NCBI GenBank assembly: GCA_946555465.1
Contig: CAMNST010000003.1
Location: forward strand, 64,226-128,225
Direction: 5' to 3'
Source of the DNA: an uncultured Clostridia bacterium
GTDB lineage: Bacteria; Bacillota; Clostridia; Oscillospirales; Acutalibacteraceae
Length of the DNA stretch: 64,000 nucleotides
In this document: positions 1 through 64,000 of the stretch, piece after piece
How positions within the stretch are numbered: position 1 is the first letter of the stretch
Layout: each line of letters opens with the position of its first letter
The notes under the pieces: model-generated
Told to the model about the DNA's origin: nothing
Seen by the model: the letters and a program-made list of their open reading frames with translations, nothing else
Database searches by the model: none
Position numbers and translations under genes: made by a program

Positions 1-225
1 TGCAGAGATAAGAAAAAATGCTGTTCAGGGCAATCTTTGAGTGATGCACGAGTGTCCAAATCCGTTTGCGGATTTGGGAGAAACAGTTCAGTGAACTGTT
101 TCGTAACTGAGTGACAGCCAATGCATTCATTAATAAGAGCAGTAGGTCTAACATAAACGGTGCCGGAGCAAGAGTGCAGAGATAAGAAAAAATGCTGTTC
201 AGGGCAGTCTTTGAGTGATGCACGA
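1..225. repeat. Pair of 51-bp direct repeats (1-51 and 175-225, one mismatch) bracketing a 123-bp insert
   Basis: Read directly: tgcagagataagaaaaaatgctgttcagggca[a/g]tctttgagtgatgcacga occurs twice. The left copy may extend beyond the window start. Confidence 0.9.
56..101. repeat. Conserved tandem double-hairpin module, copy 1
   Basis: Hairpin ccaaatccg/tttg/cggatttgg (56-77) is followed by aaacagttc/agt/gaactgttt (81-101). It has the same architecture and shared core ATTTGGGA[G/A]AAACAGT as 17951-17995, with compensatory changes in the stems. Confidence 0.7.
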
Positions 226-316
226 AAAATAGATTTGAAAATAATCCAATGATGTTTTTCCGTTATCAGGCGTTATGGATTTTGATTTTTAATATAATAT
301 TAAAAAGGAGATAATT

Positions 317-973
317 ATGGCAAATAAAATTGAAACATTAGCAAAGATTCAGGAAGTCGGTATTGTTGCGGTTGTTCGCGCAACATCAATCGAACAGGCA
401 GAAAAAATTACGGATGCATGCATTGCAGGCGGTGTTGCTGCGATTGAACTTACATTTACCGTTCCTCATGCAGACAAACTGATTGAGGCCATGAAAGCAA
501 AGTATAATTCAGGCGAAATCATCATTGGTGCAGGCACGGTTATGGATGCGGCAACAGCAAGAATAGCAATTCTTGCAGGTGCAGAATATATTGTATCACC
601 ATATTTTGACCCTGAAACAGTAAGATGCTGCAATCGTTACGGTGTTCCTTCCATGCCGGGTATCTACACGCCTACCGAGGCAGTTCAGGCTATGGAATGC
701 GGCGCAGATGTGCTCAAAGTGTTCCCGGGTGATATTGCAGGCCCTTCTTTCATTAAGGATATTCACGGTCCTATCCCGAATGCGGTAATGATGCCGTCAG
801 GCGGTGTTGATGTTGATAATGTTAAAGACTGGATTAAGGCAGGTGCTGTTGCCTGCGGTGCAGGTTCTTCCCTTATTGCCGGTGCAAAAACAGGTGACTA
901 TGACAAGATTACCGAAACAGGCAAACTCTTTGTTGAAAGAATCAAGGAAGCAAGAGCCGAAATGGCAAAATAA
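317..973 (+). CDS. eda: 2-dehydro-3-deoxyphosphogluconate / 4-hydroxy-2-oxoglutarate aldolase (KDPG aldolase family)
   Basis: 218 aa. Family-typical N-terminus VGIVAVVRATSIEQAEKITDACIAGGVAAIELTF and the KVFPG motif. RBS aaggag lies 6 nt upstream. Confidence 0.85.
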   Translation: MANKIETLAKIQEVGIVAVVRATSIEQAEKITDACIAGGVAAIELTFTVPHADKLIEAMKAKYNSGEIIIGAGTVMDAATARIAILAGAEYIVSPYFDPETVRCCNRYGVPSMPGIYTPTEAVQAMECGADVLKVFPGDIAGPSFIKDIHGPIPNAVMMPSGGVDVDNVKDWIKAGAVACGAGSSLIAGAKTGDYDKITETGKLFVERIKEARAEMAK

Positions 974-990
974 TAAAAATTTAAAATTTG

Positions 991-1028
991 AAAAGCGAAT
1001 TACCTCTAAACAGGTAATTCGCTTTTTG
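991..1028. terminator. Bidirectional rho-independent terminator between eda and the convergent S1-domain gene
   Basis: Stem gcgaattacc (995-1004) pairs with ggtaattcgc (1013-1022). It is flanked by an A-run and a T-run. Confidence 0.75.
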
Positions 1029-1943
1029 TTATATTGTAAAATCTGTATAAATATGTTTTGCCGCGCCGTCAGGTGAGTACTGCCAATAATCAATATGATT
1101 TTTATTTATAAAATATGTAAGCGGGGCAGGTTTTTCCGCCTTGTCAAAAGATTCAACAACAACAAGTTTTATTTTCATTTTATCGGGAATTACCGATTTG
1201 ACATATACTGCTACCTGCTGACCCACAAAAAGATTTTCCTGCGGCTCGGCAAGGCCTGCAAGATTTGGTGCAAGTTCTACGAAAATACCATAATCCTCAA
1301 TACTTCTTACAACACCCGTAACTGTTTCACCGGATGAAAACATATCGGCATTTTCCTGCCAGGTGCCTAAGAGTTCTTTGAGCGAAAATGTCATTTTTTC
1401 AGGTTCTGTTTTTTTCAGCACAACTTTAATTTTCTGCCCCTCTGAAAGTCGTTCGTTTGGATGGCTGATTCGTGAAACCGAAAGCATATCAATGGGGATG
1501 AGTGCGTTGATTCCTGCTCCGATATCAATGAACGCACCAAATTTTTCAAGGTGGGTAACGGTTGCGTCAATTATATCTCCGTGCTTCAGTTTTTTCAGAT
1601 ATTCATTCATACATCTTATCTGAACTGCACGGCGTGACAATATGGCAATCGGATTGTTATAGCTATCATTCTGAAACCCCATAATACTGAAACAAACTTT
1701 CTTATTTACTTTTGAAATAAGTGCAATGTCGCGAACGCTTCCGTCTTCAATTCCTATAGCGCCCTCAACCCTCGGAATAATTCCTCGCACAGATCCTAAA
1801 TCAAGATGAAGGTTGTGCTCTCTGTCGCAGAGAATAACTTTTGATTCAAGCACAGCGGAGTTTGCCATTGCCTGCTTCAGTTCGTTTATTGTTTTTGTTT
1901 CTCCTGAAATTTCAGGATTGTTCCCCTCGGGATAAAATTTCAT
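1029..1943 (-). CDS. S1 RNA-binding domain protein
   Basis: Repeated S1/OB-fold segments (GDIIDATVTHLEKFGAFIDIG, GETVTGVVRSIEDYGIFVELA). The start is moved to the internal ATG (MKFYPEG), which has an agagag RBS. The ORF-track start at 2003 lacks an RBS. Confidence 0.75.
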   Translation of the reverse strand: MKFYPEGNNPEISGETKTINELKQAMANSAVLESKVILCDREHNLHLDLGSVRGIIPRVEGAIGIEDGSVRDIALISKVNKKVCFSIMGFQNDSYNNPIAILSRRAVQIRCMNEYLKKLKHGDIIDATVTHLEKFGAFIDIGAGINALIPIDMLSVSRISHPNERLSEGQKIKVVLKKTEPEKMTFSLKELLGTWQENADMFSSGETVTGVVRSIEDYGIFVELAPNLAGLAEPQENLFVGQQVAVYVKSVIPDKMKIKLVVVESFDKAEKPAPLTYFINKNHIDYWQYSPDGAAKHIYTDFTI

Positions 1944-2083
1944 AACATCACTCTCTTTTTTTCGTGTAATTAAATATATGATTGAAATTTGCATATAATT
2001 CACGGAAAGGATGTATTTTAATATATTGTAAAAAATTTACAGCGGTGTTATAATTAATAAAAATATAAACAGACGGTGTTATT

Positions 2084-2269
2084 ATGAAACTGGAACTCGG
2101 CGATATTATTATTATGAAAAAGCCACATCCATGCGGTTCAAAAGAATTTGAAATCACAAGGCTTGGCGTGGATTACAAACTGAAATGCTGCGGCTGCGGC
2201 AGAGAAGTTATGATACCGAGAATCAAAGCAGAGAAAAATATAAAAGGCAAAAAAGAGGATAAGTCATGA
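2084..2269 (+). CDS. DUF951 family small protein
   Basis: 61 aa. The [14 protein letters not shown]...[13 protein letters not shown] pattern is typical of DUF951. Its stop overlaps the prfA start. Confidence 0.7.
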
Positions 2270-3342
2270 TTGAAAAATTAACAGAAGTTGAAAAAAGATA
2301 TGAAGAGGTAAATGAACTTGTCTGCAATCCCGATGTTGTCAATGATCAGGAACGCTATACAAAATTGATGAAAGAACTCAAACATCTTACGCCTGTTGTT
2401 GAAAAGTTCAGAGAATATAAAAAGGCAGAAGAAACTTTTGAAGAATCAAAAATGATGCTTGATGAGGGCGGAATGGATTCTGATTTTGCCCAGATGGTTA
2501 AAGAAGAATTTGAACAAAGCAAAGAGGATATGGAAAGAATATCGGAAGAACTGAAAGTTCTTCTTCTTCCGCGTGACCCTAATGATGATAAAAATGTTAT
2601 TATAGAAATCCGCGGCGGTGCAGGCGGAGAAGAAAGTGCTCTTTTTGCAGGGGTTCTTTTCCGTATGTACTCTATGTATGCAGAATCAAAAGGCTATAAA
2701 ACCGAGGTTCTTAATGCCAACGAAACAGGTCTCGGCGGATACAAAGAAATTAGTTTTTCCGTTGAGGGAGACGGTGCATATTCAAGATTTAAATTTGAAT
2801 CGGGTGTTCATCGCGTTCAGCGTGTTCCCGAAACGGAAAGCCAGGGCAGAATACACACCTCAACAACAACTGTTGCCGTTCTTCCCGAGGCAGAGGAAGT
2901 GGATTTTGAAATCAATCCGAAAGATTTACAGATAGATACTTTCCGTTCAAGCGGTGCAGGCGGTCAGCATATCAACAAAACCTCGTCGGCAATTCGTATT
3001 ACCCATATTCCGACAGGCACGGTTGTTGAATGTCAGGATGAACGCAGCCAGCACAAGAATAAAGAGAAGGCAATGAAGGTTCTTCGTTCGCGTCTTTATG
3101 ATGAAGAAAAAGCAAAACACGATGCCGAAATTGCAGGAGAAAGAAAGGCGCAGGTCGGCACAGGTGACAGAAGTGAAAGAATAAGAACATATAACTATCC
3201 GCAGGGCAGAGTTTCAGACCACAGAATCGGTCTTACCCTGTATAAACTTGAGCAGTTTTTAAACGGCGACCTTGACGAAATGATAGATGCACTTATTACT
3301 GCCGACACAGCAGAAAAACTGAAGGCTCAAGGAGAGGTGTAA
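2266..3342 (+). CDS. prfA: Peptide chain release factor 1
   Basis: 358 aa. GGQ motif ([11 protein letters not shown]) and an RF1-type PxT tripeptide context ([14 protein letters not shown]). Confidence 0.95.
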
Positions 3343-3401
3343 TTTTTTCTGTTTTTGCAGGAGTAACAAAAAAATAAAATGTATGGATTTTTTGAAAATA
3401 T

Positions 3402-4133
3402 ATGAAGTTTGAAATTTGCTGCAAGATAACAGATGCAAAAGAATACAATCAGTTTTGCTGCTTTGAAAATTCGATTTATACATTAAGAATCAGCAAAAAC
3501 TTTAAATACTGGTATTATGATTTGTGTGATTTAATTGATTTTTATGCTGACACGAATATATCTTTAAAACTTGATGTTTGTGAAAAAGATATAAAACTTG
3601 CAAGAAAACTGTATGGCAGTCATAAATATAATGAACCGGTGCTCAGAGAGTATGAATCAAAGGTGATGACACATAGTACTACTTTTGATAATTCCCTAAA
3701 AATAATTAAGGAAAATGCCATTAAATCGTGGAATATTTTAAATGAAGAAAATAAAGACTGGGAGAAATGCCCTATAGGCAGTTTACTTGGTGATATTGAA
3801 GATTTTTCAAATTATGTTATGCTCTCTCTGTTTGCTCAGAATAATGAAATCATAACGGCATCAAGACAAAAAAACAAAATTGATATTGATGTAAATCAAA
3901 AATATACAGCAGGGGCAAGATTTTATCTTGATGCAGAGAAACTTGCAAAAGATAGATTACTTCTTAGAGATGGTGAGCATATCAAAGTTAAAAATAGTAT
4001 TTTTCTTGATAAATATCTTATCTGGTATGCAACAGCAGAGCGTGTGGGAACAGAAAAGATTACAACACCAAAAATGTTTTTTGAGAACTCAAATAAAGCG
4101 TTTTTAAATCTGTTTTCAGAGTATAAAAAATAA
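3402..4133 (+). CDS. Hypothetical protein (AT-rich orphan)
   Basis: A 243-aa ORF is unlikely by chance in very AT-rich DNA. I recognise no family and see no clear RBS. Confidence 0.5.
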   Translation: MKFEICCKITDAKEYNQFCCFENSIYTLRISKNFKYWYYDLCDLIDFYADTNISLKLDVCEKDIKLARKLYGSHKYNEPVLREYESKVMTHSTTFDNSLKIIKENAIKSWNILNEENKDWEKCPIGSLLGDIEDFSNYVMLSLFAQNNEIITASRQKNKIDIDVNQKYTAGARFYLDAEKLAKDRLLLRDGEHIKVKNSIFLDKYLIWYATAERVGTEKITTPKMFFENSNKAFLNLFSEYKK

Positions 4134-4155
4134 GTACGGTAAAGAGAGATTGAAG

Positions 4156-5724
4156 ATGAAAACGAAAATTTTATCTACAAGTGAATATGACCTTGTGCTT
4201 GCTGGTGAAATTATAAAAAGCGGCGGTCTTGTTGCCTTTCCTACCGAAACAGTTTACGGACTCGGGGCAAATGCGTTTGACGAAAATGCCGTTAAAAATA
4301 TTTATCTTGCAAAAGGCAGACCAAGTGATAATCCGCTGATAGTTCACGTTTCAAAAAAAGAAGATATTACGCCGCTGGTAAAAGAAATAACGCCAAAAGC
4401 AAAGGCTCTTATTGATGCATTTTTTCCTGCTCCGCTTACTGTTATTTTGCCGAAAAGTGAAATGATAAACAATACAGTCAGCGGCGGACTGGATACGGTT
4501 GCGGTTCGCATGCCCGAAAATGAAACAGCACGAAGAATTATTGAATTTTCAGGCTGCCCTGTGGCGGCACCGAGTGCAAATACTTCCGGACTTCCGTCAC
4601 CAACAAAAGCAAAATATGTTATGGATGATATGATGGGCAAAATTGATGCAATTATCGACGGCGGTGATTGTGCGTTTGGTGTGGAGTCAACTGTGATTAC
4701 GCTTGCAACCGATGTGCCTGTGATTCTGCGTCCGGGTGCCGTGACAAAAGAAATGATTGAAAATGTTATTGGTGAAGTTGAAGTGTCAAGTGCGGTTTTG
4801 CAGGGTATGAAAGAAAATGAAACGGCTGCTTCACCGGGTATGAAATACAAACATTATTCACCAAAGGCAAAAGTTATTCTTGTTGATGCAGATAAAAAAA
4901 CGTATGAAAATTTTGTAAATGAACAAAAAAATGCTTTTGCACTTTGTTTTGAAGAAGATGATATCCATATTCCAAAGCAGACTTTCGGCAAAGAAAGTGA
5001 TGATTTATCGCAGGCAAAAGAACTTTTTGATGCTCTTAGAAAACTTGATGAAATGGGTGCGGAGAAAGTTTATGCCAGAATACCAAAAACAACAGGTGTC
5101 GCAATGGCTGTTTATAACAGGCTGATACGTGCTGCCGCTTTTCATATTATTGACCTGACCAAGCCGTTTTTTATTGGTTTAACGGGTCAGACAGGTGCAG
5201 GAAAAGGCTATGTCGGCAAATATCTTGAAATGCTCGGTTTCCATGTGCTTGACAGCGATAAATATGTTAAAAAAATTTATGAAAACAATCCTGCTCTTTT
5301 ACAGAAACTTGCCGAAGAATTTGGGCAAGATATAATAAAAGACGGTATTCTTGACCGAAAGGCGCTTGCAAAAGCCGCTTTTTCAAGTAAAGAAAATACC
5401 GATAAACTCAACCATATTGTTCATCCTGAAGTGATTTCACTTTGTGAAAAAGATGCAGCAGGTCTGACGGTTCTTGATGCGCCACAACTTTTTGAGGCGC
5501 AGGCTCAGAATAAGTGCAGCAAAATCATATCTGTTACCGCACCTTTTGAAACAAGGTTGAAGCGGATTATGCAGCGTGACGATTTAACAAAGGAACAGGC
5601 GCTTGAACGCATGAATGCTCAGTTTGATGAAGATTATTATATAAACAATTCCGATTTTGTTATTAAAAATGATGGTTCGGATATTAAAATACAAATCAAT
5701 AAAATTATGGAGGATATATTATGA
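4156..5724 (+). CDS. Fusion protein: L-threonylcarbamoyladenylate synthase (TsaC/Sua5, YrdC+Sua5 domains) fused to dephospho-CoA kinase (CoaE)
   Basis: The N-terminal ~340 aa are YrdC/Sua5-like (FPTETVYGLGANA, SANTSG). The C-terminal ~190 aa start with the CoaE P-loop IGLTGQTGAGKG. It is one uninterrupted frame. ATG 4156 is preferred over TTG 4150. Confidence 0.85.
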   Translation: MKTKILSTSEYDLVLAGEIIKSGGLVAFPTETVYGLGANAFDENAVKNIYLAKGRPSDNPLIVHVSKKEDITPLVKEITPKAKALIDAFFPAPLTVILPKSEMINNTVSGGLDTVAVRMPENETARRIIEFSGCPVAAPSANTSGLPSPTKAKYVMDDMMGKIDAIIDGGDCAFGVESTVITLATDVPVILRPGAVTKEMIENVIGEVEVSSAVLQGMKENETAASPGMKYKHYSPKAKVILVDADKKTYENFVNEQKNAFALCFEEDDIHIPKQTFGKESDDLSQAKELFDALRKLDEMGAEKVYARIPKTTGVAMAVYNRLIRAAAFHIIDLTKPFFIGLTGQTGAGKGYVGKYLEMLGFHVLDSDKYVKKIYENNPALLQKLAEEFGQDIIKDGILDRKALAKAAFSSKENTDKLNHIVHPEVISLCEKDAAGLTVLDAPQLFEAQAQNKCSKIISVTAPFETRLKRIMQRDDLTKEQALERMNAQFDEDYYINNSDFVIKNDGSDIKIQINKIMEDIL

Positions 5725-7127
5725 GTGACAAATCTAAGGCGCAGGAACTTAAAGAACTTCTTTTCAATAAAAAGGAAAACGGCGTTGATTTTATGAGCGA
5801 AGAAGAACTTAAAGTGTGCGACGAATTCTGCGAAGGATATAAAAAATTTCTTTTTAAAAATAAAACCGAAAGAGAATTTGCCGCATCTGCACTTGAACTT
5901 GCAAAAAAGAACGGATTTGTTGAATTTGACAAATTCGGCAAAAAACTTGAAGCAGGCGAAAAGGTTTATTATTTTAACCGCGGCAAGTCAATTATCCTTT
6001 GTGTAAAGGGTAAAAGAAGCATAAAAGACGGCATAAGAATCAGTGCTGCACATATTGATTCACCAAGGCTTGACCTTAAACAATGCCCTGTTTATGAAGA
6101 CGGCGGTCTCGGCTTTTTCAAAACGCATTACTACGGCGGTATCAAAAAATATCAGTGGACAGCAATTCCGCTTTCACTCCACGGAAGAATCTGCAAAAAT
6201 GACGGAACTTTTGTTGATGTAAAAATAGGTGAAGCGGCAGACGAGCCTAAGTTCTGCATTACCGATATCCTTCCTCATCTTGGTGCTGAGCAGATGTCAC
6301 GCAAGGCAAATGAAATTGTTAAAGGTGAAGAACTGAATATTGTTATCGGCTCACGACCGTTTAAAGATGACAAGGAAAGCGAAAAAATCAAACTCAATAT
6401 TCTGAATCTTATTTATGAAAAATACGGCGTTGTTGAAAGAGATTTTCTTTCGGCAGAACTTGAACTTGTGCCCGCTTTCACAGTTGATGATATTGGATTT
6501 GACAGAAGCCTTATCGGTGGTTACGGTCATGACGACCGTGTTTGCTCTTACCCGGCAATGCAGGCAATATTCAACATTGACGAGGCTCCTGAATATACTG
6601 CTATTACAGTTCTTACCGATAAAGAGGAAACAGGTTCAGACGGAAATACGGGTCTTAACTCAAGTTATTTAAAATATTTTATTGAAGACTTGGCAAGACT
6701 TGAAGGCTTTGAGGGCAGAGATGTTCTCTCAAATTCAAAATGTCTTTCCGCTGATGTTAATGCCGCATTTGACCCTACATGGGCATCACCGTTTGAAAAA
6801 AATAACGCATCATTTATCAACAACGGTGTGGTTGTTACAAAATATACAGGCTCAAGAGGAAAGGGCGGAACAAGTGATGCTTCTGCCGAATATGTAAGTT
6901 TTGTAAGAAATATTCTTGAGTCAAACGGGGTTCTCTGGCAGAGCGGTGAACTGGGCAAGGTAGATGCAGGCGGCGGCGGAACGGTTGCAATGTATATTGC
7001 AAATCTTGATGTTGATGTTATAGATGTCGGCGTTCCGGTTCTTTCCATGCATTCTCCTTATGAAATTGTAAGTAAAATAGACACTTATATGGCTTATAAA
7101 GCCTTTTACACGTTCTTCACAAAATGA
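5721..7127 (+). CDS. M18 family aminopeptidase
   Basis: 468 aa. AAHIDSPRLDLK and GHDDRVCSY motifs and a C-terminal SMHSPYE. The ATGA overlap with the upstream gene suggests translational coupling. Confidence 0.85.
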   Translation: MSDKSKAQELKELLFNKKENGVDFMSEEELKVCDEFCEGYKKFLFKNKTEREFAASALELAKKNGFVEFDKFGKKLEAGEKVYYFNRGKSIILCVKGKRSIKDGIRISAAHIDSPRLDLKQCPVYEDGGLGFFKTHYYGGIKKYQWTAIPLSLHGRICKNDGTFVDVKIGEAADEPKFCITDILPHLGAEQMSRKANEIVKGEELNIVIGSRPFKDDKESEKIKLNILNLIYEKYGVVERDFLSAELELVPAFTVDDIGFDRSLIGGYGHDDRVCSYPAMQAIFNIDEAPEYTAITVLTDKEETGSDGNTGLNSSYLKYFIEDLARLEGFEGRDVLSNSKCLSADVNAAFDPTWASPFEKNNASFINNGVVVTKYTGSRGKGGTSDASAEYVSFVRNILESNGVLWQSGELGKVDAGGGGTVAMYIANLDVDVIDVGVPVLSMHSPYEIVSKIDTYMAYKAFYTFFTK

Positions 7128-7137
7128 GGATGATTAA

Positions 7138-7932
7138 GTGAAAAAAATTCTTGTTGTTGGAACCGGCGGAACGATTGCTTCAAAAAAAGACGGCAATATA
7201 AAACTTGACAGTCCTTTTAAAGTTCTTGCATATGCGCATTACAGTGATATTGAATTTGACTGTGTTTCGCCGTTTTGTGTGCTTTCCGAAAATATGAATT
7301 TCGATTTGTGGCAGCGGCTGATTGATTATCTTATGCAGGTGGATTTTAAAAAATATGCAGGGGTGATTATCCTTCATGGGTCTGACACGCTTGCATATAC
7401 CGGTGCACTTCTCGGCAATATTTTTTATGATGAAAAAATAATTCTTGTTGCGTCTGATAAACCTGTCGAAGATGAAAATTCAAATGCGTCTGCAAATTTC
7501 TGCAATGCGGTTGATTTTATTATTGACGGTGCAGAAGGTGTGTTTATTTCATTTAATAAACTTTACCGTGCCGTGAGAACCGTAAGTGCAAACGCAAGAG
7601 ATGAATTTTTTGCAGAGGGAAAACAAGGTGATTTGCTGAGCAATCCGTCACTTCACAGAAAAAATATTCTTGTTATAAAACCCTATGTGGGAATAAATTA
7701 TAACAACTATAATCTCGATGGTGTTGATTTGGTTCTGCACGAAATGTATCATTCGGCAACTGCTCCCGAAAGTGTTAAAGAATTTATTTCAGAGTGCCGA
7801 AAAAAAGGCGTTGAATTCAGTTTTGTAACAACAAAGTCGGGTGCAGATTACGAAAGTGCAAAGGATTTTGAAAATATAATTTTTGATTCCACGCTTGAAA
7901 ATGCCTATGCAAAGGCACTGCTGAGAAATTAG
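7138..7932 (+). CDS. L-asparaginase-like protein (short, type I-like)
   Basis: 264 aa. TGGTIAS threonine motif and HGSDTLAYT motif. GTG start with a gagga RBS. Confidence 0.7.
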   Translation: MKKILVVGTGGTIASKKDGNIKLDSPFKVLAYAHYSDIEFDCVSPFCVLSENMNFDLWQRLIDYLMQVDFKKYAGVIILHGSDTLAYTGALLGNIFYDEKIILVASDKPVEDENSNASANFCNAVDFIIDGAEGVFISFNKLYRAVRTVSANARDEFFAEGKQGDLLSNPSLHRKNILVIKPYVGINYNNYNLDGVDLVLHEMYHSATAPESVKEFISECRKKGVEFSFVTTKSGADYESAKDFENIIFDSTLENAYAKALLRN

Positions 7933-7956
7933 ATGAATATATTTTTGAGTATTTTA

Positions 7957-7985
7957 TTGACAAAATAAAATAATAATGTTAGAAT
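7957..7985 (+). promoter_or_regulatory. Sigma-A type promoter for the T-box leader and trpB
   Basis: TTGACA (7957-7962), a 17-nt spacer, then the extended -10 TGT-TAGAAT (7977-7985). Confidence 0.7.
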
Positions 7986-8004
7986 GATAAAAAATAAATC
8001 TTAA

Positions 8005-8270
8005 ACCGATGAGGCAGAGATAAAAACAGGATACGCATTCACAGAGAGTTTCGGATGCTGAAAACGAAACATTAAACGGCTTGTTAAATGGACTGCTGAG
8101 GGTACGGTGAACGGCATTTGCTCATTATCCCGTAACGTAAGACCCGCGTAAGCGGTCAGAGATATGATTGTATCTTGCAAAGCGTATGGTTCATCCATAA
8201 ATCAAGGTGGCACCGCGGAATGTATTTTCGTCCTTGACAGTATAGTGAATACTGTCAGGGGCTTTTTTAT
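8005..8270 (+). promoter_or_regulatory. T-box riboswitch leader with a tryptophan specifier (UGG)
   Basis: AGAGA-type bulge (around 8043). Candidate specifier UGG followed by A at 8089-8092. Conserved T-box sequence aatcaaGGTGGCACCGCGg (8199-8217). Terminator ccttgacagta/tactgtcagg plus a T-run (8232-8268). Confidence 0.85.
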
Positions 8271-8432
8271 TTTTTATCCCGGCAGGATTTACATGTAAAG
8301 GGCATTGATTATTGCTGTGGGAGGAAATAAAATGATACTGAAAAAACGATGGCGTGTTTAACTGAATATAAAATCACATCAAAATAACAGCAAATTATAA
8401 CATAATCAATTATTTATTCGGAGGAAAATAAA

Positions 8433-9653
8433 ATGAATTTTAACGATATTAACTTTGACACTTATTTTAAAAATTATCCTGATGCAGAAGGCTTTTTCGG
8501 CAAATACGGCGGTTCTTATATTCCGCCTGAACTGCAGGCTGCTATGAACGAAATAACAGATGCTTATTATTCAATCAGCAAATCCGGTAAATTTATCAGC
8601 GAACTTCGCCGTATACGCAAAGAGTTTCAGGGTAGACCAACACCGATTTCCTATCTTGAAAGACTTTCAGACAAAATGGGCGGTAATGTCCAACTTTATG
8701 TAAAGCGAGAAGACCTTAATCACACCGGTGCTCATAAACTTAACCACTGTATGGGCGAAGCACTTCTTGCAAAATATATGGGCAAGAAAAAGGTTATCGC
8801 AGAAACAGGTGCAGGCCAGCACGGTGTAGCACTTGCAACTGCTGCAGCATATTTCGGTTTGGAATGTGATATTTATATGGGCGCCGTAGATATAAAAAAA
8901 CAGGCCCCTAATGTTGCAAGAATGAAAATTCTCGGTGCTAAGGTAATTGAGGTTACCGACGGACTGCAGACACTTAAAGAGGCAGTTGATGCTGCATTTA
9001 CGGCATATTGCAACGAATATAAAGATGCTATTTACTGCATTGGTTCTGTAGTAGGCCCTCACCCGTTCCCTATGATGGTTCGTGATTTTCAGAGCGTTGT
9101 CGGAATTGAAGCAAGAGAGCAGTTTCTTGATATGACAGGTGAACTTCCTGATGCAGTTGTTGCCTGTGTCGGCGGCGGTTCAAATGCTATGGGCATTTTC
9201 TCAGGATTTCTTAATGACCCTGTTGATATTTACGGTATTGAACCTCTCGGCAGAGGTGAAAAACTCGGTGACCACGCAGCAAGTCTCAAATACGGCAGCG
9301 AGGGTATTATGCATGGATTCAACAGCATTATGCTTAAAGATGAAAACGGCGAGCCTGCTCCTGTATATTCAGTGGCAAGCGGCCTCGATTATCCTTCATC
9401 GGGTCCTGAACATGCTTTTCTTCACGATCTCGGCAGAGTGAAATATGATGTTGTTGATGATGAAGACACAATCAATGCATTCTTTGAACTTTCAAGACTT
9501 GAGGGTATTATTCCTGCCATTGAAAGTTCTCATGCTGTTGCATATGGTATGAAACTTGCTCAGAAAATGGATAAAGGTTCTGTTCTTATCAATCTTTCGG
9601 GCAGAGGCGACAAGGATATGGATTATATTATTGAAAAATACGGAATCAGATAA
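8433..9653 (+). CDS. trpB: Tryptophan synthase beta chain (stand-alone)
   Basis: 406 aa. PLP lysine motif HTGAHKLNH, plus GAGQHG and GGGSNAMG motifs. GGAGG RBS. Confidence 0.9.
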
Positions 9654-9671
9654 GATTTTTGCATAATTTTA

Positions 9672-9707
9672 AGGCATTGCAATCACACGGTTGCAATGCC
9701 TTTTTTT
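9672..9707 (+). terminator. Rho-independent terminator after trpB
   Basis: Stem aggcattgcaa/ttgcaatgcct followed by ttttttt. Confidence 0.8.
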
Positions 9708-9808
9708 GTTTCTTGCAGAAAAGTTTATATTATTATAAAATAAATATAATAAAATATGTCAACTTTTGTCGCTCTTTGGGGACTAACATATGAGGAGGTG
9801 TTTATCTT

Positions 9809-10372
9809 TTGGAAAACTTAAACAGCAAAAAGGCTGTTGAGGATAGATTTACACAAATATACAGTGATTATAAAAGTTCAATCTATCGCTTTTGTCTTGC
9901 GAGGCTGAAAGGTTACAGCGACAGAGCCGAAGATTGTATGCAGAATGCATTTATTGTTCTGTATAAAAAACTGCTTAATGGTGATGAAATCGAGAATCCG
10001 CGAGCCTTTTTATATAAAACCGCTCAGAATTTTGTTATGAAATGTTTTGATGAAATAACAACAGAGAACAACAAAATTGTTCCCTTGTCAGAGCATCAGG
10101 ATAAAGTTTTTGACAATCAAAATCAGATAGACAGTGACATAGATTATGAGATTTTAAACAAACGTCTCAATGCTGTTTTAACAACTGATGAACAGCAACT
10201 CCTCAGATTGAAATACATAGACGACCTGAAAATTGAGCAGGTGGCAGTTATTATGAATATAACAAAACCTGCCGCTGCAAAACGATTGCAGAGACTGAGG
10301 GAAAAAATAAAAAATTCTGTTGTAATAGATGCAGCAGGATGGAAAGGAGAAAAAAATGGCAGCATTTGTTAA
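9809..10372 (+). CDS. Sigma-70 family (ECF-type) RNA polymerase sigma factor
   Basis: 187 aa. Region 2-like (AEDCMQNAFIVLYKK) and region 4 HTH (IEQVAVIMNITKPAAAKRLQRLREKI). TTG start 10 nt after GAGGAGG. Confidence 0.85.
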   Translation: MENLNSKKAVEDRFTQIYSDYKSSIYRFCLARLKGYSDRAEDCMQNAFIVLYKKLLNGDEIENPRAFLYKTAQNFVMKCFDEITTENNKIVPLSEHQDKVFDNQNQIDSDIDYEILNKRLNAVLTTDEQQLLRLKYIDDLKIEQVAVIMNITKPAAAKRLQRLREKIKNSVVIDAAGWKGEKNGSIC

Positions 10373-12725
10373 CGAAGAAGTATTGTTAAAAATATTAAAC
10401 GATAAAAACTTTTCAAATGAAGTGATTGCGTTTTTAAATAGTGTAATTGATGAAGAACTTGCCAAAGATGCCGATGAAATAGACTGTGATCTGATAGATG
10501 AATGCACAAATATGATTCTTGAAATCAAACAGTCTGAAGATGACGGACTTGCCGTAATTGTTCCGCTTATCAGCAGCAAAAAGTTAATTGCCAAAGTCAA
10601 TAAAACCGGTTTAAGAAGACTCAGCCGCGGTATGCAGGCTGCAGTTGTTGCCTGTATAATTCTCCTTTCGGGTTTAACTGCAAATGCTGCAGTGTATAAA
10701 ATTTCCGGAATAAATGTTGCAGGTGAAATTGCAACTGTAGTTTCTGAAAAACTTGAAGAATGGGGTGTTATACTTCCTAAAAAAGAAAGTTCCGATGAAG
10801 AATTGACAAGAGCAACGCAGAGAACGGCAACGACTGCCGAATATTCTGCCGTTTATAATGAAGTGTCATCAGACAGTTCTGACGATGAAACGATGAATAC
10901 ATATAGTTTTTACGGTAATGTCAGAGAAAGAACAACAAAGCCTGTAACGGATAAAGCGGTTGAGGAAACTGCCGGTCAAGTTACGCAGGTAACTGTTCAG
11001 GAAACCACCTCCGAAATAAAAGAACCTGAAACAAAAACCGAGATTCCGACAATGCCCGCTGTGACATATACACTCTTTCTTGATGCCAACGGCGGCGAGT
11101 GTGATGTTGAAAGTGTTCAGGTTCAGAGCAACAGACCTATAGGCGAACTTCCTGTTCCCGAAAGATACGGCTATGAGTTCAGAGGATGGTATAATTCAAA
11201 AATTTCGCACCACCCTATATTATCCTTTATTGCAACTGAAATAAAGCCGACAACGCTTTATAATTTGTATGAAAATGCAACGGTAACGGCAAAATGGGTT
11301 GAAGTTTGCACGATACACCTTGATATGAACGGCGGGGAGTGCGAGATTAATGAGGTTAAATGTGCTCTGGATAAAACGCCCGATCTTCCCACGCCGACCA
11401 AAGAGGGCTGGGTGTTTGACGGATGGTACCATAACGGTGTTCCGTGGAACGAATCGGAAATAACAGATTATGATAATATTGTATTTACTGCTAACTGGAT
11501 TCCTGATATAAGAACATGGGAAATGACTTTTAATCCTAATGGCGGAACATGTGCCGAAGAAAGTAAAATCATTACGCTTTATGAGCCGATGGGCAAACTT
11601 CCTGTTCCGAAAAGAGACGGATATCTCTTCCTTGGCTGGTATCTTGGAGACAATATAAACAGTGAACAGATAACCGCATCAACAATCCATAATGAAAGAA
11701 GCAATGTAAGCGTTAATGCAATATGGACAAAGGCAATGTATACCGCATATTTTGACGCAGCAGGCGGCGAATGTGCTGTTGAGTCAAAGAATTTTTATGA
11801 CGGTCAGCCTATCGGTGAACTGCCGGTTCCGACCAGAGCAGGTTATAATTTCAGTGCTTGGTATTTTAACGGAGATGCAATAGACTCCGACACTGTAATA
11901 AAATACAATAAGACCGTTAAATTAGAGGCAAAATGGGTTGCGGCATCGTTTTCTGTTGAATATAACGCAAACGAAGGTGTATTCAGCAGCGGTAAGAATA
12001 CGATGACAAAGAGTTATACCTATCTGAAGAAATACGGAACTCTTCCCGTTGCTTACCGCGCCGGATATAACTTCGACGGCTGGTATACAAAACCTGAAGG
12101 CGGAAATCAAATTTTGTCGAGTAACTCGGTGCTTATTACCGAAAACACAACCTACTACGCTCACTGGAGCGAACTGGAGGGGGATGTTTACACAATCATC
12201 TTCCATTCCAATTCCGTTTCCGATAAAATTGAGATGAAACCGTATAATAACGGTGATGAACTCGGAAATGTAAAACCTGCATCAAGCAGCAATTTCTGTA
12301 CATTCCTTGGCTGGTATACCGATCCGTATTTCGGAACAAGAATGAGCAATGACAGTGTTATTACATCTAATATGAATTTGTATGCACACTGGAGTCCGAT
12401 GCTTATGAGTTGTGCCATTGAACTTGAAAAAACCGTGTATGAGGTTGGTGAAGAAATAGATCCTGCAACCGTAAAATTCAGGTTTAAAGTGTGGAACACA
12501 ACGTACACATATACGGTTGAAGAACTGATGGCAGATGGCGGAAATGTTTACTGCAGATTTGTTTATGATACAAGTGAACCGGGTGAACAAACTGTCACGT
12601 TGATGGTGGCTATTGCAGACCTTGATACGTACGGCAACGTTCATCTTGATGCAAGAACAACGATTACAGTTGTTGAACCGTCAGATAATTCTGAGCAGGA
12701 AACCGCTTCGGAAAATAAGAATTAA
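10356..12725 (+). CDS. Putative membrane anti-sigma factor with six extracellular Listeria-Bacteroides repeat (Flg_new) modules
   Basis: The start overlaps the sigma gene by 17 nt (RBS ggaaaggag). One TM segment (AAVVACIILLSGLTANAAV). Six G[YW]xFxGWY repeats (GYEFRGWY, GWVFDGWY, GYLFLGWY, GYNFSAWY, GYNFDGWY, CTFLGWY). Confidence 0.75.
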   Translation: MAAFVNEEVLLKILNDKNFSNEVIAFLNSVIDEELAKDADEIDCDLIDECTNMILEIKQSEDDGLAVIVPLISSKKLIAKVNKTGLRRLSRGMQAAVVACIILLSGLTANAAVYKISGINVAGEIATVVSEKLEEWGVILPKKESSDEELTRATQRTATTAEYSAVYNEVSSDSSDDETMNTYSFYGNVRERTTKPVTDKAVEETAGQVTQVTVQETTSEIKEPETKTEIPTMPAVTYTLFLDANGGECDVESVQVQSNRPIGELPVPERYGYEFRGWYNSKISHHPILSFIATEIKPTTLYNLYENATVTAKWVEVCTIHLDMNGGECEINEVKCALDKTPDLPTPTKEGWVFDGWYHNGVPWNESEITDYDNIVFTANWIPDIRTWEMTFNPNGGTCAEESKIITLYEPMGKLPVPKRDGYLFLGWYLGDNINSEQITASTIHNERSNVSVNAIWTKAMYTAYFDAAGGECAVESKNFYDGQPIGELPVPTRAGYNFSAWYFNGDAIDSDTVIKYNKTVKLEAKWVAASFSVEYNANEGVFSSGKNTMTKSYTYLKKYGTLPVAYRAGYNFDGWYTKPEGGNQILSSNSVLITENTTYYAHWSELEGDVYTIIFHSNSVSDKIEMKPYNNGDELGNVKPASSSNFCTFLGWYTDPYFGTRMSNDSVITSNMNLYAHWSPMLMSCAIELEKTVYEVGEEIDPATVKFRFKVWNTTYTYTVEELMADGGNVYCRFVYDTSEPGEQTVTLMVAIADLDTYGNVHLDARTTITVVEPSDNSEQETASENKN

Positions 12726-12749
12726 AATTTCAGTTACCTCCAAAATATA

Positions 12750-12787
12750 AAAAATCCCGTATCGAATTGCCGATACGGGATTTTTTA
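12750..12787. terminator. Bidirectional rho-independent terminator
   Basis: Stem tcccgtatcg (12755-12764) pairs with cgatacggga (12771-12780). It is flanked by an A-run and a T-run. Confidence 0.8.
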
Positions 12788-12803
12788 TTTAACTGTTTCT
12801 TTT

Positions 12804-13625
12804 TTATGATGTTTTTTCTGTTGTAGTGGTTTTCGGTTTGGCGTATTTGCTGTTTGTTGTGTAATTTGTTTTTCCGTTTACCGTTCTTGTAAGCGTATAG
12901 GTGTCTTTGCCTGTTTTTTCAATATCAATTTTTACAAGCCCGATGCTGATATCATCGGCAGCAAAAACTTTGCAGGTGAGTGTTCCGTTATCTGTCCAAA
13001 CGCTTAATCTTATATCGCTTCCCGAATTGTTTTTAAACTGAAAATCCTGTGAATTCCACTGAACCGTTGCATCTCCTCCCAGCGGAACATAACTTATTTC
13101 AAGTGAATGGCAGGCACGTACTTTTATTTCAAGGTTGGCTTTTAAAACCGCCTGAAAAATTGTTGAACTTACCTGGCATATTCCTCCGCCGAGACCGTCA
13201 ACAAATTCATCGCCCTGAACAACTTTTGCCTCCTCATAACCCGATAAAACCGTTCTTTTGCCAACAACCTGGTTGAAGGAAAATATTGCTCCGTTGGGAA
13301 TAACAAGTTCATCAAGTTTTGAAACGGCATTTTCAATGTTTTTTGTTCTTGTTGTGTTGGAGGTTAAATATTTTGTTGAATAGGATGAAAGTTCATAAGG
13401 GTAACTTCCGTCTCCGTCTCTGACCAGAGCAGGATATATTGTGTTCGTCTGCGCCTCTTTGAATGTTGTGCTCAGATCTTCTGTTGTGCGAGTGGTAGTG
13501 GTTGTGGTGGTTGCAGTTGATGATGTGCTTTCTGTTGTGGCATTAACATTTGCCGGATTGGAACAACTTGCCAGCATGAATGAAATCATAACTGCAGCCA
13601 TTGCAACTGCAATAATCTTTTTCAA
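12804..13625 (-). CDS. VanW family lipoprotein
   Basis: VanW core GGGICQVSSTIFQAVLKANLEI. The preferred TTG start (GGGAG RBS) lies just after the glmU stop and gives the lipoprotein signal MKKIIAVAMAAVMISFMLASC. The ORF-track start at 13673 would overlap glmU. Confidence 0.8.
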   Translation of the reverse strand: MKKIIAVAMAAVMISFMLASCSNPANVNATTESTSSTATTTTTTTRTTEDLSTTFKEAQTNTIYPALVRDGDGSYPYELSSYSTKYLTSNTTRTKNIENAVSKLDELVIPNGAIFSFNQVVGKRTVLSGYEEAKVVQGDEFVDGLGGGICQVSSTIFQAVLKANLEIKVRACHSLEISYVPLGGDATVQWNSQDFQFKNNSGSDIRLSVWTDNGTLTCKVFAADDISIGLVKIDIEKTGKDTYTLTRTVNGKTNYTTNSKYAKPKTTTTEKTS

Positions 13626-13638
13626 TTTTTTCTCCCGG

Positions 13639-15018
13639 TTACTTTTTTTCTTTATATGGTTTTTTAATGTCAACCCAGCCTTCCTTTATAACCTGTCTTG
13701 CTCTTGCAATAGACAATGCTTTTTCGGGAATGCTGTCTGTTATTGTTGAACCTGCCGCAATATATGCCTGATTGCCGACGGTAACCGGCGCAATAAGATT
13801 TGTATTGCAGCCGATAAATGCACCGTCGCCGATAGTGCAGCGTGATTTATTCTTTCCGTCATAATTGCAGGTAACCGTGCCGCAGCCGAAGTTTACGTCG
13901 CTTCCCACATCGCTGTCACCGATATAGGTAAGGTGGGCGCTCTTTGAACCTTCACCTACAACAGAGTTCTTAACTTCAACAAAGTTACCGATATGAACGC
14001 CTTTTTTCAGGGTTGAATTTGCGCGGACTTTAACAAAAGGTCCTGCGTCAACACCGTCTTCAACAGTGCTGTCAAGAATTTTGCAGTTATCAAGAATAAC
14101 GCCATTGCCGATTTCTGAATTGTCAATATAAGTGTTAGGGCCAATCGTGCATCCGTCACCTATAACAGTATCGCCCAAAATGATTGTGTTCGGCAGAATT
14201 ACTGTTGAATTTCCGATTTTAACATCTTTGCCTATAATAACTCCGTCAGTGCAGGGAATATCAACACCGTTAATCATATGACGTGTGTTGATATTTCTTC
14301 TCATAATTGTGTTAAGGTCGTTGAGTTGCTTTCTGTCGTTAGCACCAAGAATAACCTCGCTGTTTTCAACAACATATGCACCTGCATTTTTGCCTGCAGA
14401 AAGAAGAATTTCAAGGCTGTCTGTAAGATAATATTCGTTTTGAACATTGTTGTTTGTAATATTTGAAAGTGCATAGAGCAAATCACCGCCGTTAAACCAG
14501 TAGCATCCGGCGTTTGATTCTCTTATTTTCTTTTCTTCGGGCGAAGCATCTTTGTGTTCAACAATTCTCAGAAGAGTACCGTTTTCGTCACGCTTTATGT
14601 GGCCGATGCCTTCGGTATCATCAACGATGGCGCTGATAAGAGTAATGGAATTATTATTATCTTTGTGGTAGGCATATGCCTTGTTTATTGTTTCGGCATC
14701 CATAAGGGGACCGTCACCGTTAAGAATAAGAATTTCATCTTCGGTGTGAGATTTGATAAAATCGGTTGCCTGCATAACAGCATGACCGGTTCCGAGTTGA
14801 GGTTCCTGCAAAGCGGTCTTGATATCGTCTGCAAGATATGCTTCAACTTCGTTATGTTTGTATCCGGTTATAACACAGATGTCTTCGGCACCTGCTTCTT
14901 TAACTGCATCAATAACGTAACTTATCATAGGTTTAAAAATGACATTGCACATTACTTTCGGGCAGTCTGCCTTCATTCGTGTTCCCTTGCCGCCTGCAAG
15001 AATTATTGCACATTTCAT
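13639..15018 (-). CDS. glmU: Bifunctional UDP-N-acetylglucosamine pyrophosphorylase / glucosamine-1-phosphate N-acetyltransferase
   Basis: N-terminus MKCAIILAGGKGTRM with left-handed beta-helix hexapeptide repeats in the C-terminal half. The internal ATG is preferred as the start. Confidence 0.9.
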   Translation of the reverse strand: MKCAIILAGGKGTRMKADCPKVMCNVIFKPMISYVIDAVKEAGAEDICVITGYKHNEVEAYLADDIKTALQEPQLGTGHAVMQATDFIKSHTEDEILILNGDGPLMDAETINKAYAYHKDNNNSITLISAIVDDTEGIGHIKRDENGTLLRIVEHKDASPEEKKIRESNAGCYWFNGGDLLYALSNITNNNVQNEYYLTDSLEILLSAGKNAGAYVVENSEVILGANDRKQLNDLNTIMRRNINTRHMINGVDIPCTDGVIIGKDVKIGNSTVILPNTIILGDTVIGDGCTIGPNTYIDNSEIGNGVILDNCKILDSTVEDGVDAGPFVKVRANSTLKKGVHIGNFVEVKNSVVGEGSKSAHLTYIGDSDVGSDVNFGCGTVTCNYDGKNKSRCTIGDGAFIGCNTNLIAPVTVGNQAYIAAGSTITDSIPEKALSIARARQVIKEGWVDIKKPYKEKK

Positions 15019-15155
15019 ATATTTATCACCATAACCTTTCAAACTTAGTCTTTGTTTTTTATGTCATAAAATGATTTCGTTGTTACAATTATGCACCAAA
15101 TTTTATATTTTTTCAAGACAAATAATGATAAAGACTAAAATTTAACAAAAAATGT

Positions 15156-15184
15156 TTGTAATTTATTTCGTATTATGTTATAAT
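15156..15184 (+). promoter_or_regulatory. Sigma-A type promoter upstream of ppdK
   Basis: TTGTAA (15156-15161), a 17-nt spacer, then the extended -10 TGT-TATAAT (15176-15184). Confidence 0.65.
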
Positions 15185-15248
15185 GCTTACGCGTTATACT
15201 ATATTAGGTATAAATTATATTGCAAATTAATTTAGGAGGTATTCTTAA

Positions 15249-17879
15249 ATGGCAAACAAGTATTGCTATCTTTTCTCAGAAGGAAACGCAAACATGAGAG
15301 AACTTCTCGGCGGTAAAGGTGCTAACCTTGCTGAGATGACAAACATCGGTCTTCCTGTACCACAGGGCTTCACAATCACAACAGAAGCATGTACTCAGTA
15401 TTATGAAGACGGTCGCGAAATCAACGCAGAAATCATGGCTGAAATCAATGAGTACATCGTAAAGATGGAAGAAATCACAGGCAAAAAATTCGGTGACAAA
15501 GAGAATCCGCTTCTCGTATCTGTTCGTTCAGGTGCAAGAGCATCAATGCCGGGTATGATGGACACAATCCTTAACCTTGGTTTAAACGAAGATGTTGTTA
15601 ACACAATCGCTGAAATGTCAGGTAATCCAAGATGGGCTTGGGACTGCTACAGAAGATTCATTCAGATGTATTCTGACGTAGTTATGGAAGTTGGTAAGAA
15701 ATATTTTGAAGAACTTATCGACGAAATGAAAGAAAAGAAAGGCGTTACTCTTGACGTTGAACTTTCAGCCGAAGATCTTAAAGAACTTGCTTCACAGTTC
15801 AAGGCTGAATACAAAGAAAAAATCGGCGAAGATTTCCCAACTGATCCTAAAGAGCAGTTAATGGGTGCTATCAAAGCCGTATTCCGTTCATGGGACAACC
15901 CACGTGCAAACGTTTACCGCCGTGATAACGATATTCCTTATTCATGGGGTACTGCTGTTAACGTTCAGTCAATGGCATTCGGTAATATGGGTGATGACTG
16001 CGGCACAGGTGTTGCTTTCACACGTGACCCTGCAACCGGTAAAAAAGGTCTCTTCGGTGAGTTCCTTACAAATGCACAGGGTGAAGACGTAGTTGCCGGT
16101 GTTCGTACACCTATGCACATTTCAGAAATGGAACAGAAATTCCCTGAAGCATTTGCTAAGTTCACAAAGGTTTGTGAAACACTTGAAAATCATTACAGAG
16201 ATATGCAGGATATGGAATTCACTGTTGAACACGGCGAACTCTATATGCTCCAGACCCGTAACGGTAAGAGAACTGCTCAGGCTGCTCTTCAGATTGCATG
16301 CGACCTTGTTGACGAGGGTATGAGAACTCCTCAGGAAGCAGTTGAAATGATTGATCCTCGTAACCTTGATACTCTTCTTCATCCTCAGTTTGATGCTGCT
16401 GCTCTTAAGGCTGCAACTCCTGCAGGCAAGGGTCTCGGTGCTTCTCCCGGTGCTGCTTGCGGTAAAGTTGTATTCACAGCAGACGACGCTGTTGAATGGA
16501 ATAAGAATGGCGAAAAAGTTGTTCTTGTTCGTCTTGAAACTTCACCTGAAGATATTACAGGTATGAAAGCATCTCAGGGTATTCTTACCGTTCGCGGCGG
16601 TATGACTTCACACGCAGCAGTTGTTGCTCGTGGTATGGGTACTTGCTGTGTATCAGGCTGCGGCGACATTACTATGGACGAAGCAAACAAGAAATTTACT
16701 CTTGCCGGCAAAGAATATCACGAAGGTGATTATATCTCAATCGACGGTTCAACAGGTAATATCTATGATGGTATTATTCCAACTGTTGACGCTACAATCG
16801 CAGGCACATTCGGCAGAATTATGGCTTGGGCTGATGAGTTCAAGACTCTTAAAGTTCGTACAAATGCTGATACTCCTGCTGATGCTAAGAAGGCTCGTGA
16901 ACTCGGTGCTGAAGGTATCGGTCTCTGCCGTACAGAGCACATGTTCTTCGAGGAAGACAGAATTGCTGCTTTCCGTGAAATGATTTGTTCTGATACAGTT
17001 GAAGAAAGAGAAACTGCTCTTGAAAAGATTCTTCCTTATCAGCAGAGCGACTTCAAGGCTCTTTATGAAGCACTTGAGGGTTGTCCTGTAACAATCCGTT
17101 TCCTCGATCCTCCTCTTCACGAGTTTGTTCCTACTGAAGAAGAAGACATCAAGAAACTTGCTGATTCACAGGGTAAATCTGTTGAAGATATCAAGGCTCT
17201 TATTGATTCACTTCACGAATTCAACCCAATGATGGGTCACCGTGGTCTCCGTCTTGCAGTAACATATCCTGAAATTGCTAAGATGCAGACTAAGGCTGTT
17301 ATTCGTGCAGCAATCGAAGTTCAGAGTGCACATCCTGATTGGACTGTTGCTCCTGAAATTATGATTCCGCTTTCATGCGATACTAAGGAACTTAAATATG
17401 TTAAGGATATCGTTGTTGCAACTGCTGATGCAGAAATTGCTGCTGCCGGTATTGAAATGAAGTACGAAGTTGGTACTATGATTGAAATTCCTCGTGCTGC
17501 TCTTACTGCTGACGAAATTGCAAAAGAGGCTGAATTCTTCTGCTTCGGTACAAACGACCTTACTCAGATGACATACGGTTTCAGCCGTGATGATGCCGGT
17601 AAGTTCCTCGATGCATATTATGATGCAAAGATTTTTGAAAACGATCCATTTGCTAAACTTGATCAGGTTGGCGTTGGTTCTCTTATGAAGATGGCTGTTG
17701 CAGGCGGTAAGGCTACCCGTCCTAACATTCACTGCGGTATCTGCGGTGAACACGGCGGTGACCCAAGTTCTGTTGAATTCTGCCATAACATTGGTCTTGA
17801 TTATGTATCATGCTCACCATTCAGAGTTCCGATTGCTCGTCTTGCTGCTGCTCAGGCTGCAATCAAAGCAAGCAAATAA
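15249..17879 (+). CDS. ppdK: Pyruvate, phosphate dikinase
   Basis: 876 aa. Phosphohistidine region GGMTSHAAVVARG and PEP-utilizing C-terminal FFCFGTNDLTQ. Confidence 0.95.
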   Translation: MANKYCYLFSEGNANMRELLGGKGANLAEMTNIGLPVPQGFTITTEACTQYYEDGREINAEIMAEINEYIVKMEEITGKKFGDKENPLLVSVRSGARASMPGMMDTILNLGLNEDVVNTIAEMSGNPRWAWDCYRRFIQMYSDVVMEVGKKYFEELIDEMKEKKGVTLDVELSAEDLKELASQFKAEYKEKIGEDFPTDPKEQLMGAIKAVFRSWDNPRANVYRRDNDIPYSWGTAVNVQSMAFGNMGDDCGTGVAFTRDPATGKKGLFGEFLTNAQGEDVVAGVRTPMHISEMEQKFPEAFAKFTKVCETLENHYRDMQDMEFTVEHGELYMLQTRNGKRTAQAALQIACDLVDEGMRTPQEAVEMIDPRNLDTLLHPQFDAAALKAATPAGKGLGASPGAACGKVVFTADDAVEWNKNGEKVVLVRLETSPEDITGMKASQGILTVRGGMTSHAAVVARGMGTCCVSGCGDITMDEANKKFTLAGKEYHEGDYISIDGSTGNIYDGIIPTVDATIAGTFGRIMAWADEFKTLKVRTNADTPADAKKARELGAEGIGLCRTEHMFFEEDRIAAFREMICSDTVEERETALEKILPYQQSDFKALYEALEGCPVTIRFLDPPLHEFVPTEEEDIKKLADSQGKSVEDIKALIDSLHEFNPMMGHRGLRLAVTYPEIAKMQTKAVIRAAIEVQSAHPDWTVAPEIMIPLSCDTKELKYVKDIVVATADAEIAAAGIEMKYEVGTMIEIPRAALTADEIAKEAEFFCFGTNDLTQMTYGFSRDDAGKFLDAYYDAKIFENDPFAKLDQVGVGSLMKMAVAGGKATRPNIHCGICGEHGGDPSSVEFCHNIGLDYVSCSPFRVPIARLAAAQAAIKASK

Positions 17880-18096
17880 TTGAAAAAATAAATGCAGGGG
17901 TGTCTTTGGATGCTCCTGTTTTTTTCTGAGCAGCAGCAAGACAAGACTCTCCAAATTGTTGCACAATTTGGGAAAAACAGTCCGGTGGACTGTTTTGTAG
18001 AGTGTTGCACTTTGACGCTCAGGCTGCAATTAAAGCAAGCAAATAATTGAAAAAATAAATGCAGGAGTGTCTTCGGACGCTCCTGTTTTTTTCTGA
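17850..18096. repeat. 80-bp direct duplication (17850-17929 and 18017-18096, 4 mismatches) of the ppdK 3' end plus its terminator, flanking an 87-bp insert
   Basis: Read directly. Both copies contain ...caggctgcaat[c/t]aaagcaagcaaataattgaaaaaataaatgcagg[g/a]gtgtctt[t/c]gga[t/c]gctcctgtttttttctga. Confidence 0.9.
17951..17995. repeat. Conserved tandem double-hairpin module, copy 2
   Basis: Hairpin ccaaattg/ttgca/caatttgg (17951-17971) is followed by aaacagtcc/ggt/ggactgttt (17975-17995). It is homologous to 56-101. Confidence 0.7.
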
Positions 18097-18104
18097 AATT
18101 ACAA

Positions 18105-18146
18105 TAAAAAATACCGCAGGACTATGCATGTTCTGCGGTGTTTTTT
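18105..18146. terminator. Bidirectional terminator after hydF (and the ppdK region)
   Basis: Stem accgcag (18113-18119) pairs with ctgcggt (18133-18139). It is flanked by A and T runs. Confidence 0.65.
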
Positions 18147-18152
18147 ATATAA

Positions 18153-19322
18153 TTATTTGTTAAATACAGCGATACTTCTCTTAAGTATGCCTTTCATATG
18201 TGCAATGGCAATTCCGTAGTTTGTGAAAGGAACATTTTCATCAATGGCGGTGTTCATTCTGTACTGCATTTCTTTTCTGTTGAGCATACAGCCGCCGCAA
18301 TGAATAATCAGACTGAAATCATTCAGGTTCTGCGGATAATCCTTACCGCTTGAAAAGTGAAGTTCAAGTTCTTTTCCGGTATATTTTTTCAGCAGATTTG
18401 GAAGTTTTACCGTGCCGATATCTTCACACTGTCTGTGATGTGTGCAGCCCTCACTGATAAGAATTTTATCTCCGTTTTGCAGTTTATCAATCACATCTGC
18501 ACCCTTTACGGCAGTATCGAGAAAGCCTTTGTATCTTGCCATTAAAATTGAAAACGAAGTGAGGGGAATATCTTCGGGAACAATTTTTGAAACATATTCA
18601 AAAACCTGCGAATCTGTTATAACAAGTGCCGGTTTTTTGCCAAGGTTTTTCAGCGTGTTTTCAAGTTCTGTTTCTTTTGCAACGATAGATATACCGCCTG
18701 CATCAAGTATGTCGCGTATGGTTTGCTGCTGCGGTAAAATCAGTCTGCCTTTAGGTGCTGATGCATCAATCGGTGTTACCAAAACAACAAAATCATTTTT
18801 TTTAATCAGGTCACCTGCTATTTTTCTGTCTTTATTATCGGAATCTGCTATTTGGGCAAGTTTTTCTTTTAATGCATTTATTCCGAAACCTGTTTTTGCA
18901 CTGACAAAATATTCGCCGCCTTTATCCGTAAGGTCAGCCTTGTTATTAACAATGATGAAAGGAATATTTTTTTCCTTAAAAGTGCGGATAAGTTCTTTTT
19001 CGGTATGGTTAAGTTGCCGCGTGCAGTCGGTAACCAGAACAGCGATGTCACATTTTCGCAATGCTTTTTTCGCACTTTCGATTCGCTTTTTGCCTAATTC
19101 ACTTTTATCATCAATTCCCGGAGTATCTAATAAAAGAAGAGGACCGAGCGGCAGCAGTTCCATTGCTTTTTCAACAGTGTCGGTAGTTGTTCCCTTAACT
19201 TCGGAAACAATGCTGACCTGCTGGTTTGTTACAGCGTTTATCAGGCTTGATTTTCCTGAGTTTGTACAGCCGAAAAATCCTATGTGTGTTCTTTCTCCGC
19301 CGGGGGTATCGTTAAGACCCAT
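18153..19322 (-). CDS. hydF: [FeFe]-hydrogenase H-cluster maturation GTPase HydF
   Basis: 389 aa. N-terminal GTPase P-loop GCTNSGKSSLINA and C-terminal cysteine motifs (CTHHRQC, HCGGC). Confidence 0.9.
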   Translation of the reverse strand: MGLNDTPGGERTHIGFFGCTNSGKSSLINAVTNQQVSIVSEVKGTTTDTVEKAMELLPLGPLLLLDTPGIDDKSELGKKRIESAKKALRKCDIAVLVTDCTRQLNHTEKELIRTFKEKNIPFIIVNNKADLTDKGGEYFVSAKTGFGINALKEKLAQIADSDNKDRKIAGDLIKKNDFVVLVTPIDASAPKGRLILPQQQTIRDILDAGGISIVAKETELENTLKNLGKKPALVITDSQVFEYVSKIVPEDIPLTSFSILMARYKGFLDTAVKGADVIDKLQNGDKILISEGCTHHRQCEDIGTVKLPNLLKKYTGKELELHFSSGKDYPQNLNDFSLIIHCGGCMLNRKEMQYRMNTAIDENVPFTNYGIAIAHMKGILKRSIAVFNK

Positions 19323-19333
19323 AATGCACCTCG

Positions 19334-20755
19334 TTAAAATCTGAAATCGCGTATTCCGTTTTCAATCTTCTGCAGATTTTCTTTGCATATTTCTTTTACT
19401 TTATCTTTCGGAATATTTTCAAGTTCGGCTTTTATAAGTGCTTCGCCGATTTTTTTAGTGTCTTCGCTTGCATAGTCCATAAGATATTCTTTAAGAGTCA
19501 TAAGTGCATTAGGATGGCAGCAGTTCTGAATCTGACCTGATTTGCAGAGTGACATAAATCTGTCACCTGTTCTGCCCTCACGGTAGCATGCCGTGCAGAA
19601 TGACGGAATATATCCTGTGCTCATCAGCCAGTTTACAACTTCGTCAAGAGTTCTCTGGTCTGAAACATCAAACTGTTCGGTATCATGCGGTCTTTCCTCC
19701 TCGGTGTAACCGCCTACCGAAGTGCGGCTTCCGCCCGAAATCTGGCTAACGCCGAGACGGATTATTTTTTCACGGCATGACTGATTTTCTCTTGTTGAAA
19801 CAATCATTCCTGTGTATGGTACGGCAATGCGTATGCAGGCAGCAATTTTGCAGAATATATCGTCGCTTATTCCGTTGTCGAATTCATCAGGGTCAATATC
19901 GTCTGCTTTTTTTACACGCGGAACGCTTATTGTGTGCGGTCCTACCCCGTGAACTGCTTCGAGGTGCTCGGCATGCATAAGAAGTCCTGCAAATTCGTAT
20001 TTATACATTTCAAGACCGAAAAGAACGCCTAAACCTACATCATCAATTCCGCCTTCCATTGCTCTGTCCATAGCCTCGGTGTGATAAGCGTAATTGTGTT
20101 TTGGTCCTGTCGGGTGAAGTCTTTCATAACTTTCTTTGTGATATGTTTCCTGAAAAAGGATATATGTTCCTATTCCTGCATCGTGAAGTTTTTTATAATT
20201 TTCAACGGTTGTTGCAGCGATATTTACATTAACTCGTCTGATTGCACCGTTTTTGTGTTTGATTGAATAAATGGTGTTTATACATTCAAGAATGTATTCA
20301 ATGGGGTTGTTTACCGGGTCTTCACCTGCCTCAATGGCAAGACGTTTGTGACCCATATCCTGAAGGGCAATAACTTCTTTTTTTATTTCTTCCTGAGTCA
20401 GTTTTTTTCTTGCAATGTGCTTGTTCTTCAGGTGGTAAGGGCAGTAAAGACAGCCGTTTACACAATAGTTTGAAAGATAAAGCGGTGCAAACATTACGAT
20501 GCGGTTACCGTAAAAGTCTTTTTTTATCTGTTCTGCAAGATTATAGATTTCTTCAATCTTTTCTTCGTTTTCACAGGCAAGAAGAACGCTTGCTTCTCTG
20601 TGGGTAAGACCTTTTCTTTGTTTTGCCTTTTCAAGTATTTCATCAATAAGGGTGATGTTGTTTTTGTTTTTTTCTGCGTATTCAAGCGTTTCAATAATTT
20701 CTTCGTGATTAATGAATTCTTCCGCTTTTAATGATTTTGGATTATACTGTGCCAT
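19334..20755 (-). CDS. hydG: [FeFe]-hydrogenase maturase HydG (radical SAM tyrosine lyase)
   Basis: 473 aa. Radical SAM CVNGCLYCPY and the HydG-specific C-terminal cluster CTACYREGRTGDRFMSLC...CC. Confidence 0.9.
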   Translation of the reverse strand: MAQYNPKSLKAEEFINHEEIIETLEYAEKNKNNITLIDEILEKAKQRKGLTHREASVLLACENEEKIEEIYNLAEQIKKDFYGNRIVMFAPLYLSNYCVNGCLYCPYHLKNKHIARKKLTQEEIKKEVIALQDMGHKRLAIEAGEDPVNNPIEYILECINTIYSIKHKNGAIRRVNVNIAATTVENYKKLHDAGIGTYILFQETYHKESYERLHPTGPKHNYAYHTEAMDRAMEGGIDDVGLGVLFGLEMYKYEFAGLLMHAEHLEAVHGVGPHTISVPRVKKADDIDPDEFDNGISDDIFCKIAACIRIAVPYTGMIVSTRENQSCREKIIRLGVSQISGGSRTSVGGYTEEERPHDTEQFDVSDQRTLDEVVNWLMSTGYIPSFCTACYREGRTGDRFMSLCKSGQIQNCCHPNALMTLKEYLMDYASEDTKKIGEALIKAELENIPKDKVKEICKENLQKIENGIRDFRF

Positions 20756-20774
20756 AGTTGCCTCTTTTCATTTA

Positions 20775-21494
20775 TCAAAATTGTGATTTTATGTAATCAC
20801 AATAAATTTTAATTATATCAATATTGGTTTTTGCATACACCATTCTTGCACCGACGGTATCCTCAATTTCGTTGAAAATCAGTTTGTTTTCATTAAAAAT
20901 GAAATCAATACCTATATAGTCACTGTTTACTAAAGAAATTACTTTGTATATAAGTTTCTTTTCGCTTTCGCTCAGCGTGTACAAAACCGCATTCCCGCCA
21001 AGACAGAAGTTTGAGCGGAAATCCGTTTTGCTTTCTCTGAGAATTGAGGTGATTATTTTGTTTCCTATTACCCAGACACGCAAATCTTTTCCTAAAGTGT
21101 TGCAGGGTTTTTGGTAAACATAACCTTTTTCAAATTCTTCTTTTTCAGAAATTATGGAAACGTTATTTCCGCCGTGGCCGTCAACAGGCTTTTTTACGGC
21201 AGGAACATCGGTGTATCTTGTGAGCATAATTTCAATGCCGTTTTTTTCCATATAATCATAACATAACTGTTTGTCATTTGCCAGTCTGGAAAGACCTGAA
21301 GGGTTAAAAACACGTGTTTTTCGGTTTTCAAAATATTCTGCTATTTTATAATTATTGGTTCTGTTTATAACAAAATCGGCATCTCCGCGGTATGTTTCAT
21401 CAACAAGTTTTATATTCAGGTTTTCCCTGAATTTATTGACAGCAAAGTTATTTCGCTGTGCCTCTTTTTCTGAATAAATTAAAACTCCGCTCAT
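20775..21494 (-). CDS. RimK-family ATP-grasp ligase paralog B
   Basis: 239 aa. RimK-family hallmark DFRSNFCLGGN plus GIDFIF. Its start overlaps the stop of the upstream paralog (ATGA). Confidence 0.7.
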   Translation of the reverse strand: MSGVLIYSEKEAQRNNFAVNKFRENLNIKLVDETYRGDADFVINRTNNYKIAEYFENRKTRVFNPSGLSRLANDKQLCYDYMEKNGIEIMLTRYTDVPAVKKPVDGHGGNNVSIISEKEEFEKGYVYQKPCNTLGKDLRVWVIGNKIITSILRESKTDFRSNFCLGGNAVLYTLSESEKKLIYKVISLVNSDYIGIDFIFNENKLIFNEIEDTVGARMVYAKTNIDIIKIYCDYIKSQF

Positions 21495-22309
21495 AATATT
21501 TTCTCCGTTATTTCTTTAAAAATAAACGGTGCTATATCAATGCTGTTCGTGTTCATTATGTTTATTATGTGGGCATTTGAGTTCACTTCGCAAACCTTGC
21601 CGTTTAAAAATATATCAACACCGCCGAAGGTAAGACCGAGTTTTTTGCATGCCGAAACGGCTGTGGCTATTTCTTTTTCAGTCGGCTTATAAGGTGTCAT
21701 AGTGCCGCCGTTTGTTACGTTTGAGCGAAAATCATTCTGATTCTCCCTCATAGCAGCACTTACGCAGGTATTACCTACAACTTCTATTCTTATATCTTTG
21801 CCCGCATTGCTGCTTTCAAATTTCTGAAGAATAAACGGTTTTTCAGTTACGTGGCTCAGAATTTCGTCAATAGTACGGCAAAGATAAACCTGTTCACCGA
21901 AAGAACCGTAGCATTCCTTAAAGACTAACGGCAGTCCTAATACTGCGGCTGCCTTTTCAGCAAATTCACTCATATCTGATTTAAAATAGCATTTTGGTGC
22001 AATAAGCGTTTTGGGCTGTTTAACAGTATCAAGAAGTGCAAGATACGTTTTTGCTTTGTCGTCACAAAGTTCAATGGAGTCGGCACTGTTAAAAACTCTA
22101 TGCCCCTCAAGTTCAAGCCTTTTTGCAAGATTGATATCTTTATCCCAGAAAAGTACAAAATCACTTTGTATTTTTTCTGTTGCCAGTTCAAGGTTTGTTT
22201 TTACTTTCAGGTCAATATTCATTTCACCTGCGGTTTTAACCAAATGAGAGTGCAGGGCGTTGTATTTTTCAGATTTCAGAAAATGATTTATAACTAATAC
22301 TGCATTCAT
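21491..22309 (-). CDS. RimK-family ATP-grasp ligase paralog A
   Basis: 272 aa. KECYGSFGEQVYL, DFRSNVTNGGT and GGVDIF motifs. Confidence 0.7.
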   Translation of the reverse strand: MNAVLVINHFLKSEKYNALHSHLVKTAGEMNIDLKVKTNLELATEKIQSDFVLFWDKDINLAKRLELEGHRVFNSADSIELCDDKAKTYLALLDTVKQPKTLIAPKCYFKSDMSEFAEKAAAVLGLPLVFKECYGSFGEQVYLCRTIDEILSHVTEKPFILQKFESSNAGKDIRIEVVGNTCVSAAMRENQNDFRSNVTNGGTMTPYKPTEKEIATAVSACKKLGLTFGGVDIFLNGKVCEVNSNAHIINIMNTNSIDIAPFIFKEITEKIL

Positions 22310-22433
22310 AATAAATTCCTGTTAATAATGGGGATGTTTTATATATTGTATCATTGTGCCTTGCATTTTTCAACGTAATGGTATAAAATAATTTATATTA
22401 TTATTTGGTAATTATTTTACTGATGAAAGGAAA

Positions 22434-23615
22434 ATGAATATGACAGAATATAAACTTAAATACGGCTGCAATCCTAATCAGAATCCTGCCAGAATTCATA
22501 TGGATGGAAAAGAACTCCCTTTTACTATTCTTAACGGGGCAGCAGGTTATATCAATCTTTTAGATGCCTTTAATTCATGGCAACTTGTTCGTGAACTTAA
22601 AGAGGCAACGGGTCTTCCGAGTGCAGCGTCTTTTAAGCATGTTTCACCTGCCGGTGCTGCAGTTGCAAAAGAACTTGATGAAATTGAACGTAAGGTTTGT
22701 ATGGTTCCCGAAGATCTTGAACTTTCTCCTATAGCACAGGCGTATGTTCGCGCAAGGGGATGCGACAGAGTTTCGAGTTTCGGCGATTTTGCTGCACTCA
22801 GCGACGAGTGTGATGCATCTGTTGCAAAATTCCTTGTTAAAGAAGTAAGTGACGGTATTATTGCCCCATCATATACCGAAGAAGCGCTTGAAATTCTCAA
22901 GGCAAAAAGAAGGGGTAATTATCTTATTATCCAGATCGATGCAGATTATGAACCTGAACTTACCGAAACAAAGCAGGTATTCGGCATTAAATTTGAACAG
23001 AAGAGAAATGACGCAAAAATGACGATGGAACTTTTTGAGAATATGCCTACAAAAGTTAAGGATATTCCTGAAATTGCAAAAATTGACTTGCTTATTTCTC
23101 TTATCACACTTAAATATACCCAGTCAAATTCTGTATGTTACGCTATGGGCGGACAGACTATCGGTGTCGGTGCCGGTCAGCAGAGCCGTATTCACTGCAC
23201 AAGACTTGCAGGCAACAAGGCTGATAACCTTTGGCTTCGCAGAAACGAAAAGGTACTGAATCTTCCGTTTATAGAAAATATTCGTAAGTGTGAAGCAGAT
23301 AATGCTATAGATCTTTATATTTCCGATGAGTATGAAGATTTGCTTAAAGACGGCGTATGGCAGAGATATTTTACCGAATGTCCGGCTCCGTTTACAAAAG
23401 AAGAAAAACTTGCTTGGCATGAAAAGATGACAGATGTTGCTCTCGGTTCAGATGCGTTCTTCCCGTTTGAAGATAATATTGAAAGGGCAGTTCGCTCAGG
23501 TGTTAAATATATCGCACAGCCGGGCGGCTCAGTAAGAGACCAGGCAGTTATTGATTGCTGTGATGATTTCGGTATTGCAATGACTATGACTGGAATCCGT
23601 CTTTTCCATCATTAA
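22434..23615 (+). CDS. AICAR formyltransferase-domain protein (PurH-like, no IMP cyclohydrolase/MGS domain)
   Basis: 393 aa. YGCNPNQ, SFKHVSPAGAA and GAGQQSRIH motifs, and a C-terminal GIRLFHH. Confidence 0.85.
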   Translation: MNMTEYKLKYGCNPNQNPARIHMDGKELPFTILNGAAGYINLLDAFNSWQLVRELKEATGLPSAASFKHVSPAGAAVAKELDEIERKVCMVPEDLELSPIAQAYVRARGCDRVSSFGDFAALSDECDASVAKFLVKEVSDGIIAPSYTEEALEILKAKRRGNYLIIQIDADYEPELTETKQVFGIKFEQKRNDAKMTMELFENMPTKVKDIPEIAKIDLLISLITLKYTQSNSVCYAMGGQTIGVGAGQQSRIHCTRLAGNKADNLWLRRNEKVLNLPFIENIRKCEADNAIDLYISDEYEDLLKDGVWQRYFTECPAPFTKEEKLAWHEKMTDVALGSDAFFPFEDNIERAVRSGVKYIAQPGGSVRDQAVIDCCDDFGIAMTMTGIRLFHH

Positions 23616-23634
23616 TATTTTTTACAGCGTTAAA

Positions 23635-23664
23635 GAAGAACCTTGCTTTTTGCAGGGTTCTTTT
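23635..23664 (+). terminator. Rho-independent terminator after the purH-like gene
   Basis: Stem agaaccttgc/gcagggttct followed by tttt. Confidence 0.6.
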
Positions 23665-23692
23665 GAAATAATAATTTAATTCGGTGATAATT

Positions 23693-24448
23693 ATGAAAAT
23701 GATTTCGTGGAATGTAAATGGTCTTCGTGCCTGTATGGATAAGGGGTTTGAAGATTTTTTCAAACAAGTTGATGCTGAGATTTTCTGCCTGCAGGAAACA
23801 AAACTTCAGGAGGGTCAGATTGATTTTTCTCCTATGGGTTATAACTGTTTCTGGAACTATGCAGAGAAAAAAGGCTATTCAGGTACTGCAATATTTTCCA
23901 GAAAAAAACCGATTTCCGTTAAATACGGTATGGGAATAGAGGAGCATGATAAAGAGGGCAGATTGATTACCCTTGAATTTGATGATTTTTATTTTGTTAC
24001 GGTTTATGTTCCGAATTCCCAGCGTGAACTGAAAAGGCTTGATTATCGAATGAAATGGGAAGATGATTTTTTGCAGTATATTCTGACGCTTGAAAAAATA
24101 AAACCGGTAATATACTGCGGTGATCTGAATGTTGCCCACAATGAAATAGATTTAAAAAATCCTAAAACGAACCGCAAAAACGCAGGTTTTACAGAGGATG
24201 AAAGAAAAAAGTTTTCTGCTGTGCTTGACAGCGGTTTTACCGATACTTTCAGATATTTTTATCCTGATGCTGAAGGTGTTTACAGTTGGTGGTCTTATAT
24301 GTTTAAGGCACGCGAGAAAAACGCCGGATGGAGAATTGATTATTTTGTAACTTCAAAATCTCTTGATGATAAACTTGAGGATGCAAAAATCCATACCGAT
24401 ATTTTGGGTTCCGACCATTGTCCGATAGAACTTGATATTAACATATAG
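23693..24448 (+). CDS. xth: Exodeoxyribonuclease III
   Basis: [10 protein letters not shown] and CLQETK motifs and a C-terminal [10 protein letters not shown]. An internal ATG start is preferred. Confidence 0.9.
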
Positions 24449-24457
24449 AGGTAGATT

Positions 24458-25231
24458 ATGTCTGTTTTAATTTGCCCTGTCTGCAAGAAAACGCTTTTCA
24501 GACAGGAAAATTCTTTAAAATGCAAAAATAACCATTCTTTTGATTACGCAAAGGATGGTTATGTTAATCTGCTTTTAACTTCAAAAAGCGGTGATAAAAC
24601 AGGTGACAGCAAAGAGTCTGCAAGAGCGCGTCATATATTTCTTAAAAAAGGCTATTATGACTGTCTGAAAAAAGCAATTACGCAAAAAATGGTTGGTACA
24701 GTTCTCGATATCTGCTGCGGCGATGGTTATTATGATAACTACAGCGGTATCCTTTATGGTTTTGATATCAGCAAGGAAATGGTGCGTTTAGCCTCAAAAA
24801 GCAATAAAAGCGGTAATTATTTTGTTGCAAATCTTGCGTCAATACCCGTTAAGAGTGAAAGTATTGATACGGCAGTTCACCTTTTTGCACCGTTTAATGA
24901 AAAAGAATTTTCAAGAGTTCTAAAAAAAGAAGGCAGGCTTTATTCTGTAACACCGGGTGAAAATCATCTTTTTGAAATGAAAAGTATTGTCTATGATGAA
25001 CCGTATAAAAATGACGAAAAAACACCTGATGTAACTATGCTTGAAGTTGTTTCAAAACAGCGCATAACGGAAAAAGTTGAAATAGGAGCGGAAGATTTAA
25101 AAACGCTTTTTTCAATGACCCCGTATTTTTACCGTACAAGTCAGGAGAATAAGGCCAGGCTTGACAGTGTTGATGTTATTAAACTTACTGTTGATTTTAT
25201 AATTACGGAATATAGAAAGAAGATAATCTGA
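24458..25231 (+). CDS. rlmA: 23S rRNA (guanine-N1)-methyltransferase RlmA family
   Basis: N-terminal zinc ribbon CPVCKKTL...CKNNHSFDYAKDGYVNLL and SAM motif LDICCGDGYY. Confidence 0.8.
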   Translation: MSVLICPVCKKTLFRQENSLKCKNNHSFDYAKDGYVNLLLTSKSGDKTGDSKESARARHIFLKKGYYDCLKKAITQKMVGTVLDICCGDGYYDNYSGILYGFDISKEMVRLASKSNKSGNYFVANLASIPVKSESIDTAVHLFAPFNEKEFSRVLKKEGRLYSVTPGENHLFEMKSIVYDEPYKNDEKTPDVTMLEVVSKQRITEKVEIGAEDLKTLFSMTPYFYRTSQENKARLDSVDVIKLTVDFIITEYRKKII

Positions 25232-25232
25232 T

Positions 25233-25412
25233 ATGGATGTTTTGTGCGAAAAGTGCTGGTATAATACGTATGATGAAGAGACAGATGAAAGTTTTTGTTC
25301 TCTTGTTCTTGATGAAGATGAATATGTCAGATTTATGCAGGAGCAAAACAAAACCTGCCGTTATTTTCGCCCGGGCGGCGATGAGTACGACATAGTAAGA
25401 AAACAGAATTAA
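25233..25412 (+). CDS. Small Cys-containing protein (59 aa), below the ORF-track cutoff
   Basis: Translated by hand: MDVLCEKCWYNTYDEETDESFCSLVLDEDEYVRFMQEQNKTCRYFRPGGDEYDIVRKQN. The ATG lies 1 nt after the rlmA stop and a hairpin terminator follows. Confidence 0.45.
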   Translation: MDVLCEKCWYNTYDEETDESFCSLVLDEDEYVRFMQEQNKTCRYFRPGGDEYDIVRKQN

Positions 25413-25422
25413 ATATTTCCAC

Positions 25423-25458
25423 AAAAAAATCTCCGCCGATTTAAATCAGCGGAGATAA
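25423..25458. terminator. Bidirectional hairpin terminator
   Basis: Stem tctccgc (25430-25436) pairs with gcggaga (25449-25455). An A7 run upstream provides a T-run for the minus-strand membrane gene. Confidence 0.7.
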
Positions 25459-25460
25459 AT

Positions 25461-26291
25461 TTATGCCAAAAATTCAGATACATTCTCGTAATCTTTAACT
25501 TTTTCCTTGTTGTTTTCAACAATTCTTTCACAGAATGAAAGTTTTGTTTTTCTCTTTTTAAGTGATTCGGTAAATCTTCTTGATACGGCAATAAAAATGA
25601 TAAAGATATATGGCATACCAAGATTTGTCTCAAGTAAAGAATTAATAATCATAGGAGAAAGTGCATTTACATCCATGCCGGTAACTCCAAGGTTTGCAGA
25701 GCGGATACCGCCGAGATAGAGCCCTATTTCCCAACCGGCCTGAACAAGAATTCCGATTATAAGAAGCCATGGTATATTTACACGTTCGTCTTTCTTTTTG
25801 CGTGTCATATTCCAGATAAACAGTAAAACATAGCCGACAAACAGGATTAAAGCCATCCAGCCGTGATATGCCCCTGTTTCACGCCAGATTGTAATGGTGT
25901 AATTATGGGGACCAAATGTTTTGGTAAGCAGCGGGCAGCATATCCACCAGCCGAGTATTAATGTTGTCCATTCAAAAAGATTTTTGTCTTTTGAAATCCA
26001 CAGCCATATCCACGCAAAATTTGTAAAGCCGTAACTCATAGACATCCACATAAGAACCCAGAAGAGTTGGCTTTCGGTGCCTTCTGCACCATTCATAAGC
26101 AAATGGCGAGAGCTGGTTGCCAGATGAAAAATGCCAAAATCAACAATCTGATATAAAATGCCTGCTAAGAAACCGACAATAACGGTGGTATATTTCTTTT
26201 TGTATAATAACATACCTATAAACAAAACAAGAAACGAAATGTCAAGCCACATATAAAAAGGCTCAAACACTCTTTGTGCAACAACTTCCAT
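25461..26291 (-). CDS. Polytopic membrane protein, unknown family
   Basis: 276 aa with about 7-8 hydrophobic segments rich in W/F. I recognise no family. Confidence 0.6.
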   Translation of the reverse strand: MEVVAQRVFEPFYMWLDISFLVLFIGMLLYKKKYTTVIVGFLAGILYQIVDFGIFHLATSSRHLLMNGAEGTESQLFWVLMWMSMSYGFTNFAWIWLWISKDKNLFEWTTLILGWWICCPLLTKTFGPHNYTITIWRETGAYHGWMALILFVGYVLLFIWNMTRKKKDERVNIPWLLIIGILVQAGWEIGLYLGGIRSANLGVTGMDVNALSPMIINSLLETNLGMPYIFIIFIAVSRRFTESLKKRKTKLSFCERIVENNKEKVKDYENVSEFLA

Positions 26292-26390
26292 AATTCTCCT
26301 CCTGATAAATTAATTTACTTATTTTTAGTTTATCACAATGACAATTTTTTGTCAATTTATAAAAGCATTATCCCTGTTTATTTAACAGAT

Positions 26391-26426
26391 AAAAAACAGC
26401 AAGCAATCCCAAAGCATTACTTGCTG
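26391..26426 (-). terminator. Probable ancestral guaA terminator, now separated from guaA by the inserted element
   Basis: On the minus strand, cagcaag...cttgctg is followed by tttttt. It lies 26 nt beyond the left copy of the 12-bp att core. Confidence 0.6.
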
Positions 26427-26451
26427 TAAATCAAACTATTTATATTTTACC

Positions 26452-26463
26452 TTATTCCCACTC
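26452..26463. repeat. att core, distal copy (attL/attR)
   Basis: TTATTCCCACTC, identical to 35105-35116. Confidence 0.7.
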
Positions 26464-26646
26464 GATTCAGGGTTTTGCAACCGTAACATTTTAGCACAGG
26501 TAATATTGTTCACATTGTCCCGGCTATCAGTATTATCTAATACCTATTGCCTATAAAATTTTCTGTTGCCATATTGTTGCCAATATTATAACATGCATTA
26601 GTTCAAAGTACAATAAGCATATTACTTCAATTATTATTAGATATAA

Positions 26647-28296
26647 TTATTGCCTCCACATGTCTAGAATTAATTGGATGTCTACTTCTTTCCATTGTTG
26701 TTTCCAAAGTTCGAAATATGGTATATCCGTTGAAGATGGTTTTGGATCACATTCTTCAATCTTGGCTATTGACGGCATTGCAACTGCATCACCGATTAAC
26801 AAGCATTCTCCAGATTTTAACGTTGGCAATTTATCAATTAACTGACCCATTGTGTCTGGTAATAACCTTTTAACATAGTTTTGGTCGTTTGGATTTGTCA
26901 ACCTCATCGCAATAAAGTTGTTACATTGAGAAAAAATAGTCTCGGATATTTCAGAGGGTCGTTGACTTGTAAGTAGTAGCGTAACGCCATATTTTCTACC
27001 TTCTTTAGCGATTCTTTCGATGGACTCTTTTGACGCTCTATATTTAGACAACTCACTATTTGGAACATACTTGTGAGCCTCCTCGTAAACCAGTAAAAGC
27101 GGAACATCGTTGTTTATTGTTTCATCTGGATTGTCGGTAAATCGTAGGGTTTTGTAGTAATATCCAAATTCAAATAACAATCGAGAAATCAGAGACACTG
27201 TGATACTCAGTACCTCAAACGGAATACCGCTTAAATCAATAATTGTTAAATTTGAACAAGAATCATTATAACCGATAAATTGTTTTATCGTATTTTCAAA
27301 TGTGATTCTCTGCACCTGTTCGCCCAAAAGAAAACTTAATCGAACATCGTTAATCCTATTTTCTAACCTGCTAATAAAGTTTGAAAGTTTTCCGTATAAC
27401 GGACCTTGTTTAGCTCCACTTCTTCCAGGAACAGTCTCCTCGTTTTTTGATTTTGCAAATTGAAGAACATCCTTGATATCAAAAATGATTGGAGTGTCAA
27501 AATTTATCTTTTCTTTTGTTTCTTGCGGTCCTGTAAAATGATTCCGTTTGCTTTCGATTACCGCTTCTTTAAAGACATTGCGTTGATTATGATCATTTGC
27601 TTCTGTGTCAATAAATAATTCTTGCAACTCTTCGCTGTTTAAAAGCCAGTATGGCAATACCATACTTGATACATCCAAATAATTCGCTTCTGGAAAAGCA
27701 GTTTTGTATTCAGCGTGGATATCAAATAATACGATATGTGAATTGTTAAGACCTTCATAAGTTCCCTCTTTTGATTCTGCTGCACTTTGAAGAATTTTTG
27801 CAACAGTATGTGATTTTCCTGAACCTGTAGAACCAACTATGGCGATATGTTTATTAAAGAATCTATTCCCATCAACAGGTATTGTTATATCTGGATTCGA
27901 TGACAGGGTTGAAAAATAAAATCTGTTGTTTTCGGGAATCGCATTAATATATATTGAATCAATATCGTTCTTTGTTGCCGGTTTTACATCTTTCGGAGGA
28001 ATAGCTATTGTATCTCCTCCTCTTTCAAAAAGGCCATCTCTAATTATTCCTAACGGATAAGTTTCTAAAATGTATCTACGATCTGCAGTCCCATCTGGGA
28101 GTTCTAAAGACTCAATAGAATAATTTTCAATAACGGCAAGCATCACTGCATTATCGTTATCAGCGATTCTAACATATGAACCAACTTTTAGCTTTTCTTC
28201 GGCAATTTGGAAATCTTCAAGTTTATTAACAAGTATCTTTATTTTATTTGGCAGAACAGAAACCACCTCTGCATTAACTATTTGTGACTCCTCCAT
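26647..28296 (-). CDS. HerA-like (DUF87/FtsK-HerA superfamily) ATPase, partner of the DUF4297 nuclease
   Basis: N-terminal HAS-barrel-like segment, Walker A IAIVGSTGSGKSHT, FDIHAEY, and Walker B LLLVYEEAHKY. The start is at an internal ATG with a GGAGG RBS that overlaps the upstream stop codon. Confidence 0.85.
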   Translation of the reverse strand: MEESQIVNAEVVSVLPNKIKILVNKLEDFQIAEEKLKVGSYVRIADNDNAVMLAVIENYSIESLELPDGTADRRYILETYPLGIIRDGLFERGGDTIAIPPKDVKPATKNDIDSIYINAIPENNRFYFSTLSSNPDITIPVDGNRFFNKHIAIVGSTGSGKSHTVAKILQSAAESKEGTYEGLNNSHIVLFDIHAEYKTAFPEANYLDVSSMVLPYWLLNSEELQELFIDTEANDHNQRNVFKEAVIESKRNHFTGPQETKEKINFDTPIIFDIKDVLQFAKSKNEETVPGRSGAKQGPLYGKLSNFISRLENRINDVRLSFLLGEQVQRITFENTIKQFIGYNDSCSNLTIIDLSGIPFEVLSITVSLISRLLFEFGYYYKTLRFTDNPDETINNDVPLLLVYEEAHKYVPNSELSKYRASKESIERIAKEGRKYGVTLLLTSQRPSEISETIFSQCNNFIAMRLTNPNDQNYVKRLLPDTMGQLIDKLPTLKSGECLLIGDAVAMPSIAKIEECDPKPSSTDIPYFELWKQQWKEVDIQLILDMWRQ

Positions 28297-28304
28297 AATA
28301 CCTC

Positions 28305-29492
28305 CTATACGATATCTATTGTATCGGTAATACATTCAATTGGTATTTTTATATGCTTGTAATCTGAACACTCATGAAAAACAGAATTAATATAGAACTG
28401 ATATATTTCTATTGTTGATGATAGCGAATTATATGTTTTGATAAGTAATGACAAATCATCAATTATTCTAAATTTAATCGGGTTGTTTGCAGCAGGTTCT
28501 TCTGTTATAGACTCGCACGAGAAATCAGCACCTTTGAAATCATATCCATCGGTAAATTTGATTTTCTCCTTTGCAAACGTTTTTTTTAATTCAAGAAGTT
28601 TTTTATCGTCTAGACCATAAAAATAAAAATATGGGCAGAATCTAGGTGATGATCGTTTGCTAAGCTTACTATACTTCTTTGATATTTGTAGTATTATGGT
28701 TTTTAAATCAACTATTGTAGTATGTGCATCACATTCAAATAAAAAGAATCTAGAATAAGGAGACAAATTCATATTGCTAAAATACTTTTTTCTAATAATT
28801 TTAGCAAACTGAGCTTTCCCCTTTTTATGTAAGAGCCACAATTCAAATTGAGCATCTACAGTTTTCAATTGATTAATAAACTCTTTTCGACTAATTGTTC
28901 TACTTGATATAGTCTTACCTGTTGCAAGTTTTTTTATAATAAGCAAAGCATTACAGTAATAAGGTTCGACATCTTGTTTTCTACATCCCAAGGCGGTGCA
29001 CAATTTGTTCTTCGCTTTGTCTTCCTGAGCTTCATAGCTCTCTGCGTTTATATTTATTCTTAGTTTTTTCAGGAATTTATCAATGTCTTCATCCGTTAGC
29101 CCTAGCTCATCGTGTAATAAGTGTTTTTGTTTTTCTTTGGTGTATGTAAAAAAATGCTTTTTTGCGAACTCCACAGTTAACGGCTTTAGCTTGTTTTGAC
29201 CTGATTTAAACACACCATAAACATAGTATTTATAATTTTTTCGTTTGTTTTTTGAGAAATGTATTAGCATCCATCGAATAGCGGGAGCAACTACGGAATG
29301 ATTGTATTCAGTTTTTTCATAGCATTTACACTGATGAAGAGAAATACTATCAATATCGTTTATATCAACATCTTCAATTCCCTCTATACAAATAGTATCG
29401 GTATCATTATTTAGTTCAAGCACCTTTATTAAGGAATAGTCAAACTGATAATAATATCCTCTTATTGTGCTTACTGCTTCTCTATCACCCAT
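28305..29492 (-). CDS. DUF4297 (Cap4-like dsDNA nuclease domain) protein
   Basis: The N-terminal GYYYQFDYSLIKVL...IEGIEDVDIN...LHQCKCYE matches the PD-(D/E)xK-like GxxYQ...E.xED...QxK signature of DUF4297. The C-terminal ~250 aa are unassigned. Confidence 0.8.
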   Translation of the reverse strand: MGDREAVSTIRGYYYQFDYSLIKVLELNNDTDTICIEGIEDVDINDIDSISLHQCKCYEKTEYNHSVVAPAIRWMLIHFSKNKRKNYKYYVYGVFKSGQNKLKPLTVEFAKKHFFTYTKEKQKHLLHDELGLTDEDIDKFLKKLRININAESYEAQEDKAKNKLCTALGCRKQDVEPYYCNALLIIKKLATGKTISSRTISRKEFINQLKTVDAQFELWLLHKKGKAQFAKIIRKKYFSNMNLSPYSRFFLFECDAHTTIVDLKTIILQISKKYSKLSKRSSPRFCPYFYFYGLDDKKLLELKKTFAKEKIKFTDGYDFKGADFSCESITEEPAANNPIKFRIIDDLSLLIKTYNSLSSTIEIYQFYINSVFHECSDYKHIKIPIECITDTIDIV

Positions 29493-29616
29493 AGATGTGT
29501 CCTCTGTTTCTTATGACTATCTTCTCTTTAATCTTCGCTTTTGCATTTTTTTACAAGATCTTGAAGTTTTGTGTAATTATCCATATCAGTATCACCTATT
29601 ACATTTAATTAACTTT

Positions 29617-29645
29617 ATTATAACAGAGTGTTATAATAATGTTTA
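29617..29645 (-). promoter_or_regulatory. Candidate promoter of the DUF4297-herA operon
   Basis: On the minus strand, an extended -10 TGT-TATAAT (29617-29625) with a weak -35 TAAACA 17 nt upstream. Confidence 0.4.
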
Positions 29646-30046
29646 AAAATGTTTTTTATGGTACGCTTTTTAGTACAGCTTACATTAACGAAGGATTTCC
29701 TTTGCTTCACATTAAAAATATAACGCAAATCCACTATATCTATGCATTAACCATTAAAAAATCCACATAAATATACAAGGTATATTATAATATCTATTAC
29801 TCAATAAGTCAACAAAATATAATATATTAATTAAATTGCTATGCATTTAACCCTTTCTATTATTTCGATATTTTCAATTTAAATCGACTTCAAAAAGTAA
29901 GCATTTTAAGGTTCTGAAACCCGCATTATTACTGCGTTTCAGAAAGTCAAAATCGAGGGGTCAAGGGTATATCATTAAAAACCTCAAAAGCAACTTCTAA
30001 ATGCTTACCTTACCAAACAGAGCGAGGATTGCTCCTCGCTCCGATT

Positions 30047-30310
30047 TTATGAATATGCCTCTATTGTTAGTCTTGCGCCTAACTTGAAACCAATTTTAAA
30101 GCAATCAAGTTCAACGACAGTTGCTAATTCATCGCTGCTTTTGATTAGCAAATCAAGCAAGTTCTGCTGCTTTTCACTAAGCGACGCCTTTAATTGTTCT
30201 TGATTAAGGTTATATGCCTCGACTACTTTTCTGTAATTTGAATTGCTTTCAAGATGGTCGAACTCCATTGGATTGATACTCCCATTCCAAAACTCCTCGA
30301 GAATATCCAT
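30047..30310 (-). CDS. Small conserved mobile-element protein (87 aa), function unknown
   Basis: Compact ORF 4 nt downstream of tnpV. The C-terminal FKIGFKLGARLTIE pattern resembles small proteins seen on clostridial mobile elements. Confidence 0.5.
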   Translation of the reverse strand: MDILEEFWNGSINPMEFDHLESNSNYRKVVEAYNLNQEQLKASLSEKQQNLLDLLIKSSDELATVVELDCFKIGFKLGARLTIEAYS

Positions 30311-30314
30311 TGCA

Positions 30315-30692
30315 TCACCTCGAATAAATCACTTCGTTATTGACAATCTCACTTGCTCTATTTGAGATATTATTCATAGCCTGAACCCAGGCGAGCATAT
30401 CGGTCGCCTTGAGATGTTCGGTTATATTTTCTTGTTCGGCTAATTGCTTAACGAGTGTATCATACATTTCGGTTGCTCTGACATCTACATCGTGCAAGTA
30501 TGAATTTAATTTACATTGAGTAAGCAGGGGTGTATAAAACGCTGGTTTATATTGTTTAATATACTCCTTATATTTTCTGCCCCAATAGCCGATTTTATAA
30601 TTCGTATCAGTTGATACGAGATTTGGAATATACACATTACCTACAAGCGTATAGCTAATGCCTGTGTTTTCGTCGGTAATATACTTTTTCAT
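30315..30692 (-). CDS. tnpV: TnpV-like protein
   Basis: The MKKYITDENTGISYTLVGNVYIPNL...IGYWGRKYKEYIK...AWVQAMNNI pattern is typical of transposon TnpV (Tn4451 family). The internal start has an aaggag RBS and overlaps the relaxase end. Confidence 0.75.
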   Translation of the reverse strand: MKKYITDENTGISYTLVGNVYIPNLVSTDTNYKIGYWGRKYKEYIKQYKPAFYTPLLTQCKLNSYLHDVDVRATEMYDTLVKQLAEQENITEHLKATDMLAWVQAMNNISNRASEIVNNEVIYSR

Positions 30693-30702
30693 AAAATTCT
30701 CC

Positions 30703-32082
30703 TTATCTGCATAGATCATCGTACCTATGTCTTGTTTTTTGCTTTGTAATAAAGCGTTTTTGTTGTATTGCTTTTTCAACTTTCATATTGTGTTTGATTT
30801 CATCGTTGTCCTCCAAAATGTTTGTCGCAACTTTAACTTCTTTTCGTAGCAAAGACAAAATTTTTGTGAAATCATCTCGCTTTGATTTTAGCTCTGCCAT
30901 AACACTCGGTTGTTTGCAATGCCTCATTTTGTTGTAGCAATATTGCCGCTGCTTTTCAACATAAATAATTTGCTCCTTTGTTGCTAAAATAAATTCATTA
31001 ACAGTCGAAATCGTGGTCAATTCTTTAAAATCAATCAATCGTATTTCTTGCGAATACCTGTCGATTTTTCTCCAAGCCGCCCTCATTTCAGGTGACAACG
31101 GTTTGTGCTGTTTTGCTTTCGACAAATAGCCTAACAAATAGCAGTAATGCAAATACAGTGCTTTAAGACCGGTTATTTTTCTTGTTATTGCAAAGTAACC
31201 GTTAAATCTAACTTTCTTTGAAGCAATATATTGGGGTTTTATTGATTTTTGGAATGTGTTAAATTTGGGAGCAGTTTTCCAAAAGTCATTTTCTTTAAGC
31301 GTTTGAAAAATATATTCTTTATCATACTTCTCACCCAACCGATAAAGTCGTGTGTTTCGAGTATCATTAACAGAACGAATTGTTGCATATTTCAAACCGG
31401 GATTGAGATTAACAATATAGCCTTGCTTTTTTAGCACATAGGTAAATTCTTTCGGCGAACAGCTGATACTTAACGCTTTATCAATCGCCTCTCGCATTAA
31501 ATTGTATTTTGTAGGCTCACCGTTTTTCTCTGCATAATACAAAGTTCTTGAAATTTTATTTTGTGGATTTGCAATTACAGTTAAGTGCTCACGCTCACAA
31601 AGCGAATCGGATAAATCTCTGAACTTGTAATATGCTTTCTTATTGCAATTAAATTTTTTGCCGTTCCACATATTGACCGAGTTAATTACAAAATGATTAT
31701 GATAAGTGCCTGTATTAAAATGCGTTGCTACAAGCACTTGATAATCTGTTCCCCACATTTGTTTTGCAAGTTCGACACCAAGCCTATGGCATTGTTCGGG
31801 TGTAACTTCGCCTGTCTTAAAACTTTGATATGCGTGGTAAGCAACATTACCTGATGTCTTACCAAAATGAACTTGAACATTTTTCATTTCTTCATAGGCT
31901 GTATCGGTATTGCAATTTACGCCTGTGACATAGCACGCTTCTTCACTGATTGTTTTTTCTCCGTTCTCGGCATAATGAATTGCATTTTTCAAATCAGAGT
32001 AAATTGTTTTGTCAGGATTAGCGGCATAATCAACAACACGAGACAGACTGTCCTTGATTGCCCAAATTTTTGTTACAGCCAT
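30703..32082 (-). CDS. Relaxase / mobilisation nuclease (MobA/VirD2-type)
   Basis: 459 aa. N-terminus MAVTKIWAIK... and histidine triad ATHFNTGTYHNHFVINSV. Confidence 0.85.
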   Translation of the reverse strand: MAVTKIWAIKDSLSRVVDYAANPDKTIYSDLKNAIHYAENGEKTISEEACYVTGVNCNTDTAYEEMKNVQVHFGKTSGNVAYHAYQSFKTGEVTPEQCHRLGVELAKQMWGTDYQVLVATHFNTGTYHNHFVINSVNMWNGKKFNCNKKAYYKFRDLSDSLCEREHLTVIANPQNKISRTLYYAEKNGEPTKYNLMREAIDKALSISCSPKEFTYVLKKQGYIVNLNPGLKYATIRSVNDTRNTRLYRLGEKYDKEYIFQTLKENDFWKTAPKFNTFQKSIKPQYIASKKVRFNGYFAITRKITGLKALYLHYCYLLGYLSKAKQHKPLSPEMRAAWRKIDRYSQEIRLIDFKELTTISTVNEFILATKEQIIYVEKQRQYCYNKMRHCKQPSVMAELKSKRDDFTKILSLLRKEVKVATNILEDNDEIKHNMKVEKAIQQKRFITKQKTRHRYDDLCR

Positions 32083-32333
32083 TATCCGTCATCACCGTAA
32101 CATGCGTTGAGTAATAGTTCTTTAATTTTATAAAGCCTACTGTCATTCATTTGGCAAATTGATTGATAAGCCTGTTTCAAATATTTATTGGGTGCTGACC
32201 TTACACTTTGACCTAATGCACACTTACGAATATACTCGGATAACGATAAGCCTGCACGCTTTGCATTTCTGCAAATATTTGATTTTTCATTTTCGGTTAC
32301 TCTGATGTTTATTGATAAATTTCTTTCTCTCAT
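32082..32333 (-). CDS. mobC: MobC-family relaxosome accessory protein
   Basis: 83 aa. IRVTENEKSNICRNAKRAGLSLSEYIRKCALG ribbon-helix-helix pattern. Its stop overlaps the relaxase start. Confidence 0.8.
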   Translation of the reverse strand: MRERNLSINIRVTENEKSNICRNAKRAGLSLSEYIRKCALGQSVRSAPNKYLKQAYQSICQMNDSRLYKIKELLLNACYGDDG

Positions 32334-32543
32334 TTGTTCTCCTTTCTTTAGGGGTTAAAGGGTACTCCCTTATTTTCCGGCAATACATTGCCTATGCTCG
32401 CTACAGTCTGCGACTGCAAATATACCCTTTGAGTTTGTCAGTTGCAAAACCTTTTATTTTCGGTTATAATATTAATGCTTTTATTAGCAGATCGCTTGTC
32501 ATCTGTTGCCGCAGATGAATCCCAAGCGGTCTTTTTTATTTGC
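32334..32543. other. Candidate oriT region
   Basis: Non-coding gap immediately upstream of mobC-relaxase. It holds several inverted repeats: aaagggta...tacccttt, ggcaat-ac-attgcc and cagtc-tgc-gactg. Confidence 0.3.
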
Positions 32544-32870
32544 TTATACATCCTTATCACCCTTCATTTCATAAAGCGTTTTGCTGATAAGTTTAATTGT
32601 TTCGAGAAGTTCCGCTGACGGTCGAGAGCCATTTAATGACTTCAATTCAATCAACACTTCTTCAAGTTTTTTCTTCAAAGCAACATAAACTTTTGGATTG
32701 CCGACAACAACAATATCTCTTTGAAGTGCTCGATTGATCAGGTAATCTTGCTTTGTCAAACCCGATAATTTAACTCTTGTATCAAGTTTATTGCTTTCTT
32801 CGGGCGACATTCTGAAAGCAACAGTTTTGTTTCTCCAACGGTTATGTTCGTCACGATTTTTAGCCGACAT
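32544..32870 (-). CDS. Ribbon-helix-helix (MobC-like) DNA-binding protein
   Basis: TVAFRMSPEESNKLDTRVKLSGLTKQDYLINRAL pattern. The internal ATG (MSAKNRDEH) overlaps the integrase stop by 11 nt. Confidence 0.6.
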   Translation of the reverse strand: MSAKNRDEHNRWRNKTVAFRMSPEESNKLDTRVKLSGLTKQDYLINRALQRDIVVVGNPKVYVALKKKLEEVLIELKSLNGSRPSAELLETIKLISKTLYEMKGDKDV

Positions 32871-33951
32871 TTTCAAATTCACCCCTTTCGTTTTCAAGTT
32901 TGCTTGCCATTTCGTCTTGCCTTGACGGAAACATATGAGCATAATGATATGTCATATCGACGCTTTCGTGTCCCATCCTGTCTGCAATTTCAACAGCAGA
33001 AAAGCCTAAATCAATGAGCAATGAAACATGCGAATGACGCAAATCATGGATACGAATTTTCTTAACTCCGGCTTTTTCACAGCCTGTTTTCATTGACCGA
33101 TACAACGCAGTTTTTGAAATAGGAAACAGCCTTGTATCTTTTTCTGCACCGTAAAGCATGCCGATATAATCTTGCATTTCATTGCAAAGAAACGATGGCA
33201 TTTTAATTATTCTATTGCTCTTTGGCGTCTTCGGTTCGGTAATAATATCACAACCGTTTATTCTTTGATGGCTTTTGTTAATCCTTAAAGTTCGCTTGTT
33301 AAAATCAAAATCACTTGGAGTTAATGCTAACAATTCACCCTCACGAATGCCACACCAATACAATAATTCAAAAGCATAATAATGCATTGGTTCTTCCATT
33401 TTTGCTTCGGTGAATCGCATATATTCATCCTTTGTCCAAATAAGCATCTCTCTGTCGCTTTCTTTTTTGCCAATTGCTCCTGCTTTTCTTGCAACATTTT
33501 CTTTAAGTCCGTAGTATTTAACGGCAAAATTTAATATCGCACTCATTTGGTTATGAATTGTCTTTAAGTAGGTTTGAGAAAACGGTTTTCCGTTTTCATC
33601 CTTTGCTTTAATTAACTTATTTTGCCAATTTATAATATCAGTCGCTTTGATTTCATTTATTTTTTTATCGGCAAAACACGGCAAAATTTTGGTTTCAAAT
33701 ATATGTCTTTTTGTATTTATTGTATTAAGTTTCAACTTTGTACCTAGGCTTTCAAAATACAATTCGGCAAACGAATCAAATGTCATATTGCAAGCACCTT
33801 GTAGCTTTAACATTTCTTCTTTTTCCCAAGCCTTTGCCGCTCTTTGAGTAATAAAGCCTCGCTTTTGCGTTTGCTTTTTCTCACCTGTCCAATCGGTATA
33901 TCTAAATACCGCTCGCCAAGTATTTGTTTTATTATCCTTATATACAGGCAT
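32860..33951 (-). CDS. int: Tyrosine site-specific integrase
   Basis: 363 aa. N-terminal SAM-like arm, catalytic-region motifs HDLRHSHVSLL and GHESVDMTYHYAH, and the conserved R in WCGIREGELLAL. Confidence 0.9.
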   Translation of the reverse strand: MPVYKDNKTNTWRAVFRYTDWTGEKKQTQKRGFITQRAAKAWEKEEMLKLQGACNMTFDSFAELYFESLGTKLKLNTINTKRHIFETKILPCFADKKINEIKATDIINWQNKLIKAKDENGKPFSQTYLKTIHNQMSAILNFAVKYYGLKENVARKAGAIGKKESDREMLIWTKDEYMRFTEAKMEEPMHYYAFELLYWCGIREGELLALTPSDFDFNKRTLRINKSHQRINGCDIITEPKTPKSNRIIKMPSFLCNEMQDYIGMLYGAEKDTRLFPISKTALYRSMKTGCEKAGVKKIRIHDLRHSHVSLLIDLGFSAVEIADRMGHESVDMTYHYAHMFPSRQDEMASKLENERGEFENVG

Positions 33952-33953
33952 TT

Positions 33954-34151
33954 TTATCCTCCTTCTGTTTTATCTGTGCAGTCAATTCTTTTGTAAAAAT
34001 ATTTGCGATTGACTCTGCCGGAAACAACAATTTTTTCTTTTTCGGCAAGTTCCTTATTTAGTTTTTTGATAATCTTATATGCATAAGACTCGGAAACATC
34101 AAGAACTTTTGCAACTTCGTCAACCCTCATAAAAATAGAATTATCAGACAT
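33954..34151 (-). CDS. xis: Excisionase-like HTH protein
   Basis: 65 aa from the internal ATG with a gaaggagg RBS. MRVDEVAKVLDVSESYAYKIIKKLN HTH. It lies directly upstream of int. Confidence 0.7.
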   Translation of the reverse strand: MSDNSIFMRVDEVAKVLDVSESYAYKIIKKLNKELAEKEKIVVSGRVNRKYFYKRIDCTDKTEGG

Positions 34152-34360
34152 TTTCGCACCTCCTTCGATTCTCACAATCACACAATATGTTGCAATTATG
34201 ATACTTATATTTATTCTTCGTAACCGTTTTGTTACGGTTTTATATTAACACCTTGCAATTCACTTGTCAAGAATAATTTCAAAATTATCGTACTTATTTT
34301 GATAATTTAATTTGACTTATCGTAACATATATGGTACAGTAATGTTTGAGGTGATGCTTA

Positions 34361-34969
34361 ATGGCAATCGGTGAAAGAATAAGATACATAAGAAAAAAGC
34401 ACAATATGACTCAAAAATATTTAGGTTTACAGCTCGGATTTGGCGAAAAGAACGCCGACTCTCGTGTTGCACAATACGAAAACGGCAGGCGTGAACCTAA
34501 AAGCGATATGCTAAAAGAAATTGCAGGAGTACTACAGGTATCAACACTTGCACTTGACAGTCCTAATCTTAATGACCATATCAGGTTAATGCACACATTA
34601 TTTACTATCGAGGATATTTACGGACTTACTATTGAAAGAATAAACGGCAAACTCTGTATTGTTCCTGATGAAAGCAGACCGGAGTGCTTTACCGGTTTAT
34701 ACGGTTGCTTAAACGAATGGAACGAAATAAAAGATAAAGTTAAAAACGGCGAAATGACACAAGGGCAATATGACGATTGGCGTTATAATTATCCCGAAGA
34801 TTTACCCGAAAATATAATCAATACTCTTGACCATTGCTGGGAAAAAGCAAAGCCGGAAAACAAGAAAAGAGAAAAGAACTACAATCCTTTCAATGAGCCG
34901 CAAAAAGACCTTTTAGCCGAATTTGAAAAAATCAAAAAAGAACACGCAGAAAAAGAAAGCAAAGAATAA
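34361..34969 (+). CDS. XRE-family HTH transcriptional regulator (element regulator)
   Basis: N-terminus IGERIRYIRKKHNMTQKYLGLQLG. It is divergent from xis-int, and the shared intergenic region carries repeated ttatcgta motifs. Confidence 0.8.
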   Translation: MAIGERIRYIRKKHNMTQKYLGLQLGFGEKNADSRVAQYENGRREPKSDMLKEIAGVLQVSTLALDSPNLNDHIRLMHTLFTIEDIYGLTIERINGKLCIVPDESRPECFTGLYGCLNEWNEIKDKVKNGEMTQGQYDDWRYNYPEDLPENIINTLDHCWEKAKPENKKREKNYNPFNEPQKDLLAEFEKIKKEHAEKESKE

Positions 34970-34973
34970 CAAA

Positions 34974-35012
34974 AGAGCTATCGGACTTGATGTCTGATAG
35001 CTCTTAGTTTTA
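34974..35012 (+). terminator. Hairpin terminator after the XRE regulator gene
   Basis: Stem agagctatc (34974-34982) pairs with gatagctct (34996-35004), followed by tagtttt. Confidence 0.55.
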
Positions 35013-35104
35013 TGTGAATATTATATTGTTGCCAAAATGTTGCCATTTTGGGTTGCAAAGCCCCCGAATGCCTGATAAATAAAGGCTTTCGGGAGTTATG
35101 TTTA

Positions 35105-35116
35105 TTATTCCCACTC
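35105..35116. repeat. att core, guaA-proximal copy
   Basis: TTATTCCCACTC is the reverse complement of GAG TGG GAA TAA (guaA ...E W E stop). Confidence 0.7.
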
Positions 35117-36631
35117 CACTGTTCCGGGGGGTTTGGATGTTATGTCGTAGACAACTCTGTTTATATGCTCAACCTCATTTGTAATTCGGTTTGATACTTT
35201 TGCGAGGATATCATACGGGATTTTTGCCCAGTCTGCTGTCATAAAGTCGTCTGTTGTTACGGCCCTGATTGCCACGAGATGGTCGTAAGTTCTGTGGTCG
35301 CCCATAACGCCGACTGTTTTTACGCATGGAAGAACACAGAAAAACTGAGCAAGATTTTTTTCATAGCCGTTTTTAGCCATTTCGTCACGAAGAACCCAGT
35401 CAGCATCCTGAAGGACTTTGATTTTATCAGCAGTAATTTCGCCGATAATTCTTACTCCGAGTCCCGGACCGGGGAATGGCTGGCGCCATACAAGTTCTTT
35501 TGGAATGCCGAGTTTTTCGCCGACTTTTCGCACCTCGTCCTTGAACAAATCGCAAAGAGGTTCGATAACACCCAAAAATTCAACATCTTCAGGAATATTT
35601 ACACGGTTATGGTGCGTTTTTATAACATCGGCATCACCTTTGCCGGATTCAATGCAGTCAGGATAAATGGTTCCCTGTGCAAAAAAGCCGAGTTCATCCT
35701 GTTTTCTGATTTCGTTCCAGAACACATTGAAAAATTCTGTGCCGATAATTTTTCTCTTTTGTTCGGGATCGATAACACCCTTAAGTTTTTCAAGAAAAAT
35801 ATCTCCGCAATTTACACGTACAAAGTTCATATCAAAAAGTGAAGTGAAGGTTTTTTCAACAAAATCGCCCTCATCTTTTCTCATAAGACCCTGATCAACA
35901 AAAACACAGGTGAGTTGTTTGCCGATTGCACGTGAAAGAAGACCTGCGGCAACAGAAGAGTCAACACCGCCGGAAAGACCGAGAATGACTTTCTTATCTC
36001 CGATTTCCTCTTTAAGTTTTGCAACAGTGTTTTCGATAAAATTATCCATTACCCATTCACCGCTGCATTTGCACACTTCATAGATGAAATTATAAAGTAT
36101 CTGCGAGCCGAACTGGGAATGCGTAACCTCAGGATGAAACTGAACAGCATAAATATTTTTTTCAGTATTCTGCATTGCTGCACATGGGCAGTCATTTGTT
36201 GTTCCGATAATTTCAAAACCTTTTGGAGGTGTTGCTATATAGTCGGTATGGCTCATCCATACAATAGATTTTTCATCAACTTCTTTAAACAGAACACTTT
36301 CTTTTGCAGTAAATTCAATTTTGCCGTATTCGCTGACAGGTGCTGTTTTAACCTCTCCGTCACCCATCCATGCAATCAACTGGCAGCCATAGCATATACC
36401 TAAAATCGGAACACCCAATTCAAGTATATCTTTTGTATAGTGAGGCGAACTCATATCAAAAACAGAGTTAGGTCCGCCGGTGAAAATAATTCCTCTATAA
36501 TGATTTTCCTTAATTACTTCGATTGGAGTTGTATAGGGAAGAATTTCGGCATAAACGTGGTGGTCGCGTACACGTCTTGCTATTAACTGATTGTATTGGC
36601 CGCCGAAATCAAGAACAAGAATTTTTTCCAT
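35105..36631 (-). CDS. guaA: GMP synthase (glutamine-hydrolyzing)
   Basis: 508 aa. GATase CYGCQL, the ATP-PPase motif SGGVDSSV, and a C-terminal PPGTVEWE. Confidence 0.95.
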   Translation of the reverse strand: MEKILVLDFGGQYNQLIARRVRDHHVYAEILPYTTPIEVIKENHYRGIIFTGGPNSVFDMSSPHYTKDILELGVPILGICYGCQLIAWMGDGEVKTAPVSEYGKIEFTAKESVLFKEVDEKSIVWMSHTDYIATPPKGFEIIGTTNDCPCAAMQNTEKNIYAVQFHPEVTHSQFGSQILYNFIYEVCKCSGEWVMDNFIENTVAKLKEEIGDKKVILGLSGGVDSSVAAGLLSRAIGKQLTCVFVDQGLMRKDEGDFVEKTFTSLFDMNFVRVNCGDIFLEKLKGVIDPEQKRKIIGTEFFNVFWNEIRKQDELGFFAQGTIYPDCIESGKGDADVIKTHHNRVNIPEDVEFLGVIEPLCDLFKDEVRKVGEKLGIPKELVWRQPFPGPGLGVRIIGEITADKIKVLQDADWVLRDEMAKNGYEKNLAQFFCVLPCVKTVGVMGDHRTYDHLVAIRAVTTDDFMTADWAKIPYDILAKVSNRITNEVEHINRVVYDITSKPPGTVEWE

Positions 36632-36707
36632 AAATGCCTCCTGTTATGTGTATTTTAAATATTATATATTATCATTCGTCTTTTTGCAACAATATTAGAA
36701 ATAAAAC

Positions 36708-36738
36708 AGAGCAGTGAACGATAAAAATTCACTGCTCT
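36708..36738 (-). terminator. Hairpin terminator after purA
   Basis: Stem agagcagtgaa/ttcactgctct with a T-rich tail on the minus strand. Confidence 0.6.
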
Positions 36739-36745
36739 TTATGAA

Positions 36746-38026
36746 TTATTTATTTCTGTAAATGATTGCTTCACGTTCAGGACCGTTTGATACCATTGTG
36801 ATAGGATAACCGAGTTCGCTCTCAATAAATTCAACATAGTCCTTTGTTTCCTGCGGAAGTTCATCATAATTGCGGATTCCGCGGATATCACAGTGCCAGC
36901 CCTTCATTGTTTTGAGAACAGGTTTGCACTTTTTGAGTGTAGGAGTGGTAGGGAAGTCTTTGATGATTTTTCCGTCAACTTCATAACCGGTGCAGATTTT
37001 GATTTCTTCAAGGTAAGAGAGACAGTCAAGCGCAGTCATAACAACCTGAGTTGCGCCCTGACATGCAACGCCGTAACGGGTTGCTACGCAGTCAAACCAG
37101 CCGACTCTTCTCGGTCTGCCTGTTGTTGCACCGAACTCTCCTTTGTCGCCGCCGTGGATTCTGAGTTCCTGTGCTTCATCTTCATCAAGAATTTCCGAAA
37201 CAAATTCACCTGCACCGACTGCAGAAGAATATGCCTTTGTTACTACGATGATATCTTCAATTTTGTGAGGAGGGATACCTGCACCGACTGCACCGTAACC
37301 GGCAAGAGTTGATGATGAAGTTACCATCGGATAAATACCGAAATCAGGATCTTTAAGTGTTCCCAACTGACCTTCAAGAAGAATGTTTTTGCCTTCTTCA
37401 ACAGCCTTTGCAAGATAAGCCTGCGTGTTGCAGACATATGGTGCAATCTTATCTCTGTATTCTATGCAGGTGTTATAAAGTTCTTCTTCATCAAGAACTG
37501 GTTTGTTATAAACATATTTCAAGGTAAGGTTTTTGAGTGTGCAGATATTTTTAATTTTTGCTCTGAGTGTTTCTTCGTCAAAGAGTTCGTTTACCTGAAT
37601 GCCGATTTTTGCATATTTATCACTGAAGAAGGGTGCAATACCTGACTTTGTTGAACCAAAAGCGTTTTTGCCGAGTCTTTCTTCTTCATATTCATCAAGA
37701 AGAATGTGATACGGCATAAGAATCTGTGCTCTTTCGCTGACCAGAAGGTTAGGATTAAGGCCTGCCTTTTTTACATCTTCAAGTTCATTCAAAAACTTGT
37801 TGATATCAAGTGCAACGCCGTTACCGATTATACAGGTTGTATGGTCATAACAAACGCCTGACGGCATTAAATGAAACGCAAATCTGCCGTGTTCATTAAT
37901 AATTGTGTGGCCTGCGTTTGCACCGCCCTGAAAACGGATAACAATATCGCTCTGACCTGCAAATAAGTCGGTAATTTTACCTTTGCCCTCATCGCCCCAG
38001 TTTGCGCCTACTATTGCTCTTACCAT
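36746..38026 (-). CDS. purA: Adenylosuccinate synthase
   Basis: Starts at the internal ATG (MVRAIVGANWGDEGKGK P-loop) with a taggag RBS. GTTGRGIG-like ATTGRPRR motif. Confidence 0.95.
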   Translation of the reverse strand: MVRAIVGANWGDEGKGKITDLFAGQSDIVIRFQGGANAGHTIINEHGRFAFHLMPSGVCYDHTTCIIGNGVALDINKFLNELEDVKKAGLNPNLLVSERAQILMPYHILLDEYEEERLGKNAFGSTKSGIAPFFSDKYAKIGIQVNELFDEETLRAKIKNICTLKNLTLKYVYNKPVLDEEELYNTCIEYRDKIAPYVCNTQAYLAKAVEEGKNILLEGQLGTLKDPDFGIYPMVTSSSTLAGYGAVGAGIPPHKIEDIIVVTKAYSSAVGAGEFVSEILDEDEAQELRIHGGDKGEFGATTGRPRRVGWFDCVATRYGVACQGATQVVMTALDCLSYLEEIKICTGYEVDGKIIKDFPTTPTLKKCKPVLKTMKGWHCDIRGIRNYDELPQETKDYVEFIESELGYPITMVSNGPEREAIIYRNK

Positions 38027-38219
38027 TTTTAATCTCCTATAAGCATTATTATTTATATTTGAAAAACTTAAAAGCCTTTCGCAACAATTTATTATATTAT
38101 AATGCTTAAATAAAGTCAACAAGTCAGGTTTTATTTATCAAAATTTTACATTATATTTGGTTGTAAAGCCGTTATAATTATGATATTATAAAGGCATAAA
38201 TTCATAAGAGGTATAAGAT

Positions 38220-39599
38220 ATGAAAATATATAATGTTCTGCAGTATGGTGCAAAAGGTGACGGAAAAACAAATGACGCTTTTGCAATTCAGCATGCTATT
38301 GATGATTGTGCAAAAAACGGCGGCGGTCAGGTTGTGCTTCAGAGCGGAAGAGTTTTTTATTCCGATTCAATAAGACTCAGAGCGAATGTTGACTTGCATA
38401 TTCAAAAAGGTGCAGTAATAAAGGCAACCGGAAATATTGACGGATATATCAGACCGAATAAACTTATCAATGACCCTAAAACCGCATTAATCGGCAACCC
38501 GGTAACTGGAAAACCCAGTTTTGTATTTATTTACGGCTATGAGGCAGATAACTGCACAATAAGCGGTGAAGGCACGATTGATGCAAACGGTCATGCTTTT
38601 GTTCAGCGCAAAGACAGATATTATGTTACCGGTGATTTCTATCCGCGCCCGACTGTTATGTATATTGAAAAGAGCAATCATATAACCTTTAAAGAATTTA
38701 CTGTTGTTGATGCTCCGTTCTGGACGCTTCATCCGGCAGGCTGTGATGATGTGCTGATTGACAGAATAAGAATTCTCAATGATCTTGATGTGGCTAACAG
38801 TGACGGAATTGATCCTGACCACTGTTCAAATGTAAGAATTTTAGGCTGTCATGTAACCTGTGCTGATGATTGTATCTGTCTTAAAGCCTCAAAAGGCAAC
38901 AGTGAATACGGTCCATGTGAAAACATTGTTATTGACGGCTGTACTCTTGTTTCAACTTCAGCAGCAATAAAAATAGGCACTGAGGGTGTCGGCGATTTCA
39001 GAAATGTTATTGTTTCAAACTGTGTTATCAGCCAATCAAACCGAGGCCTTTCCATTCAGATACGTGATGGCGGCTGCGTTGAAAATGTGACTTATCAGAA
39101 TATTATGATTGAAACAAGGCGTTTCTGCCCTGATTGGTGGGGAACTGCAGAACCGATTGTTATCACCACTTTTAACCGTGACGAAAATACGAAGAGCGGA
39201 ACAATTAAAAATATTCGTTTCTTTAATGTTACAACTAAAGGTGAAAACGGTGTTTTGATTCACGGTAATGCCGAAAACATCATTGAAGATGTTACTTTTG
39301 AAAACTGCCGTGTTGAACTCACAAAAACCAGCAAATGGAACTGTGGTCTTTATGATTTGCGCCCGTGTCTTGACTGGGGTGTTGAAAGTTATGATAATTC
39401 TGCATTTTTTATCAGATATGCAAAAGATGTTACAATTATGAAAACAAAAACAAAATGGGGAAATCTCTGCGACAGTTATAAGCATGCCATTGATGCCGAA
39501 AATGTTGAAAATCTTGAACTTGTTCGTTTTGACGGGCATGCGGCTGATAAAAATACAGAAGATTTCAGGTTTAACAATGTTAAACTCGTAAGCGAATAA
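38220..39599 (+). CDS. Glycoside hydrolase family 28 (polygalacturonase-like, pectate-lyase fold)
   Basis: N-terminus YGAKGDGKTNDAFAIQHAID. Catalytic-type motifs NSDGIDP, ADDCICLK and AIKIGTE. Confidence 0.85.
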   Translation: MKIYNVLQYGAKGDGKTNDAFAIQHAIDDCAKNGGGQVVLQSGRVFYSDSIRLRANVDLHIQKGAVIKATGNIDGYIRPNKLINDPKTALIGNPVTGKPSFVFIYGYEADNCTISGEGTIDANGHAFVQRKDRYYVTGDFYPRPTVMYIEKSNHITFKEFTVVDAPFWTLHPAGCDDVLIDRIRILNDLDVANSDGIDPDHCSNVRILGCHVTCADDCICLKASKGNSEYGPCENIVIDGCTLVSTSAAIKIGTEGVGDFRNVIVSNCVISQSNRGLSIQIRDGGCVENVTYQNIMIETRRFCPDWWGTAEPIVITTFNRDENTKSGTIKNIRFFNVTTKGENGVLIHGNAENIIEDVTFENCRVELTKTSKWNCGLYDLRPCLDWGVESYDNSAFFIRYAKDVTIMKTKTKWGNLCDSYKHAIDAENVENLELVRFDGHAADKNTEDFRFNNVKLVSE

Positions 39600-39608
39600 G
39601 GAGAAAAA

Positions 39609-40010
39609 ATGGTAGAACTTAAAGGATATAAAGTGAACAGGCTTGAAATAGAAAACAAAGTTAAGCCCGGAACACAGTTAAAACTTCAAAATCAACTTAA
39701 ATATAATGTAAATTATCTCAATGATAATAAAACGTGTATCGGCATTATGGAACTCAGGATAACGGATGCGGATATGAATCCGTTTGAACTCAAAATCGAA
39801 ATGGTTGCTGAGTTCAATTACGGTCCGGAAGACGAGAAAGCAGATATTCACACTACATCATTTGATCAACTGTTTCCTTTTGCACGCCAGATAATTAATA
39901 CTGCAACCGGCTTTACCGGTATGCCGGGTCTTTTTATACCGATAATGAAACTGAACAGGGATACGGTTAAGGTTAATGAGACAAAAGAGGAAACTTCACC
40001 GCTTAATTAA
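39609..40010 (+). CDS. SecB-like small protein (tentative)
   Basis: 133 aa. LFPFARQIINTATGFTGMPGLFIPIMKLN resembles the SecB-family C-terminal pattern. Good RBS. Confidence 0.5.
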   Translation: MVELKGYKVNRLEIENKVKPGTQLKLQNQLKYNVNYLNDNKTCIGIMELRITDADMNPFELKIEMVAEFNYGPEDEKADIHTTSFDQLFPFARQIINTATGFTGMPGLFIPIMKLNRDTVKVNETKEETSPLN

Positions 40011-40029
40011 TGCAGAAATTTTTATGTGA

Positions 40030-40058
40030 TTGACAAGGCGAAAATTATTTGATAGAAT
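40030..40058 (+). promoter_or_regulatory. Sigma-A type promoter of the leader/GNAT operon
   Basis: TTGACA (40030-40035), a 17-nt spacer, then TAGAAT (40053-40058). Confidence 0.7.
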
Positions 40059-40086
40059 GAGCATATCAACCGAAAGGAAAAAGATT

Positions 40087-40176
40087 ATGTTTAAAATGCA
40101 AAATGAACTTTATACAAGAGCGAACTCTGCACTCTATATGCGCAGAGCCTTTTTGCCGTGTTCATTTTCGTCTTGA
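40087..40176 (+). promoter_or_regulatory. 29-codon leader ORF (MFKMQNELYTRANSALYMRRAFLPCSFSS)
   Basis: RBS aaagga lies upstream of ATG 40087. The ORF ends 20 nt before the terminator hairpin. Its 3' part (gtgttcat, 40158-40165) can pair with atgaacac (40205-40212) in the terminator 5' arm. Confidence 0.5.
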
Positions 40177-40196
40177 TATGTAATTTTTTAGTTAAA

Positions 40197-40238
40197 AGCC
40201 GTTGATGAACACCAGTTTTCATCAATGGCTTATTTTTT
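40197..40238 (+). terminator. Leader (attenuator) rho-independent terminator upstream of the GNAT gene
   Basis: A 13-bp stem, agccgttgatgaa (40197-40209) paired with ttcatcaatggct (40218-40230), followed by tatttttt. Confidence 0.75.
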
Positions 40239-40264
40239 ATACTTTTTTAAGGAGGAGAAAAAAT

Positions 40265-41257
40265 ATGTTGAATCACAAGGGAACGCAGGAAATAAGAACA
40301 CAGAGACTTGTTCTCAGAAAAATCCGTGAAAGCGATTATAAAGATATATTCAGATACACATCAAAAGATGAGGTTGCAAAGTATGTTACGTGGAATACCC
40401 ATCAAAAAATAGAGAATACGAAAGTGTTATGTAAAATGTGGGCGGACCAGTATAAAAGCGGCGATAAATATCATTGGGCAATTCTGTTGGACGGCACAGT
40501 TATAGGAAATATTGAAATACCAAAAATTATTGACGGCACTGCATTTTTAGGCTGGCAGATTGACAGTTGTTACTGGAACAAAGGTATAATGACGGAGGCT
40601 GCATCAGCTGTAAGGGATTATATGTTTACTGAAATAGGTGTTGAAACACTCGGTGCATCTTATATAAAAGAAAATATCGGCTCCGGCAGAGTTATGCAGA
40701 AAATCGGAATGACAGAGGTTAATCCTGAAAAATACTTTGAAAAACTCAAAAATACTGAAAAGGAAATGACAGAGTTTGACGGCATGCCTTTGGGATTCTG
40801 TCTTTTATCAAGAAAAGAATGGATTTGTAACAAACTTACCGTTCGGATAATGAAGCCAAATGATTATGATGAGGTTTATGCTCTTTGGAAAAACTGCAAA
40901 GGTGTTGGGCTATATGATATAGATGATTCAAAAAACGGAATAGAAAGATTTTTGAACCGTAATCCCGATACCTGTTTTATTGCTGAGATTTGCGGCAGAA
41001 TAATCGGAAGCGTTCTTTCAGGCGATGACGGAAGACGCGGTTATATTTACCATATGGCAGTTGATGAAAATTTCAGGGGAAACGGTATTGCTACAGAACT
41101 TCTTGAATGTGCTTTAACAGCGTTGAAGCGTAACGGCGTTTCAAAAACGGCACTTGTAGTTTTTAAAGATAATGAAGCCGGCAATGCATTCTGGGATAAA
41201 GCAGGATTTCAAAAAAGAGAAGAACTGCGTTACAGAAACAAATTGCTTGTTGAATAA
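40265..41257 (+). CDS. Double GNAT N-acetyltransferase (N-terminal RimJ/RimL-like domain plus a second GNAT domain)
   Basis: Starts at the ATG after aaggagg. The N-terminal domain has RTQRLVLRKIRESDYKD...WNKGIMTEA...ENIGSGRVMQKIGM. The C-terminal domain has GYIYHMAVDENFRGNGIATELL. Confidence 0.8.
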   Translation: MLNHKGTQEIRTQRLVLRKIRESDYKDIFRYTSKDEVAKYVTWNTHQKIENTKVLCKMWADQYKSGDKYHWAILLDGTVIGNIEIPKIIDGTAFLGWQIDSCYWNKGIMTEAASAVRDYMFTEIGVETLGASYIKENIGSGRVMQKIGMTEVNPEKYFEKLKNTEKEMTEFDGMPLGFCLLSRKEWICNKLTVRIMKPNDYDEVYALWKNCKGVGLYDIDDSKNGIERFLNRNPDTCFIAEICGRIIGSVLSGDDGRRGYIYHMAVDENFRGNGIATELLECALTALKRNGVSKTALVVFKDNEAGNAFWDKAGFQKREELRYRNKLLVE

Positions 41258-41334
41258 ACAGGCAATGAGAGGTTTGGTCAGGCATAAAGGAGACCAACTA
41301 TAAAGGTTGCTTGCAAGAAGAAAGGATTATAGTT

Positions 41335-42408
41335 ATGCAGTATGCAAGAAAGTTAAGAAAAGGTGACAGGGTCGCAATCGTCAGTTTATCAAGTGGAATG
41401 TTAGGCGAGGAATTTTGCAGTCATAATATAGAAATCGGTGTAAAGCGATTAAAAGAATATGGTCTGGAACCTGTATTTATGCCAAATGCATTAAAAGGGA
41501 TTAAATATTTAAAGGAGCACCCGGAAGAAAGAGCAAAAGATTTAAAAGATGCTTTTTTGGATGATTCCATTGCAGGCGTTATTTGTGCAATAGGCGGTGA
41601 TGATACATACAGACTTTTGCCATATTTGCTGGATGATGAAGAGTTTATCCGTGCGGTAGAGAAGCATCCTAAATTATTTACCGGATTTTCAGATACTACG
41701 ATTAATCATTTAATGTTTTACAAATTGGGATTGTCTACTTATTACGGTCCAAACTTTATTTGTGATTTGGGAGAAATTGCAAGCGAAATGCTGCCATATT
41801 CTAAAAAGGCGTTTGAAGGATATTTGGAAGGAAATGAATCCGGTGAAATTGTATCCAGTGAAATTTGGTATGAAGAAAGAGAAGATTTTTCAAGGGCAGC
41901 AGTTGCAACGGACAGAATAGCCCATATGGAGGAACGCGGATTTGAACTTTTGCAGGGCAGTGAGGTTTTTCAAGGTGAGTTGTTGGGCGGCTGTCTGGAG
42001 AGTTTTTATGACATATTGACAACAACAAGATATAAGGATGAAAAAACGATCTGTGAAAAATACGGATTATTTCCAAGTAAAGAAGAATGGGCAGGTAAAA
42101 TTCTATTTATAGAAACATGTGAAGAAAAGCCGGCTCCGAAACTGTTTAAAAAGGAAATTGCGTTGCTCAAAGATAAAGGCATATTTGATGTGATAAATGG
42201 AGTATTGGTTGGAAAACCACAGGACGAAACTTATTATCAGGAATATAAAGAAATCCTTGTAAAAGTAATAAAAAATACGCAACTCCCGATTGTTTATAAT
42301 GTGAATTTCGGCCATGCAACACCAAGATGTGCATTGCAATATGGTGTTATGGCAAAAGTAGATATGAAACAGAAGAAAATATATTTGGATAAACAGGAAC
42401 GGTTATAA
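41335..42408 (+). CDS. S66 family LD-carboxypeptidase / MccF-like serine peptidase
   Basis: GDRVAIVSLSSG, the catalytic-Ser context FTGFSDTT, and the C-terminal His context NVNFGHATP. Confidence 0.85.
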   Translation: MQYARKLRKGDRVAIVSLSSGMLGEEFCSHNIEIGVKRLKEYGLEPVFMPNALKGIKYLKEHPEERAKDLKDAFLDDSIAGVICAIGGDDTYRLLPYLLDDEEFIRAVEKHPKLFTGFSDTTINHLMFYKLGLSTYYGPNFICDLGEIASEMLPYSKKAFEGYLEGNESGEIVSSEIWYEEREDFSRAAVATDRIAHMEERGFELLQGSEVFQGELLGGCLESFYDILTTTRYKDEKTICEKYGLFPSKEEWAGKILFIETCEEKPAPKLFKKEIALLKDKGIFDVINGVLVGKPQDETYYQEYKEILVKVIKNTQLPIVYNVNFGHATPRCALQYGVMAKVDMKQKKIYLDKQERL

Positions 42409-42504
42409 AAAGTCAGGGATGAATAAAACCTGACTGCCGGGATATAAATTTAAATAATTTGAAAGGGTATGATGTTGTTTCTTGCTATGTCATACAAGAG
42501 AAAT

Positions 42505-43056
42505 ATGAAACTATTATTTGTTATAGGTGATGCGGCTGTCGGTAAAATGACAGTTGGACAGGAATTGATGAAAATAACGGATTTAAGGTTGTTTCATAAT
42601 CATATGACGATTGAACCTGTTCTTGAAATATTCGGTTATTTCAATGAAAATGCTATAAGAAAAACCAGAGAAATCATATTTGAGGAATTTGCAAAATCAA
42701 ATAATTACGGAATGATTTTTACATGCATGATGGCGTTTGACAGTCAGAGTGATTGGGACTATATTGAACATGTTAAAAACATTTTTAAACCGTATGATAC
42801 AGAGTTTTATTATGTTGAACTTGTGGCGGCACAGCATATAAGGCTTCAGCGCAATGCAACAGAAAACAGGCTGAAAAATAAACCGTCAAAAAGAAATATA
42901 GAACTGTCTAATCTGCGTTTGATAAATGATGATAAAAATTTTCGGTGTGAAAGTTATGATGGAGAAATACCGTTTGAAAATTATATTAAAATAGATAATT
43001 CCGCGTTATCTCCTCAAACAGTTGCAAAAATGATTAAGAAACATTTTAAATTATAA
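42505..43056 (+). CDS. P-loop NTPase / small-molecule kinase-like protein
   Basis: N-terminus MKLLFVIGDAAVGKMT (Walker A). About 183 aa. No specific family recognised. Confidence 0.6.
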   Translation: MKLLFVIGDAAVGKMTVGQELMKITDLRLFHNHMTIEPVLEIFGYFNENAIRKTREIIFEEFAKSNNYGMIFTCMMAFDSQSDWDYIEHVKNIFKPYDTEFYYVELVAAQHIRLQRNATENRLKNKPSKRNIELSNLRLINDDKNFRCESYDGEIPFENYIKIDNSALSPQTVAKMIKKHFKL

Positions 43057-43076
43057 CGGCAGAAAGATTTAAAATT

Positions 43077-43529
43077 ATGAGTAATAATACAATAAAAAGA
43101 ATCAGTATCAATGAATTTTATAAATGTTCCAATATATGGGATTTGAAAAAATGTCCTTTTACGGATAAATTTATTGAGCAGATAAAAAGCGGAAACCGCA
43201 TGACCTTTGCCTATGAAAAAGAAAATGCATTTATCGGTGAGGGCAGTCTTGTTATGCATTGTGACGAGGAAGGCTATACGATTACGGGTAAAAGGGTATA
43301 TCTCTCAAGGCTGATTGTTAAGAAAGAATGCCGAAACAAAGGTATCGGCGGTGCAATACTTGATTATTTAATTAACAAGGCAAATGAAATGGGATTTTCA
43401 GAAATTTCGCTTGGTGTTGATACAGATAATGAAGATGCACTGCATCTTTATAGAAAATATGGATTTGAAATTTTTGAAACGGCTGAAGATGAATATGGCA
43501 CATATTACAGAATGCTCAGGAAGTTATAA
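43077..43529 (+). CDS. GNAT family N-acetyltransferase
   Basis: 150 aa. The acetyl-CoA motif is RLIVKKECRNKGIGGAILDYL. Confidence 0.8.
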   Translation: MSNNTIKRISINEFYKCSNIWDLKKCPFTDKFIEQIKSGNRMTFAYEKENAFIGEGSLVMHCDEEGYTITGKRVYLSRLIVKKECRNKGIGGAILDYLINKANEMGFSEISLGVDTDNEDALHLYRKYGFEIFETAEDEYGTYYRMLRKL

Positions 43530-43576
43530 AAAAACTCCGTTGGTTATTCCAACGGAGTTTTTTAGTATTATATGAG

Positions 43577-44602
43577 TTAGAATTCAAAATGTTCAAGATC
43601 AATTCCTGAGATTTTGCCGTCGCTTACAGTGATTTCAAAAGAGTTATAGGCACTGTTTACATCATCATAAGTGTAAATGTGGAAATCGCTGTCTTCACTG
43701 TCGTAAACATCTGAAGGTTCGCCGAATAATGCAGTGATAGAATCTTTGTCAGCAGCGTCGTTTGGTCTGATTCCTTTTGCAAAAACAACATCGCAGTCGT
43801 AGAAGTTATCTGCATTTATACCTGCAACCATACATTTGTCAATGGTGGTTTCTGCATCGGAACTGTTGATAAATCTTACGTAAATTGTTTGGTCACCGTT
43901 TATAACGGCAACGCTTGTTGTGTAATAATTTGAACCAAGGGTTTCTGCAGCGTTTTCTGAATCTTTAAAGTCAAATCCGGTTTCACTTTTGAATGTTTCC
44001 CATTCGCACGGAAGAGTGATTGTTTTTCCGTTTAAGCAAACTGTATAATCGCTCCATTCAGTGTTTGCCATTGCCTTAACTGCTTCATTGTTTACCTGCG
44101 GTGTTTTTTCAGAAGTTGGTTCGTTTGTATCATCTGAAATAAAGTCATCAAAGTTATAATCGTAATCTTCAAAGATTGAAGGGTCATCCAAACCTTCTTC
44201 AAAGATGTCTTTTGCAATAAATCCTGATGCTGCAAACATAACAATGCATAAGATAACGTTAATTATAACACTTACCAAGGCACAGATACCGCTCACTTTA
44301 GCGGTTTTTGGCTGCTTATCTTTTTTTGTAAGGAATATGATAAGACCTGCAAGAGGAATAAGATAAGAGAGAATTGCAAGACCAACGCTTGCCTTTTCTT
44401 CTTTTGGCGGCATCGTGTTAAACTGGTTATAACCCTGTGGGGGCATATTGTTAAACTGATTGTATTCACCTTGCTGCGGCTGAACAGGGGGAGCATAATA
44501 CTGCTGCTGAGATGCATTGTACTGCTCGGTGTTATTCTGTTCGGAATTCTCCTGTGGTGGATTATAAAACTGATTTTCCTGGTTGTTATTTTCGTCTGCC
44601 AT
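43577..44602 (-). CDS. Membrane-anchored protein with a Q/N/P-rich N-terminus and an extracellular C-terminal domain
   Basis: Starts at the internal ATG (MADENNNQ) after gaggagg. Low-complexity QQYYAPPVQPQQ region and two TM segments. Confidence 0.6.
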   Translation of the reverse strand: MADENNNQENQFYNPPQENSEQNNTEQYNASQQQYYAPPVQPQQGEYNQFNNMPPQGYNQFNTMPPKEEKASVGLAILSYLIPLAGLIIFLTKKDKQPKTAKVSGICALVSVIINVILCIVMFAASGFIAKDIFEEGLDDPSIFEDYDYNFDDFISDDTNEPTSEKTPQVNNEAVKAMANTEWSDYTVCLNGKTITLPCEWETFKSETGFDFKDSENAAETLGSNYYTTSVAVINGDQTIYVRFINSSDAETTIDKCMVAGINADNFYDCDVVFAKGIRPNDAADKDSITALFGEPSDVYDSEDSDFHIYTYDDVNSAYNSFEITVSDGKISGIDLEHFEF

Positions 44603-44757
44603 AATGCAAACCTCCTCATTCAATATTAAATAAATTTTATCATATCTGTTATTGTCAGTCAATATTGCAGGTATACTTTTTAACAGAAAATGTTGGTTTG
44701 CAAAAATTGACAATCTTTTTAATGTATAATATAATAAAAATATACGGAGGTGTTTTT

Positions 44758-45510
44758 TTGAAAGATAAATTAACTGGCGGAAAACTTTATTGTTTAATAA
44801 GCATTTTAATTATTTTTGTTACATATATTGTTCAGAAAGTGCTTAATATATATTTAGAGCATACAAACAGCGTTGTTATTACAGAAGCAATTCTTTTTTC
44901 ATTGCTGACGCTTTTTGTTTATTTGCTTCTTTTAAAATCTAAAGAGCCTTTTTATGGAATATTAACGGCAATTTTCGGTATTCGCATGATGCCTCCGGAT
45001 ATACCGTATTTAAATATGCTCAGTCCTGAGGCGGGTATAGTTTATTATCTTGTTCAAAAGTTTGCCTTTGTGATTTTTGCTTTTGCAATCGTAAGGCTTT
45101 ATGAAGAACAGAAAAAGCCCCGAATGATTAAACCAATACCTATTTTATGCACAATTCTTATTGTTCCGTTCTTTAATGAAATTAGCGAAAGGATAGTTTC
45201 GTTTATTGTTCCTTTAAGTAACGGCAATATGCTTTATTCCTATTTTGCTCAGTTTGCGATTTATACGATTGCTATGATTGCCCTTCTTTTTGTTGCAACA
45301 AGGTGCAGTAAACTGAGTTCAAAACTGATTGCCGATTTTGAGATTATTGCACTCTTACTCAATGCAGGCAGAAAATTGTGTGCCGTAATGATTATGCTTT
45401 CCAACGGCGATCATGTAAGCCGCAGTTATTATTGCTGGATTTTAATTTATCTTTTCTTCGTTGCCGCATTTTATGCACTGCGAAAAAGAAGAAAAACTTC
45501 GGCAGTATAA
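44758..45510 (+). CDS. Polytopic membrane protein, unknown family
   Basis: TTG start 7 nt after GGAGGTG gives MKDKLTGGKLYCLISILIIF. About 6-7 hydrophobic segments. Confidence 0.55.
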   Translation: MKDKLTGGKLYCLISILIIFVTYIVQKVLNIYLEHTNSVVITEAILFSLLTLFVYLLLLKSKEPFYGILTAIFGIRMMPPDIPYLNMLSPEAGIVYYLVQKFAFVIFAFAIVRLYEEQKKPRMIKPIPILCTILIVPFFNEISERIVSFIVPLSNGNMLYSYFAQFAIYTIAMIALLFVATRCSKLSSKLIADFEIIALLLNAGRKLCAVMIMLSNGDHVSRSYYCWILIYLFFVAAFYALRKRRKTSAV

Positions 45511-45516
45511 TATAGT

Positions 45517-45568
45517 AAAAAAATTACAAGACTGTTTCACAAATTCGGGTGAAACAGTCTTGTTTTTT
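45517..45568. terminator. Bidirectional rho-independent terminator
   Basis: A 14-bp stem, caagactgtttcac (45527-45540) paired with gtgaaacagtcttg (45549-45562), flanked by A7 and T6. Confidence 0.85.
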
Positions 45569-46220
45569 ATTCAAATGAAGTAATCTGTTTTTCAAAAAAT
45601 CTGCCGAGTGAAATGAATAATATTGAAATGATAAGAAATGGCAGACAAAGTGTAAAAATGTCTTTATAGGTTATTAAAGTTGTCGACATAAACAGAGGAA
45701 ATTTAATGATATCCGATTTAAAAATAACATTAATCAAAGTAAACAGAATGATTGAAAAAATAGTAATGGAGGTGGATTTGCACAACATCGACAGAAAGTA
45801 GGTTAATGAAAAATAAAAAATACAGACAATAATTATTCTTACAGATTCAATCAGAAAGTATTTTTCCGGAATAGAGCAAAAAACACATATCAGCAATACG
45901 TTTAATAAGGATAATGCAAAAAGTTTTGCTGTTTCATATAACAGATTCATTCTTTTTGTGCAATAAAATATTTCCCGTCCTTCAGCCTCTAAAAATTCAC
46001 GAAGAATAAAAACCGAAAGCCATACAGAAAACAGTGGACAGATATATTGTGTTATCATTAATGCATTTGTTAAATAATCTGTTGAGTTAAAAAAACTGAT
46101 AAGAATCAGAACAGGGGTAAGAATATTAAATACAACGAAGGGAACAAATCGTAGAACACCTATATTTTTTAAAAAATATTTAGTAGTATTTAAGGATTTT
46201 ATATTTTTTTCAGCAGACAT
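45567..46220 (-). CDS. ABC-2-type permease-like membrane protein
   Basis: 217 aa with 6 hydrophobic segments. It overlaps the end of the ABC ATPase gene. Confidence 0.5.
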
Positions 46221-47052
46221 ATATATCCGTCCTCAACATTCGGTTTGATATTTGTGATTTCAGCGGAATGCTGAATTGAAGGAGAAAGTGCCTTAATCAT
46301 TTTTCTGCCGTCTTTTTCAAATCGGTGCTGAATGTGATACGGTTTTGAAAGAAGATTTTCATTTTTGCTTTCAAGTTCAAAGACCTTTCCGCCTGCTTTT
46401 TCCTGAATTTCCGTGCATGTTCCCGAACCTATGATTTTTCCGTTATTCATAACAATTATGTAGTCACACAGTGCTTCAACATCCTCAACAATATGTGTTG
46501 AAATGATAACAATATGACTATCTGAAAGAGTAGATATAATGTTTTTAAATCTGAGTCTTTCTTCCGGATCAAGCCCGGCTGTTGGTTCATCAAATATTAT
46601 AATTTCGGGGTTGTTTAAAATTGCCTGTGCAATTCCGAGGCGTCTTATCATTCCTCCTGATAGGTTTTTACTTTACTGTTAAATTGTTCGCTGAGATTCA
46701 CAATTTCAATACAGCGTTCAATTTCTTTTTTTATATTATTTTTAGGCACTTCTTTTATTGCTGCCATGGTTTCCATCATTTCACTTACTGTCAGTTCGCG
46801 AAACAGTCCGTATTTTTGCGGTAAATAGCCAAGATTTGAAAAATAACTTTTATCATCGGTTATATTTTTATTATTGTAGAATATTTTACCGCCATTAAGT
46901 GGGTATAGTTGAGTTATGCAGCGTATCAGTGTTGTTTTTCCGGCACCGTTAGGACCGAGAATACCATATATTCCTTTTTCAAATTTGTAATCTATACCTT
47001 TAAGAACTTCTTTTTTCCTGAACTTTTTTGTAACATTTTTTAGTTCAAGCAT
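46199..47052 (-). pseudogene. ABC transporter ATP-binding protein interrupted by a single-nucleotide frameshift
   Basis: The upstream ORF carries Walker A GPNGAGKTT and stops at ...KVKTYQEE. Shifting one frame at 46651-46668 (gtaaaaacctatcaggagga) restores [16 protein letters not shown], which continues into the Walker [13 protein letters not shown] of the downstream ORF. Confidence 0.75.
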
Positions 47053-48940
47053 TGTTGTCACCGCCTGTCAAAAATTCTTCAACACTTCTTGTGTCATTTT
47101 CATCCGTGCAGAATGCAGTTATATTTTTCAGTCCCTCTTCTTCTCCGTATTTGTCAATATATGATATAAAGAGTTTTGCAAGACTGCCGTCTTCCTCCTC
47201 TTTTGCCTGCTCTCTGGCATAATCGGGATCTTGCTTATAATTCATATTGCAGTACATAAATAAATCATATCTTTCCGGAAGAGGAATTTGGGTCCAGTAA
47301 GAAGACGGAATTGAAATAATCTGCTCCGTTACGATGTGGTCTTTGCAATCGGCGTACTTATTGTAAGGCGAGATTAAATTTATATTTGGTATAGCAATAA
47401 TGGTTTTTACCCCGTCTTTAATTGATGGTTTTCCCTTATATTTTGTAACTGTATTGTTTATAACTTCCGGGGTATCTGTAGGGTCCATAAACGGGTAAAT
47501 AATTTTTATGCCGTCAATTTCTGTTTCTTCATACAGACCCGAAACTAAAGTTGCGCCTGTTCCGTTTCCGATGAAATGGTTTTTATCGGTTTCTTCAAAA
47601 TTGCAGTATGTTTTTTGTAAACCGTTTACTTTAATATCAAAACTTGTATTTTCATCAAAGAAGAACCGGTTTATGCCCTGATGATTTCTGTCATATACAG
47701 GCGACCATCCGCTGTGGGGAAGATAGGGAAAATAAGCGGGAAGAAATATGCCTTGTGAGTTTGTGTAAAACTGCGGTGAATATCCGCTGTATGTCATTAA
47801 GATTTTGCTGAGTTGCGATTCGTTATAAACCGTTATGCAGTCGCCGTTTTGTTCAAAATCAAGATGATTTTTGTTTTCGTCGGTCACTGCTTTCAGTTTG
47901 TAACCGTGGTAAAGCGTAAAACAGTATTCTTTTAAATTTGTTTTATCAACTGTAACACTTACTTTTGCTCTGAGTTTTAAGTCTGCTGAAAGTTGTGCGT
48001 CACATTCGGTAATTGAAAAGTCCGCTTCTTTTATCTGAATATTTTCGGCATTTTTCTCATCTGAATAATATTCATAATCTGCCATAACGGAGTCTATTGG
48101 GTTATCGCTGTTCCTTTTGACTTTTGATGAAGGAACAAGGCAGGTAATAAAACATATTGCCGCCAACATAAAAACAGGCAGTTGCTTTAGGTAATTTTTA
48201 TTTGTTTTTGGTATGGACATTTTGCAAAGTGAAAGTGCAATCAGAAAAAAGCACCAGAAAAAAACAGTAATCCAACGGTATGGAAGAATGGAATGACCAA
48301 GTGCGTAAACCGGTCTCCAGGTAAGATCGGGAGTGAAAAAATCAAATAAATTGAAAAACGGCGTAATATCAATCCCATTTCCCTCCGCATAAATCAATAA
48401 GCCTATATCGTTGAACATAGGACTGCTTATAAGGCATATGAGAACAAGCATCAGATATGCGTTAAGACGTTTTGCAATAAGAGAGAAAAACAAACCGAAA
48501 CATGCGCCCATTACAGGGATAAGAAAATAGTTGAGCAAGGCACCTGCAAGGACCTGAATAATCAGTTTTTCGTTCATCGCATTATTTACAATGCAGAGAA
48601 GTACTTCAAATACAATCATAAGAAGCGTAAAGACACTGATGAGTATAGTGAAAAAAACGAACTGTACGGCTAAAAATTTTTTATAACCTTTACCGGTGCA
48701 TATAAGTCCTTCTTCCATATGGCAGTTTCTGCATTTACTGAAAAATTCAAAAGCGAGAAATGCAAACAATATGAAAGCAAATAAAGACATTTGGATAAGG
48801 CAGCCTTCAAGTGCAAGATAATGCCCTCTCTTGGTATTATGGATTCCATAGCAAACTGTAAAAATTAAAAATAAAACATACGGCACCAAAAGTATGATTG
48901 AACGCCGAAAAATTTTATTCGTTGCTTTAAATACTGTCAT
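47045..48940 (-). CDS. Large membrane protein: N-terminal multi-TM (permease-like) region plus a ~350-aa extracytoplasmic domain
   Basis: 631 aa. About 8 TM segments in the first 270 aa, then a soluble domain of unknown family. RBS aggaaagg. Confidence 0.6.
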   Translation of the reverse strand: MTVFKATNKIFRRSIILLVPYVLFLIFTVCYGIHNTKRGHYLALEGCLIQMSLFAFILFAFLAFEFFSKCRNCHMEEGLICTGKGYKKFLAVQFVFFTILISVFTLLMIVFEVLLCIVNNAMNEKLIIQVLAGALLNYFLIPVMGACFGLFFSLIAKRLNAYLMLVLICLISSPMFNDIGLLIYAEGNGIDITPFFNLFDFFTPDLTWRPVYALGHSILPYRWITVFFWCFFLIALSLCKMSIPKTNKNYLKQLPVFMLAAICFITCLVPSSKVKRNSDNPIDSVMADYEYYSDEKNAENIQIKEADFSITECDAQLSADLKLRAKVSVTVDKTNLKEYCFTLYHGYKLKAVTDENKNHLDFEQNGDCITVYNESQLSKILMTYSGYSPQFYTNSQGIFLPAYFPYLPHSGWSPVYDRNHQGINRFFFDENTSFDIKVNGLQKTYCNFEETDKNHFIGNGTGATLVSGLYEETEIDGIKIIYPFMDPTDTPEVINNTVTKYKGKPSIKDGVKTIIAIPNINLISPYNKYADCKDHIVTEQIISIPSSYWTQIPLPERYDLFMYCNMNYKQDPDYAREQAKEEEDGSLAKLFISYIDKYGEEEGLKNITAFCTDENDTRSVEEFLTGGDNNA

Positions 48941-49007
48941 TTTGGCTTTCCTTTCCTAAAGATATATGCCGCAGTAAGCGGCATATATCAATAATTATTA
49001 CTGTTGT

Positions 49008-49424
49008 TTAAGGTTCTTCAATCTGTTGGTTACGGAATATATATCCTTGTCCGCTGCAACCGTTGCTATAGGATGCATACGGTTTAAGTTGAACCCGCCA
49101 TGCATTGGCAACCGGAAATTCTCTTGTTTTCCTTCCCTGAAATTCAAATCCGGGATCCAATGCGATTTTTTCATCATACATAAATCCGTTTGAACTTGCA
49201 TCAAAAAACTGAGAACAAACCGTTAATTTATGTGAAGAATCCGGGTCATTGTGACCGCCGAAATATTTATACTTGCCATATACTGTTATGGTATAACTGG
49301 ATGCCTGATTAGAAGAGATTGCACATGTGGCGGAACCGCTCGGTATGGATAATGCATAAGCAGAAACCGCAATTATTGACAAGCAAAGCAAAAGCGTTAC
49401 CGCAAAAGAAAATATTTTTTTCAT
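49008..49424 (-). CDS. Small secreted protein, unknown family
   Basis: 138 aa. Signal peptide MKKIFSFAVTLLLCLSIIAVSAYA and 4 Cys in the mature part. Confidence 0.55.
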   Translation of the reverse strand: MKKIFSFAVTLLLCLSIIAVSAYALSIPSGSATCAISSNQASSYTITVYGKYKYFGGHNDPDSSHKLTVCSQFFDASSNGFMYDEKIALDPGFEFQGRKTREFPVANAWRVQLKPYASYSNGCSGQGYIFRNQQIEEP

Positions 49425-49651
49425 AATTATTATCCGTTCATAATAGTAAAATGAATTTTATTGTGTTTTTTGATAATTATCTAAATTACATTTACAGTAC
49501 TTTTGTACTTAAGTACAATTCATTTATAACATAATTCGGCAATATTGTAAATAATCCACAAAAAAATAATTGATATCTTGTAGTTTTTGTATAAAATGCT
49601 ATATCCTCTAATAATAGTGTTCTAAATATTTAAATAGTGACAAAAATTTTC

Positions 49652-49687
49652 TCAAAAATAAAAAGGGTATCCTTGCGGATACCCTTT
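49652..49687 (-). terminator. Rho-independent terminator after the GGGtGRT gene
   Basis: Stem aaagggtatcc/ggataccctt with a T-run on the minus strand. Confidence 0.75.
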
Positions 49688-49756
49688 AACAATTTCATAC
49701 TCGCTCGTGTTTGTGCAATCGTATTAAAAATTACTGCACGAAAGAGATATATTTAA

Positions 49757-50764
49757 TTATTTAGATGCTTCTTCAACAGCAACTGCACAAGCAACGGTTG
49801 CGCCTACCATTGGGTTGTTACCCATACCGATAAGACCCATCATCTCAACGTGAGCGGGAACTGAAGATGAACCTGCAAACTGAGCGTCACCGTGCATTCT
49901 GCCCATTGAGTCTGTAAGACCATATGAAGCAGGACCTGCAGCCATGTTATCAGGATGAAGTGTACGGCCTGTGCCGCCGCCTGATGCAACTGAGAAATAA
50001 GTTTTACCGTTTTCAAGAGCCCATTTCTTATATGTGCCTGCAACGAGATGCTGGAAACGGGTTGGATTTGTTGAGTTACCTGTAATAGAAACGTCAACGC
50101 CTTCGTGTTTCATAATAGCAACACCTTCAAGAACATCGTTAGCACCATAGCACTTAACTGCTGCTCTTTCGCCGTCTGAGAAAGCCTTTTCTTCTTCAAT
50201 TTTAAGGTCGCCTGTGTAGAAATCATAATCAGTTTTTACATAGGTGAAACCATTAATACGTGAAATGATATATGCAGCATCTTTGCCGAGACCGTTAAGA
50301 ATTACCTTAAGAGGCTCTTTGCGAACTTTGTTTGCTGTTCTTGCAATACCGATTGCACCTTCAGCAGCAGCGAATGATTCGTGACCTGCAAGGAATGCAA
50401 AGCATTTTGTGTCTTCGCTGAGAAGTTTTGCACCGAGATTACCATGACCGAGACCAACGTTTCTCTGCTCAGCAACTGAACCCGGAATACAGAAAGCCTG
50501 GAGACCGATACCGATAGCAGCAGCAGCCTCAGATGCAGTTGTTACACCTTTTTTGAATGCAACTGCAACGCCGAGTGTGTATGCCCAACTTGCGTTTTCA
50601 AAAGCGATTGGCTGAACGCCTTTTACGATAGCGTCAACATCAACACCTTTTGATAAACATAAATCTCTTGCTTCTTCAAGACTTGAAAGACCATATTCAG
50701 CAAGACATTTTTCAATTTTGGCAAGTCTTCTTTCTTTGCCTTCAAATTTTACATCGTTTGCCAT
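49757..50764 (-). CDS. GGGtGRT family protein
   Basis: 335 aa. It contains the eponymous motif in FSVASGGGTGRTLHPD. Confidence 0.85.
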   Translation of the reverse strand: MANDVKFEGKERRLAKIEKCLAEYGLSSLEEARDLCLSKGVDVDAIVKGVQPIAFENASWAYTLGVAVAFKKGVTTASEAAAAIGIGLQAFCIPGSVAEQRNVGLGHGNLGAKLLSEDTKCFAFLAGHESFAAAEGAIGIARTANKVRKEPLKVILNGLGKDAAYIISRINGFTYVKTDYDFYTGDLKIEEEKAFSDGERAAVKCYGANDVLEGVAIMKHEGVDVSITGNSTNPTRFQHLVAGTYKKWALENGKTYFSVASGGGTGRTLHPDNMAAGPASYGLTDSMGRMHGDAQFAGSSSVPAHVEMMGLIGMGNNPMVGATVACAVAVEEASK

Positions 50765-50782
50765 TCTATTGTCCTCCTTATC

Positions 50783-51475
50783 TTATTCTTCTCTTGGGTC
50801 AATATACTTTGCAGCGTTAGCAAAGCGACCGTAGTTGCCGATGTTTGCTTTATATGCTTCGTCAGGTGATACACCGTGACGGATATCTTCAAGCATTTTG
50901 CCGACTTTAACGAATTCATAGCCGATAACTTCGCCTTCTTCGTCAAGTGCCATGCGAGTAACATAACCTTCAGCCATTTCCATATAACGAACGCCCTTAA
51001 GTTTGGTTGAGAACATTGTTCCAACCTGTGAACGAAGACCTTTACCAAGATCTTCAAGAGCAGCACCGACAACGAGACCGCCTTCTGAGAAAGCAGACTG
51101 TGAACGGCCGTAAGCAAGTTGTTTGAAAATTTCTCTCATTGCAACGTTGATAGCGTCACAAACAAGGTCGGTATTAAGGCACTCAAGAAGAGTTTTGCCG
51201 GGAAGAATTTCTGCAGCCATAGCAGCCGAGTGTGTCATACCCGAGCAGCCGATTGTTTCAACAAGTGCTTCTTCAACAATACCGTCTTTAACATTAAGGC
51301 TGATTTTGCAGGCACCCTGCTGAGGTGCACACCAGCCAATACCGTGTGAAAAACCGCTGATATCGGAAATTTGATAAGATTTTACCCATTTGCCTTCTTC
51401 AGGAATGGGAGCCGGACCATGATGCGGACCTTTTTTTACAGTACACATCTGTTCTACTTCATTTGAATAGACCAT
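50783..51475 (-). CDS. NifU N-terminal-like iron-sulfur cluster scaffold-like protein
   Basis: 230 aa. The Cys-containing GIGWCAPQQGACKISL...IGCSGMTHSAAMA pattern is reminiscent of IscU/NifU-N. It lies directly upstream of the GGGtGRT gene. Confidence 0.75.
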   Translation of the reverse strand: MVYSNEVEQMCTVKKGPHHGPAPIPEEGKWVKSYQISDISGFSHGIGWCAPQQGACKISLNVKDGIVEEALVETIGCSGMTHSAAMAAEILPGKTLLECLNTDLVCDAINVAMREIFKQLAYGRSQSAFSEGGLVVGAALEDLGKGLRSQVGTMFSTKLKGVRYMEMAEGYVTRMALDEEGEVIGYEFVKVGKMLEDIRHGVSPDEAYKANIGNYGRFANAAKYIDPREE

Positions 51476-51697
51476 AATTTACTCCTTCCAAATTAATAAT
51501 TTTAAAAATTACCACGATTATTATACCCAATTTGTTCCTTATCTTCAATAGTAAATACGAAAAATTTGGTGTATTTTGCCTGTTTTATTTTGTGAACATT
51601 GCCAAATTGAATTATATTCAATATTTTGATATACTAATATCAGGTGTTAAAAGTAATTGATAATAATTTTTAATGCCCAAAGAACGGAGGTTGTTCT

Positions 51698-51964
51698 ATG
51701 AAAATAAAAGACGGTTTTGCAAAACGCAAAATAGCAGGATCAAATATAGTTGTTCCCGTCGGAAAACAGAGTATTGAATTTAACGGAATGATTACGCTCA
51801 ATGACAGCGGTTCATTTTTCTGGGATTGTTTTTGTAAAGATATAACGATAGATGATGCAGTTAAAATGGTTACTGACGAATATGAAATTGATGCACAGAC
51901 GGCAAGACAGGATATAGATAATTTTGTTGAAATGCTGAGAAAAAACAATCTGCTTGATGAATAA
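51698..51964 (+). CDS. PqqD-family (RiPP recognition element-like) small protein
   Basis: 88 aa. NGMITLNDSGSFFWDCF...DDAVKMVTDEYEIDAQTARQDIDNFVEMLRKNNLL matches the PqqD winged-helix pattern. GGAGG RBS. Confidence 0.7.
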   Translation: MKIKDGFAKRKIAGSNIVVPVGKQSIEFNGMITLNDSGSFFWDCFCKDITIDDAVKMVTDEYEIDAQTARQDIDNFVEMLRKNNLLDE

Positions 51965-51975
51965 TATATATGAAA

Positions 51976-52026
51976 CAAAAAAACAGCAGTTTATCTGATT
52001 GATGAGATAAACTGCTGTTTTTATTT
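51976..52026. terminator. Bidirectional rho-independent terminator
   Basis: A 13-bp stem, acagcagtttatc (51983-51995) paired with gataaactgctgt (52006-52018), flanked by A and T runs. Confidence 0.85.
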
Positions 52027-52043
52027 TGTCAATAGCAGAAAGC

Positions 52044-53246
52044 CTAATTAAGTGTAAGTTTCGGATAATCGTTTTTGGTCATATTAATTACCTGACGCAA
52101 TTCTGCAGATTTTGTTTCAGCCTCGTCTTCAGGCAGATTTTTTATTATATAAGAAAAATCTTTTGTATTTATAACACCGTCTTTTATATACTCACAGGCA
52201 AACATTTTTATAGGCTGGTCTGTAAAATCATTTTCGGATGCAGAGGCGGCTATAATTGCTGTAATAGTTCTGTCGATGGCATTGCTGCTGACGATTCTGT
52301 AGTCAACTTGGCCGGCAACCGCGGAGAATGTGTAGACTCCGTTTGCATCATTATATGTCTCAATAAGATTGTTGTTATTATATATTTTGGCGCCCTCAAT
52401 CGGATTTCCAAGATAATCAGTTACAAAAATTTTAACAGCATAAAGTCCGGGATTTATGATTTCAACGTGATAGTCTACAGTTTTATCAAAAACCTTAATG
52501 GTCATTACGTTGCCGTTGTATAACGGGTCTTTTGGCATATACCAGTGATTTTTTTCCTGATCACACGTATAACTTATGTAATAATCGCCAACCCGGTCTG
52601 ATCCTGTTGCAGATAAAACCGTTCCGTCTTTCAGCGTTATGGTAACCGTCATATTATTTAATATTCTGTTAATGTCATAAAGAAAATATCTATTGCCGGA
52701 TGAATCTGTTTTCCAACTGCCGTTTGTAAAAGCCTCAAGTTTTGTTGGGCAACTAACAGAAAGATCAATGATTGCACCATCGCTGTCAAAACCTTCACAG
52801 ATGAGTTTAACCTTCATAAAACCATCGGTTCGTTTATCACCATCGCGCCAGCCTGCTTTAAAATAATAGCGAACTCCTTTTTCAAGATGATATGTAATGC
52901 AGAACTGGTATTTGTTTGGCTGACTATATTTTTCATTCTGATAATCGCTGTTCCCTTTGGAATAGGCAAGTTGCGTGTATGTTTTCATACCTGTTTCAGG
53001 ATCTTTTTCTTTTATAAACAGATATGCTTCGCTTGCCGGCAGATTATATGAAAGAAATGAGTAAGTTCCCGATTCTTCAGGGGTATATAAAAATGTTATC
53101 TGGTCATCTATACCGTCAATAACCGCACCATATTCCGAATCAAGTTTTACTATTTCAATAGATTTGGCGTAAGCGGTTAATGAAAAGGCAAGTGAAGACA
53201 AAATTATCGTAACCGCCAAAAACAGGGAAAAAATTTTTTTGTTCAT
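52044..53246 (-). CDS. Secreted protein with a CarboxypepD_reg-like beta-sandwich and a degenerate dockerin-like C-terminal segment
   Basis: Signal peptide MNKKIFSLFLAVTIILSSLAFSLTAYA. Its C-terminal module (VKIFVTDYLGNPIEGAKIY... then IKDGVINTKDFSYI) parallels the C-terminus of the adjacent CotH protein. Confidence 0.65.
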   Translation of the reverse strand: MNKKIFSLFLAVTIILSSLAFSLTAYAKSIEIVKLDSEYGAVIDGIDDQITFLYTPEESGTYSFLSYNLPASEAYLFIKEKDPETGMKTYTQLAYSKGNSDYQNEKYSQPNKYQFCITYHLEKGVRYYFKAGWRDGDKRTDGFMKVKLICEGFDSDGAIIDLSVSCPTKLEAFTNGSWKTDSSGNRYFLYDINRILNNMTVTITLKDGTVLSATGSDRVGDYYISYTCDQEKNHWYMPKDPLYNGNVMTIKVFDKTVDYHVEIINPGLYAVKIFVTDYLGNPIEGAKIYNNNNLIETYNDANGVYTFSAVAGQVDYRIVSSNAIDRTITAIIAASASENDFTDQPIKMFACEYIKDGVINTKDFSYIIKNLPEDEAETKSAELRQVINMTKNDYPKLTLN

Positions 53247-53279
53247 TTCACTTGCCCTCCAGCAATATTAATATTGTTT

Positions 53280-56200
53280 TTAACTATAAACAAATTCAGT
53301 TGTGTTTGTGTTTATGAAGTTTTCAAAGAATTGTTTATATGGTGAATATTTTTCATCTTTATTTATTATAGCATAATCTTTTGCATTAATAAAGCCATCA
53401 TTATTTACATCAAAAACAAGTAAAGGAACATTAACTGTTTCATCACCTGTTACGGAAGCGGTTATTGTTTTTTCAACAACTTCATTTCCTTTAAATGTAA
53501 TTGTATAAGATCTGTTTTTTACAAGTGCAAGATTAAGCAAGCCGTTTTCGTCTGTGGTTCCTTTTAATACGCCGTCAACATAAACATCAACTCCGCCGTA
53601 ACCATAAGTTCCGGTTGTTGAAGTTTTTGTTTCAAGAACGGTGGTATTTACAGTTACATTGTTTGGAATTCTTGTTCCGCTCAGATCAACCGAGTTTATA
53701 CCTGTGTTGCCTTTGGTTACAAGTCTGAGTTCATCGCCGTCAACACTTTCACCGCCGTTGATAAATAACTTGATATAAAGTTTTTCCCGGTTGCTGCATT
53801 CGGAAGGAAGATTAAAGTTGCTGTATGTTTCAATGGTTTTTGAAGATGCATCATTGCTGATTGCTCTTGTATTTGAGTTATCAACATACTTATAGTTTCT
53901 TCCGTCGGTACTGTAGGCAATACCCCAGTCACGAGGTCCGTTATTTGAACTTAACTGTTCAAGTGTAAGGGTAAGATTTTTAAATCCGAGTGTACTCGTT
54001 TCAATAAACCAGTAACCGTTGCCGTCAGGATTATCAAGTTTTCCTGTTGCGGTAAATGCATTGGTGTCGCTGTAAGCAACTTTAACACCGTAAGTTCCTG
54101 TGTATGAAAGGATTGCTTTGTCCGCTGCGTTTGGAAACATTGATAAAGTTCCGCTGTTTTCACCGCTGGTGTTTGAAACAGTAAGGAAATCAGAACTTAC
54201 AAATTTGCTGAATGGTCTTGTTGAATCGTTATAGTTGAATTTTACTACTGTGTCACCTTTGTAGTAGTAAGTCTGAATATTTACAGCACTTGACTCTTCA
54301 TCTTCTTCAACCCAGGTAAGAACTCTGTAAGGTTCCTGGTTTGCCGGATCAAATCCTTTTACGGTTGAAAGTTGAATTCCCGTTGCGGGGCAGATGCCGT
54401 TCTGAACGATTGAACCCTGAGAATCAACAACTGCATACTGTATCGGAAGATTGTCTGCACTTTTGTATTTTATAAAACCGTTGTCGCCGAAGTAAGATGT
54501 TGATTTGTTTGTGAAAGGCATTTTAAATTCGCCGTTATCTTCACCGGCAACAATTACATTGTTTACATAAAGATTGCCTTTTGAGGCGTTATTGTGAAGT
54601 TCGGTTCCGCCGAAAGTCATATTTTCTGTTGTTGCAAGTCTTATATAGAGTTCTCTTTGATTGCTGCAGGCGGCAGGAAGAGGAATATTTACAAATAATT
54701 TTTCCAGCATAAGATTTGCAGTAAGGGGCACGTCTGAAACTACATTATAGTATGTAATGCCGTCTGTACTGTACTGAAGCGTAAGGCTCTTAGGACCCTG
54801 TGCAGTTGTGTAGGCCATACAGGAGAAATTGATGTTTTCATAACCTGCTGTGCTTACTTTGTAGGTGAATCCTGAGTTTTCGCTCCAGAAAGCACCATCA
54901 TCAGGCGCAATAGAGAAAGAGCCGTTTTTATCATTCCACAAAGGAACATACTGTGATTTGCCGTCAGTATAAGCGGTCATTTTTCCGCTTTCGCCGTAAA
55001 CACCGCCGTTTGAATCAACGGCACCGTTTAAAACTTCTGTGCTGTATGTGTCATAAGAGAAACTGTTTATATTTACACCGGCAAATACAAACTCGGCAGT
55101 TACGCTTTCGCTGACAATATCTTCAAATTTTGCATAAGCGCTGATTGTTACACTGTCGGTTCCGACCTTTGCGGTTTTGGCATCAAACGGATTGAATTCG
55201 CCTGTATAAAGAATCGGTTCACTTCCGTTTATGGTGTAGTATACATCTGCACCGCCGTTGCTGTCGGTGATTGTAATATTGTTATCGCTGAAAACAGGTG
55301 AACCGTTTTCAGGTGTTATTACAGGGGCAAGCAGTTCGGTTACAACTTTAAGTGATGAACCGGTTACTTTTATGTTGTTTACAGATGCGTCGCCGCTTAA
55401 CTGGTTTACTATTGTGCTTGTTCCGTTGATTGCCATGTTTTCGCAGACAACCATTCTGATATAAACTTTGCTCTGATTGTCACATTCCTGTGGAAGTGCG
55501 ATATTATCAAATGCAAGTTCCATCGTTTTATTATTTATGATTGTATATGAGGATCCGATATCGGTGTAGGCTGCACCGTCAAGGCTGTACTGAAGTTTCC
55601 ATGCTCTCGGGCCCTTCTTTGTACCGCCGAGATTTGCGCTGAATTTTATTCCTTCAAATCCGAGGGTTGAAACAACGGTTTCAAAGTATGGATATTTTCC
55701 CCACGCAATAAGGTCATTCTTGGAGGTGCCCATTACAGGAGATCTGTCAGATGCAACCGATGTGTTGCTGTTCACATACAAATCCGAACTGCTTGACCAT
55801 TTTATCTGCGCATTGTTTTTTGCATCTACGCTGGCGTACAGATTTGCATCGCTCTGGTTTTCACCGCTTGTTGCAGTGTAATAATATTCAAGTCCGCTTG
55901 GGTCTGCAGTTGCAAGAGCAGTGTTGTCTGCTGTGTAATCGTAATCCCACGCAGCGATGGTCTTTGTATATCCTGTCGGTCTTGAACCGGCAAGAACTGT
56001 ACAGCCATTTGATGTTATGCTGCCTGTAAGGTTTACATTATCGCCCGTTGCGGTTACCGTGATCGTTGCACCGACATCTTCGGCGGTTGTTGTGTATGTT
56101 TTTTCTGTTGCACCTGTGATTGCCGAACCGTTTCTGTACCACTGATATGAATGTGAGGCCGGAAGTTCTCTTCCGTCACTTAATCTGATATCGGCTGTCA

Positions 56201-58502
56201 GAAGCATATTGCTGTATGCATTGCTTTCAATCTGAAGTGTGCAGGAGGATATATTTGTTTTTATAATGTTGAAGGTTTTGGTTGAACTGCCGCTGTATAT
56301 GCCGGCACCGTTTACCGTAAGATTAGCAGTGCCTACATTGATGTTATTGCTGTAGGAAAATTCATAGTCAAGACCTTCAGAAAGTGTTATGTTTCCGATG
56401 CCCGCTTTAAAGGTTTTAACGGTTGTTTTCGGTGTGATTTCATAACCTGTGTAATATTGGTCTGTAACGGGATCAATCGTTGCGGTACTTAAATCTTCTT
56501 TTGTTATCTGACTGTTGATCCATGTCTGACGTTCGTTCAGCCAGTTTGTCATACCATTTATATGGCTTTCTGTATCATAAGTGCTGTTGTTTATATCAAG
56601 ACGAACAGCGTTCATTGCTGCACTTTTTGAAACCGTTCTGATATATTCTTCGGCAGATTTCAATGTGCCTGTTTCATCAACTGCTTTTCCTGAAATAATA
56701 TCAACGGCAGGCGAAATATAAGCGTACCAATATTTTTCTGCATCACTCCAGAAATCCGTGCAGTTTGTTGCAAGTGCGCCATAGAAACTGAGAGGTGCTT
56801 GTTTGTCGGTTGAATAATTTGTTTCGTTGTCGTTTACTCTCCAGCGATAGATACGTGAATTTTTTGTATACCAGTCATCGCTTGATGTCCAACTGTGATT
56901 CCAACGTGTACCTGATTGGCCGTAACCGATTGAATTATCCATATCCCACATCGGACCGGCATACAGTTTTCCGTCAACAAGGTCAGAATCTTTGAAGAAG
57001 TAAGTTGATGATACAGATGAATCCATATTCTTGAAGAATTCCTGGGTCCAGTAATATCTTACTGCTGAATCTGCGTCAAGAATATCGCTCCATTTTTTGC
57101 CCTGATACTGTGTTGCAGGGGCAGGGTTCGTGATTTTGTGCTCGCCGTAAACTTTATCCTGTAAAATGCTGAGTCCGCTGCAATCGGTAGTTGTTGAAGT
57201 GCTGGGAACAATGCCTTTGTTATAAACAGATGAGCCTAAAGCGTAAAGCAAATCATAACTGTAATTTACCATTTGAGTTGAGACATAGTCGGTATTCTTA
57301 ATTACCCAACCCTGTCGGTTGTAAGCGCAGAAACCCGCATTTTCGGCAACCCATCTTTGGCTTATTTCAAGTTCATACAGATATCCTCCGGTGTAATCGG
57401 TGGGTTCTTTCAGAGAGGGGGAATACCTTTTGGCTGTAACGGTATGACCTGCTAAATTATATGTATTCGTACCGATTCTGTTCGGATTATAGGTTTCAAC
57501 TGTTGTTCCCGTTAAATCTTTGGGAAGAAGAATACCTGTTTCGGGATCAGTTGTTCCGTTTGCAATCTGAAGGTTGTCGTAAACATCGCTGATGTCAATT
57601 CGGTTTGATTTGATATCAACCTTTTCGGAAAGTTGGTATGAGCCCAAATACTGTTGGTTAACATATAAATCAACAGGTTTGCAGGTTGGCTGATATTTAA
57701 TTCCGATATATTTTGCAAAGTCATATGTAAGTTGGTTTTTAACAAGTGATGCGTCATTTGTATTGGCAAGCAGGCACCATTTTTTTGCCGAGCCCATGCC
57801 AAGAAGTGATGACGATATTGCAAGTTTAATGTTATAAGGATTTTTAATGTTTCCTGTATTCCAAGTACCATTTCCGCGTCCGCTCATTTTTTCCATAACG
57901 CCGCTGTAGTCAACTTTGCCGTTGGGCTGAACAACCATAATGGAACCGCTTTCAAAAACAGAGGTATCCGCACCGCCGAACTCGTTTTTTGCATTTGTTA
58001 TTTTTGAAAGAGAGCCTGATTCTGTATCAATATAAACGGTTCCGACCTCACCGCTTTTCATTACGGTAACAGAGTAATCTGCCGAATTGAGCGTTAGTGT
58101 TACCGCACGCTGAACACCGCCCTCGTTGATATCGGCAAAAATATCAGTGGGAACACCGCTTGTGATTGCGGTGCCGTCAATGGCAGCAGTGCCGTCAAAC
58201 CAGAAAGTCAGTGCAGAGCAATCTGCAGTTGACGGTAAAAACCAGTAATATTTTGAAGAACTGGTACTCCTTTTAAAAGGCTGAATGCCGCCGAGAGGCG
58301 CAAGTTTGTTGCCGTTTTTGAAATCTGTTATATCTGCTTGTGATAAAACATTTTCGGCATCTGCCCATATGCTTAAGTTTGAATTCTCAAGAGTAACCGG
58401 TGATTCGGCTGCATAAGAGGTGATTGGCGCTATTAAAAGAGAGGTAAGAAGTATTACCGAGACCAGTAATAACGATAAAGTTTTTTTCAGTGATTTTTTC
58501 AA
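53280..58502 (-). CDS. Giant secreted CotH kinase-family protein (1740 aa) with repeated beta-sandwich modules and a dockerin-like C-terminus
   Basis: Signal peptide. CotH core (GNGTWNTGNIKNPYNIKL, KKWCLLANTNDASLVKNQLTYDFAKYIG). Fn3-associated/CHB_HEX_C-like segment (ADVYYTINGSEP). Three paralogous ~180-aa modules (GPRAWKLQYSLDG / GPKSLTLQYSTDG / GPRDWGIAYSTDG). C-terminus FDVNNDGFINAKDYAII. TTG start after GGAGGTG. Confidence 0.85.
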   Translation of the reverse strand: MKKSLKKTLSLLLVSVILLTSLLIAPITSYAAESPVTLENSNLSIWADAENVLSQADITDFKNGNKLAPLGGIQPFKRSTSSSKYYWFLPSTADCSALTFWFDGTAAIDGTAITSGVPTDIFADINEGGVQRAVTLTLNSADYSVTVMKSGEVGTVYIDTESGSLSKITNAKNEFGGADTSVFESGSIMVVQPNGKVDYSGVMEKMSGRGNGTWNTGNIKNPYNIKLAISSSLLGMGSAKKWCLLANTNDASLVKNQLTYDFAKYIGIKYQPTCKPVDLYVNQQYLGSYQLSEKVDIKSNRIDISDVYDNLQIANGTTDPETGILLPKDLTGTTVETYNPNRIGTNTYNLAGHTVTAKRYSPSLKEPTDYTGGYLYELEISQRWVAENAGFCAYNRQGWVIKNTDYVSTQMVNYSYDLLYALGSSVYNKGIVPSTSTTTDCSGLSILQDKVYGEHKITNPAPATQYQGKKWSDILDADSAVRYYWTQEFFKNMDSSVSSTYFFKDSDLVDGKLYAGPMWDMDNSIGYGQSGTRWNHSWTSSDDWYTKNSRIYRWRVNDNETNYSTDKQAPLSFYGALATNCTDFWSDAEKYWYAYISPAVDIISGKAVDETGTLKSAEEYIRTVSKSAAMNAVRLDINNSTYDTESHINGMTNWLNERQTWINSQITKEDLSTATIDPVTDQYYTGYEITPKTTVKTFKAGIGNITLSEGLDYEFSYSNNINVGTANLTVNGAGIYSGSSTKTFNIIKTNISSCTLQIESNAYSNMLLTADIRLSDGRELPASHSYQWYRNGSAITGATEKTYTTTAEDVGATITVTATGDNVNLTGSITSNGCTVLAGSRPTGYTKTIAAWDYDYTADNTALATADPSGLEYYYTATSGENQSDANLYASVDAKNNAQIKWSSSSDLYVNSNTSVASDRSPVMGTSKNDLIAWGKYPYFETVVSTLGFEGIKFSANLGGTKKGPRAWKLQYSLDGAAYTDIGSSYTIINNKTMELAFDNIALPQECDNQSKVYIRMVVCENMAINGTSTIVNQLSGDASVNNIKVTGSSLKVVTELLAPVITPENGSPVFSDNNITITDSNGGADVYYTINGSEPILYTGEFNPFDAKTAKVGTDSVTISAYAKFEDIVSESVTAEFVFAGVNINSFSYDTYSTEVLNGAVDSNGGVYGESGKMTAYTDGKSQYVPLWNDKNGSFSIAPDDGAFWSENSGFTYKVSTAGYENINFSCMAYTTAQGPKSLTLQYSTDGITYYNVVSDVPLTANLMLEKLFVNIPLPAACSNQRELYIRLATTENMTFGGTELHNNASKGNLYVNNVIVAGEDNGEFKMPFTNKSTSYFGDNGFIKYKSADNLPIQYAVVDSQGSIVQNGICPATGIQLSTVKGFDPANQEPYRVLTWVEEDEESSAVNIQTYYYKGDTVVKFNYNDSTRPFSKFVSSDFLTVSNTSGENSGTLSMFPNAADKAILSYTGTYGVKVAYSDTNAFTATGKLDNPDGNGYWFIETSTLGFKNLTLTLEQLSSNNGPRDWGIAYSTDGRNYKYVDNSNTRAISNDASSKTIETYSNFNLPSECSNREKLYIKLFINGGESVDGDELRLVTKGNTGINSVDLSGTRIPNNVTVNTTVLETKTSTTGTYGYGGVDVYVDGVLKGTTDENGLLNLALVKNRSYTITFKGNEVVEKTITASVTGDETVNVPLLVFDVNNDGFINAKDYAIINKDEKYSPYKQFFENFINTNTTEFVYS

Positions 58503-58517
58503 TTTTGCACCTCCGTG

Positions 58518-60134
58518 TTATTTTGAAACGATTTTAAGTGTTGCCGAATTGCCTATGTATTTGTCGCCGTCAGGCGTAATTTCTTTTTCACCTATACCCT
58601 GAGGAGAAGATACTGTATAAGTGTTGTTTTTGGAGAGTTCCGGCGAAGAATAGAGGAATTTTCCGCATTTGTTGTTTGTGGTAACATCTATTCCGCTGCC
58701 GCTGATGTTGAACTGAATGTATTTTCTTGTTTCTTCTGCCGATTCTGATTTTGCAGAACGGATAAGGAAACTTACCTGGCTTGAAAGATTGTCTCTGTGA
58801 ATGGTAGAGAGGAAACATGTTTTGGTAACATTTTTGCCTTCACCCCATACGGTTCCGCCGTCAATCTTGAATACATGGGTGCTTTTTGTTACGCAGTCAT
58901 CTTCGTCGATATCCGCACCGTCGTTCCAGTCGTTCTGGTTGTTAAGGCGTCTTACCTTGAAAGAAGATTTCTGAAGCGCTATGGATGTAACTTCACCGCC
59001 TGTAATAACGATTGCGTCATCAGCATCAACGCCGTCGCAGGCACCTGAGTGGATATTGACCTCACCGCCGTAAACATATAAATCGTCACACCTGATTCCG
59101 TCGCCGTTTGATTTGATATTGAGTCTGCCGCTTTCAATATTGACTTTTCCGTAAGAGAAAATACCTCTTGAAGATGACATACTTGAAGTTGCCTGCCATG
59201 CTTCTGTTTCAAGATTAGCAGTAACATTTTTGAAAGTTACACTTTTTGTTGAGCAAAGGGCGTTGTTTTTATTTCTTGATGCTTTAAGGTTTAACTTTCC
59301 GTTACCTTTGATAGTGAGTTTTGACTCGTTGTAAATTACACCTGAAAAACTGTTTGCGCTTGTTTCAAAACTGCTTGTTGTTCCTGTCGGGAAAGAAAGT
59401 GAAACGTTTGGTGCGCTTTGCTGTTTTGAAAGAATTTTCATAGTCTGGCTGAGAACATTGTCCGCTGCTGTTCCGGATACGGTTTCTTCTTCAAAGAAAG
59501 TTCTGTCGGTAGTAATACTTGTGTCAAATATTTTAATAATACTCGGACTGTCGCCCTTGATGTTTACATTTTCAAATCTTACCGAAACTTCCTGTGTGTT
59601 GGGAACCTGAATAACAATCTGTCCGTGCCATACGTCGGTGGTTGATGTTATGGTGTAGTCACCCTGATTGTTTATGTAGCAGATTCCCTGGTTATCTTTG
59701 ATTGCAAACACAACATCTTTTGAACCGGTTTTTCCTCTGGCATTTTTCTCAAGAACAATTAATCCGCTGTCAAGACTTGCATCATAGTATTCATATTTGT
59801 TTGATGAAGAACCTGAATTTCCGCCGGAAGAGCCTTGGTTCTGAGGCGGCTGTTCACGCAGCGGCTGTTTTTGTGTGGTGGTTGTGTTGCTTTTTGCGGT
59901 TGTTTTTGCAGTTGTTGAAGTTTTTGCGGTTGTAGACGTTGAAGAGGGGTTTGTTGTTGAAACAACTTCGGTAACGGGTTTTCCGTTTTTATCGGTTACT
60001 GTTTCGCCGTTTTCATCGGTAACAACCACGGTTATCTCATCACTGTTTGCTTCTTTATCTTTGCTGCATGCCGCAAAACTGCAGGTTATCAGTGCCGAAC
60101 AAAGAAGAAGACATAGTATTTTTTTTGATTTCAT
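58518..60134 (-). CDS. Cthe_2159-like carbohydrate-binding beta-helix lipoprotein
   Basis: The internal ATG with a gggaga RBS gives MKSKKILCLLLCSALITCSFAAC (lipobox). There is a Thr/Ser-rich linker, then repeated beta-helix segments (GDGIRCDDLYVYGGEVNIHSG...DADDAIVITGGEV). Confidence 0.75.
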   Translation of the reverse strand: MKSKKILCLLLCSALITCSFAACSKDKEANSDEITVVVTDENGETVTDKNGKPVTEVVSTTNPSSTSTTAKTSTTAKTTAKSNTTTTQKQPLREQPPQNQGSSGGNSGSSSNKYEYYDASLDSGLIVLEKNARGKTGSKDVVFAIKDNQGICYINNQGDYTITSTTDVWHGQIVIQVPNTQEVSVRFENVNIKGDSPSIIKIFDTSITTDRTFFEEETVSGTAADNVLSQTMKILSKQQSAPNVSLSFPTGTTSSFETSANSFSGVIYNESKLTIKGNGKLNLKASRNKNNALCSTKSVTFKNVTANLETEAWQATSSMSSSRGIFSYGKVNIESGRLNIKSNGDGIRCDDLYVYGGEVNIHSGACDGVDADDAIVITGGEVTSIALQKSSFKVRRLNNQNDWNDGADIDEDDCVTKSTHVFKIDGGTVWGEGKNVTKTCFLSTIHRDNLSSQVSFLIRSAKSESAEETRKYIQFNISGSGIDVTTNNKCGKFLYSSPELSKNNTYTVSSPQGIGEKEITPDGDKYIGNSATLKIVSK

Positions 60135-60258
60135 TGAACATTTCTCCCTATATATGGACAAAACTTTAAAATAAATAACTAAATATGGAGATAAAAAATC
60201 TCTCAAAAAAACGCACTGAGGCAACAATAAAAACTGCTGCCTCACGGAAATATTCTTT

Positions 60259-60960
60259 TTATTGGAAATGAAAACTCTTTACAGCCGATTCGGGAGTAGA
60301 AAGCATAACTTTCAGATTTCCGTTCATTGCACGTACATCGTCAATCATTTCGCGCATCTGTTTTGAATCTTTCATACTGATGTCAAATGAAATTTCAAAT
60401 AAAGCACCAAAATCAACGCTCTTAACACGTGTCATCTTGTATCTTGTGCAATATTTGTTAAGACAATCGTCAAAAGCACCAACATAATTTAATGTTTCGG
60501 GAACTGTGATTTTAAGAATGTAATTTTCTGATTTCTTGCCTGCAAAATTTGCAAAATGGAGAATAAGAATAATTGCGCAGAGTATTACTGTGCCGAGAGC
60601 AGCCCAGATATAATATCCGAGACCGCAGGTAAGGCCCATTGTTACACTCATAAATACAAATGCTATATCTTTCGGATCTCCGGGTGCACTTCTGAAACGA
60701 ACAAGTGCAAATGCACCGGCAAGGCTGAATGCGGTGGCAACGTTATTGCCGATAACAAGAATTACCATGCCTACGATAGGGGCAAGAAGAATAAGTGCCG
60801 TGCAGAAAGCCTGGCTGTAACCTTCTTTTTTGTGAGTAAATAAATATACAAGGCTTATAACAATTCCTATAAGAATTGCCGAACCAAGGGTTAAGAGAAC
60901 ACCTTTGGCGTCAAGTGTGGCGCTGTCGCCTGATTGAAGTGCGTATAAAAAATCGTTCAT
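60259..60960 (-). CDS. DUF4956 domain membrane protein
   Basis: 233 aa. TM segments plus the characteristic LAGAFALVRFRSAPGDPKDIAFVF motif. Confidence 0.8.
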   Translation of the reverse strand: MNDFLYALQSGDSATLDAKGVLLTLGSAILIGIVISLVYLFTHKKEGYSQAFCTALILLAPIVGMVILVIGNNVATAFSLAGAFALVRFRSAPGDPKDIAFVFMSVTMGLTCGLGYYIWAALGTVILCAIILILHFANFAGKKSENYILKITVPETLNYVGAFDDCLNKYCTRYKMTRVKSVDFGALFEISFDISMKDSKQMREMIDDVRAMNGNLKVMLSTPESAVKSFHFQ

Positions 60961-60990
60961 ATGTAAATTCTCCTTAAAACTCTTAATTGT

Positions 60991-61773
60991 TTAACTGAAA
61001 CTGTCAAAACCGACTTCATTTCCATTTGCATCTGTCAGATGATAAATAAGCCGTTTTTCTTTAGCATCCTGTTTATACTTTACACCGTACTTTGAAAAAC
61101 CGTGACTGTAAAGTTCATTCTCGCTGAGCAGTCTTGTCAGCCAGAGCGGCATTGCACCCAGAATTTTTATTTCCATAATGTATTCGCCGCCGGGCAGTAA
61201 CAATTCATCATCTTCGCTTTCGCCGAAAACGAAATTTTTACGCCTTGTGCGCACATTTCTGTCAAATGTCATTCTGAAATTTTTATCTTCTTTGCCGAAT
61301 AAAGCAAGCCTGTCATACTGAACGTATAAAGCAGGATGAACTTTGTTTCGGCTGAAATAATATTTAAGTTCTTTTGCAACCTGTGCCGAAAGATAATCTT
61401 TTGTTTTCGGCATTATTCCTTCGTTTACAAAAGGCTCAATTTCTTTTATTTTAAGTTTAATTCTCCGCTTGTTGCCCTGACCTTCCGATTTCTTTTTTAT
61501 TTCCATAAAAACTTTGTCTTCAGGGTCTTTTCTGTCGTAATAAGAGCGTATGCGCATTTTTTCTTTATAGACAGGTTTGGAAGAATTCTGCCTTATAACA
61601 TCGTGGTTATCGGTGTCATAGTAAATGCTGTAAATTCTGTATTCATTTCCGTTAAGACAAAAAGGGTCAAGATCCATATGCTCAAGGAGCAAAGGAAGAA
61701 TTTTATCAAGTTTTTCCTTTGTTATCAGATACTTTTTTTCGTACCTTTTAAAGGTAGCAATAGCCAAATGCAC
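60991..61773 (-). CDS. VTC-domain (polyphosphate polymerase domain) protein
   Basis: 260 aa. FKRYEKKYLIT N-terminus and MEIKILGAMPLWLTRLL...SKYG C-terminus, typical of bacterial VTC domain proteins. The start may be the TTG 6 nt downstream (better RBS spacing). Confidence 0.8.
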   Translation of the reverse strand: MHLAIATFKRYEKKYLITKEKLDKILPLLLEHMDLDPFCLNGNEYRIYSIYYDTDNHDVIRQNSSKPVYKEKMRIRSYYDRKDPEDKVFMEIKKKSEGQGNKRRIKLKIKEIEPFVNEGIMPKTKDYLSAQVAKELKYYFSRNKVHPALYVQYDRLALFGKEDKNFRMTFDRNVRTRRKNFVFGESEDDELLLPGGEYIMEIKILGAMPLWLTRLLSENELYSHGFSKYGVKYKQDAKEKRLIYHLTDANGNEVGFDSFS

Positions 61774-61998
61774 ACCCCCTGTCTTTGTGTCATGTTAAAT
61801 TTGCGTAAAATGTCACCTAAATTATAAAATAATAATTTAGATAAGTCAATATAAATTATTAACATTTTAAGGCGTTTTTTGTCTATTATTGAAATTTTTT
61901 TATACAGGTGTACAAAAATCTGAAAACAATTAATTTATTGCATAAAGCAGACAGCAATGATATAATTGATTTGTATTATAAATATACAGGGGAAAATT

Positions 61999-62604
61999 AT
62001 GGCAAGGAAAGACGGAACTGACGATCTCAGAATAAAACGCACTCAAAAATCAATAAAAGAAGCCTTTTTTGATTTGTCTGAAAAAGTGGGCTTTGAGCAT
62101 ATTTCCGTAAAAGATATTACCGATTATGCCGGAATAAGCCGAAATACCTTTTATCTTCACTACAGTGATAAATATGATTTGCTCAACAGAATTTGTGATG
62201 AACTTATGAGGATTCTGTTTTTCAGAGTCGGCAAACAACTAAGAAGGGCGCAGAGAGGCGATTTTTCGGTTGAAAGGGTTGCCGCTGTAATTAAACTGGG
62301 TCTTTCGGCAGTTGAGGATAATAAAAGATATTACAAAATTCTTTTATCGGATTTTGGTGCGGACATACTTCTTGAAAAAATCAGTCAGATTATACGTCTG
62401 TGTCTTAATCTGGTGAAAAACGATATTGATATGCTCAGTGAATATTCGCTTGAGTATATTGTAGACGGAATGACGGGTGTTATCAGATACTGCGTTATGC
62501 ATAATGTTGAAAATACGGAAAACGAATGTCTTGCTTTTACAAAAATTCATCTCGGCAGTATTATTAATGCTGCAAATGAAAAAGAAAAGAGAGTAAACGA
62601 ATGA
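61999..62604 (+). CDS. TetR/AcrR family transcriptional regulator
   Basis: The internal ATG after agggga. HTH region RIKRTQKSIKEAFFDLSEKVGFEHISVKDITDYAGISRNTFYLHY. Confidence 0.85.
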   Translation: MARKDGTDDLRIKRTQKSIKEAFFDLSEKVGFEHISVKDITDYAGISRNTFYLHYSDKYDLLNRICDELMRILFFRVGKQLRRAQRGDFSVERVAAVIKLGLSAVEDNKRYYKILLSDFGADILLEKISQIIRLCLNLVKNDIDMLSEYSLEYIVDGMTGVIRYCVMHNVENTENECLAFTKIHLGSIINAANEKEKRVNE

Positions 62605-64000
62605 GCCGCTCAAAAAAGCAAAAGGGTAAACGCAGTTCAAAAAACCTTAAAGTTAATACAAGAATTATTCTTACAACGGTTCTGGCAGTAGTTATTCCGC
62701 TTATCATTATTGTGAGTTTTTCAACCGTGCTCATATATAAAATTCCTGCATATCTTAACATTTCAACGGTAACAACCAATACCTACAGCACTGTAAATCA
62801 ACTTCAGTGGGCGCAGACACTTTCAAGTATTACCGCCGAACTTTCGGGTGATAACAGTGACGAGCGAAAATTAAATAACATAGACAAGTTTGTTACACCG
62901 CTGGAAAATTTTAATTCGCTTATCTATATTCAGAAAGACGACGAAGTGTTTTATTCCACTGCAGGTGCGAAGAACGCTTTGGAAAAGGCCAATGCCCTTG
63001 TTCCGGTTGATGTGAATGAAAATCTTAACTATTTTGGCGAACGCGGTCTGGTAATTGTCAATCATGCCAAGTGCGGTGAAGAGAATTATCTGATTGTTAT
63101 TGTGAATGAGGATTATGCCGTAAATGATATGGAGCAGAAGATTAATGTTCAGGATTTTACAAAACTTCTTCTCAGCCGTACGGGCATAGTTGTTTTAATA
63201 ATCATTCTGCTTTTTGTTGTTGCGATAGTTGTTATTTCGTTTATAACCACAAAAACGATTGTGAACCCGATTACAAAAATATCAAGGGGCGCAGAAGAAA
63301 TTGCACGCGGCAATCTGGATTATGAAATAGAATATTCTTCTACAAACGAACTGGGGCAGATGGTTGACAGTTTCAATAATATGAGACTGCGCCTTAAGGA
63401 ATCTATCGAAAAGCAAAATAAAATAGAAGAAGAACGAAAGGTTCTTGTTGCAGGAATTGCCCATGATTTAAGAACTCCGCTCACTTCGGTAAAAGGCTAT
63501 GCCGAGGGGCTTCGTGACGGTATTGCAAATACTCCCGAAAAAAGAGAGCGTTATCTTAAAACAATCTGCGAGTCAATAAATGATACCGAGAAAACACTTG
63601 ATGATTTGCTTACGGTGTCAAAACTGGAACTCAACGGTTATGAACTTGATTTTGAAGAAGTCGGTGCAAAGGAATTTTTCCTTGACGGTTCCGAGGAAAT
63701 AAGGCTTGCGCTTGAAAGTGAAAACTTTGATTTTATCTGTGAATTCAACTGCGGTGACGATATTGTTGTCAGCCTTGATACCGACAGGTTTGTAAGGGTT
63801 ATATATAATATTATTTCAAACAGTATTAAATATGCCAGAGAAGATGTTAAAGGCGAGGTCAGAATGTTTCTTAATGAATATGAACATTCCATTATCCTTG
63901 AAATTTCCGATAACGGTATAGGTGTAGACAAAAAAAGTCTGCCAAAGATTTTTGATACAATGTATCGCGCTGATCCTGCACGAACAAAGGTTTCGGGCGG
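62601..64000 (+). CDS. Sensor histidine kinase (3' end beyond the window)
   Basis: Hand-translated open frame (no stop before 64000). Two TM segments, HAMP (ITKISRGAEEIARGNLDYEI), H-box VAGIAHDLRTPLTSVKGY, N-box IISNSIKY, and G1 ISDNGIGV. The ATG overlaps the TetR stop (ATGA). Confidence 0.85.
   Translation, partial: MSRSKKQKGKRSSKNLKVNTRIILTTVLAVVIPLIIIVSFSTVLIYKIPAYLNISTVTTNTYSTVNQLQWAQTLSSITAELSGDNSDERKLNNIDKFVTPLENFNSLIYIQKDDEVFYSTAGAKNALEKANALVPVDVNENLNYFGERGLVIVNHAKCGEENYLIVIVNEDYAVNDMEQKINVQDFTKLLLSRTGIVVLIIILLFVVAIVVISFITTKTIVNPITKISRGAEEIARGNLDYEIEYSSTNELGQMVDSFNNMRLRLKESIEKQNKIEEERKVLVAGIAHDLRTPLTSVKGYAEGLRDGIANTPEKRERYLKTICESINDTEKTLDDLLTVSKLELNGYELDFEEVGAKEFFLDGSEEIRLALESENFDFICEFNCGDDIVVSLDTDRFVRVIYNIISNSIKYAREDVKGEVRMFLNEYEHSIILEISDNGIGVDKKSLPKIFDTMYRADPARTKVSG

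Follow-up and report, generated by a model that had tools for sequence, protein, structure and literature searches.

A canonical DUF4297-HerA gene pair on a guaA-targeting integrative mobilizable element, with the scar of a restriction-modification deletion upstream

Two adjacent minus-strand genes in a 64,000-nucleotide stretch of DNA (the window) from an uncultured gut or rumen Clostridia bacterium were read at first pass as a nuclease and a HerA-type ATPase acting together in defence. DUF4297 and HerA reportedly came up as an anti-phage pair in the defence-system screen of Gao et al. in 2020, and the locus raises the question of whether it holds such a system, what carries it and whether the neighbouring DNA supplies further working parts. 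We favour, at a probability of about 0.88, the reading that the genes form a canonical DUF4297-HerA system whose promoter-to-att cassette sits on an 8,653-bp integrative mobilizable element (IME) at guaA and has lost its restriction-modification (R-M) half by deletion.

The gene pair and its family

The DUF4297 gene and herA (Table 1) are co-directional and 8 nt apart from stop (TAG 28307-28305) to ATG (28296-28294), the junction reading ATC GTA TAG GAGG TATT ATG. The first-pass annotation had called them tightly coupled, with the GGAGG of herA over the upstream stop codon; the GGAGG lies at 28305-28301 and does so, and because of this overlap translation of herA is, as far as sequence can tell, coupled to that of the DUF4297 gene. 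The mechanical open reading frame for herA is longer [26647..28335 (-)]. Its in-frame ATG at 28335 was rejected as the start in favour of the ATG at 28296 (Met14 of that frame), because the N-terminus then agrees with solved E. coli HerA and with every homologue, and because the GGAGG serves the Met14 ATG. The order DUF4297 then HerA is kept in 59 of 70 informative related loci. Both genes are intact, with pN/pS of 0.07–0.16 against the sibling copies.

The motifs that had been read from the two proteins (GxxYQ, ExxED and QxK in the nuclease; Walker A, FDIHAEY and Walker B in the ATPase) are present and family-invariant. They are G12-Y13-x-Y15-Q16, E37-x-x-E40-D41 and Q54-C55-K56 in the DUF4297 protein, with D41/Q54/K56 invariant in 26 homologues, and GSTGSGKS (155–162), FDIHAEY (191–197) and LLVYEEAHKY (401–410) in HerA.

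The proposed identity as a DUF4297 (Cap4-like) and HerA defence pair is borne out, at scores that chance could not give, by NCBIfam and PADLOC, and by solved structures. The DUF4297 protein scores 448.7 bits against NF042945 (DUF4297_antiphage, cut-off 300) over residues 4–394, and HerA scores 863.6 bits against NF042944 (HerA_antiphage_2, cut-off 850), which it clears narrowly and in two stretches, its insertion being short; both cut-offs are curated NCBI equivalog thresholds for the anti-phage DUF4297/HerA pair. Against the HerA_antiphage model NF042943 the same protein reaches 158 bits, the cut-off being 800. PADLOC matches are full-length for both proteins (PDLC02187 for DUF4297, 1.3e-137; PDLC02188 for HerA, 3.5e-267), and HerA matches Pfam DUF87 at 4.8e-35. 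A Pfam-A scan of the 395-aa protein at E ≤ 0.1 gave zero families, PF14130 (DUF4297/Cap4_nuclease) included; among the models named at first pass, those of PADLOC and DUF87/HerA thus match and PF14130 does not. A precomputed PF14130 match is also absent from most close homologues, and the NCBIfam, PADLOC, PDB sequence and fold searches agree with one another, so the miss is a sensitivity limit of that Pfam model and no defining failure.

In the PDB, the DUF4297 protein finds 8xav_G (1.4e-75, residues 3–394, 38.3% identity) and HerA finds 8xau_A (4.9e-206, 59.1% identity). An AF2 model of the DUF4297 protein (pLDDT 87.4, with a low-confidence hinge at 211–220) has DUF4297 structures as its best PDB matches in Foldseek (8zgi_A at 2.5e-31). 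Residues up to about G225 form the nuclease domain with its dimerization helices. The roughly 250 residues after the nuclease domain had been left as unassignable; structure prediction, which the first-pass annotation had recommended, classifies the C-terminal half as the known α/β/α C-terminal domain (CTD or ‘UFO’ domain, 225–395), superimposing on the CTD chains 8xav_M and 8xaw_Q with TM (TMt) 0.91 and r.m.s.d. 1.8–2.0 Å. In E. coli this domain oligomerizes and docks on the HAS barrel of HerA (PMC11291478; bioRxiv 10.1101/2024.10.24.620088). On all these matches, the pair appears to be an ordinary, canonical DUF4297-HerA anti-phage system of the Gao 2020 type.

The E. coli complexes have been solved by An et al. 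2024 (PDB 8xau-8xay; also 8zgi/8ziq-8zit) and Rish et al. (9c1m/9c1n/9c5x), and the window pair shares with them gene order, the domain architecture of both proteins and alignment over their full length, that of HerA reaching the C-terminal hook region. The mutagenized D40/Q53/K55 of E. coli DUF4297 are the identical residues D41/Q54/K56 here, and its hinge G224 is G225; E. coli HerA K157/S158/E426/E427/R455/K456 correspond to K161/S162/E405/E406/R434/K435 (PMC11291478), so the Walker A Lys, the Walker B Glu-Glu and the trans Arg/Lys finger are conserved. The differences are an identity of only 38% (DUF4297) and 59% (HerA), a Firmicute host, the guaA-targeting IME with an R-M pair formerly upstream, and the HerA insertion. 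The latter has ~43 residues in E. coli and is reduced to a 12-residue β-hairpin in the window HerA. Missing from the helix-bundle insertion is a 33-residue stretch that holds the DNA-contacting E. coli residues R284/K287 and helps to close the pore in the solved structure (PMC11291478). The hairpin, predicted at 10 residues (288–297), carries R292 and K296, neither of which has an assigned match to R284/K287. An alignment of 195 HerA sequences (MAFFT) shows the short form to be the commonest among close relatives. Because the R284/K287 stretch is missing, gating or DNA handling of the short form may differ from that in E. coli; more speculatively, DNA gating by the short-form HerA may be unlike that of the three long-form HerAs with solved structures.

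Other known systems share parts of the pair. In SIR2-HerA, too, a dodecameric effector is activated on a HerA hexamer, and its HerA chain 8j4u_M is matched by the window HerA at 1.2e-25; its effector, however, is a SIR2 NADase, whereas that of the window is a PD-(D/E)xK nuclease, and the low NF042943 score also sets the window HerA apart. The CBASS effector Cap4, the nuclease domain of Avs3 and Lamassu LmuA have the same N-terminal DUF4297/Cap4 PD-(D/E)xK fold as the window protein (Foldseek matches 8dgc, 6wan and 9nxx; PADLOC LmuA 4.3e-14). They differ from the HerA-partnered protein in their C-terminal domains and their activation: Cap4 has a C-terminus for SAVED/cyclic-oligonucleotide sensing, Avs3 senses in an NLR-like manner and LmuA has an SMC-like partner.

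Table 1. Features of the IME and its cargo, in positions of the window
Feature	Position	Strand	Remarks
att core copy, 12 bp TTATTCCCACTC	26452..26463		far end of element
TGTTGCCA repeat pair, 3 nt apart	26564..26582	+	candidate integrase arm-type sites
herA	26647..28296	-	549-aa FtsK/HerA-type hexameric ATPase of DUF4297-HerA system, short-insertion form
herA RBS GGAGG	28301..28305	-	overlaps DUF4297-gene TAG stop; read from sequence
DUF4297 gene	28305..29492	-	395 aa; PD-(D/E)xK (Cap4-like) nuclease domain ~1-224, CTD/UFO oligomerization domain 225-395
scar ORF MDNYTKLQDLVKKCKSED then stop, 18 codons	29528..29584	-	Type IIG REase/MTase start fused in frame to Type II MTase end
palindrome, 15-bp arms AACTTTATTATAACA/TGTTATAATAATGTT	29611..29643		overlaps second promoter-like site
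promoter-like site TTGACT-17-TATAAT (11 of 12)	29784..29812	-	likely cargo-cassette promoter
GC-rich hairpin	30020..30041		directly after DUF6809 stop; terminator-like separator of mobilization genes and cargo
DUF6809 gene	30047..30310	-	87 aa; PF20648 2.1e-18
TnpV gene	30315..30719	-	134 aa by the gene call of identical contigs (L092); PF14198 3.1e-39
MobA/VirD2-type relaxase	30703..32082	-	459 aa; PF03432 3.4e-37
NikA-like relaxosome accessory protein	32082..32333	-	83 aa; PF21983 2.9e-17
second NikA-like protein	32544..32870	-	108 aa as called; PF21983 5.1e-13
tyrosine integrase with arm-binding domain	32860..33951	-	363 aa; PF00589, PF14659, PF14657
small HTH protein, putative excisionase	33954..34181	-	weak HTH_17 match 4.3e-4
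XRE-family regulator	34361..34969	+	202 aa; PF01381 4.3e-11
second TGTTGCCA repeat pair	35027..35045	+	just inside guaA-side end
att core copy, 12 bp	35105..35116		last 12 nt of guaA (GAG TGG GAA TAA, minus strand); guaA intact

The carrier element

The pair had been placed on a mobilizable element at first pass, and an integrase, a relaxase, att repeats and both empty and occupied sites are now in evidence for it. The 8.65-kb element sits at the 3' end of guaA and has a GC content of 34.2%, its flanks 38.3%. The 12-bp core occurs exactly twice in the window, against 0.01 copies expected, and the copy far from guaA is the exact boundary of homology to the empty site as well as to sibling elements. 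Contigs of the same species with an empty site (L093, L094, L096, L098) and an occupied one (L089, L092, L097) define a precise insert of 8,653 bp; all encode identical GuaA, and the flanks are at least 99.5% identical with a 12-bp overlap. The empty sites were found only via exact-protein look-ups in the same species, none of 80 species representatives matching the synteny. There are no tRNA genes within the window, and a tRNA-type integration site was rejected, the target being guaA. Integration would proceed by the element's own tyrosine integrase at the 12-bp core. The window has five TGTTGCCA sites, four of which form the two pairs just inside the element ends, and from this position and the Arm-DNA-bind_4 domain of the integrase we take the pairs to be candidate arm-type sites; the putative excisionase is named for its place beside the integrase.

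With its MobA/VirD2 relaxase and two NikA-like proteins the element is presumably mobilizable in trans. Domain, PADLOC and NCBIfam searches found a T4SS component in none of its 10 genes. No inverted repeat for oriT was seen in 32250-32620, and oriT was not located. IMEs that target guaA with tyrosine integrases are known from streptococci, where they form the Tyr_3 family (Coluzzi et al. 2017, PMC5357655). Like these, the window element enters at the guaA 3' end, has a short core repeat and keeps guaA intact (PMC5357655); like them and the TnpV-carrying mobilizable elements of Clostridia, it combines integrase and relaxase without a T4SS and belongs to a set in which integration, mobilization and cargo modules are swapped. 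Its host, in contrast, is an Oscillospiraceae-like gut Clostridia bacterium. A single promoter-to-att defence cassette, 96–99% identical between copies, is common to three mosaic backbones.

The upstream region and the restriction-modification genes

Upstream of the DUF4297 gene lies a gap of 554 bp (29493-30046, 28.9% GC), which the first-pass annotation had suspected of hiding sensing or regulation. It holds a strong promoter-like site and a deletion scar, and no sign of special sensing. A regulatory RNA or sensor in this leader was rejected: there is no Rfam match at E ≤ 1, the predicted fold is no better than that of shuffled sequences (z = -0.80), and the leader is conserved in near-identical siblings only, conservation being absent upstream of divergent four-gene cassettes. 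The pair is probably transcribed from the TTGACT-17-TATAAT site ~290 nt upstream; the cassette in common with locus L107 starts at window position 29856, just upstream of this site. The palindrome is a possible operator.

In the scar ORF the initial ~12 codons of a gene for a Type IIG restriction-methylase run into the final codons of a methyltransferase (MTase) gene, marking a deletion of ~4.5 kb that removed the Type IIG restriction enzyme and the methyltransferase. Sibling elements, 96–99% identical, keep both genes intact at the exact position of the scar (three-way alignment with sibling L001, translation, blastn joins and PADLOC naming of the two sibling genes). The alignment points to a microhomology deletion from a cassette that had the Type IIG restriction-methylase and second methyltransferase upstream. 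The pair had also been described as the only cargo of the element; this describes the sequence as it now stands, but the state is derived and followed the R-M deletion, and the element also carries TnpV and DUF6809, whose functions are unknown.

Among 31 metagenomic loci with enough upstream sequence, 17 have the block R-M–MTase–DUF4297–HerA. Its genes are adjacent, co-oriented and nearly abutting (L001-L008, L102-L104, L107), and divergence is correlated across the block (R-M 99/68/55%, HerA 99/74/62–69%, DUF4297 99/54/44%). The R-M pair is absent from the remaining 14 loci and from all plasmid copies. The plasmid copies of the nuclease are distant proteobacterial ones only, and no phage-borne copies were found. 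The closest relatives of the window pair mostly sit behind an R-M pair, and independence of DUF4297-HerA within this clade is an assumption. In the searchable literature we found no papers linking DUF4297 or HerA to Type IIG/MmeI and no mention of the recurrent R-M/DUF4297-HerA four-gene block.

Mechanism, alternatives and meaning

The mechanism of the window pair is transferred by homology from the E. coli proteins, 38% and 59% identical, on which the mechanistic experiments were done (PMC11291478; bioRxiv 10.1101/2024.10.24.620088); the 12:6 assembly, the dsDNA nuclease and ATPase activities and abortive-infection protection are known for the E. coli homologues only (PMC11291478). By this analogy, twelve DUF4297 protomers would stack through their C-terminal α/β/α domains on the HAS-barrel face of a HerA hexamer. 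The resulting assembly of ~1 MDa would flatten the HerA ring, switching on ATP hydrolysis and dsDNA translocation, and would let the N-terminal PD-(D/E)xK domains in the top layer pair up as active dimers. These would degrade phage and host dsDNA irrespective of sequence, and the infected cell would die before progeny release (abortive infection).

The unmistakable deletion scar, the adjacent and co-oriented block in 17 of 31 loci and the correlated divergence of its four genes could also mean that the pair is half of a cooperating four-gene system (Type IIG R-M, MTase, DUF4297 and HerA), of which the window copy would be a crippled or altered remnant; the in-vivo trigger of DUF4297-HerA is, moreover, unknown even for the E. 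coli system. We consider this improbable, because the E. coli pair alone protects ~10^5-fold against lambda (PMC11291478), HerA and DUF were the only conserved partner families in a published survey of genomic contexts (bioRxiv 10.1101/2024.10.24.620088), and 14 of the 31 loci and all plasmid copies do without the R-M pair. The R-M-less allele is intact, has low pN/pS and is present in at least three other samples, and co-inheritance of a defence cassette can explain the linkage. The pair might instead serve mainly the element, by addiction (post-segregational killing) or by excluding competing plasmids and ICEs; the cassette is always at the IME end and is swapped between different backbones, and the lack of phage-borne copies points the same way. 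Against this, which we regard as very improbable, activity needs both proteins and nothing like an antitoxin accompanies them, anti-phage phenotypes are what defines the family, and the species also has empty sites, with nothing to suggest that losing the element is costly. A housekeeping repair HerA working with a NurA-like nuclease, as in archaeal end resection, would fit the HAS, RecA and helix-bundle architecture that the window protein has in common with archaeal HerA (4d2i_A 2e-24). That reading is effectively refuted by scores of 121 and 119 bits against the repair-HerA models NF040937 and NF040819 (cut-offs 800 and 970) and by the place of the genes on a mobile element that varies between strains and is missing from others of this species; the partner is, besides, a PD-(D/E)xK protein and not NurA.

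For the canonical DUF4297-HerA family there are already curated models for annotation, a published mechanism and three sets of solved structures. As a defence system the window pair therefore adds little, and both of its genes would be named by any pipeline in current use. What is new is that the window element has, to judge by the scar, lost an R-M gene pair that sibling elements keep just upstream. The locus is also informative on the movement and decay of defence cargo, as it offers an IME at guaA whose limits are fully known and whose empty and occupied alleles occur within one species, and a base-resolved deletion that removed the R-M half and left DUF4297-HerA intact.

More speculatively, and we think it unlikely, DUF4297-HerA in gut and rumen Clostridia would usually be the distal half of a co-diverging MmeI-like Type IIG–MTase–DUF4297–HerA operon whose halves might cooperate, restriction cuts in unmethylated phage DNA providing free dsDNA ends for the HerA ring to thread. 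If true, R-M cuts would explain the in-vivo trigger of an otherwise constitutively active, toxic complex, and the window element would be a natural R-M deletion mutant and a direct test of the coupling. The natural two-gene and four-gene alleles offer a cheap way to ask whether R-M and DUF4297-HerA cooperate, a question that bears on what triggers DUF4297-HerA in vivo.

Identity and structure of the DUF4297-HerA pair

The two proteins belong, as the first-pass annotation had proposed, to the DUF4297-HerA defence pair. Its suggested search with Pfam succeeds for one partner only: the HerA protein matches DUF87/HerA (4.8e-35), but no Pfam family is matched by the 395-aa nuclease protein. Both are recognized by PADLOC [DUF4297 model, 1.3e-137 over residues 1-394; HerA model, 3.5e-267] and by NCBIfam [NF042945 'DUF4297 family anti-phage-associated protein', 448.7 bits against a cut-off of 300; NF042944 'anti-phage-associated helicase HerA', 863.6 bits against 850]. 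These family-specific libraries are decisive for the assignment. Models of repair-type HerA, whose cut-offs are 800-970 bits, give scores of only about 120, and that identity is rejected. A sequence search of the PDB aligns nuclease residues 3-394 with 8xav_G (1.4e-75) and HerA with 8xau_A (4.9e-206); identities counted from the alignments are 38.3% (149/389) and 59.1% (315/533). The partners diverge unequally, the nearest non-identical HerA cluster being 78% identical and the nearest non-identical DUF4297 only 63%.

Base-level reading confirms that the herA ribosome-binding site overlaps the upstream stop codon: the TAG of the nuclease gene lies at 28307-28305 and GGAGG at 28305-28301, ahead of an ATG at 28296. 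This ATG is Met14 of the longer mechanical ORF, and we take it as the start because the solved Escherichia coli HerA and all homologs begin there. The signature motifs are all found, and alignments of homologs show them to be invariant, in the nuclease protein (GxxYQ 12-16, ExxED 37-41, QxK 54-56) as in HerA (Walker A 155-162, FDIHAEY 191-197, Walker B 401-410).

The family is described by An et al. 2024 (PMC11291478) and Rish et al. (bioRxiv 10.1101/2024.10.24.620088). In the E. coli complex of ~1 MDa, twelve DUF4297 protomers sit in two layers atop a HerA hexamer; an alpha/beta/alpha C-terminal domain (CTD or 'UFO') past the Gly224 hinge mediates oligomerization and docks onto the HAS barrel of HerA. 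Assembly flattens the HerA ring, which turns on ATP hydrolysis and dsDNA translocation, and brings the top-layer PD-(D/E)xK domains together as active dimers that cleave dsDNA non-specifically. Infection is abortive, with all DNA lost from infected cells, and defence is abolished by nuclease D40A/Q53A/K55A or HerA K157A (PMC11291478; bioRxiv 10.1101/2024.10.24.620088). E. coli D40, Q53, K55 and G224 correspond to D41, Q54, K56 and G225 in the window nuclease, all identical, and HerA K157, S158, E426, E427, R455 and K456 to K161, S162, E405, E406, R434 and K435.

The C-terminal half of the nuclease protein had been left unassigned and suspected of variant-specific sensing, which the structural comparison does not support. 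An AlphaFold2 model from a 26-sequence alignment has a mean pLDDT of 87.4 and two domains joined by a low-confidence hinge (211-220). Among PDB entries it matches the crystal structure of E. coli DUF4297, 8zgi_A, best (E = 2.5e-31), and it can be superposed on the CTD-only chains 8xav_M and 8xaw_Q with a TM-score of 0.91 (r.m.s.d. 1.8-2.0 Å); the next matches, Avs3, Cap4 and LmuA, are through the nuclease domain. From the residue alignment, the model and the PDB matches, this half consists of known nuclease-domain helices and the known CTD and is not a new sensor.

At 549 aa the window HerA is shorter than every HerA of this system with a solved structure (three, of 571, 585 and 617 aa). The alignment with E. 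coli HerA breaks between window residues 287 and 290 (numbered on the 549-aa protein), and E. coli residues 284-316 (33 aa), part of the helix-bundle insertion closing the pore base that includes the DNA-contacting R284 and K287 (PMC11291478), have no counterpart. A short hairpin bearing R292 and K296 is predicted at this site (288-297). Among relatives the distance between two invariant anchors here is 12-14, 23-25, 41-44 or 57-59 residues. Since 100 of the 120 closest HerA clusters fall in the short class, the short form is a common feature of the clade and not an oddity of the window copy.

Features of the window and of the sibling loci
Feature	Position	Strand	Remark
DUF6472 gene	25233-25412	+	59 aa; between rlmA-like methyltransferase and 276-aa membrane-protein genes
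att core copies	26452-26463 and 35105-35116		second copy at guaA stop
herA	26647..28296	-	549 aa; mechanical ORF reaches 28335
Length-variable HerA hotspot	residues 285-298, DNA about 27403-27444	-	homolog alignment
DUF4297 nuclease gene	28305..29492	-	ORF, 395 aa
Scar ORF	29584..29528	-	MDNYTKLQDLVKKCKSED plus stop; in-frame 18-codon fusion, R-M start and MTase end
Palindrome, 15-bp arms	29611-29643		over second, TG-extended promoter-like site just upstream of scar ORF
Promoter-like site TTGACT-17-TATAAT	29812-29784		
Inverted repeat, 18-bp arms	29903-29953		leader, further upstream
guaA	35105..36631	-	flanks element
P-loop-like gene	42469-43056	+	195 aa
Sibling gene 1			995-aa Type IIG restriction-methylase (MmeI-like); PDLC03604, 7.9e-266
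Sibling gene 2			541-aa Type II methyltransferase; PDLC03267, 2.8e-183

The carrier element at guaA

The mobilizable carrier proposed at first pass is borne out by its genes, its core repeat and the comparison of occupied and empty sites. Downstream of guaA follow an XRE regulator, a small HTH (Xis-like) protein, a tyrosine integrase with an arm-binding domain, two NikA-like proteins, a MobA/VirD2 relaxase, TnpV, DUF6809, a 554-bp gap and the defence pair. The 12-mer TTATTCCCACTC has exactly two copies in the window (0.01 expected), and paired TGTTGCCA repeats lie just inside both ends. Among contigs with an identical GuaA protein, L089, L092 and L097 are occupied (99.97-99.995% identical to the window), and L093, L094, L096 and L098 are empty, with the 276-aa gene, the element's neighbour in the window, lying 159 bp after guaA. 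The L093 flanks match the window at 99.5% and 99.7%, and their overlap is precisely the 12-bp core; this puts the insert at 8,653 bp, with guaA intact. The element has 34.2% GC versus 38.3% for its flanks. As it carries no T4SS genes, it is an integrative mobilizable element (IME) rather than an ICE.

Streptococcal IMEs are already known to target the 3' end of guaA (PMC5357655). Elements of the XRE-(Xis)-Int-NikA type occupy this position in about 15-20 of 80 related species representatives (L009-L088), none of them with DUF4297-HerA. The host belongs to an uncultured Clostridia lineage; for GuaA the highest identity is 92%, with MAGs labelled Clostridia, Eubacterium or Ruminococcus. Across gut and rumen Clostridia the site acts as a hotspot for integration, with varied cargo; in L013 a 1,121-aa Type IIG enzyme occupies the slot after TnpV. 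Elsewhere in the window, the P-loop-like gene is shared with L092 and absent from the otherwise 99% identical L093, a second strain-level indel (42440-42982); the DUF6472 gene is kept in all same-species contigs.

The deletion scar and the mobile cassette

A 99% identical HerA (P0001) occurs on 14 contigs in another backbone (Int, NikA, AAA_25, Mob_Pre relaxase, TnpV, DUF6809), with two additional genes between DUF6809 and DUF4297. By blastn, window 26452-29562 matches sibling locus L001 11846-8736 (98.9%) and 29545-30697 matches L001 4190-3037 (96.4%), with nothing else above 77%. In a three-way alignment the window tracks the start of the restriction-modification (R-M) gene up to ...CTTGTAAAAA and from there continues as the end of the methyltransferase (MTase) gene, ...AAAAATGCAAAAGCGAAGATTAA. 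Because it retains the opening codons of one gene and the closing codons of the other, this sequence is a deletion product and not an insertion site, and the window element has lost about 4.5 kb. The 18-codon ORF is the scar of this microhomology deletion, through which the genes for the Type IIG restriction-methylase and the Type II methyltransferase were lost. The 96-99% identical siblings keep both genes (L001 4151-8780, L107 3151-7780), so that the description of the pair as the only cargo holds for the present sequence but not for its history. Both remaining genes are intact after the deletion, and pN/pS against the R-M-bearing siblings is 0.07-0.16 (small counts).

L107 is a third mosaic, in which a window-type XRE-Xis-Int-NikA module (94%) is joined directly to the same leader, beginning at window 29856 just upstream of the promoter-like site; the full four-gene block follows and homology stops at the core. 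From these junctions, the mobile unit common to all three backbones is a promoter-to-att cassette. The leader had been suspected of hidden sensing or regulation, but an Rfam search of the 554-bp gap gives no match, and the leader folds no more stably than shuffled sequences (z = -0.80) and is conserved only in near-identical siblings. The palindrome could be an operator; a second inverted repeat lies further upstream.

Past the att core after herA (L001 11846-14153; L003/L004 up to about 17972), all sibling loci carry further, AbiEi/AbiEii-like defence genes, and L003/L004 additionally an HNH_2 protein and an AAA_13 ATPase. Beyond these the sequence is 89-94% identical to the window guaA-side arm region (34971-35089), as though elements or their remnants had accreted in tandem at a single site.

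Restriction-modification linkage among relatives

We surveyed 80 metagenomic loci whose HerA is 48-99% identical. Of the 70 that extend far enough, 59 have DUF4297 directly upstream of herA; of the 31 with 6 kb or more of upstream sequence, 17 have homologs of the same R-M and MTase genes directly ahead of DUF4297. The four-gene order, MmeI-like Type IIG R-M (995 aa), MTase (541 aa), DUF4297, HerA, is found at L001-L008, L102-L104, L107-L111, L114-L119, L123, L133-L136, L141, L177 and L180. Divergence is correlated (R-M 99/68/55%, MTase 99/71/65%, DUF4297 99/54/44%, HerA 99/74/62-69%). In L104 (HerA 76% identical; 6481-8985) DUF4297 is apparently split by an IS3-family insertion, with rve and HTH_Tnp_1 genes between 101-aa and 321-aa fragments. 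An Enterocloster genome has a different arrangement, with Type I R-M, AIPR and RhuM preceding the pair.

Rish et al. report no conserved partner families (bioRxiv 10.1101/2024.10.24.620088), and the searchable literature holds no mention of DUF4297 with Type IIG, of HerA with MmeI or of the four-gene block. The linkage is most simply read as co-inheritance within one composite defence cassette; functional cooperation of the R-M half with DUF4297-HerA is possible but unsupported. The pair is a member of a well-characterized family on a known kind of element, and its residual interest lies in the structurally uncharacterized short-form HerA, in cassette swapping among IME backbones and in the natural two-gene and four-gene alleles.

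Follow-up and report, generated by a model that had tools for sequence, protein, structure and literature searches.

A predicted VTC–DUF4956–lipoprotein–CotH operon in a rodent-gut Clostridia bacterium and its possible role in the cell envelope

The gene cassette and its predicted boundaries

The window (the whole stretch of DNA analyzed, 64,000 nucleotides) belongs to a rodent-gut Clostridia bacterium and carries a VTC–DUF4956–lipoprotein–CotH–400-aa cassette on its minus strand. The initial annotation had described five co-directional minus-strand genes separated by about 15-125 nt, and they were found exactly where it had placed them. The gaps are, from 5′ to 3′, 30, 124, 15 and 33 nt; the second of these, between the DUF4956 and lipoprotein genes, applies only with the lipoprotein start at ATG 60134. 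The features are as follows.

61821..61849, minus strand: sigma-70-like promoter, TTGACT-17-TATAAT (11/12 consensus matches; a consensus match only)
60991..61773, minus strand: VTC-domain protein, 260 aa, predicted polyphosphate polymerase (Pfam PF09359, E 5e-47)
60259..60960, minus strand: DUF4956 membrane protein, 233 aa (Pfam PF16316, E 4e-17)
60217..60244, minus strand: hairpin with a 12-bp stem followed by a T-run, between the DUF4956 and lipoprotein genes (pattern match only)
58518..60134, minus strand: Cthe_2159-family beta-helix lipoprotein, 538 aa (Pfam PF14262, E 3e-17)
53280..58502, minus strand: secreted CotH-family protein, 1740 aa (Pfam PF08757, E 3e-20)
52044..53246, minus strand: 400-aa secreted partner with a signal peptide (in Pfam, a sub-threshold CarboxypepD_reg match only)
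51979..52022, minus strand: bidirectional intrinsic-terminator-like hairpin with an 18-bp stem and a T-run
61966-62604, plus strand: TetR-family regulator, divergent from the cassette
62601 to the window end (64000), plus strand: HAMP-HisKA-HATPase sensor kinase, directly after the TetR gene

The five-gene cassette is a single predicted operon, bounded by promoter-like and terminator-like elements. The predicted promoter lies ~50 nt upstream of the VTC start, within the 192-nt divergent VTC/TetR intergenic region, and the terminator-like hairpin starts 22 nt past the stop codon of the 400-aa gene. The hairpin at 60217..60244 is a possible candidate for a partial terminator or attenuator. The mechanical ORF of the lipoprotein runs from 58518 to 60245, reaching a GTG; ATG 60134, preceded by a GGGAGA ribosome-binding site, was preferred as its start. 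The cassette arrangement is not due to chance, since the gene order is identical in 25 or more independent contigs from related bacteria of the gut. The 400-aa gene is present in most close relatives and missing from L001 and L002.

Predicted properties of the encoded proteins

The Pfam matches listed above agreed with the gene identities proposed by the initial annotation, as did the description of the 400-aa protein, and the predicted topologies were also as it had proposed. No hydrophobic segment was found in the VTC protein, which is expected to be cytoplasmic, the DUF4956 protein has five predicted transmembrane helices, the lipoprotein has a FAAC lipobox followed by an S/T-rich linker, and Sec signal peptides are predicted on the CotH and 400-aa proteins.

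The PF09359 match of the VTC protein spans 231 of the 235 model positions. A single-sequence search against Vtc4 reached E 8e-5 only, with low identity, while a profile of 39 bacterial VTC homologues matched the Vtc4 structure 3g3q with an E of 3e-14. In the HMM alignment, K14, R74, R76, K93, Y153 and R155 correspond to Vtc4 K200, R264, R266, K281, Y359 and R361, and motif and order equate E201 and S227-K228 with Vtc4 E426 and S457-K458. All these residues are invariant in the 39 homologues, including the equivalent of K458, which distinguishes the active Vtc4 from the inactive Vtc2/3, where it is lost. Judged by its sequence, the protein is a Vtc4-type triphosphate-tunnel enzyme that keeps the residues needed for yeast polyphosphate (polyP) synthesis. 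Unlike yeast VTC, with which it shares the homologous catalytic tunnel domain and the same triphosphate- and metal-binding residues, it is a free-standing enzyme of 260 aa; Pfam and topology prediction found neither the SPX domain nor the pore domains (fused DUF202 helices) of eukaryotic VTC. The membrane partner here is DUF4956, of an unrelated, MgtC-like family.

In its AF2 model (pLDDT 90.8), the DUF4956 protein combines the five helices with a C-terminal beta-alpha-beta-beta-alpha-beta (ACT/ferredoxin-like) cytoplasmic domain. Foldseek matched only the C-terminal domain, to ACT/IlvN-like folds, and found no channel-like match for the model. MgtC (PF02308) was weakly matched by 13 of 63 family members. 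The motif AFSLAGAFxLIRFRSAPG, with R88 invariant and G82, F89 and R90 at least 90% conserved, would lie at the cytoplasmic end of helix 3; its Arg pair was placed at the cytoplasmic membrane interface by applying the positive-inside rule to the helices of the AF2 model.

The lipoprotein belongs to the same Pfam family as Cthe_2159 of C. thermocellum (PDB 4PEU/4PHB) and has the same beta-helix repeat pattern, although its sequence match to the crystallized protein (4peu) is marginal (E 0.026). In contrast to the C. thermocellum protein, it is a lipoprotein with an S/T-rich linker, and its gene is tied to VTC–DUF4956 and not to cellulolytic genes. Cellulose and polygalacturonate are ligands of Cthe_2159, which is similar to PL9 lyases (PMC6712302). 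The host genome carries a gene for a GH28 polygalacturonase.

The CotH protein consists of a signal peptide, an N-terminal domain, the CotH kinase domain, an Ig-like region, three CBM-like modules and a putative C-terminal anchoring module.

56505..58055, minus strand: CotH kinase domain, residues 150-666 (PF08757, 73.4 bits; cut-off 23.8)
55359..55961, minus strand: repeat module A, residues 848-1048 (paralogous to B and C, z = 30 and 19 against shuffles)
54543..55073, minus strand: repeat module B, residues 1144-1320 (paralogy to module A)
53667..54173, minus strand: repeat module C, residues 1444-1612 (paralogy to module A)
53295..53606, minus strand: C-terminal module, residues 1633-1736 (CarboxypepD_reg-like sandwich with one dockerin-like calcium loop)
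52068-52406, minus strand: module common to the 400-aa protein (residues 281-393) and CotH

The CotH profile matched B. cereus CotH 5jd9 (E 8.7e-9), and the predicted catalytic aspartates D494 (N-M-D motif) and D520 (W-D-M-D motif) align with its D224 and D247, which we take to be D228 and D251 of B. subtilis through an assumed 4-residue numbering offset. The initial annotation had said that missing CotH catalytic residues would speak against its proposal; both aspartates are conserved, D520 being invariant and D494 at least 90% conserved among 28 homologues. The Bacillus spore-coat Ser/Thr kinase (PDB 5JD9/5JDA) shares with this protein the Pfam CotH domain and these equivalents. Mutation of D228 or D251 abolishes the kinase activity of B. 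subtilis CotH, which was assayed with ATP (PMC7821199). Whereas Bacillus CotH is assembled in the mother cell, the protein described here is Sec-secreted, has five times the length and carries Ig-like and CBM-like modules in the same chain; its kinase domain has ~150 residues of extra insertions (517 vs. 359 aa), and no cotB or cotG substrate genes are found nearby.

The AF2 model of module A has a pLDDT of 66 overall and >85 in the C-terminal half, and Foldseek matched it to F5/8-type-C, CBM32, CBM35 and CBM36 folds at E ~1e-3. Module A is probably, with low confidence, a galactose-binding-like (discoidin/CBM) beta-sandwich. The loop of the C-terminal module has a single D-x-N-x-DG-x-IN-x-KD motif, and its Dockerin_1 match is below the cut-off (18.9 vs. 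22.9 bits). The sharing of this module with the 400-aa protein, claimed by the initial annotation, is marginal by BLASTP (E 0.034) and clear by profile-profile comparison with hhalign (probability 98.3%, E 2.6e-14). The N-terminal region of the 400-aa protein had no family match.

Distribution and comparison with known systems

The survey covered 80 species loci, 74 of them assessable for pairing and 46 fully flanked (5 kb on both sides); the VTC–DUF4956 family has relatives in 572 or more genome stretches. The VTC gene immediately precedes that for DUF4956 at 70 of the 74 assessable loci and at 45 of the 46 fully flanked ones, making them a near-obligate gene pair. The commonest third partner is the Cthe_2159 lipoprotein (25/46, ~54%); across the 80 species loci, it accompanies VTC–DUF4956 rather than CAZyme clusters. 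CotH was near the pair in 1 fully flanked locus and in 5 of the 80 overall, and 20 of the 46 have neither Cthe_2159 nor CotH. The co-occurrence anticipated by the initial annotation is seen for the pair and the lipoprotein, but CotH is only a minority partner. No VTC or DUF4956 gene was found within 10 kb at ~59 secreted CotH loci of neighboring clades. The link of CotH to VTC–DUF4956 occurs in some lineages only and is facultative, since CotH is missing from most VTC–DUF4956 loci and the majority of secreted CotH genes in neighboring clades have no VTC–DUF4956 close by. Where it exists, it takes at least four gene orders: that of this cassette, VTC-CotH-DUF4956 (L027), VTC-DUF4956-CotH (L031), and one in which CotH lies on the other strand (L009). 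In L027, L031 and L009, the small partners of CotH are lipoproteins as well. The 21 loci with a CotH at least 56% identical carry VTC, DUF4956 and Cthe_2159 within contig reach, with L104 as an apparent exception. A TetR-HK-RR or HK-RR block also flanks the cassette in close relatives, the response-regulator gene of relatives following the sensor kinase, and an HK and RR pair adjoins VTC–DUF4956 in 12 of the 46 fully flanked loci (~26%). Expression of the cassette is probably controlled by the adjacent envelope-type two-component system.

The pel loci and, presumably, NELoc-2 of C. perfringens also combine CotH with VTC–DUF4956. Gram-positive pel loci include cotH, polyphosphate-polymerase and DUF4956 (and DUF4832) accessory genes (Whitfield et al. 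2020, PMC7112168; PMC12345266), a published trio that the initial annotation had missed. In S. intermedius this trio is SIR_1592-1594; mutant phenotypes were reported with no mechanism, deletion of the cotH-like or DUF4956-like gene lowering Pel and aggregation (PMC12345266), and they point to a cell-surface role. As here, contiguous genes encode a CotH-like protein that is secreted, a "polyP polymerase" of the VTC type and a DUF4956/MgtC-like membrane protein with an ACT-like domain. No pel, glycosyltransferase or other polysaccharide-synthesis genes were found within ~10 kb here or in close relatives, and the trio at this locus contradicts a 2025 statement that the synteny is absent outside pel loci. 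The trio was already known, and the present cassette differs from it: it has no pel genes or DUF4832 and has a Cthe_2159 lipoprotein and a 400-aa partner instead, its CotH is a 1740-aa protein with CBM-like modules, and its order is VTC-DUF4956-lipoprotein-CotH. NELoc-2 has the arrangement VTC - "tubulin/FtsZ-like" - CotH - HEAT - GT2, in which the "tubulin/FtsZ-like" membrane protein is presumably DUF4956. It similarly clusters VTC, membrane-protein and CotH genes in a locus encoding mostly membrane or wall proteins. Unlike the present cassette, it contains two copies of the VTC/membrane-protein pair, placed around a resolvase, as well as a CotH of 497 aa and a chitin-synthase-like GT2, and it lacks a Cthe_2159 gene. 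The operon is still functionally undescribed, as the initial annotation had stated, and in the literature searched, biochemical evidence was not found for a VTC, DUF4956 or secreted CotH protein from any bacterium.

A possible route for polyphosphate across the envelope

Our preferred reading, which is tentative and has somewhat less than an even chance of being right, is that VTC–DUF4956 makes polyP at the membrane and passes it outward, where the lipoprotein and CotH act on it or with it. We infer four steps, in falling order of confidence. VTC and DUF4956 would assemble into a complex on the inner side of the membrane, by analogy with the Vtc4 catalytic domain on the VTC transmembrane pore; this complex would polymerize phosphate from ATP; the polymer or its phosphoryl groups would reach the outer face via DUF4956; and outside, the Cthe_2159 lipoprotein would bind or process the polyanion while CotH, where present, would phosphorylate S/T-rich proteins or glycans located at the surface or bound to the substrate. 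Coupled synthesis and translocation is plausible because, as in yeast VTC, there is a genetic link between the catalytic domain and a membrane component. Several points speak against this model: the DUF202 helices of the polyP pore in yeast are unrelated to DUF4956, whose nearest relative, MgtC, is described as regulatory and not as a channel; the Foldseek search gave no channel-like match; CotH is linked to VTC–DUF4956 only facultatively; and polyP as a donor has no precedent in the CotH family, whose characterized member was assayed with ATP.

In an alternative explanation that we consider rather unlikely, VTC–DUF4956 would serve to make or regulate intracellular polyP, DUF4956 is a membrane anchor or regulator with MgtC-like helices and an ACT-like sensor, nothing crosses the membrane, and the exported proteins are merely co-regulated, e.g., under envelope or phosphate stress. 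The weak resemblance to MgtC, described as a regulator of ATP synthase and PhoR, agrees with it, as do the ACT/ferredoxin-like domain, a typical small-molecule sensor fold, the loci that lack both exported partners and the frequent adjacency of a two-component system. It leaves unexplained that the commonest partners are without exception secreted proteins or lipoproteins outside the cytoplasm, that CotH lies between VTC and DUF4956 in L027, and that a soluble polymerase would need an obligate membrane partner.

The Fam20C-family group of secretory-pathway kinases includes glycan kinases. CotH, a distant relative of this group (PMC7821199), could be a glycan/matrix-protein kinase using extracellular ATP, or a mere adhesin with no donor, with the beta-helix lipoprotein binding or cleaving acidic polysaccharide (pectin or the cell's own matrix) and VTC–DUF4956 contributing only indirectly, e.g., to phosphate or cation homeostasis. 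The CBM-like modules, the Cthe_2159 ligands and lyase-like fold, the GH28 gene and the effect of the streptococcal trio on Pel fit this view, and sister-clade CotH proteins with CBM6/35, CBM26 or dockerin adjoin a dockerin-bearing GH3 with no VTC nearby. We regard it as unlikely: a source of extracellular ATP is not evident, the closest CotH homologues, apart from the apparent exception noted above, keep company with VTC, DUF4956 and Cthe_2159 within contig reach, and the lipoprotein tracks VTC–DUF4956. It is very improbable that the VTC protein has another triphosphate-tunnel activity (triphosphatase, or nucleotide- or organic-polyphosphate-handling) in an operon unrelated to polyP. Triphosphatases and cyclases do belong to the TTM/CYTH superfamily, the protein has low identity to Vtc4 and the SPX and pore domains are missing, but its Pfam match is to VTC proper and the full polymerase residue set is invariant.

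The model in which polyP is made at the membrane and passed outward is supported by the clean split of the products into cytoplasmic (VTC), membrane (DUF4956) and exported (lipoprotein, CotH and 400-aa) parts, and the initial proposal of an exported polyP or phosphodonor used by CotH is compatible with this predicted topology. Further support comes from the predicted operon structure, the conserved catalytic residues of VTC and CotH, the near-obligate pairing of VTC with DUF4956, the conserved Arg pair of DUF4956, the lipoprotein as commonest third partner, the joining of CotH in several gene orders and the S. intermedius deletion phenotypes. The locus could provide no high-energy phosphate source other than polyP on the outside of the cell, and the predicted operon would encode a machine spanning the cell envelope.

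Structure of the operon

The initial annotation had described five co-directional ORFs on the minus strand, and all of them were present with exactly the coordinates proposed. The operon is bounded upstream by a predicted promoter and downstream by a predicted terminator.

Features of the operon
61849-61821, minus strand, promoter (TTGACT-17-TATAAT), upstream boundary
60991-61773, minus strand, VTC gene (Pfam E 5e-47)
60259-60960, minus strand, DUF4956 gene (Pfam E 4e-17)
60217-60244, minus strand, weaker hairpin followed by a T-run, between the DUF4956 and lipoprotein genes
58518-60245, minus strand, Cthe_2159 gene (Pfam E 3e-17)
53280-58502, minus strand, CotH gene (Pfam E 3e-20)
52044-53246, minus strand, gene of the 400-aa protein (no Pfam family above threshold)
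52022-51979, minus strand, terminator with an 18-bp stem, downstream boundary

The most likely start codon of the lipoprotein gene is the ATG at position 60134, which is preceded by a GGGAGA ribosome-binding site and yields a FAAC lipobox. With the start placed there, the intergenic gaps are 30, 124, 15 and 33 nt. A single nucleotide, at position 60193 in the spacer between the DUF4956 and lipoprotein genes, is deleted in one metagenome contig, which fits a non-coding spacer. The hairpin at 60217-60244 separates the VTC-DUF4956 pair from the three genes coding for exported proteins and, judging from its sequence, could give the two halves of the operon different expression levels. The sole "transcriptomic" run that contains the locus consists of a flat 14.8-kb contig covering both strands and intergenic DNA, and is uninformative on transcription. 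None of the five proteins matched the defence-protein models of PADLOC.

Other regions of the window were also annotated. Just downstream of the operon terminator, a gene for a GGGtGRT-family protein (PF14057, E 3e-194) lies within 49757-51475 (minus strand), preceded by a 230-aa ORF with a weak NifU_N match; together they look like a conserved pair of unassigned role. A 631-aa ORF without a Pfam match (47045-48940, minus strand) is located upstream of an ABC-transporter ATPase that is split over two overlapping ORFs at 46199-47061 (minus strand; N-terminal part 46648-47061, C-terminal part 46199-46651), which suggests a frameshift or a pseudogene. A low-GC block (0.30-0.36) at 26647-33951 (minus strand) resembles an integrative mobilisable element that has inserted beside guaA (35105-36631).

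Features of the low-GC block
32860-33951, minus strand, tyrosine integrase
30703-32082, minus strand, MobA/VirD2 relaxase
26647-28335, minus strand, HerA/FtsK-like ATPase

Properties of the encoded proteins

The proposed distribution of the products among cytoplasm, membrane and exterior was borne out: no hydrophobic segment was detected in the VTC protein, several are present in the DUF4956 protein, and N-terminal export signals mark the remaining three products. The VTC protein scored 160.8 bits against PF09359 (cut-off 23) with 231 of the 235 model positions covered, and a profile built from 39 bacterial homologues aligned to the yeast Vtc4 catalytic domain structures (E 3e-14). Mutagenesis of Vtc4 showed that polyphosphate (polyP) synthesis needs K200, R264, R266, K281, Y359, R361, E426, S457 and K458 (bioRxiv 10.1101/2023.01.27.525886). 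The triphosphate-binding residues K200, R264, R266, K281, Y359 and R361 align to K14, R74, R76, K93, Y153 and R155 of the window protein. E201, S227 and K228 match E426, S457 and K458 by motif and order rather than by alignment: no significant residue-level alignment of the C-terminal part to Vtc4 was obtained, the motifs E201-x-K203 and S227-K228 are invariant and in the right order, and the sequence M-E-V-K aligns weakly to M-E-I-K of Vtc3. All nine positions are invariant among the 39 homologues, including K228, the putative equivalent of K458, the residue that distinguishes active Vtc4 from the inactive paralogues Vtc2 and Vtc3, which lost it. With this residue set, the VTC protein probably makes polyP. 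A main alternative is that the tunnel enzyme is not a polymerase; the invariance of the nine positions argues for synthesis, and the C-terminal ones among them are placed by motif. Unlike eukaryotic VTC, the window protein consists of the VTC domain only and has neither an SPX domain nor fused C-terminal transmembrane pore helices. An exact-sequence look-up returned no match, the closest database proteins being 88-90% identical. Two database proteins, P0298 and P0264, were considered as VTC::DUF4956 fusions that could serve as Rosetta-stone evidence and were rejected because both domains are partial or truncated; they are probably deletions or assembly artefacts.

The DUF4956 protein (62.8 bits against PF16316, cut-off 30.6) was modelled by AF2 with a pLDDT of 90.8 as five helices followed by a C-terminal beta-alpha-beta-beta-alpha-beta domain. 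Foldseek matched only this C-terminal domain, to ACT/IlvN-like folds, and found no known fold for the membrane part. Of 63 family members, 13 gave weak matches to MgtC (PF02308) that did not reach its cut-off (best E 2.7e-5), and the window protein matches the NCBIfam MgtC model at E 0.003; these weak matches agree with the published description of a streptococcal homologue. In the family alignment R88 is invariant and R90 at least 90% conserved, and by the positive-inside rule both would sit at the cytoplasmic end of helix 3.

The lipoprotein scored 63.2 bits against PF14262 (cut-off 25.8) and matched the Cthe_2159 structure 4peu weakly (E 0.026). Binding of cellulosic and acidic polysaccharides is known only for the Clostridium thermocellum Cthe_2159 protein (PMC6712302). 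The S/T/K-rich linker of the lipoprotein was considered as evidence of a CotH substrate and rejected, as such linkers are equally common in loci without CotH. Elsewhere, the window contains a GH28 polygalacturonase-like gene (38220-39599, plus strand) and a gene for a 798-aa surface protein with five Listeria-Bacteroides (Flg_new) repeats (10329-12725, plus strand); the organism probably handles pectin, which the Cthe_2159 family is known to bind.

The CotH protein scored 73.4 bits against PF08757 (cut-off 23.8). A single-sequence search of the PDB with the full-length protein returned nothing, and a profile was needed to align its kinase domain (residues 150-666) to Bacillus cereus CotH 5jd9 (E 8.7e-9). 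In this alignment D494 and D520, conserved in homologues, correspond to D224 and D247 of B. cereus, which we take to be D228 and D251 of Bacillus subtilis CotH, assuming a numbering offset of four residues. Substitution of D228 or D251 inactivates the B. subtilis kinase (PMC7821199). In contrast to the spore-coat CotH of Bacillus, the window protein is equipped with a Sec signal peptide and built like an extracellular protein, and no coat genes (cotB/cotG) are found near its gene. Its C-terminal 1000 residues include three paralogous modules of ~190 aa (residues 848-1612; z-scores of 16-30 against shuffled sequences) that belong to no Pfam family. The same module occurs alone in the secreted database protein P0359, between a signal peptide and a canonical two-repeat dockerin, which indicates that it is an autonomous extracellular domain. 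Tentatively, it resembles discoidin/CBM32/35/36 sandwiches, in an AF2 model that is only half confident.

By BLASTP, the C-terminal module proposed to be common to CotH and the 400-aa protein was marginal (E 0.034); it became clear with profiles built from orthologues, in which residues 281-393 match CotH residues 1633-1736 (probability 98.3%, E 2.6e-14). No cellulosomal type I dockerin, with its two calcium-binding repeats, was found; a single dockerin-like loop is present in CotH (Dockerin_1 score 18.9, below the cut-off of 22.9), is kept in orthologues and is common to the 400-aa protein.

Gene neighbourhoods and relation to pel accessory genes

Contigs near-identical to the window DNA come from gut metagenomes, including those of mouse and rat, and the closest named records are MAGs of uncultured Oscillospiraceae or "Eubacterium sp.". 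On all contigs of sufficient length, relatives whose CotH domains are 56-72% identical keep the VTC-DUF4956-Cthe_2159-CotH (~1745 aa) cassette. They usually include the 400-aa gene, missing at loci L001 and L002. A divergent TetR/HK/RR or HK/RR block is usual beside the cassette, and the outer flanks differ. No PhoR/PhoB or other named two-component system could be assigned, all matches being below curated cut-offs.

Neighbourhoods were then compared starting from DUF4956. When one genome per species was scanned, relatives were encoded in at least 572 stretches; the top 80 loci, which nearly all come from gut Clostridia, were annotated with HMMs and clustering. VTC was directly upstream of DUF4956 in 70 of the 74 loci with enough upstream sequence. 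Among the 46 fully flanked loci (at least 5 kb on both sides), VTC was present in 45, a Cthe_2159-family gene in 25, an HK+RR pair in 12 and CotH in one. The Cthe_2159 counts include only true members clustered by BLAST, as one match of the HMM was confirmed to be false, an AhpC-like lipoprotein, and other 305-aa matches in the CotH-side loci resemble it; nearly all of the Cthe_2159-family genes encode lipoproteins. Overall, CotH was found in 5 of the 80 loci. To look for divergent CotH genes that the first HMM might have missed, 80 unlabelled genes downstream were scanned with Pfam; no more than one of them could carry a CotH domain. Gene order varies: RR-HK-VTC-CotH-DUF4956 in L027, VTC-DUF4956-CotH in L031 and different again in L009. 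The small CotH proteins of these three loci are lipoproteins.

From the CotH side, metagenome contigs were scanned with a CotH-domain alignment. Locus searches on both sides used narrow alignments, the broad ones (A2 and A1) being too diverse. With CotH at least 56% identical, 21 loci have the cassette genes as far as the contigs reach, with one apparent exception (L104). At 30-35% identity, ~59 CotH loci had no VTC or DUF4956 within 10 kb, and their CotH proteins are fused to CBM6/35 and LRR domains or to CBM26, the latter in several cases together with a dockerin. A number of these genes adjoin a dockerin-bearing GH3 gene; in L109 and ~30 human-gut contigs like it, the gene immediately before a CBM6/35-LRR CotH gene encodes a 1562-aa GH3-CBM6-FIVAR-dockerin protein. 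Such an arrangement suggests that glycan-degrading surface assemblies include some of the secreted CotH proteins.

The initial annotation described VTC, DUF4956 and CotH as recurring together. The counts identify VTC-DUF4956 as the robust unit, and this pair very probably works as one. The Cthe_2159 lipoprotein, and not CotH, is its commonest extracellular companion, and CotH is a recurrent but facultative addition, associated more weakly than had been assumed.

The operon had also been called functionally undescribed. Although no mechanism was found in the literature, the trio had already been published as an uncharacterised accessory set: in streptococci, clostridia and bifidobacteria, pel operons are directly adjoined by accessory genes for CotH, a polyP polymerase, DUF4956 and DUF4832 (Whitfield et al. 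2020, PMC7112168). A 2025 study of Streptococcus intermedius found that deletion of the cotH-like or DUF4956-like gene lowered Pel and aggregation, proposed roles in phosphate metabolism, and stated that the synteny had not been detected outside pel loci (PMC12345266). The window has contiguous cotH, VTC-type polymerase and DUF4956 genes like the pel accessory module, but no pelDEADAFG, glycosyltransferase, DUF4832 or GGDEF/EAL (DGC/PDE) genes were found in its flanks or within 10 kb in relatives, and neither a pel gene nor a polysaccharide-synthesis-family gene was matched in the window or in the flanks of close relatives. The window locus and its relatives thus contradict the published confinement of the trio to pel loci. 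This variant, independent of pel, combines a Cthe_2159 lipoprotein with a giant CotH that carries CBM-like modules and with a partner that also has the anchoring module of CotH. NELoc-2 of Clostridium perfringens likewise clusters VTC, a membrane protein and CotH. In L014 (8224-13784), a C. perfringens MAG, VTC-DUF4956-RR-HK is accompanied by a Cthe_2159 gene encoded on the other strand; the chromosomal copy differs from the NELoc-2 copy of the literature.

Proposed mechanism and its significance

The analysis directly supports the organisation as an operon, the family assignments, the conservation of catalytic residues, the division of the products among cytoplasm, membrane and exterior, and the pattern of co-occurrence. 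The functional idea of the initial annotation, an exported phosphate polymer used by a surface CotH kinase, is a reasonable hypothesis. VTC would dock on DUF4956 and polymerise phosphate from ATP, and the polymer would pass outward through this unit. The yeast VTC complex follows the same synthesis-export logic with a non-homologous membrane part. Export of polyP by VTC-DUF4956 is conceivable, if somewhat doubtful. Outside, the polyanion-binding beta-helix lipoprotein may handle the polymer, and CotH may phosphorylate targets near bound polysaccharide. The coupled model as a whole is tentative, falling a little short of an even chance. That CotH takes polyP as phosphoryl donor is unlikely. Similarly unlikely is the full reading in which a VTC-DUF4956 synthase-translocase, with a membrane fold unlike that of the eukaryotic VTC pore, brings polyP to the outside of the Gram-positive membrane, secreted CotH kinases use it instead of ATP on surface proteins or polysaccharides, and Cthe_2159 lipoproteins act as its receptor or handler.

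Two further main alternatives concern the coupling. VTC-DUF4956 may have an intracellular polyP or regulatory role, the exported proteins being merely co-regulated. Alternatively, the extracellular module may be directed at polysaccharide independently of polyP, a reading with which the distant CotH proteins fused to carbohydrate-binding modules are consistent; the close CotH relatives keep the cassette.

Bacterial polyP synthesis is generally credited to PPK enzymes, VTC being regarded as the eukaryotic type, and no biochemical study of bacterial VTC, DUF4956 or secreted CotH was found in the literature searched. A VTC-type enzyme with the Vtc4 residue set and a dedicated membrane partner, relatives of which are encoded in at least 572 stretches, points to a second bacterial route to polyP. 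Because the commonest extracellular partner is the Cthe_2159 lipoprotein and not CotH, experimental priorities shift. If the polymer is exported, it would explain how kinases outside the cell are supplied with a phosphoryl donor, and would account mechanistically for the way in which these genes affect Pel-dependent aggregation in streptococci, which is otherwise unexplained.
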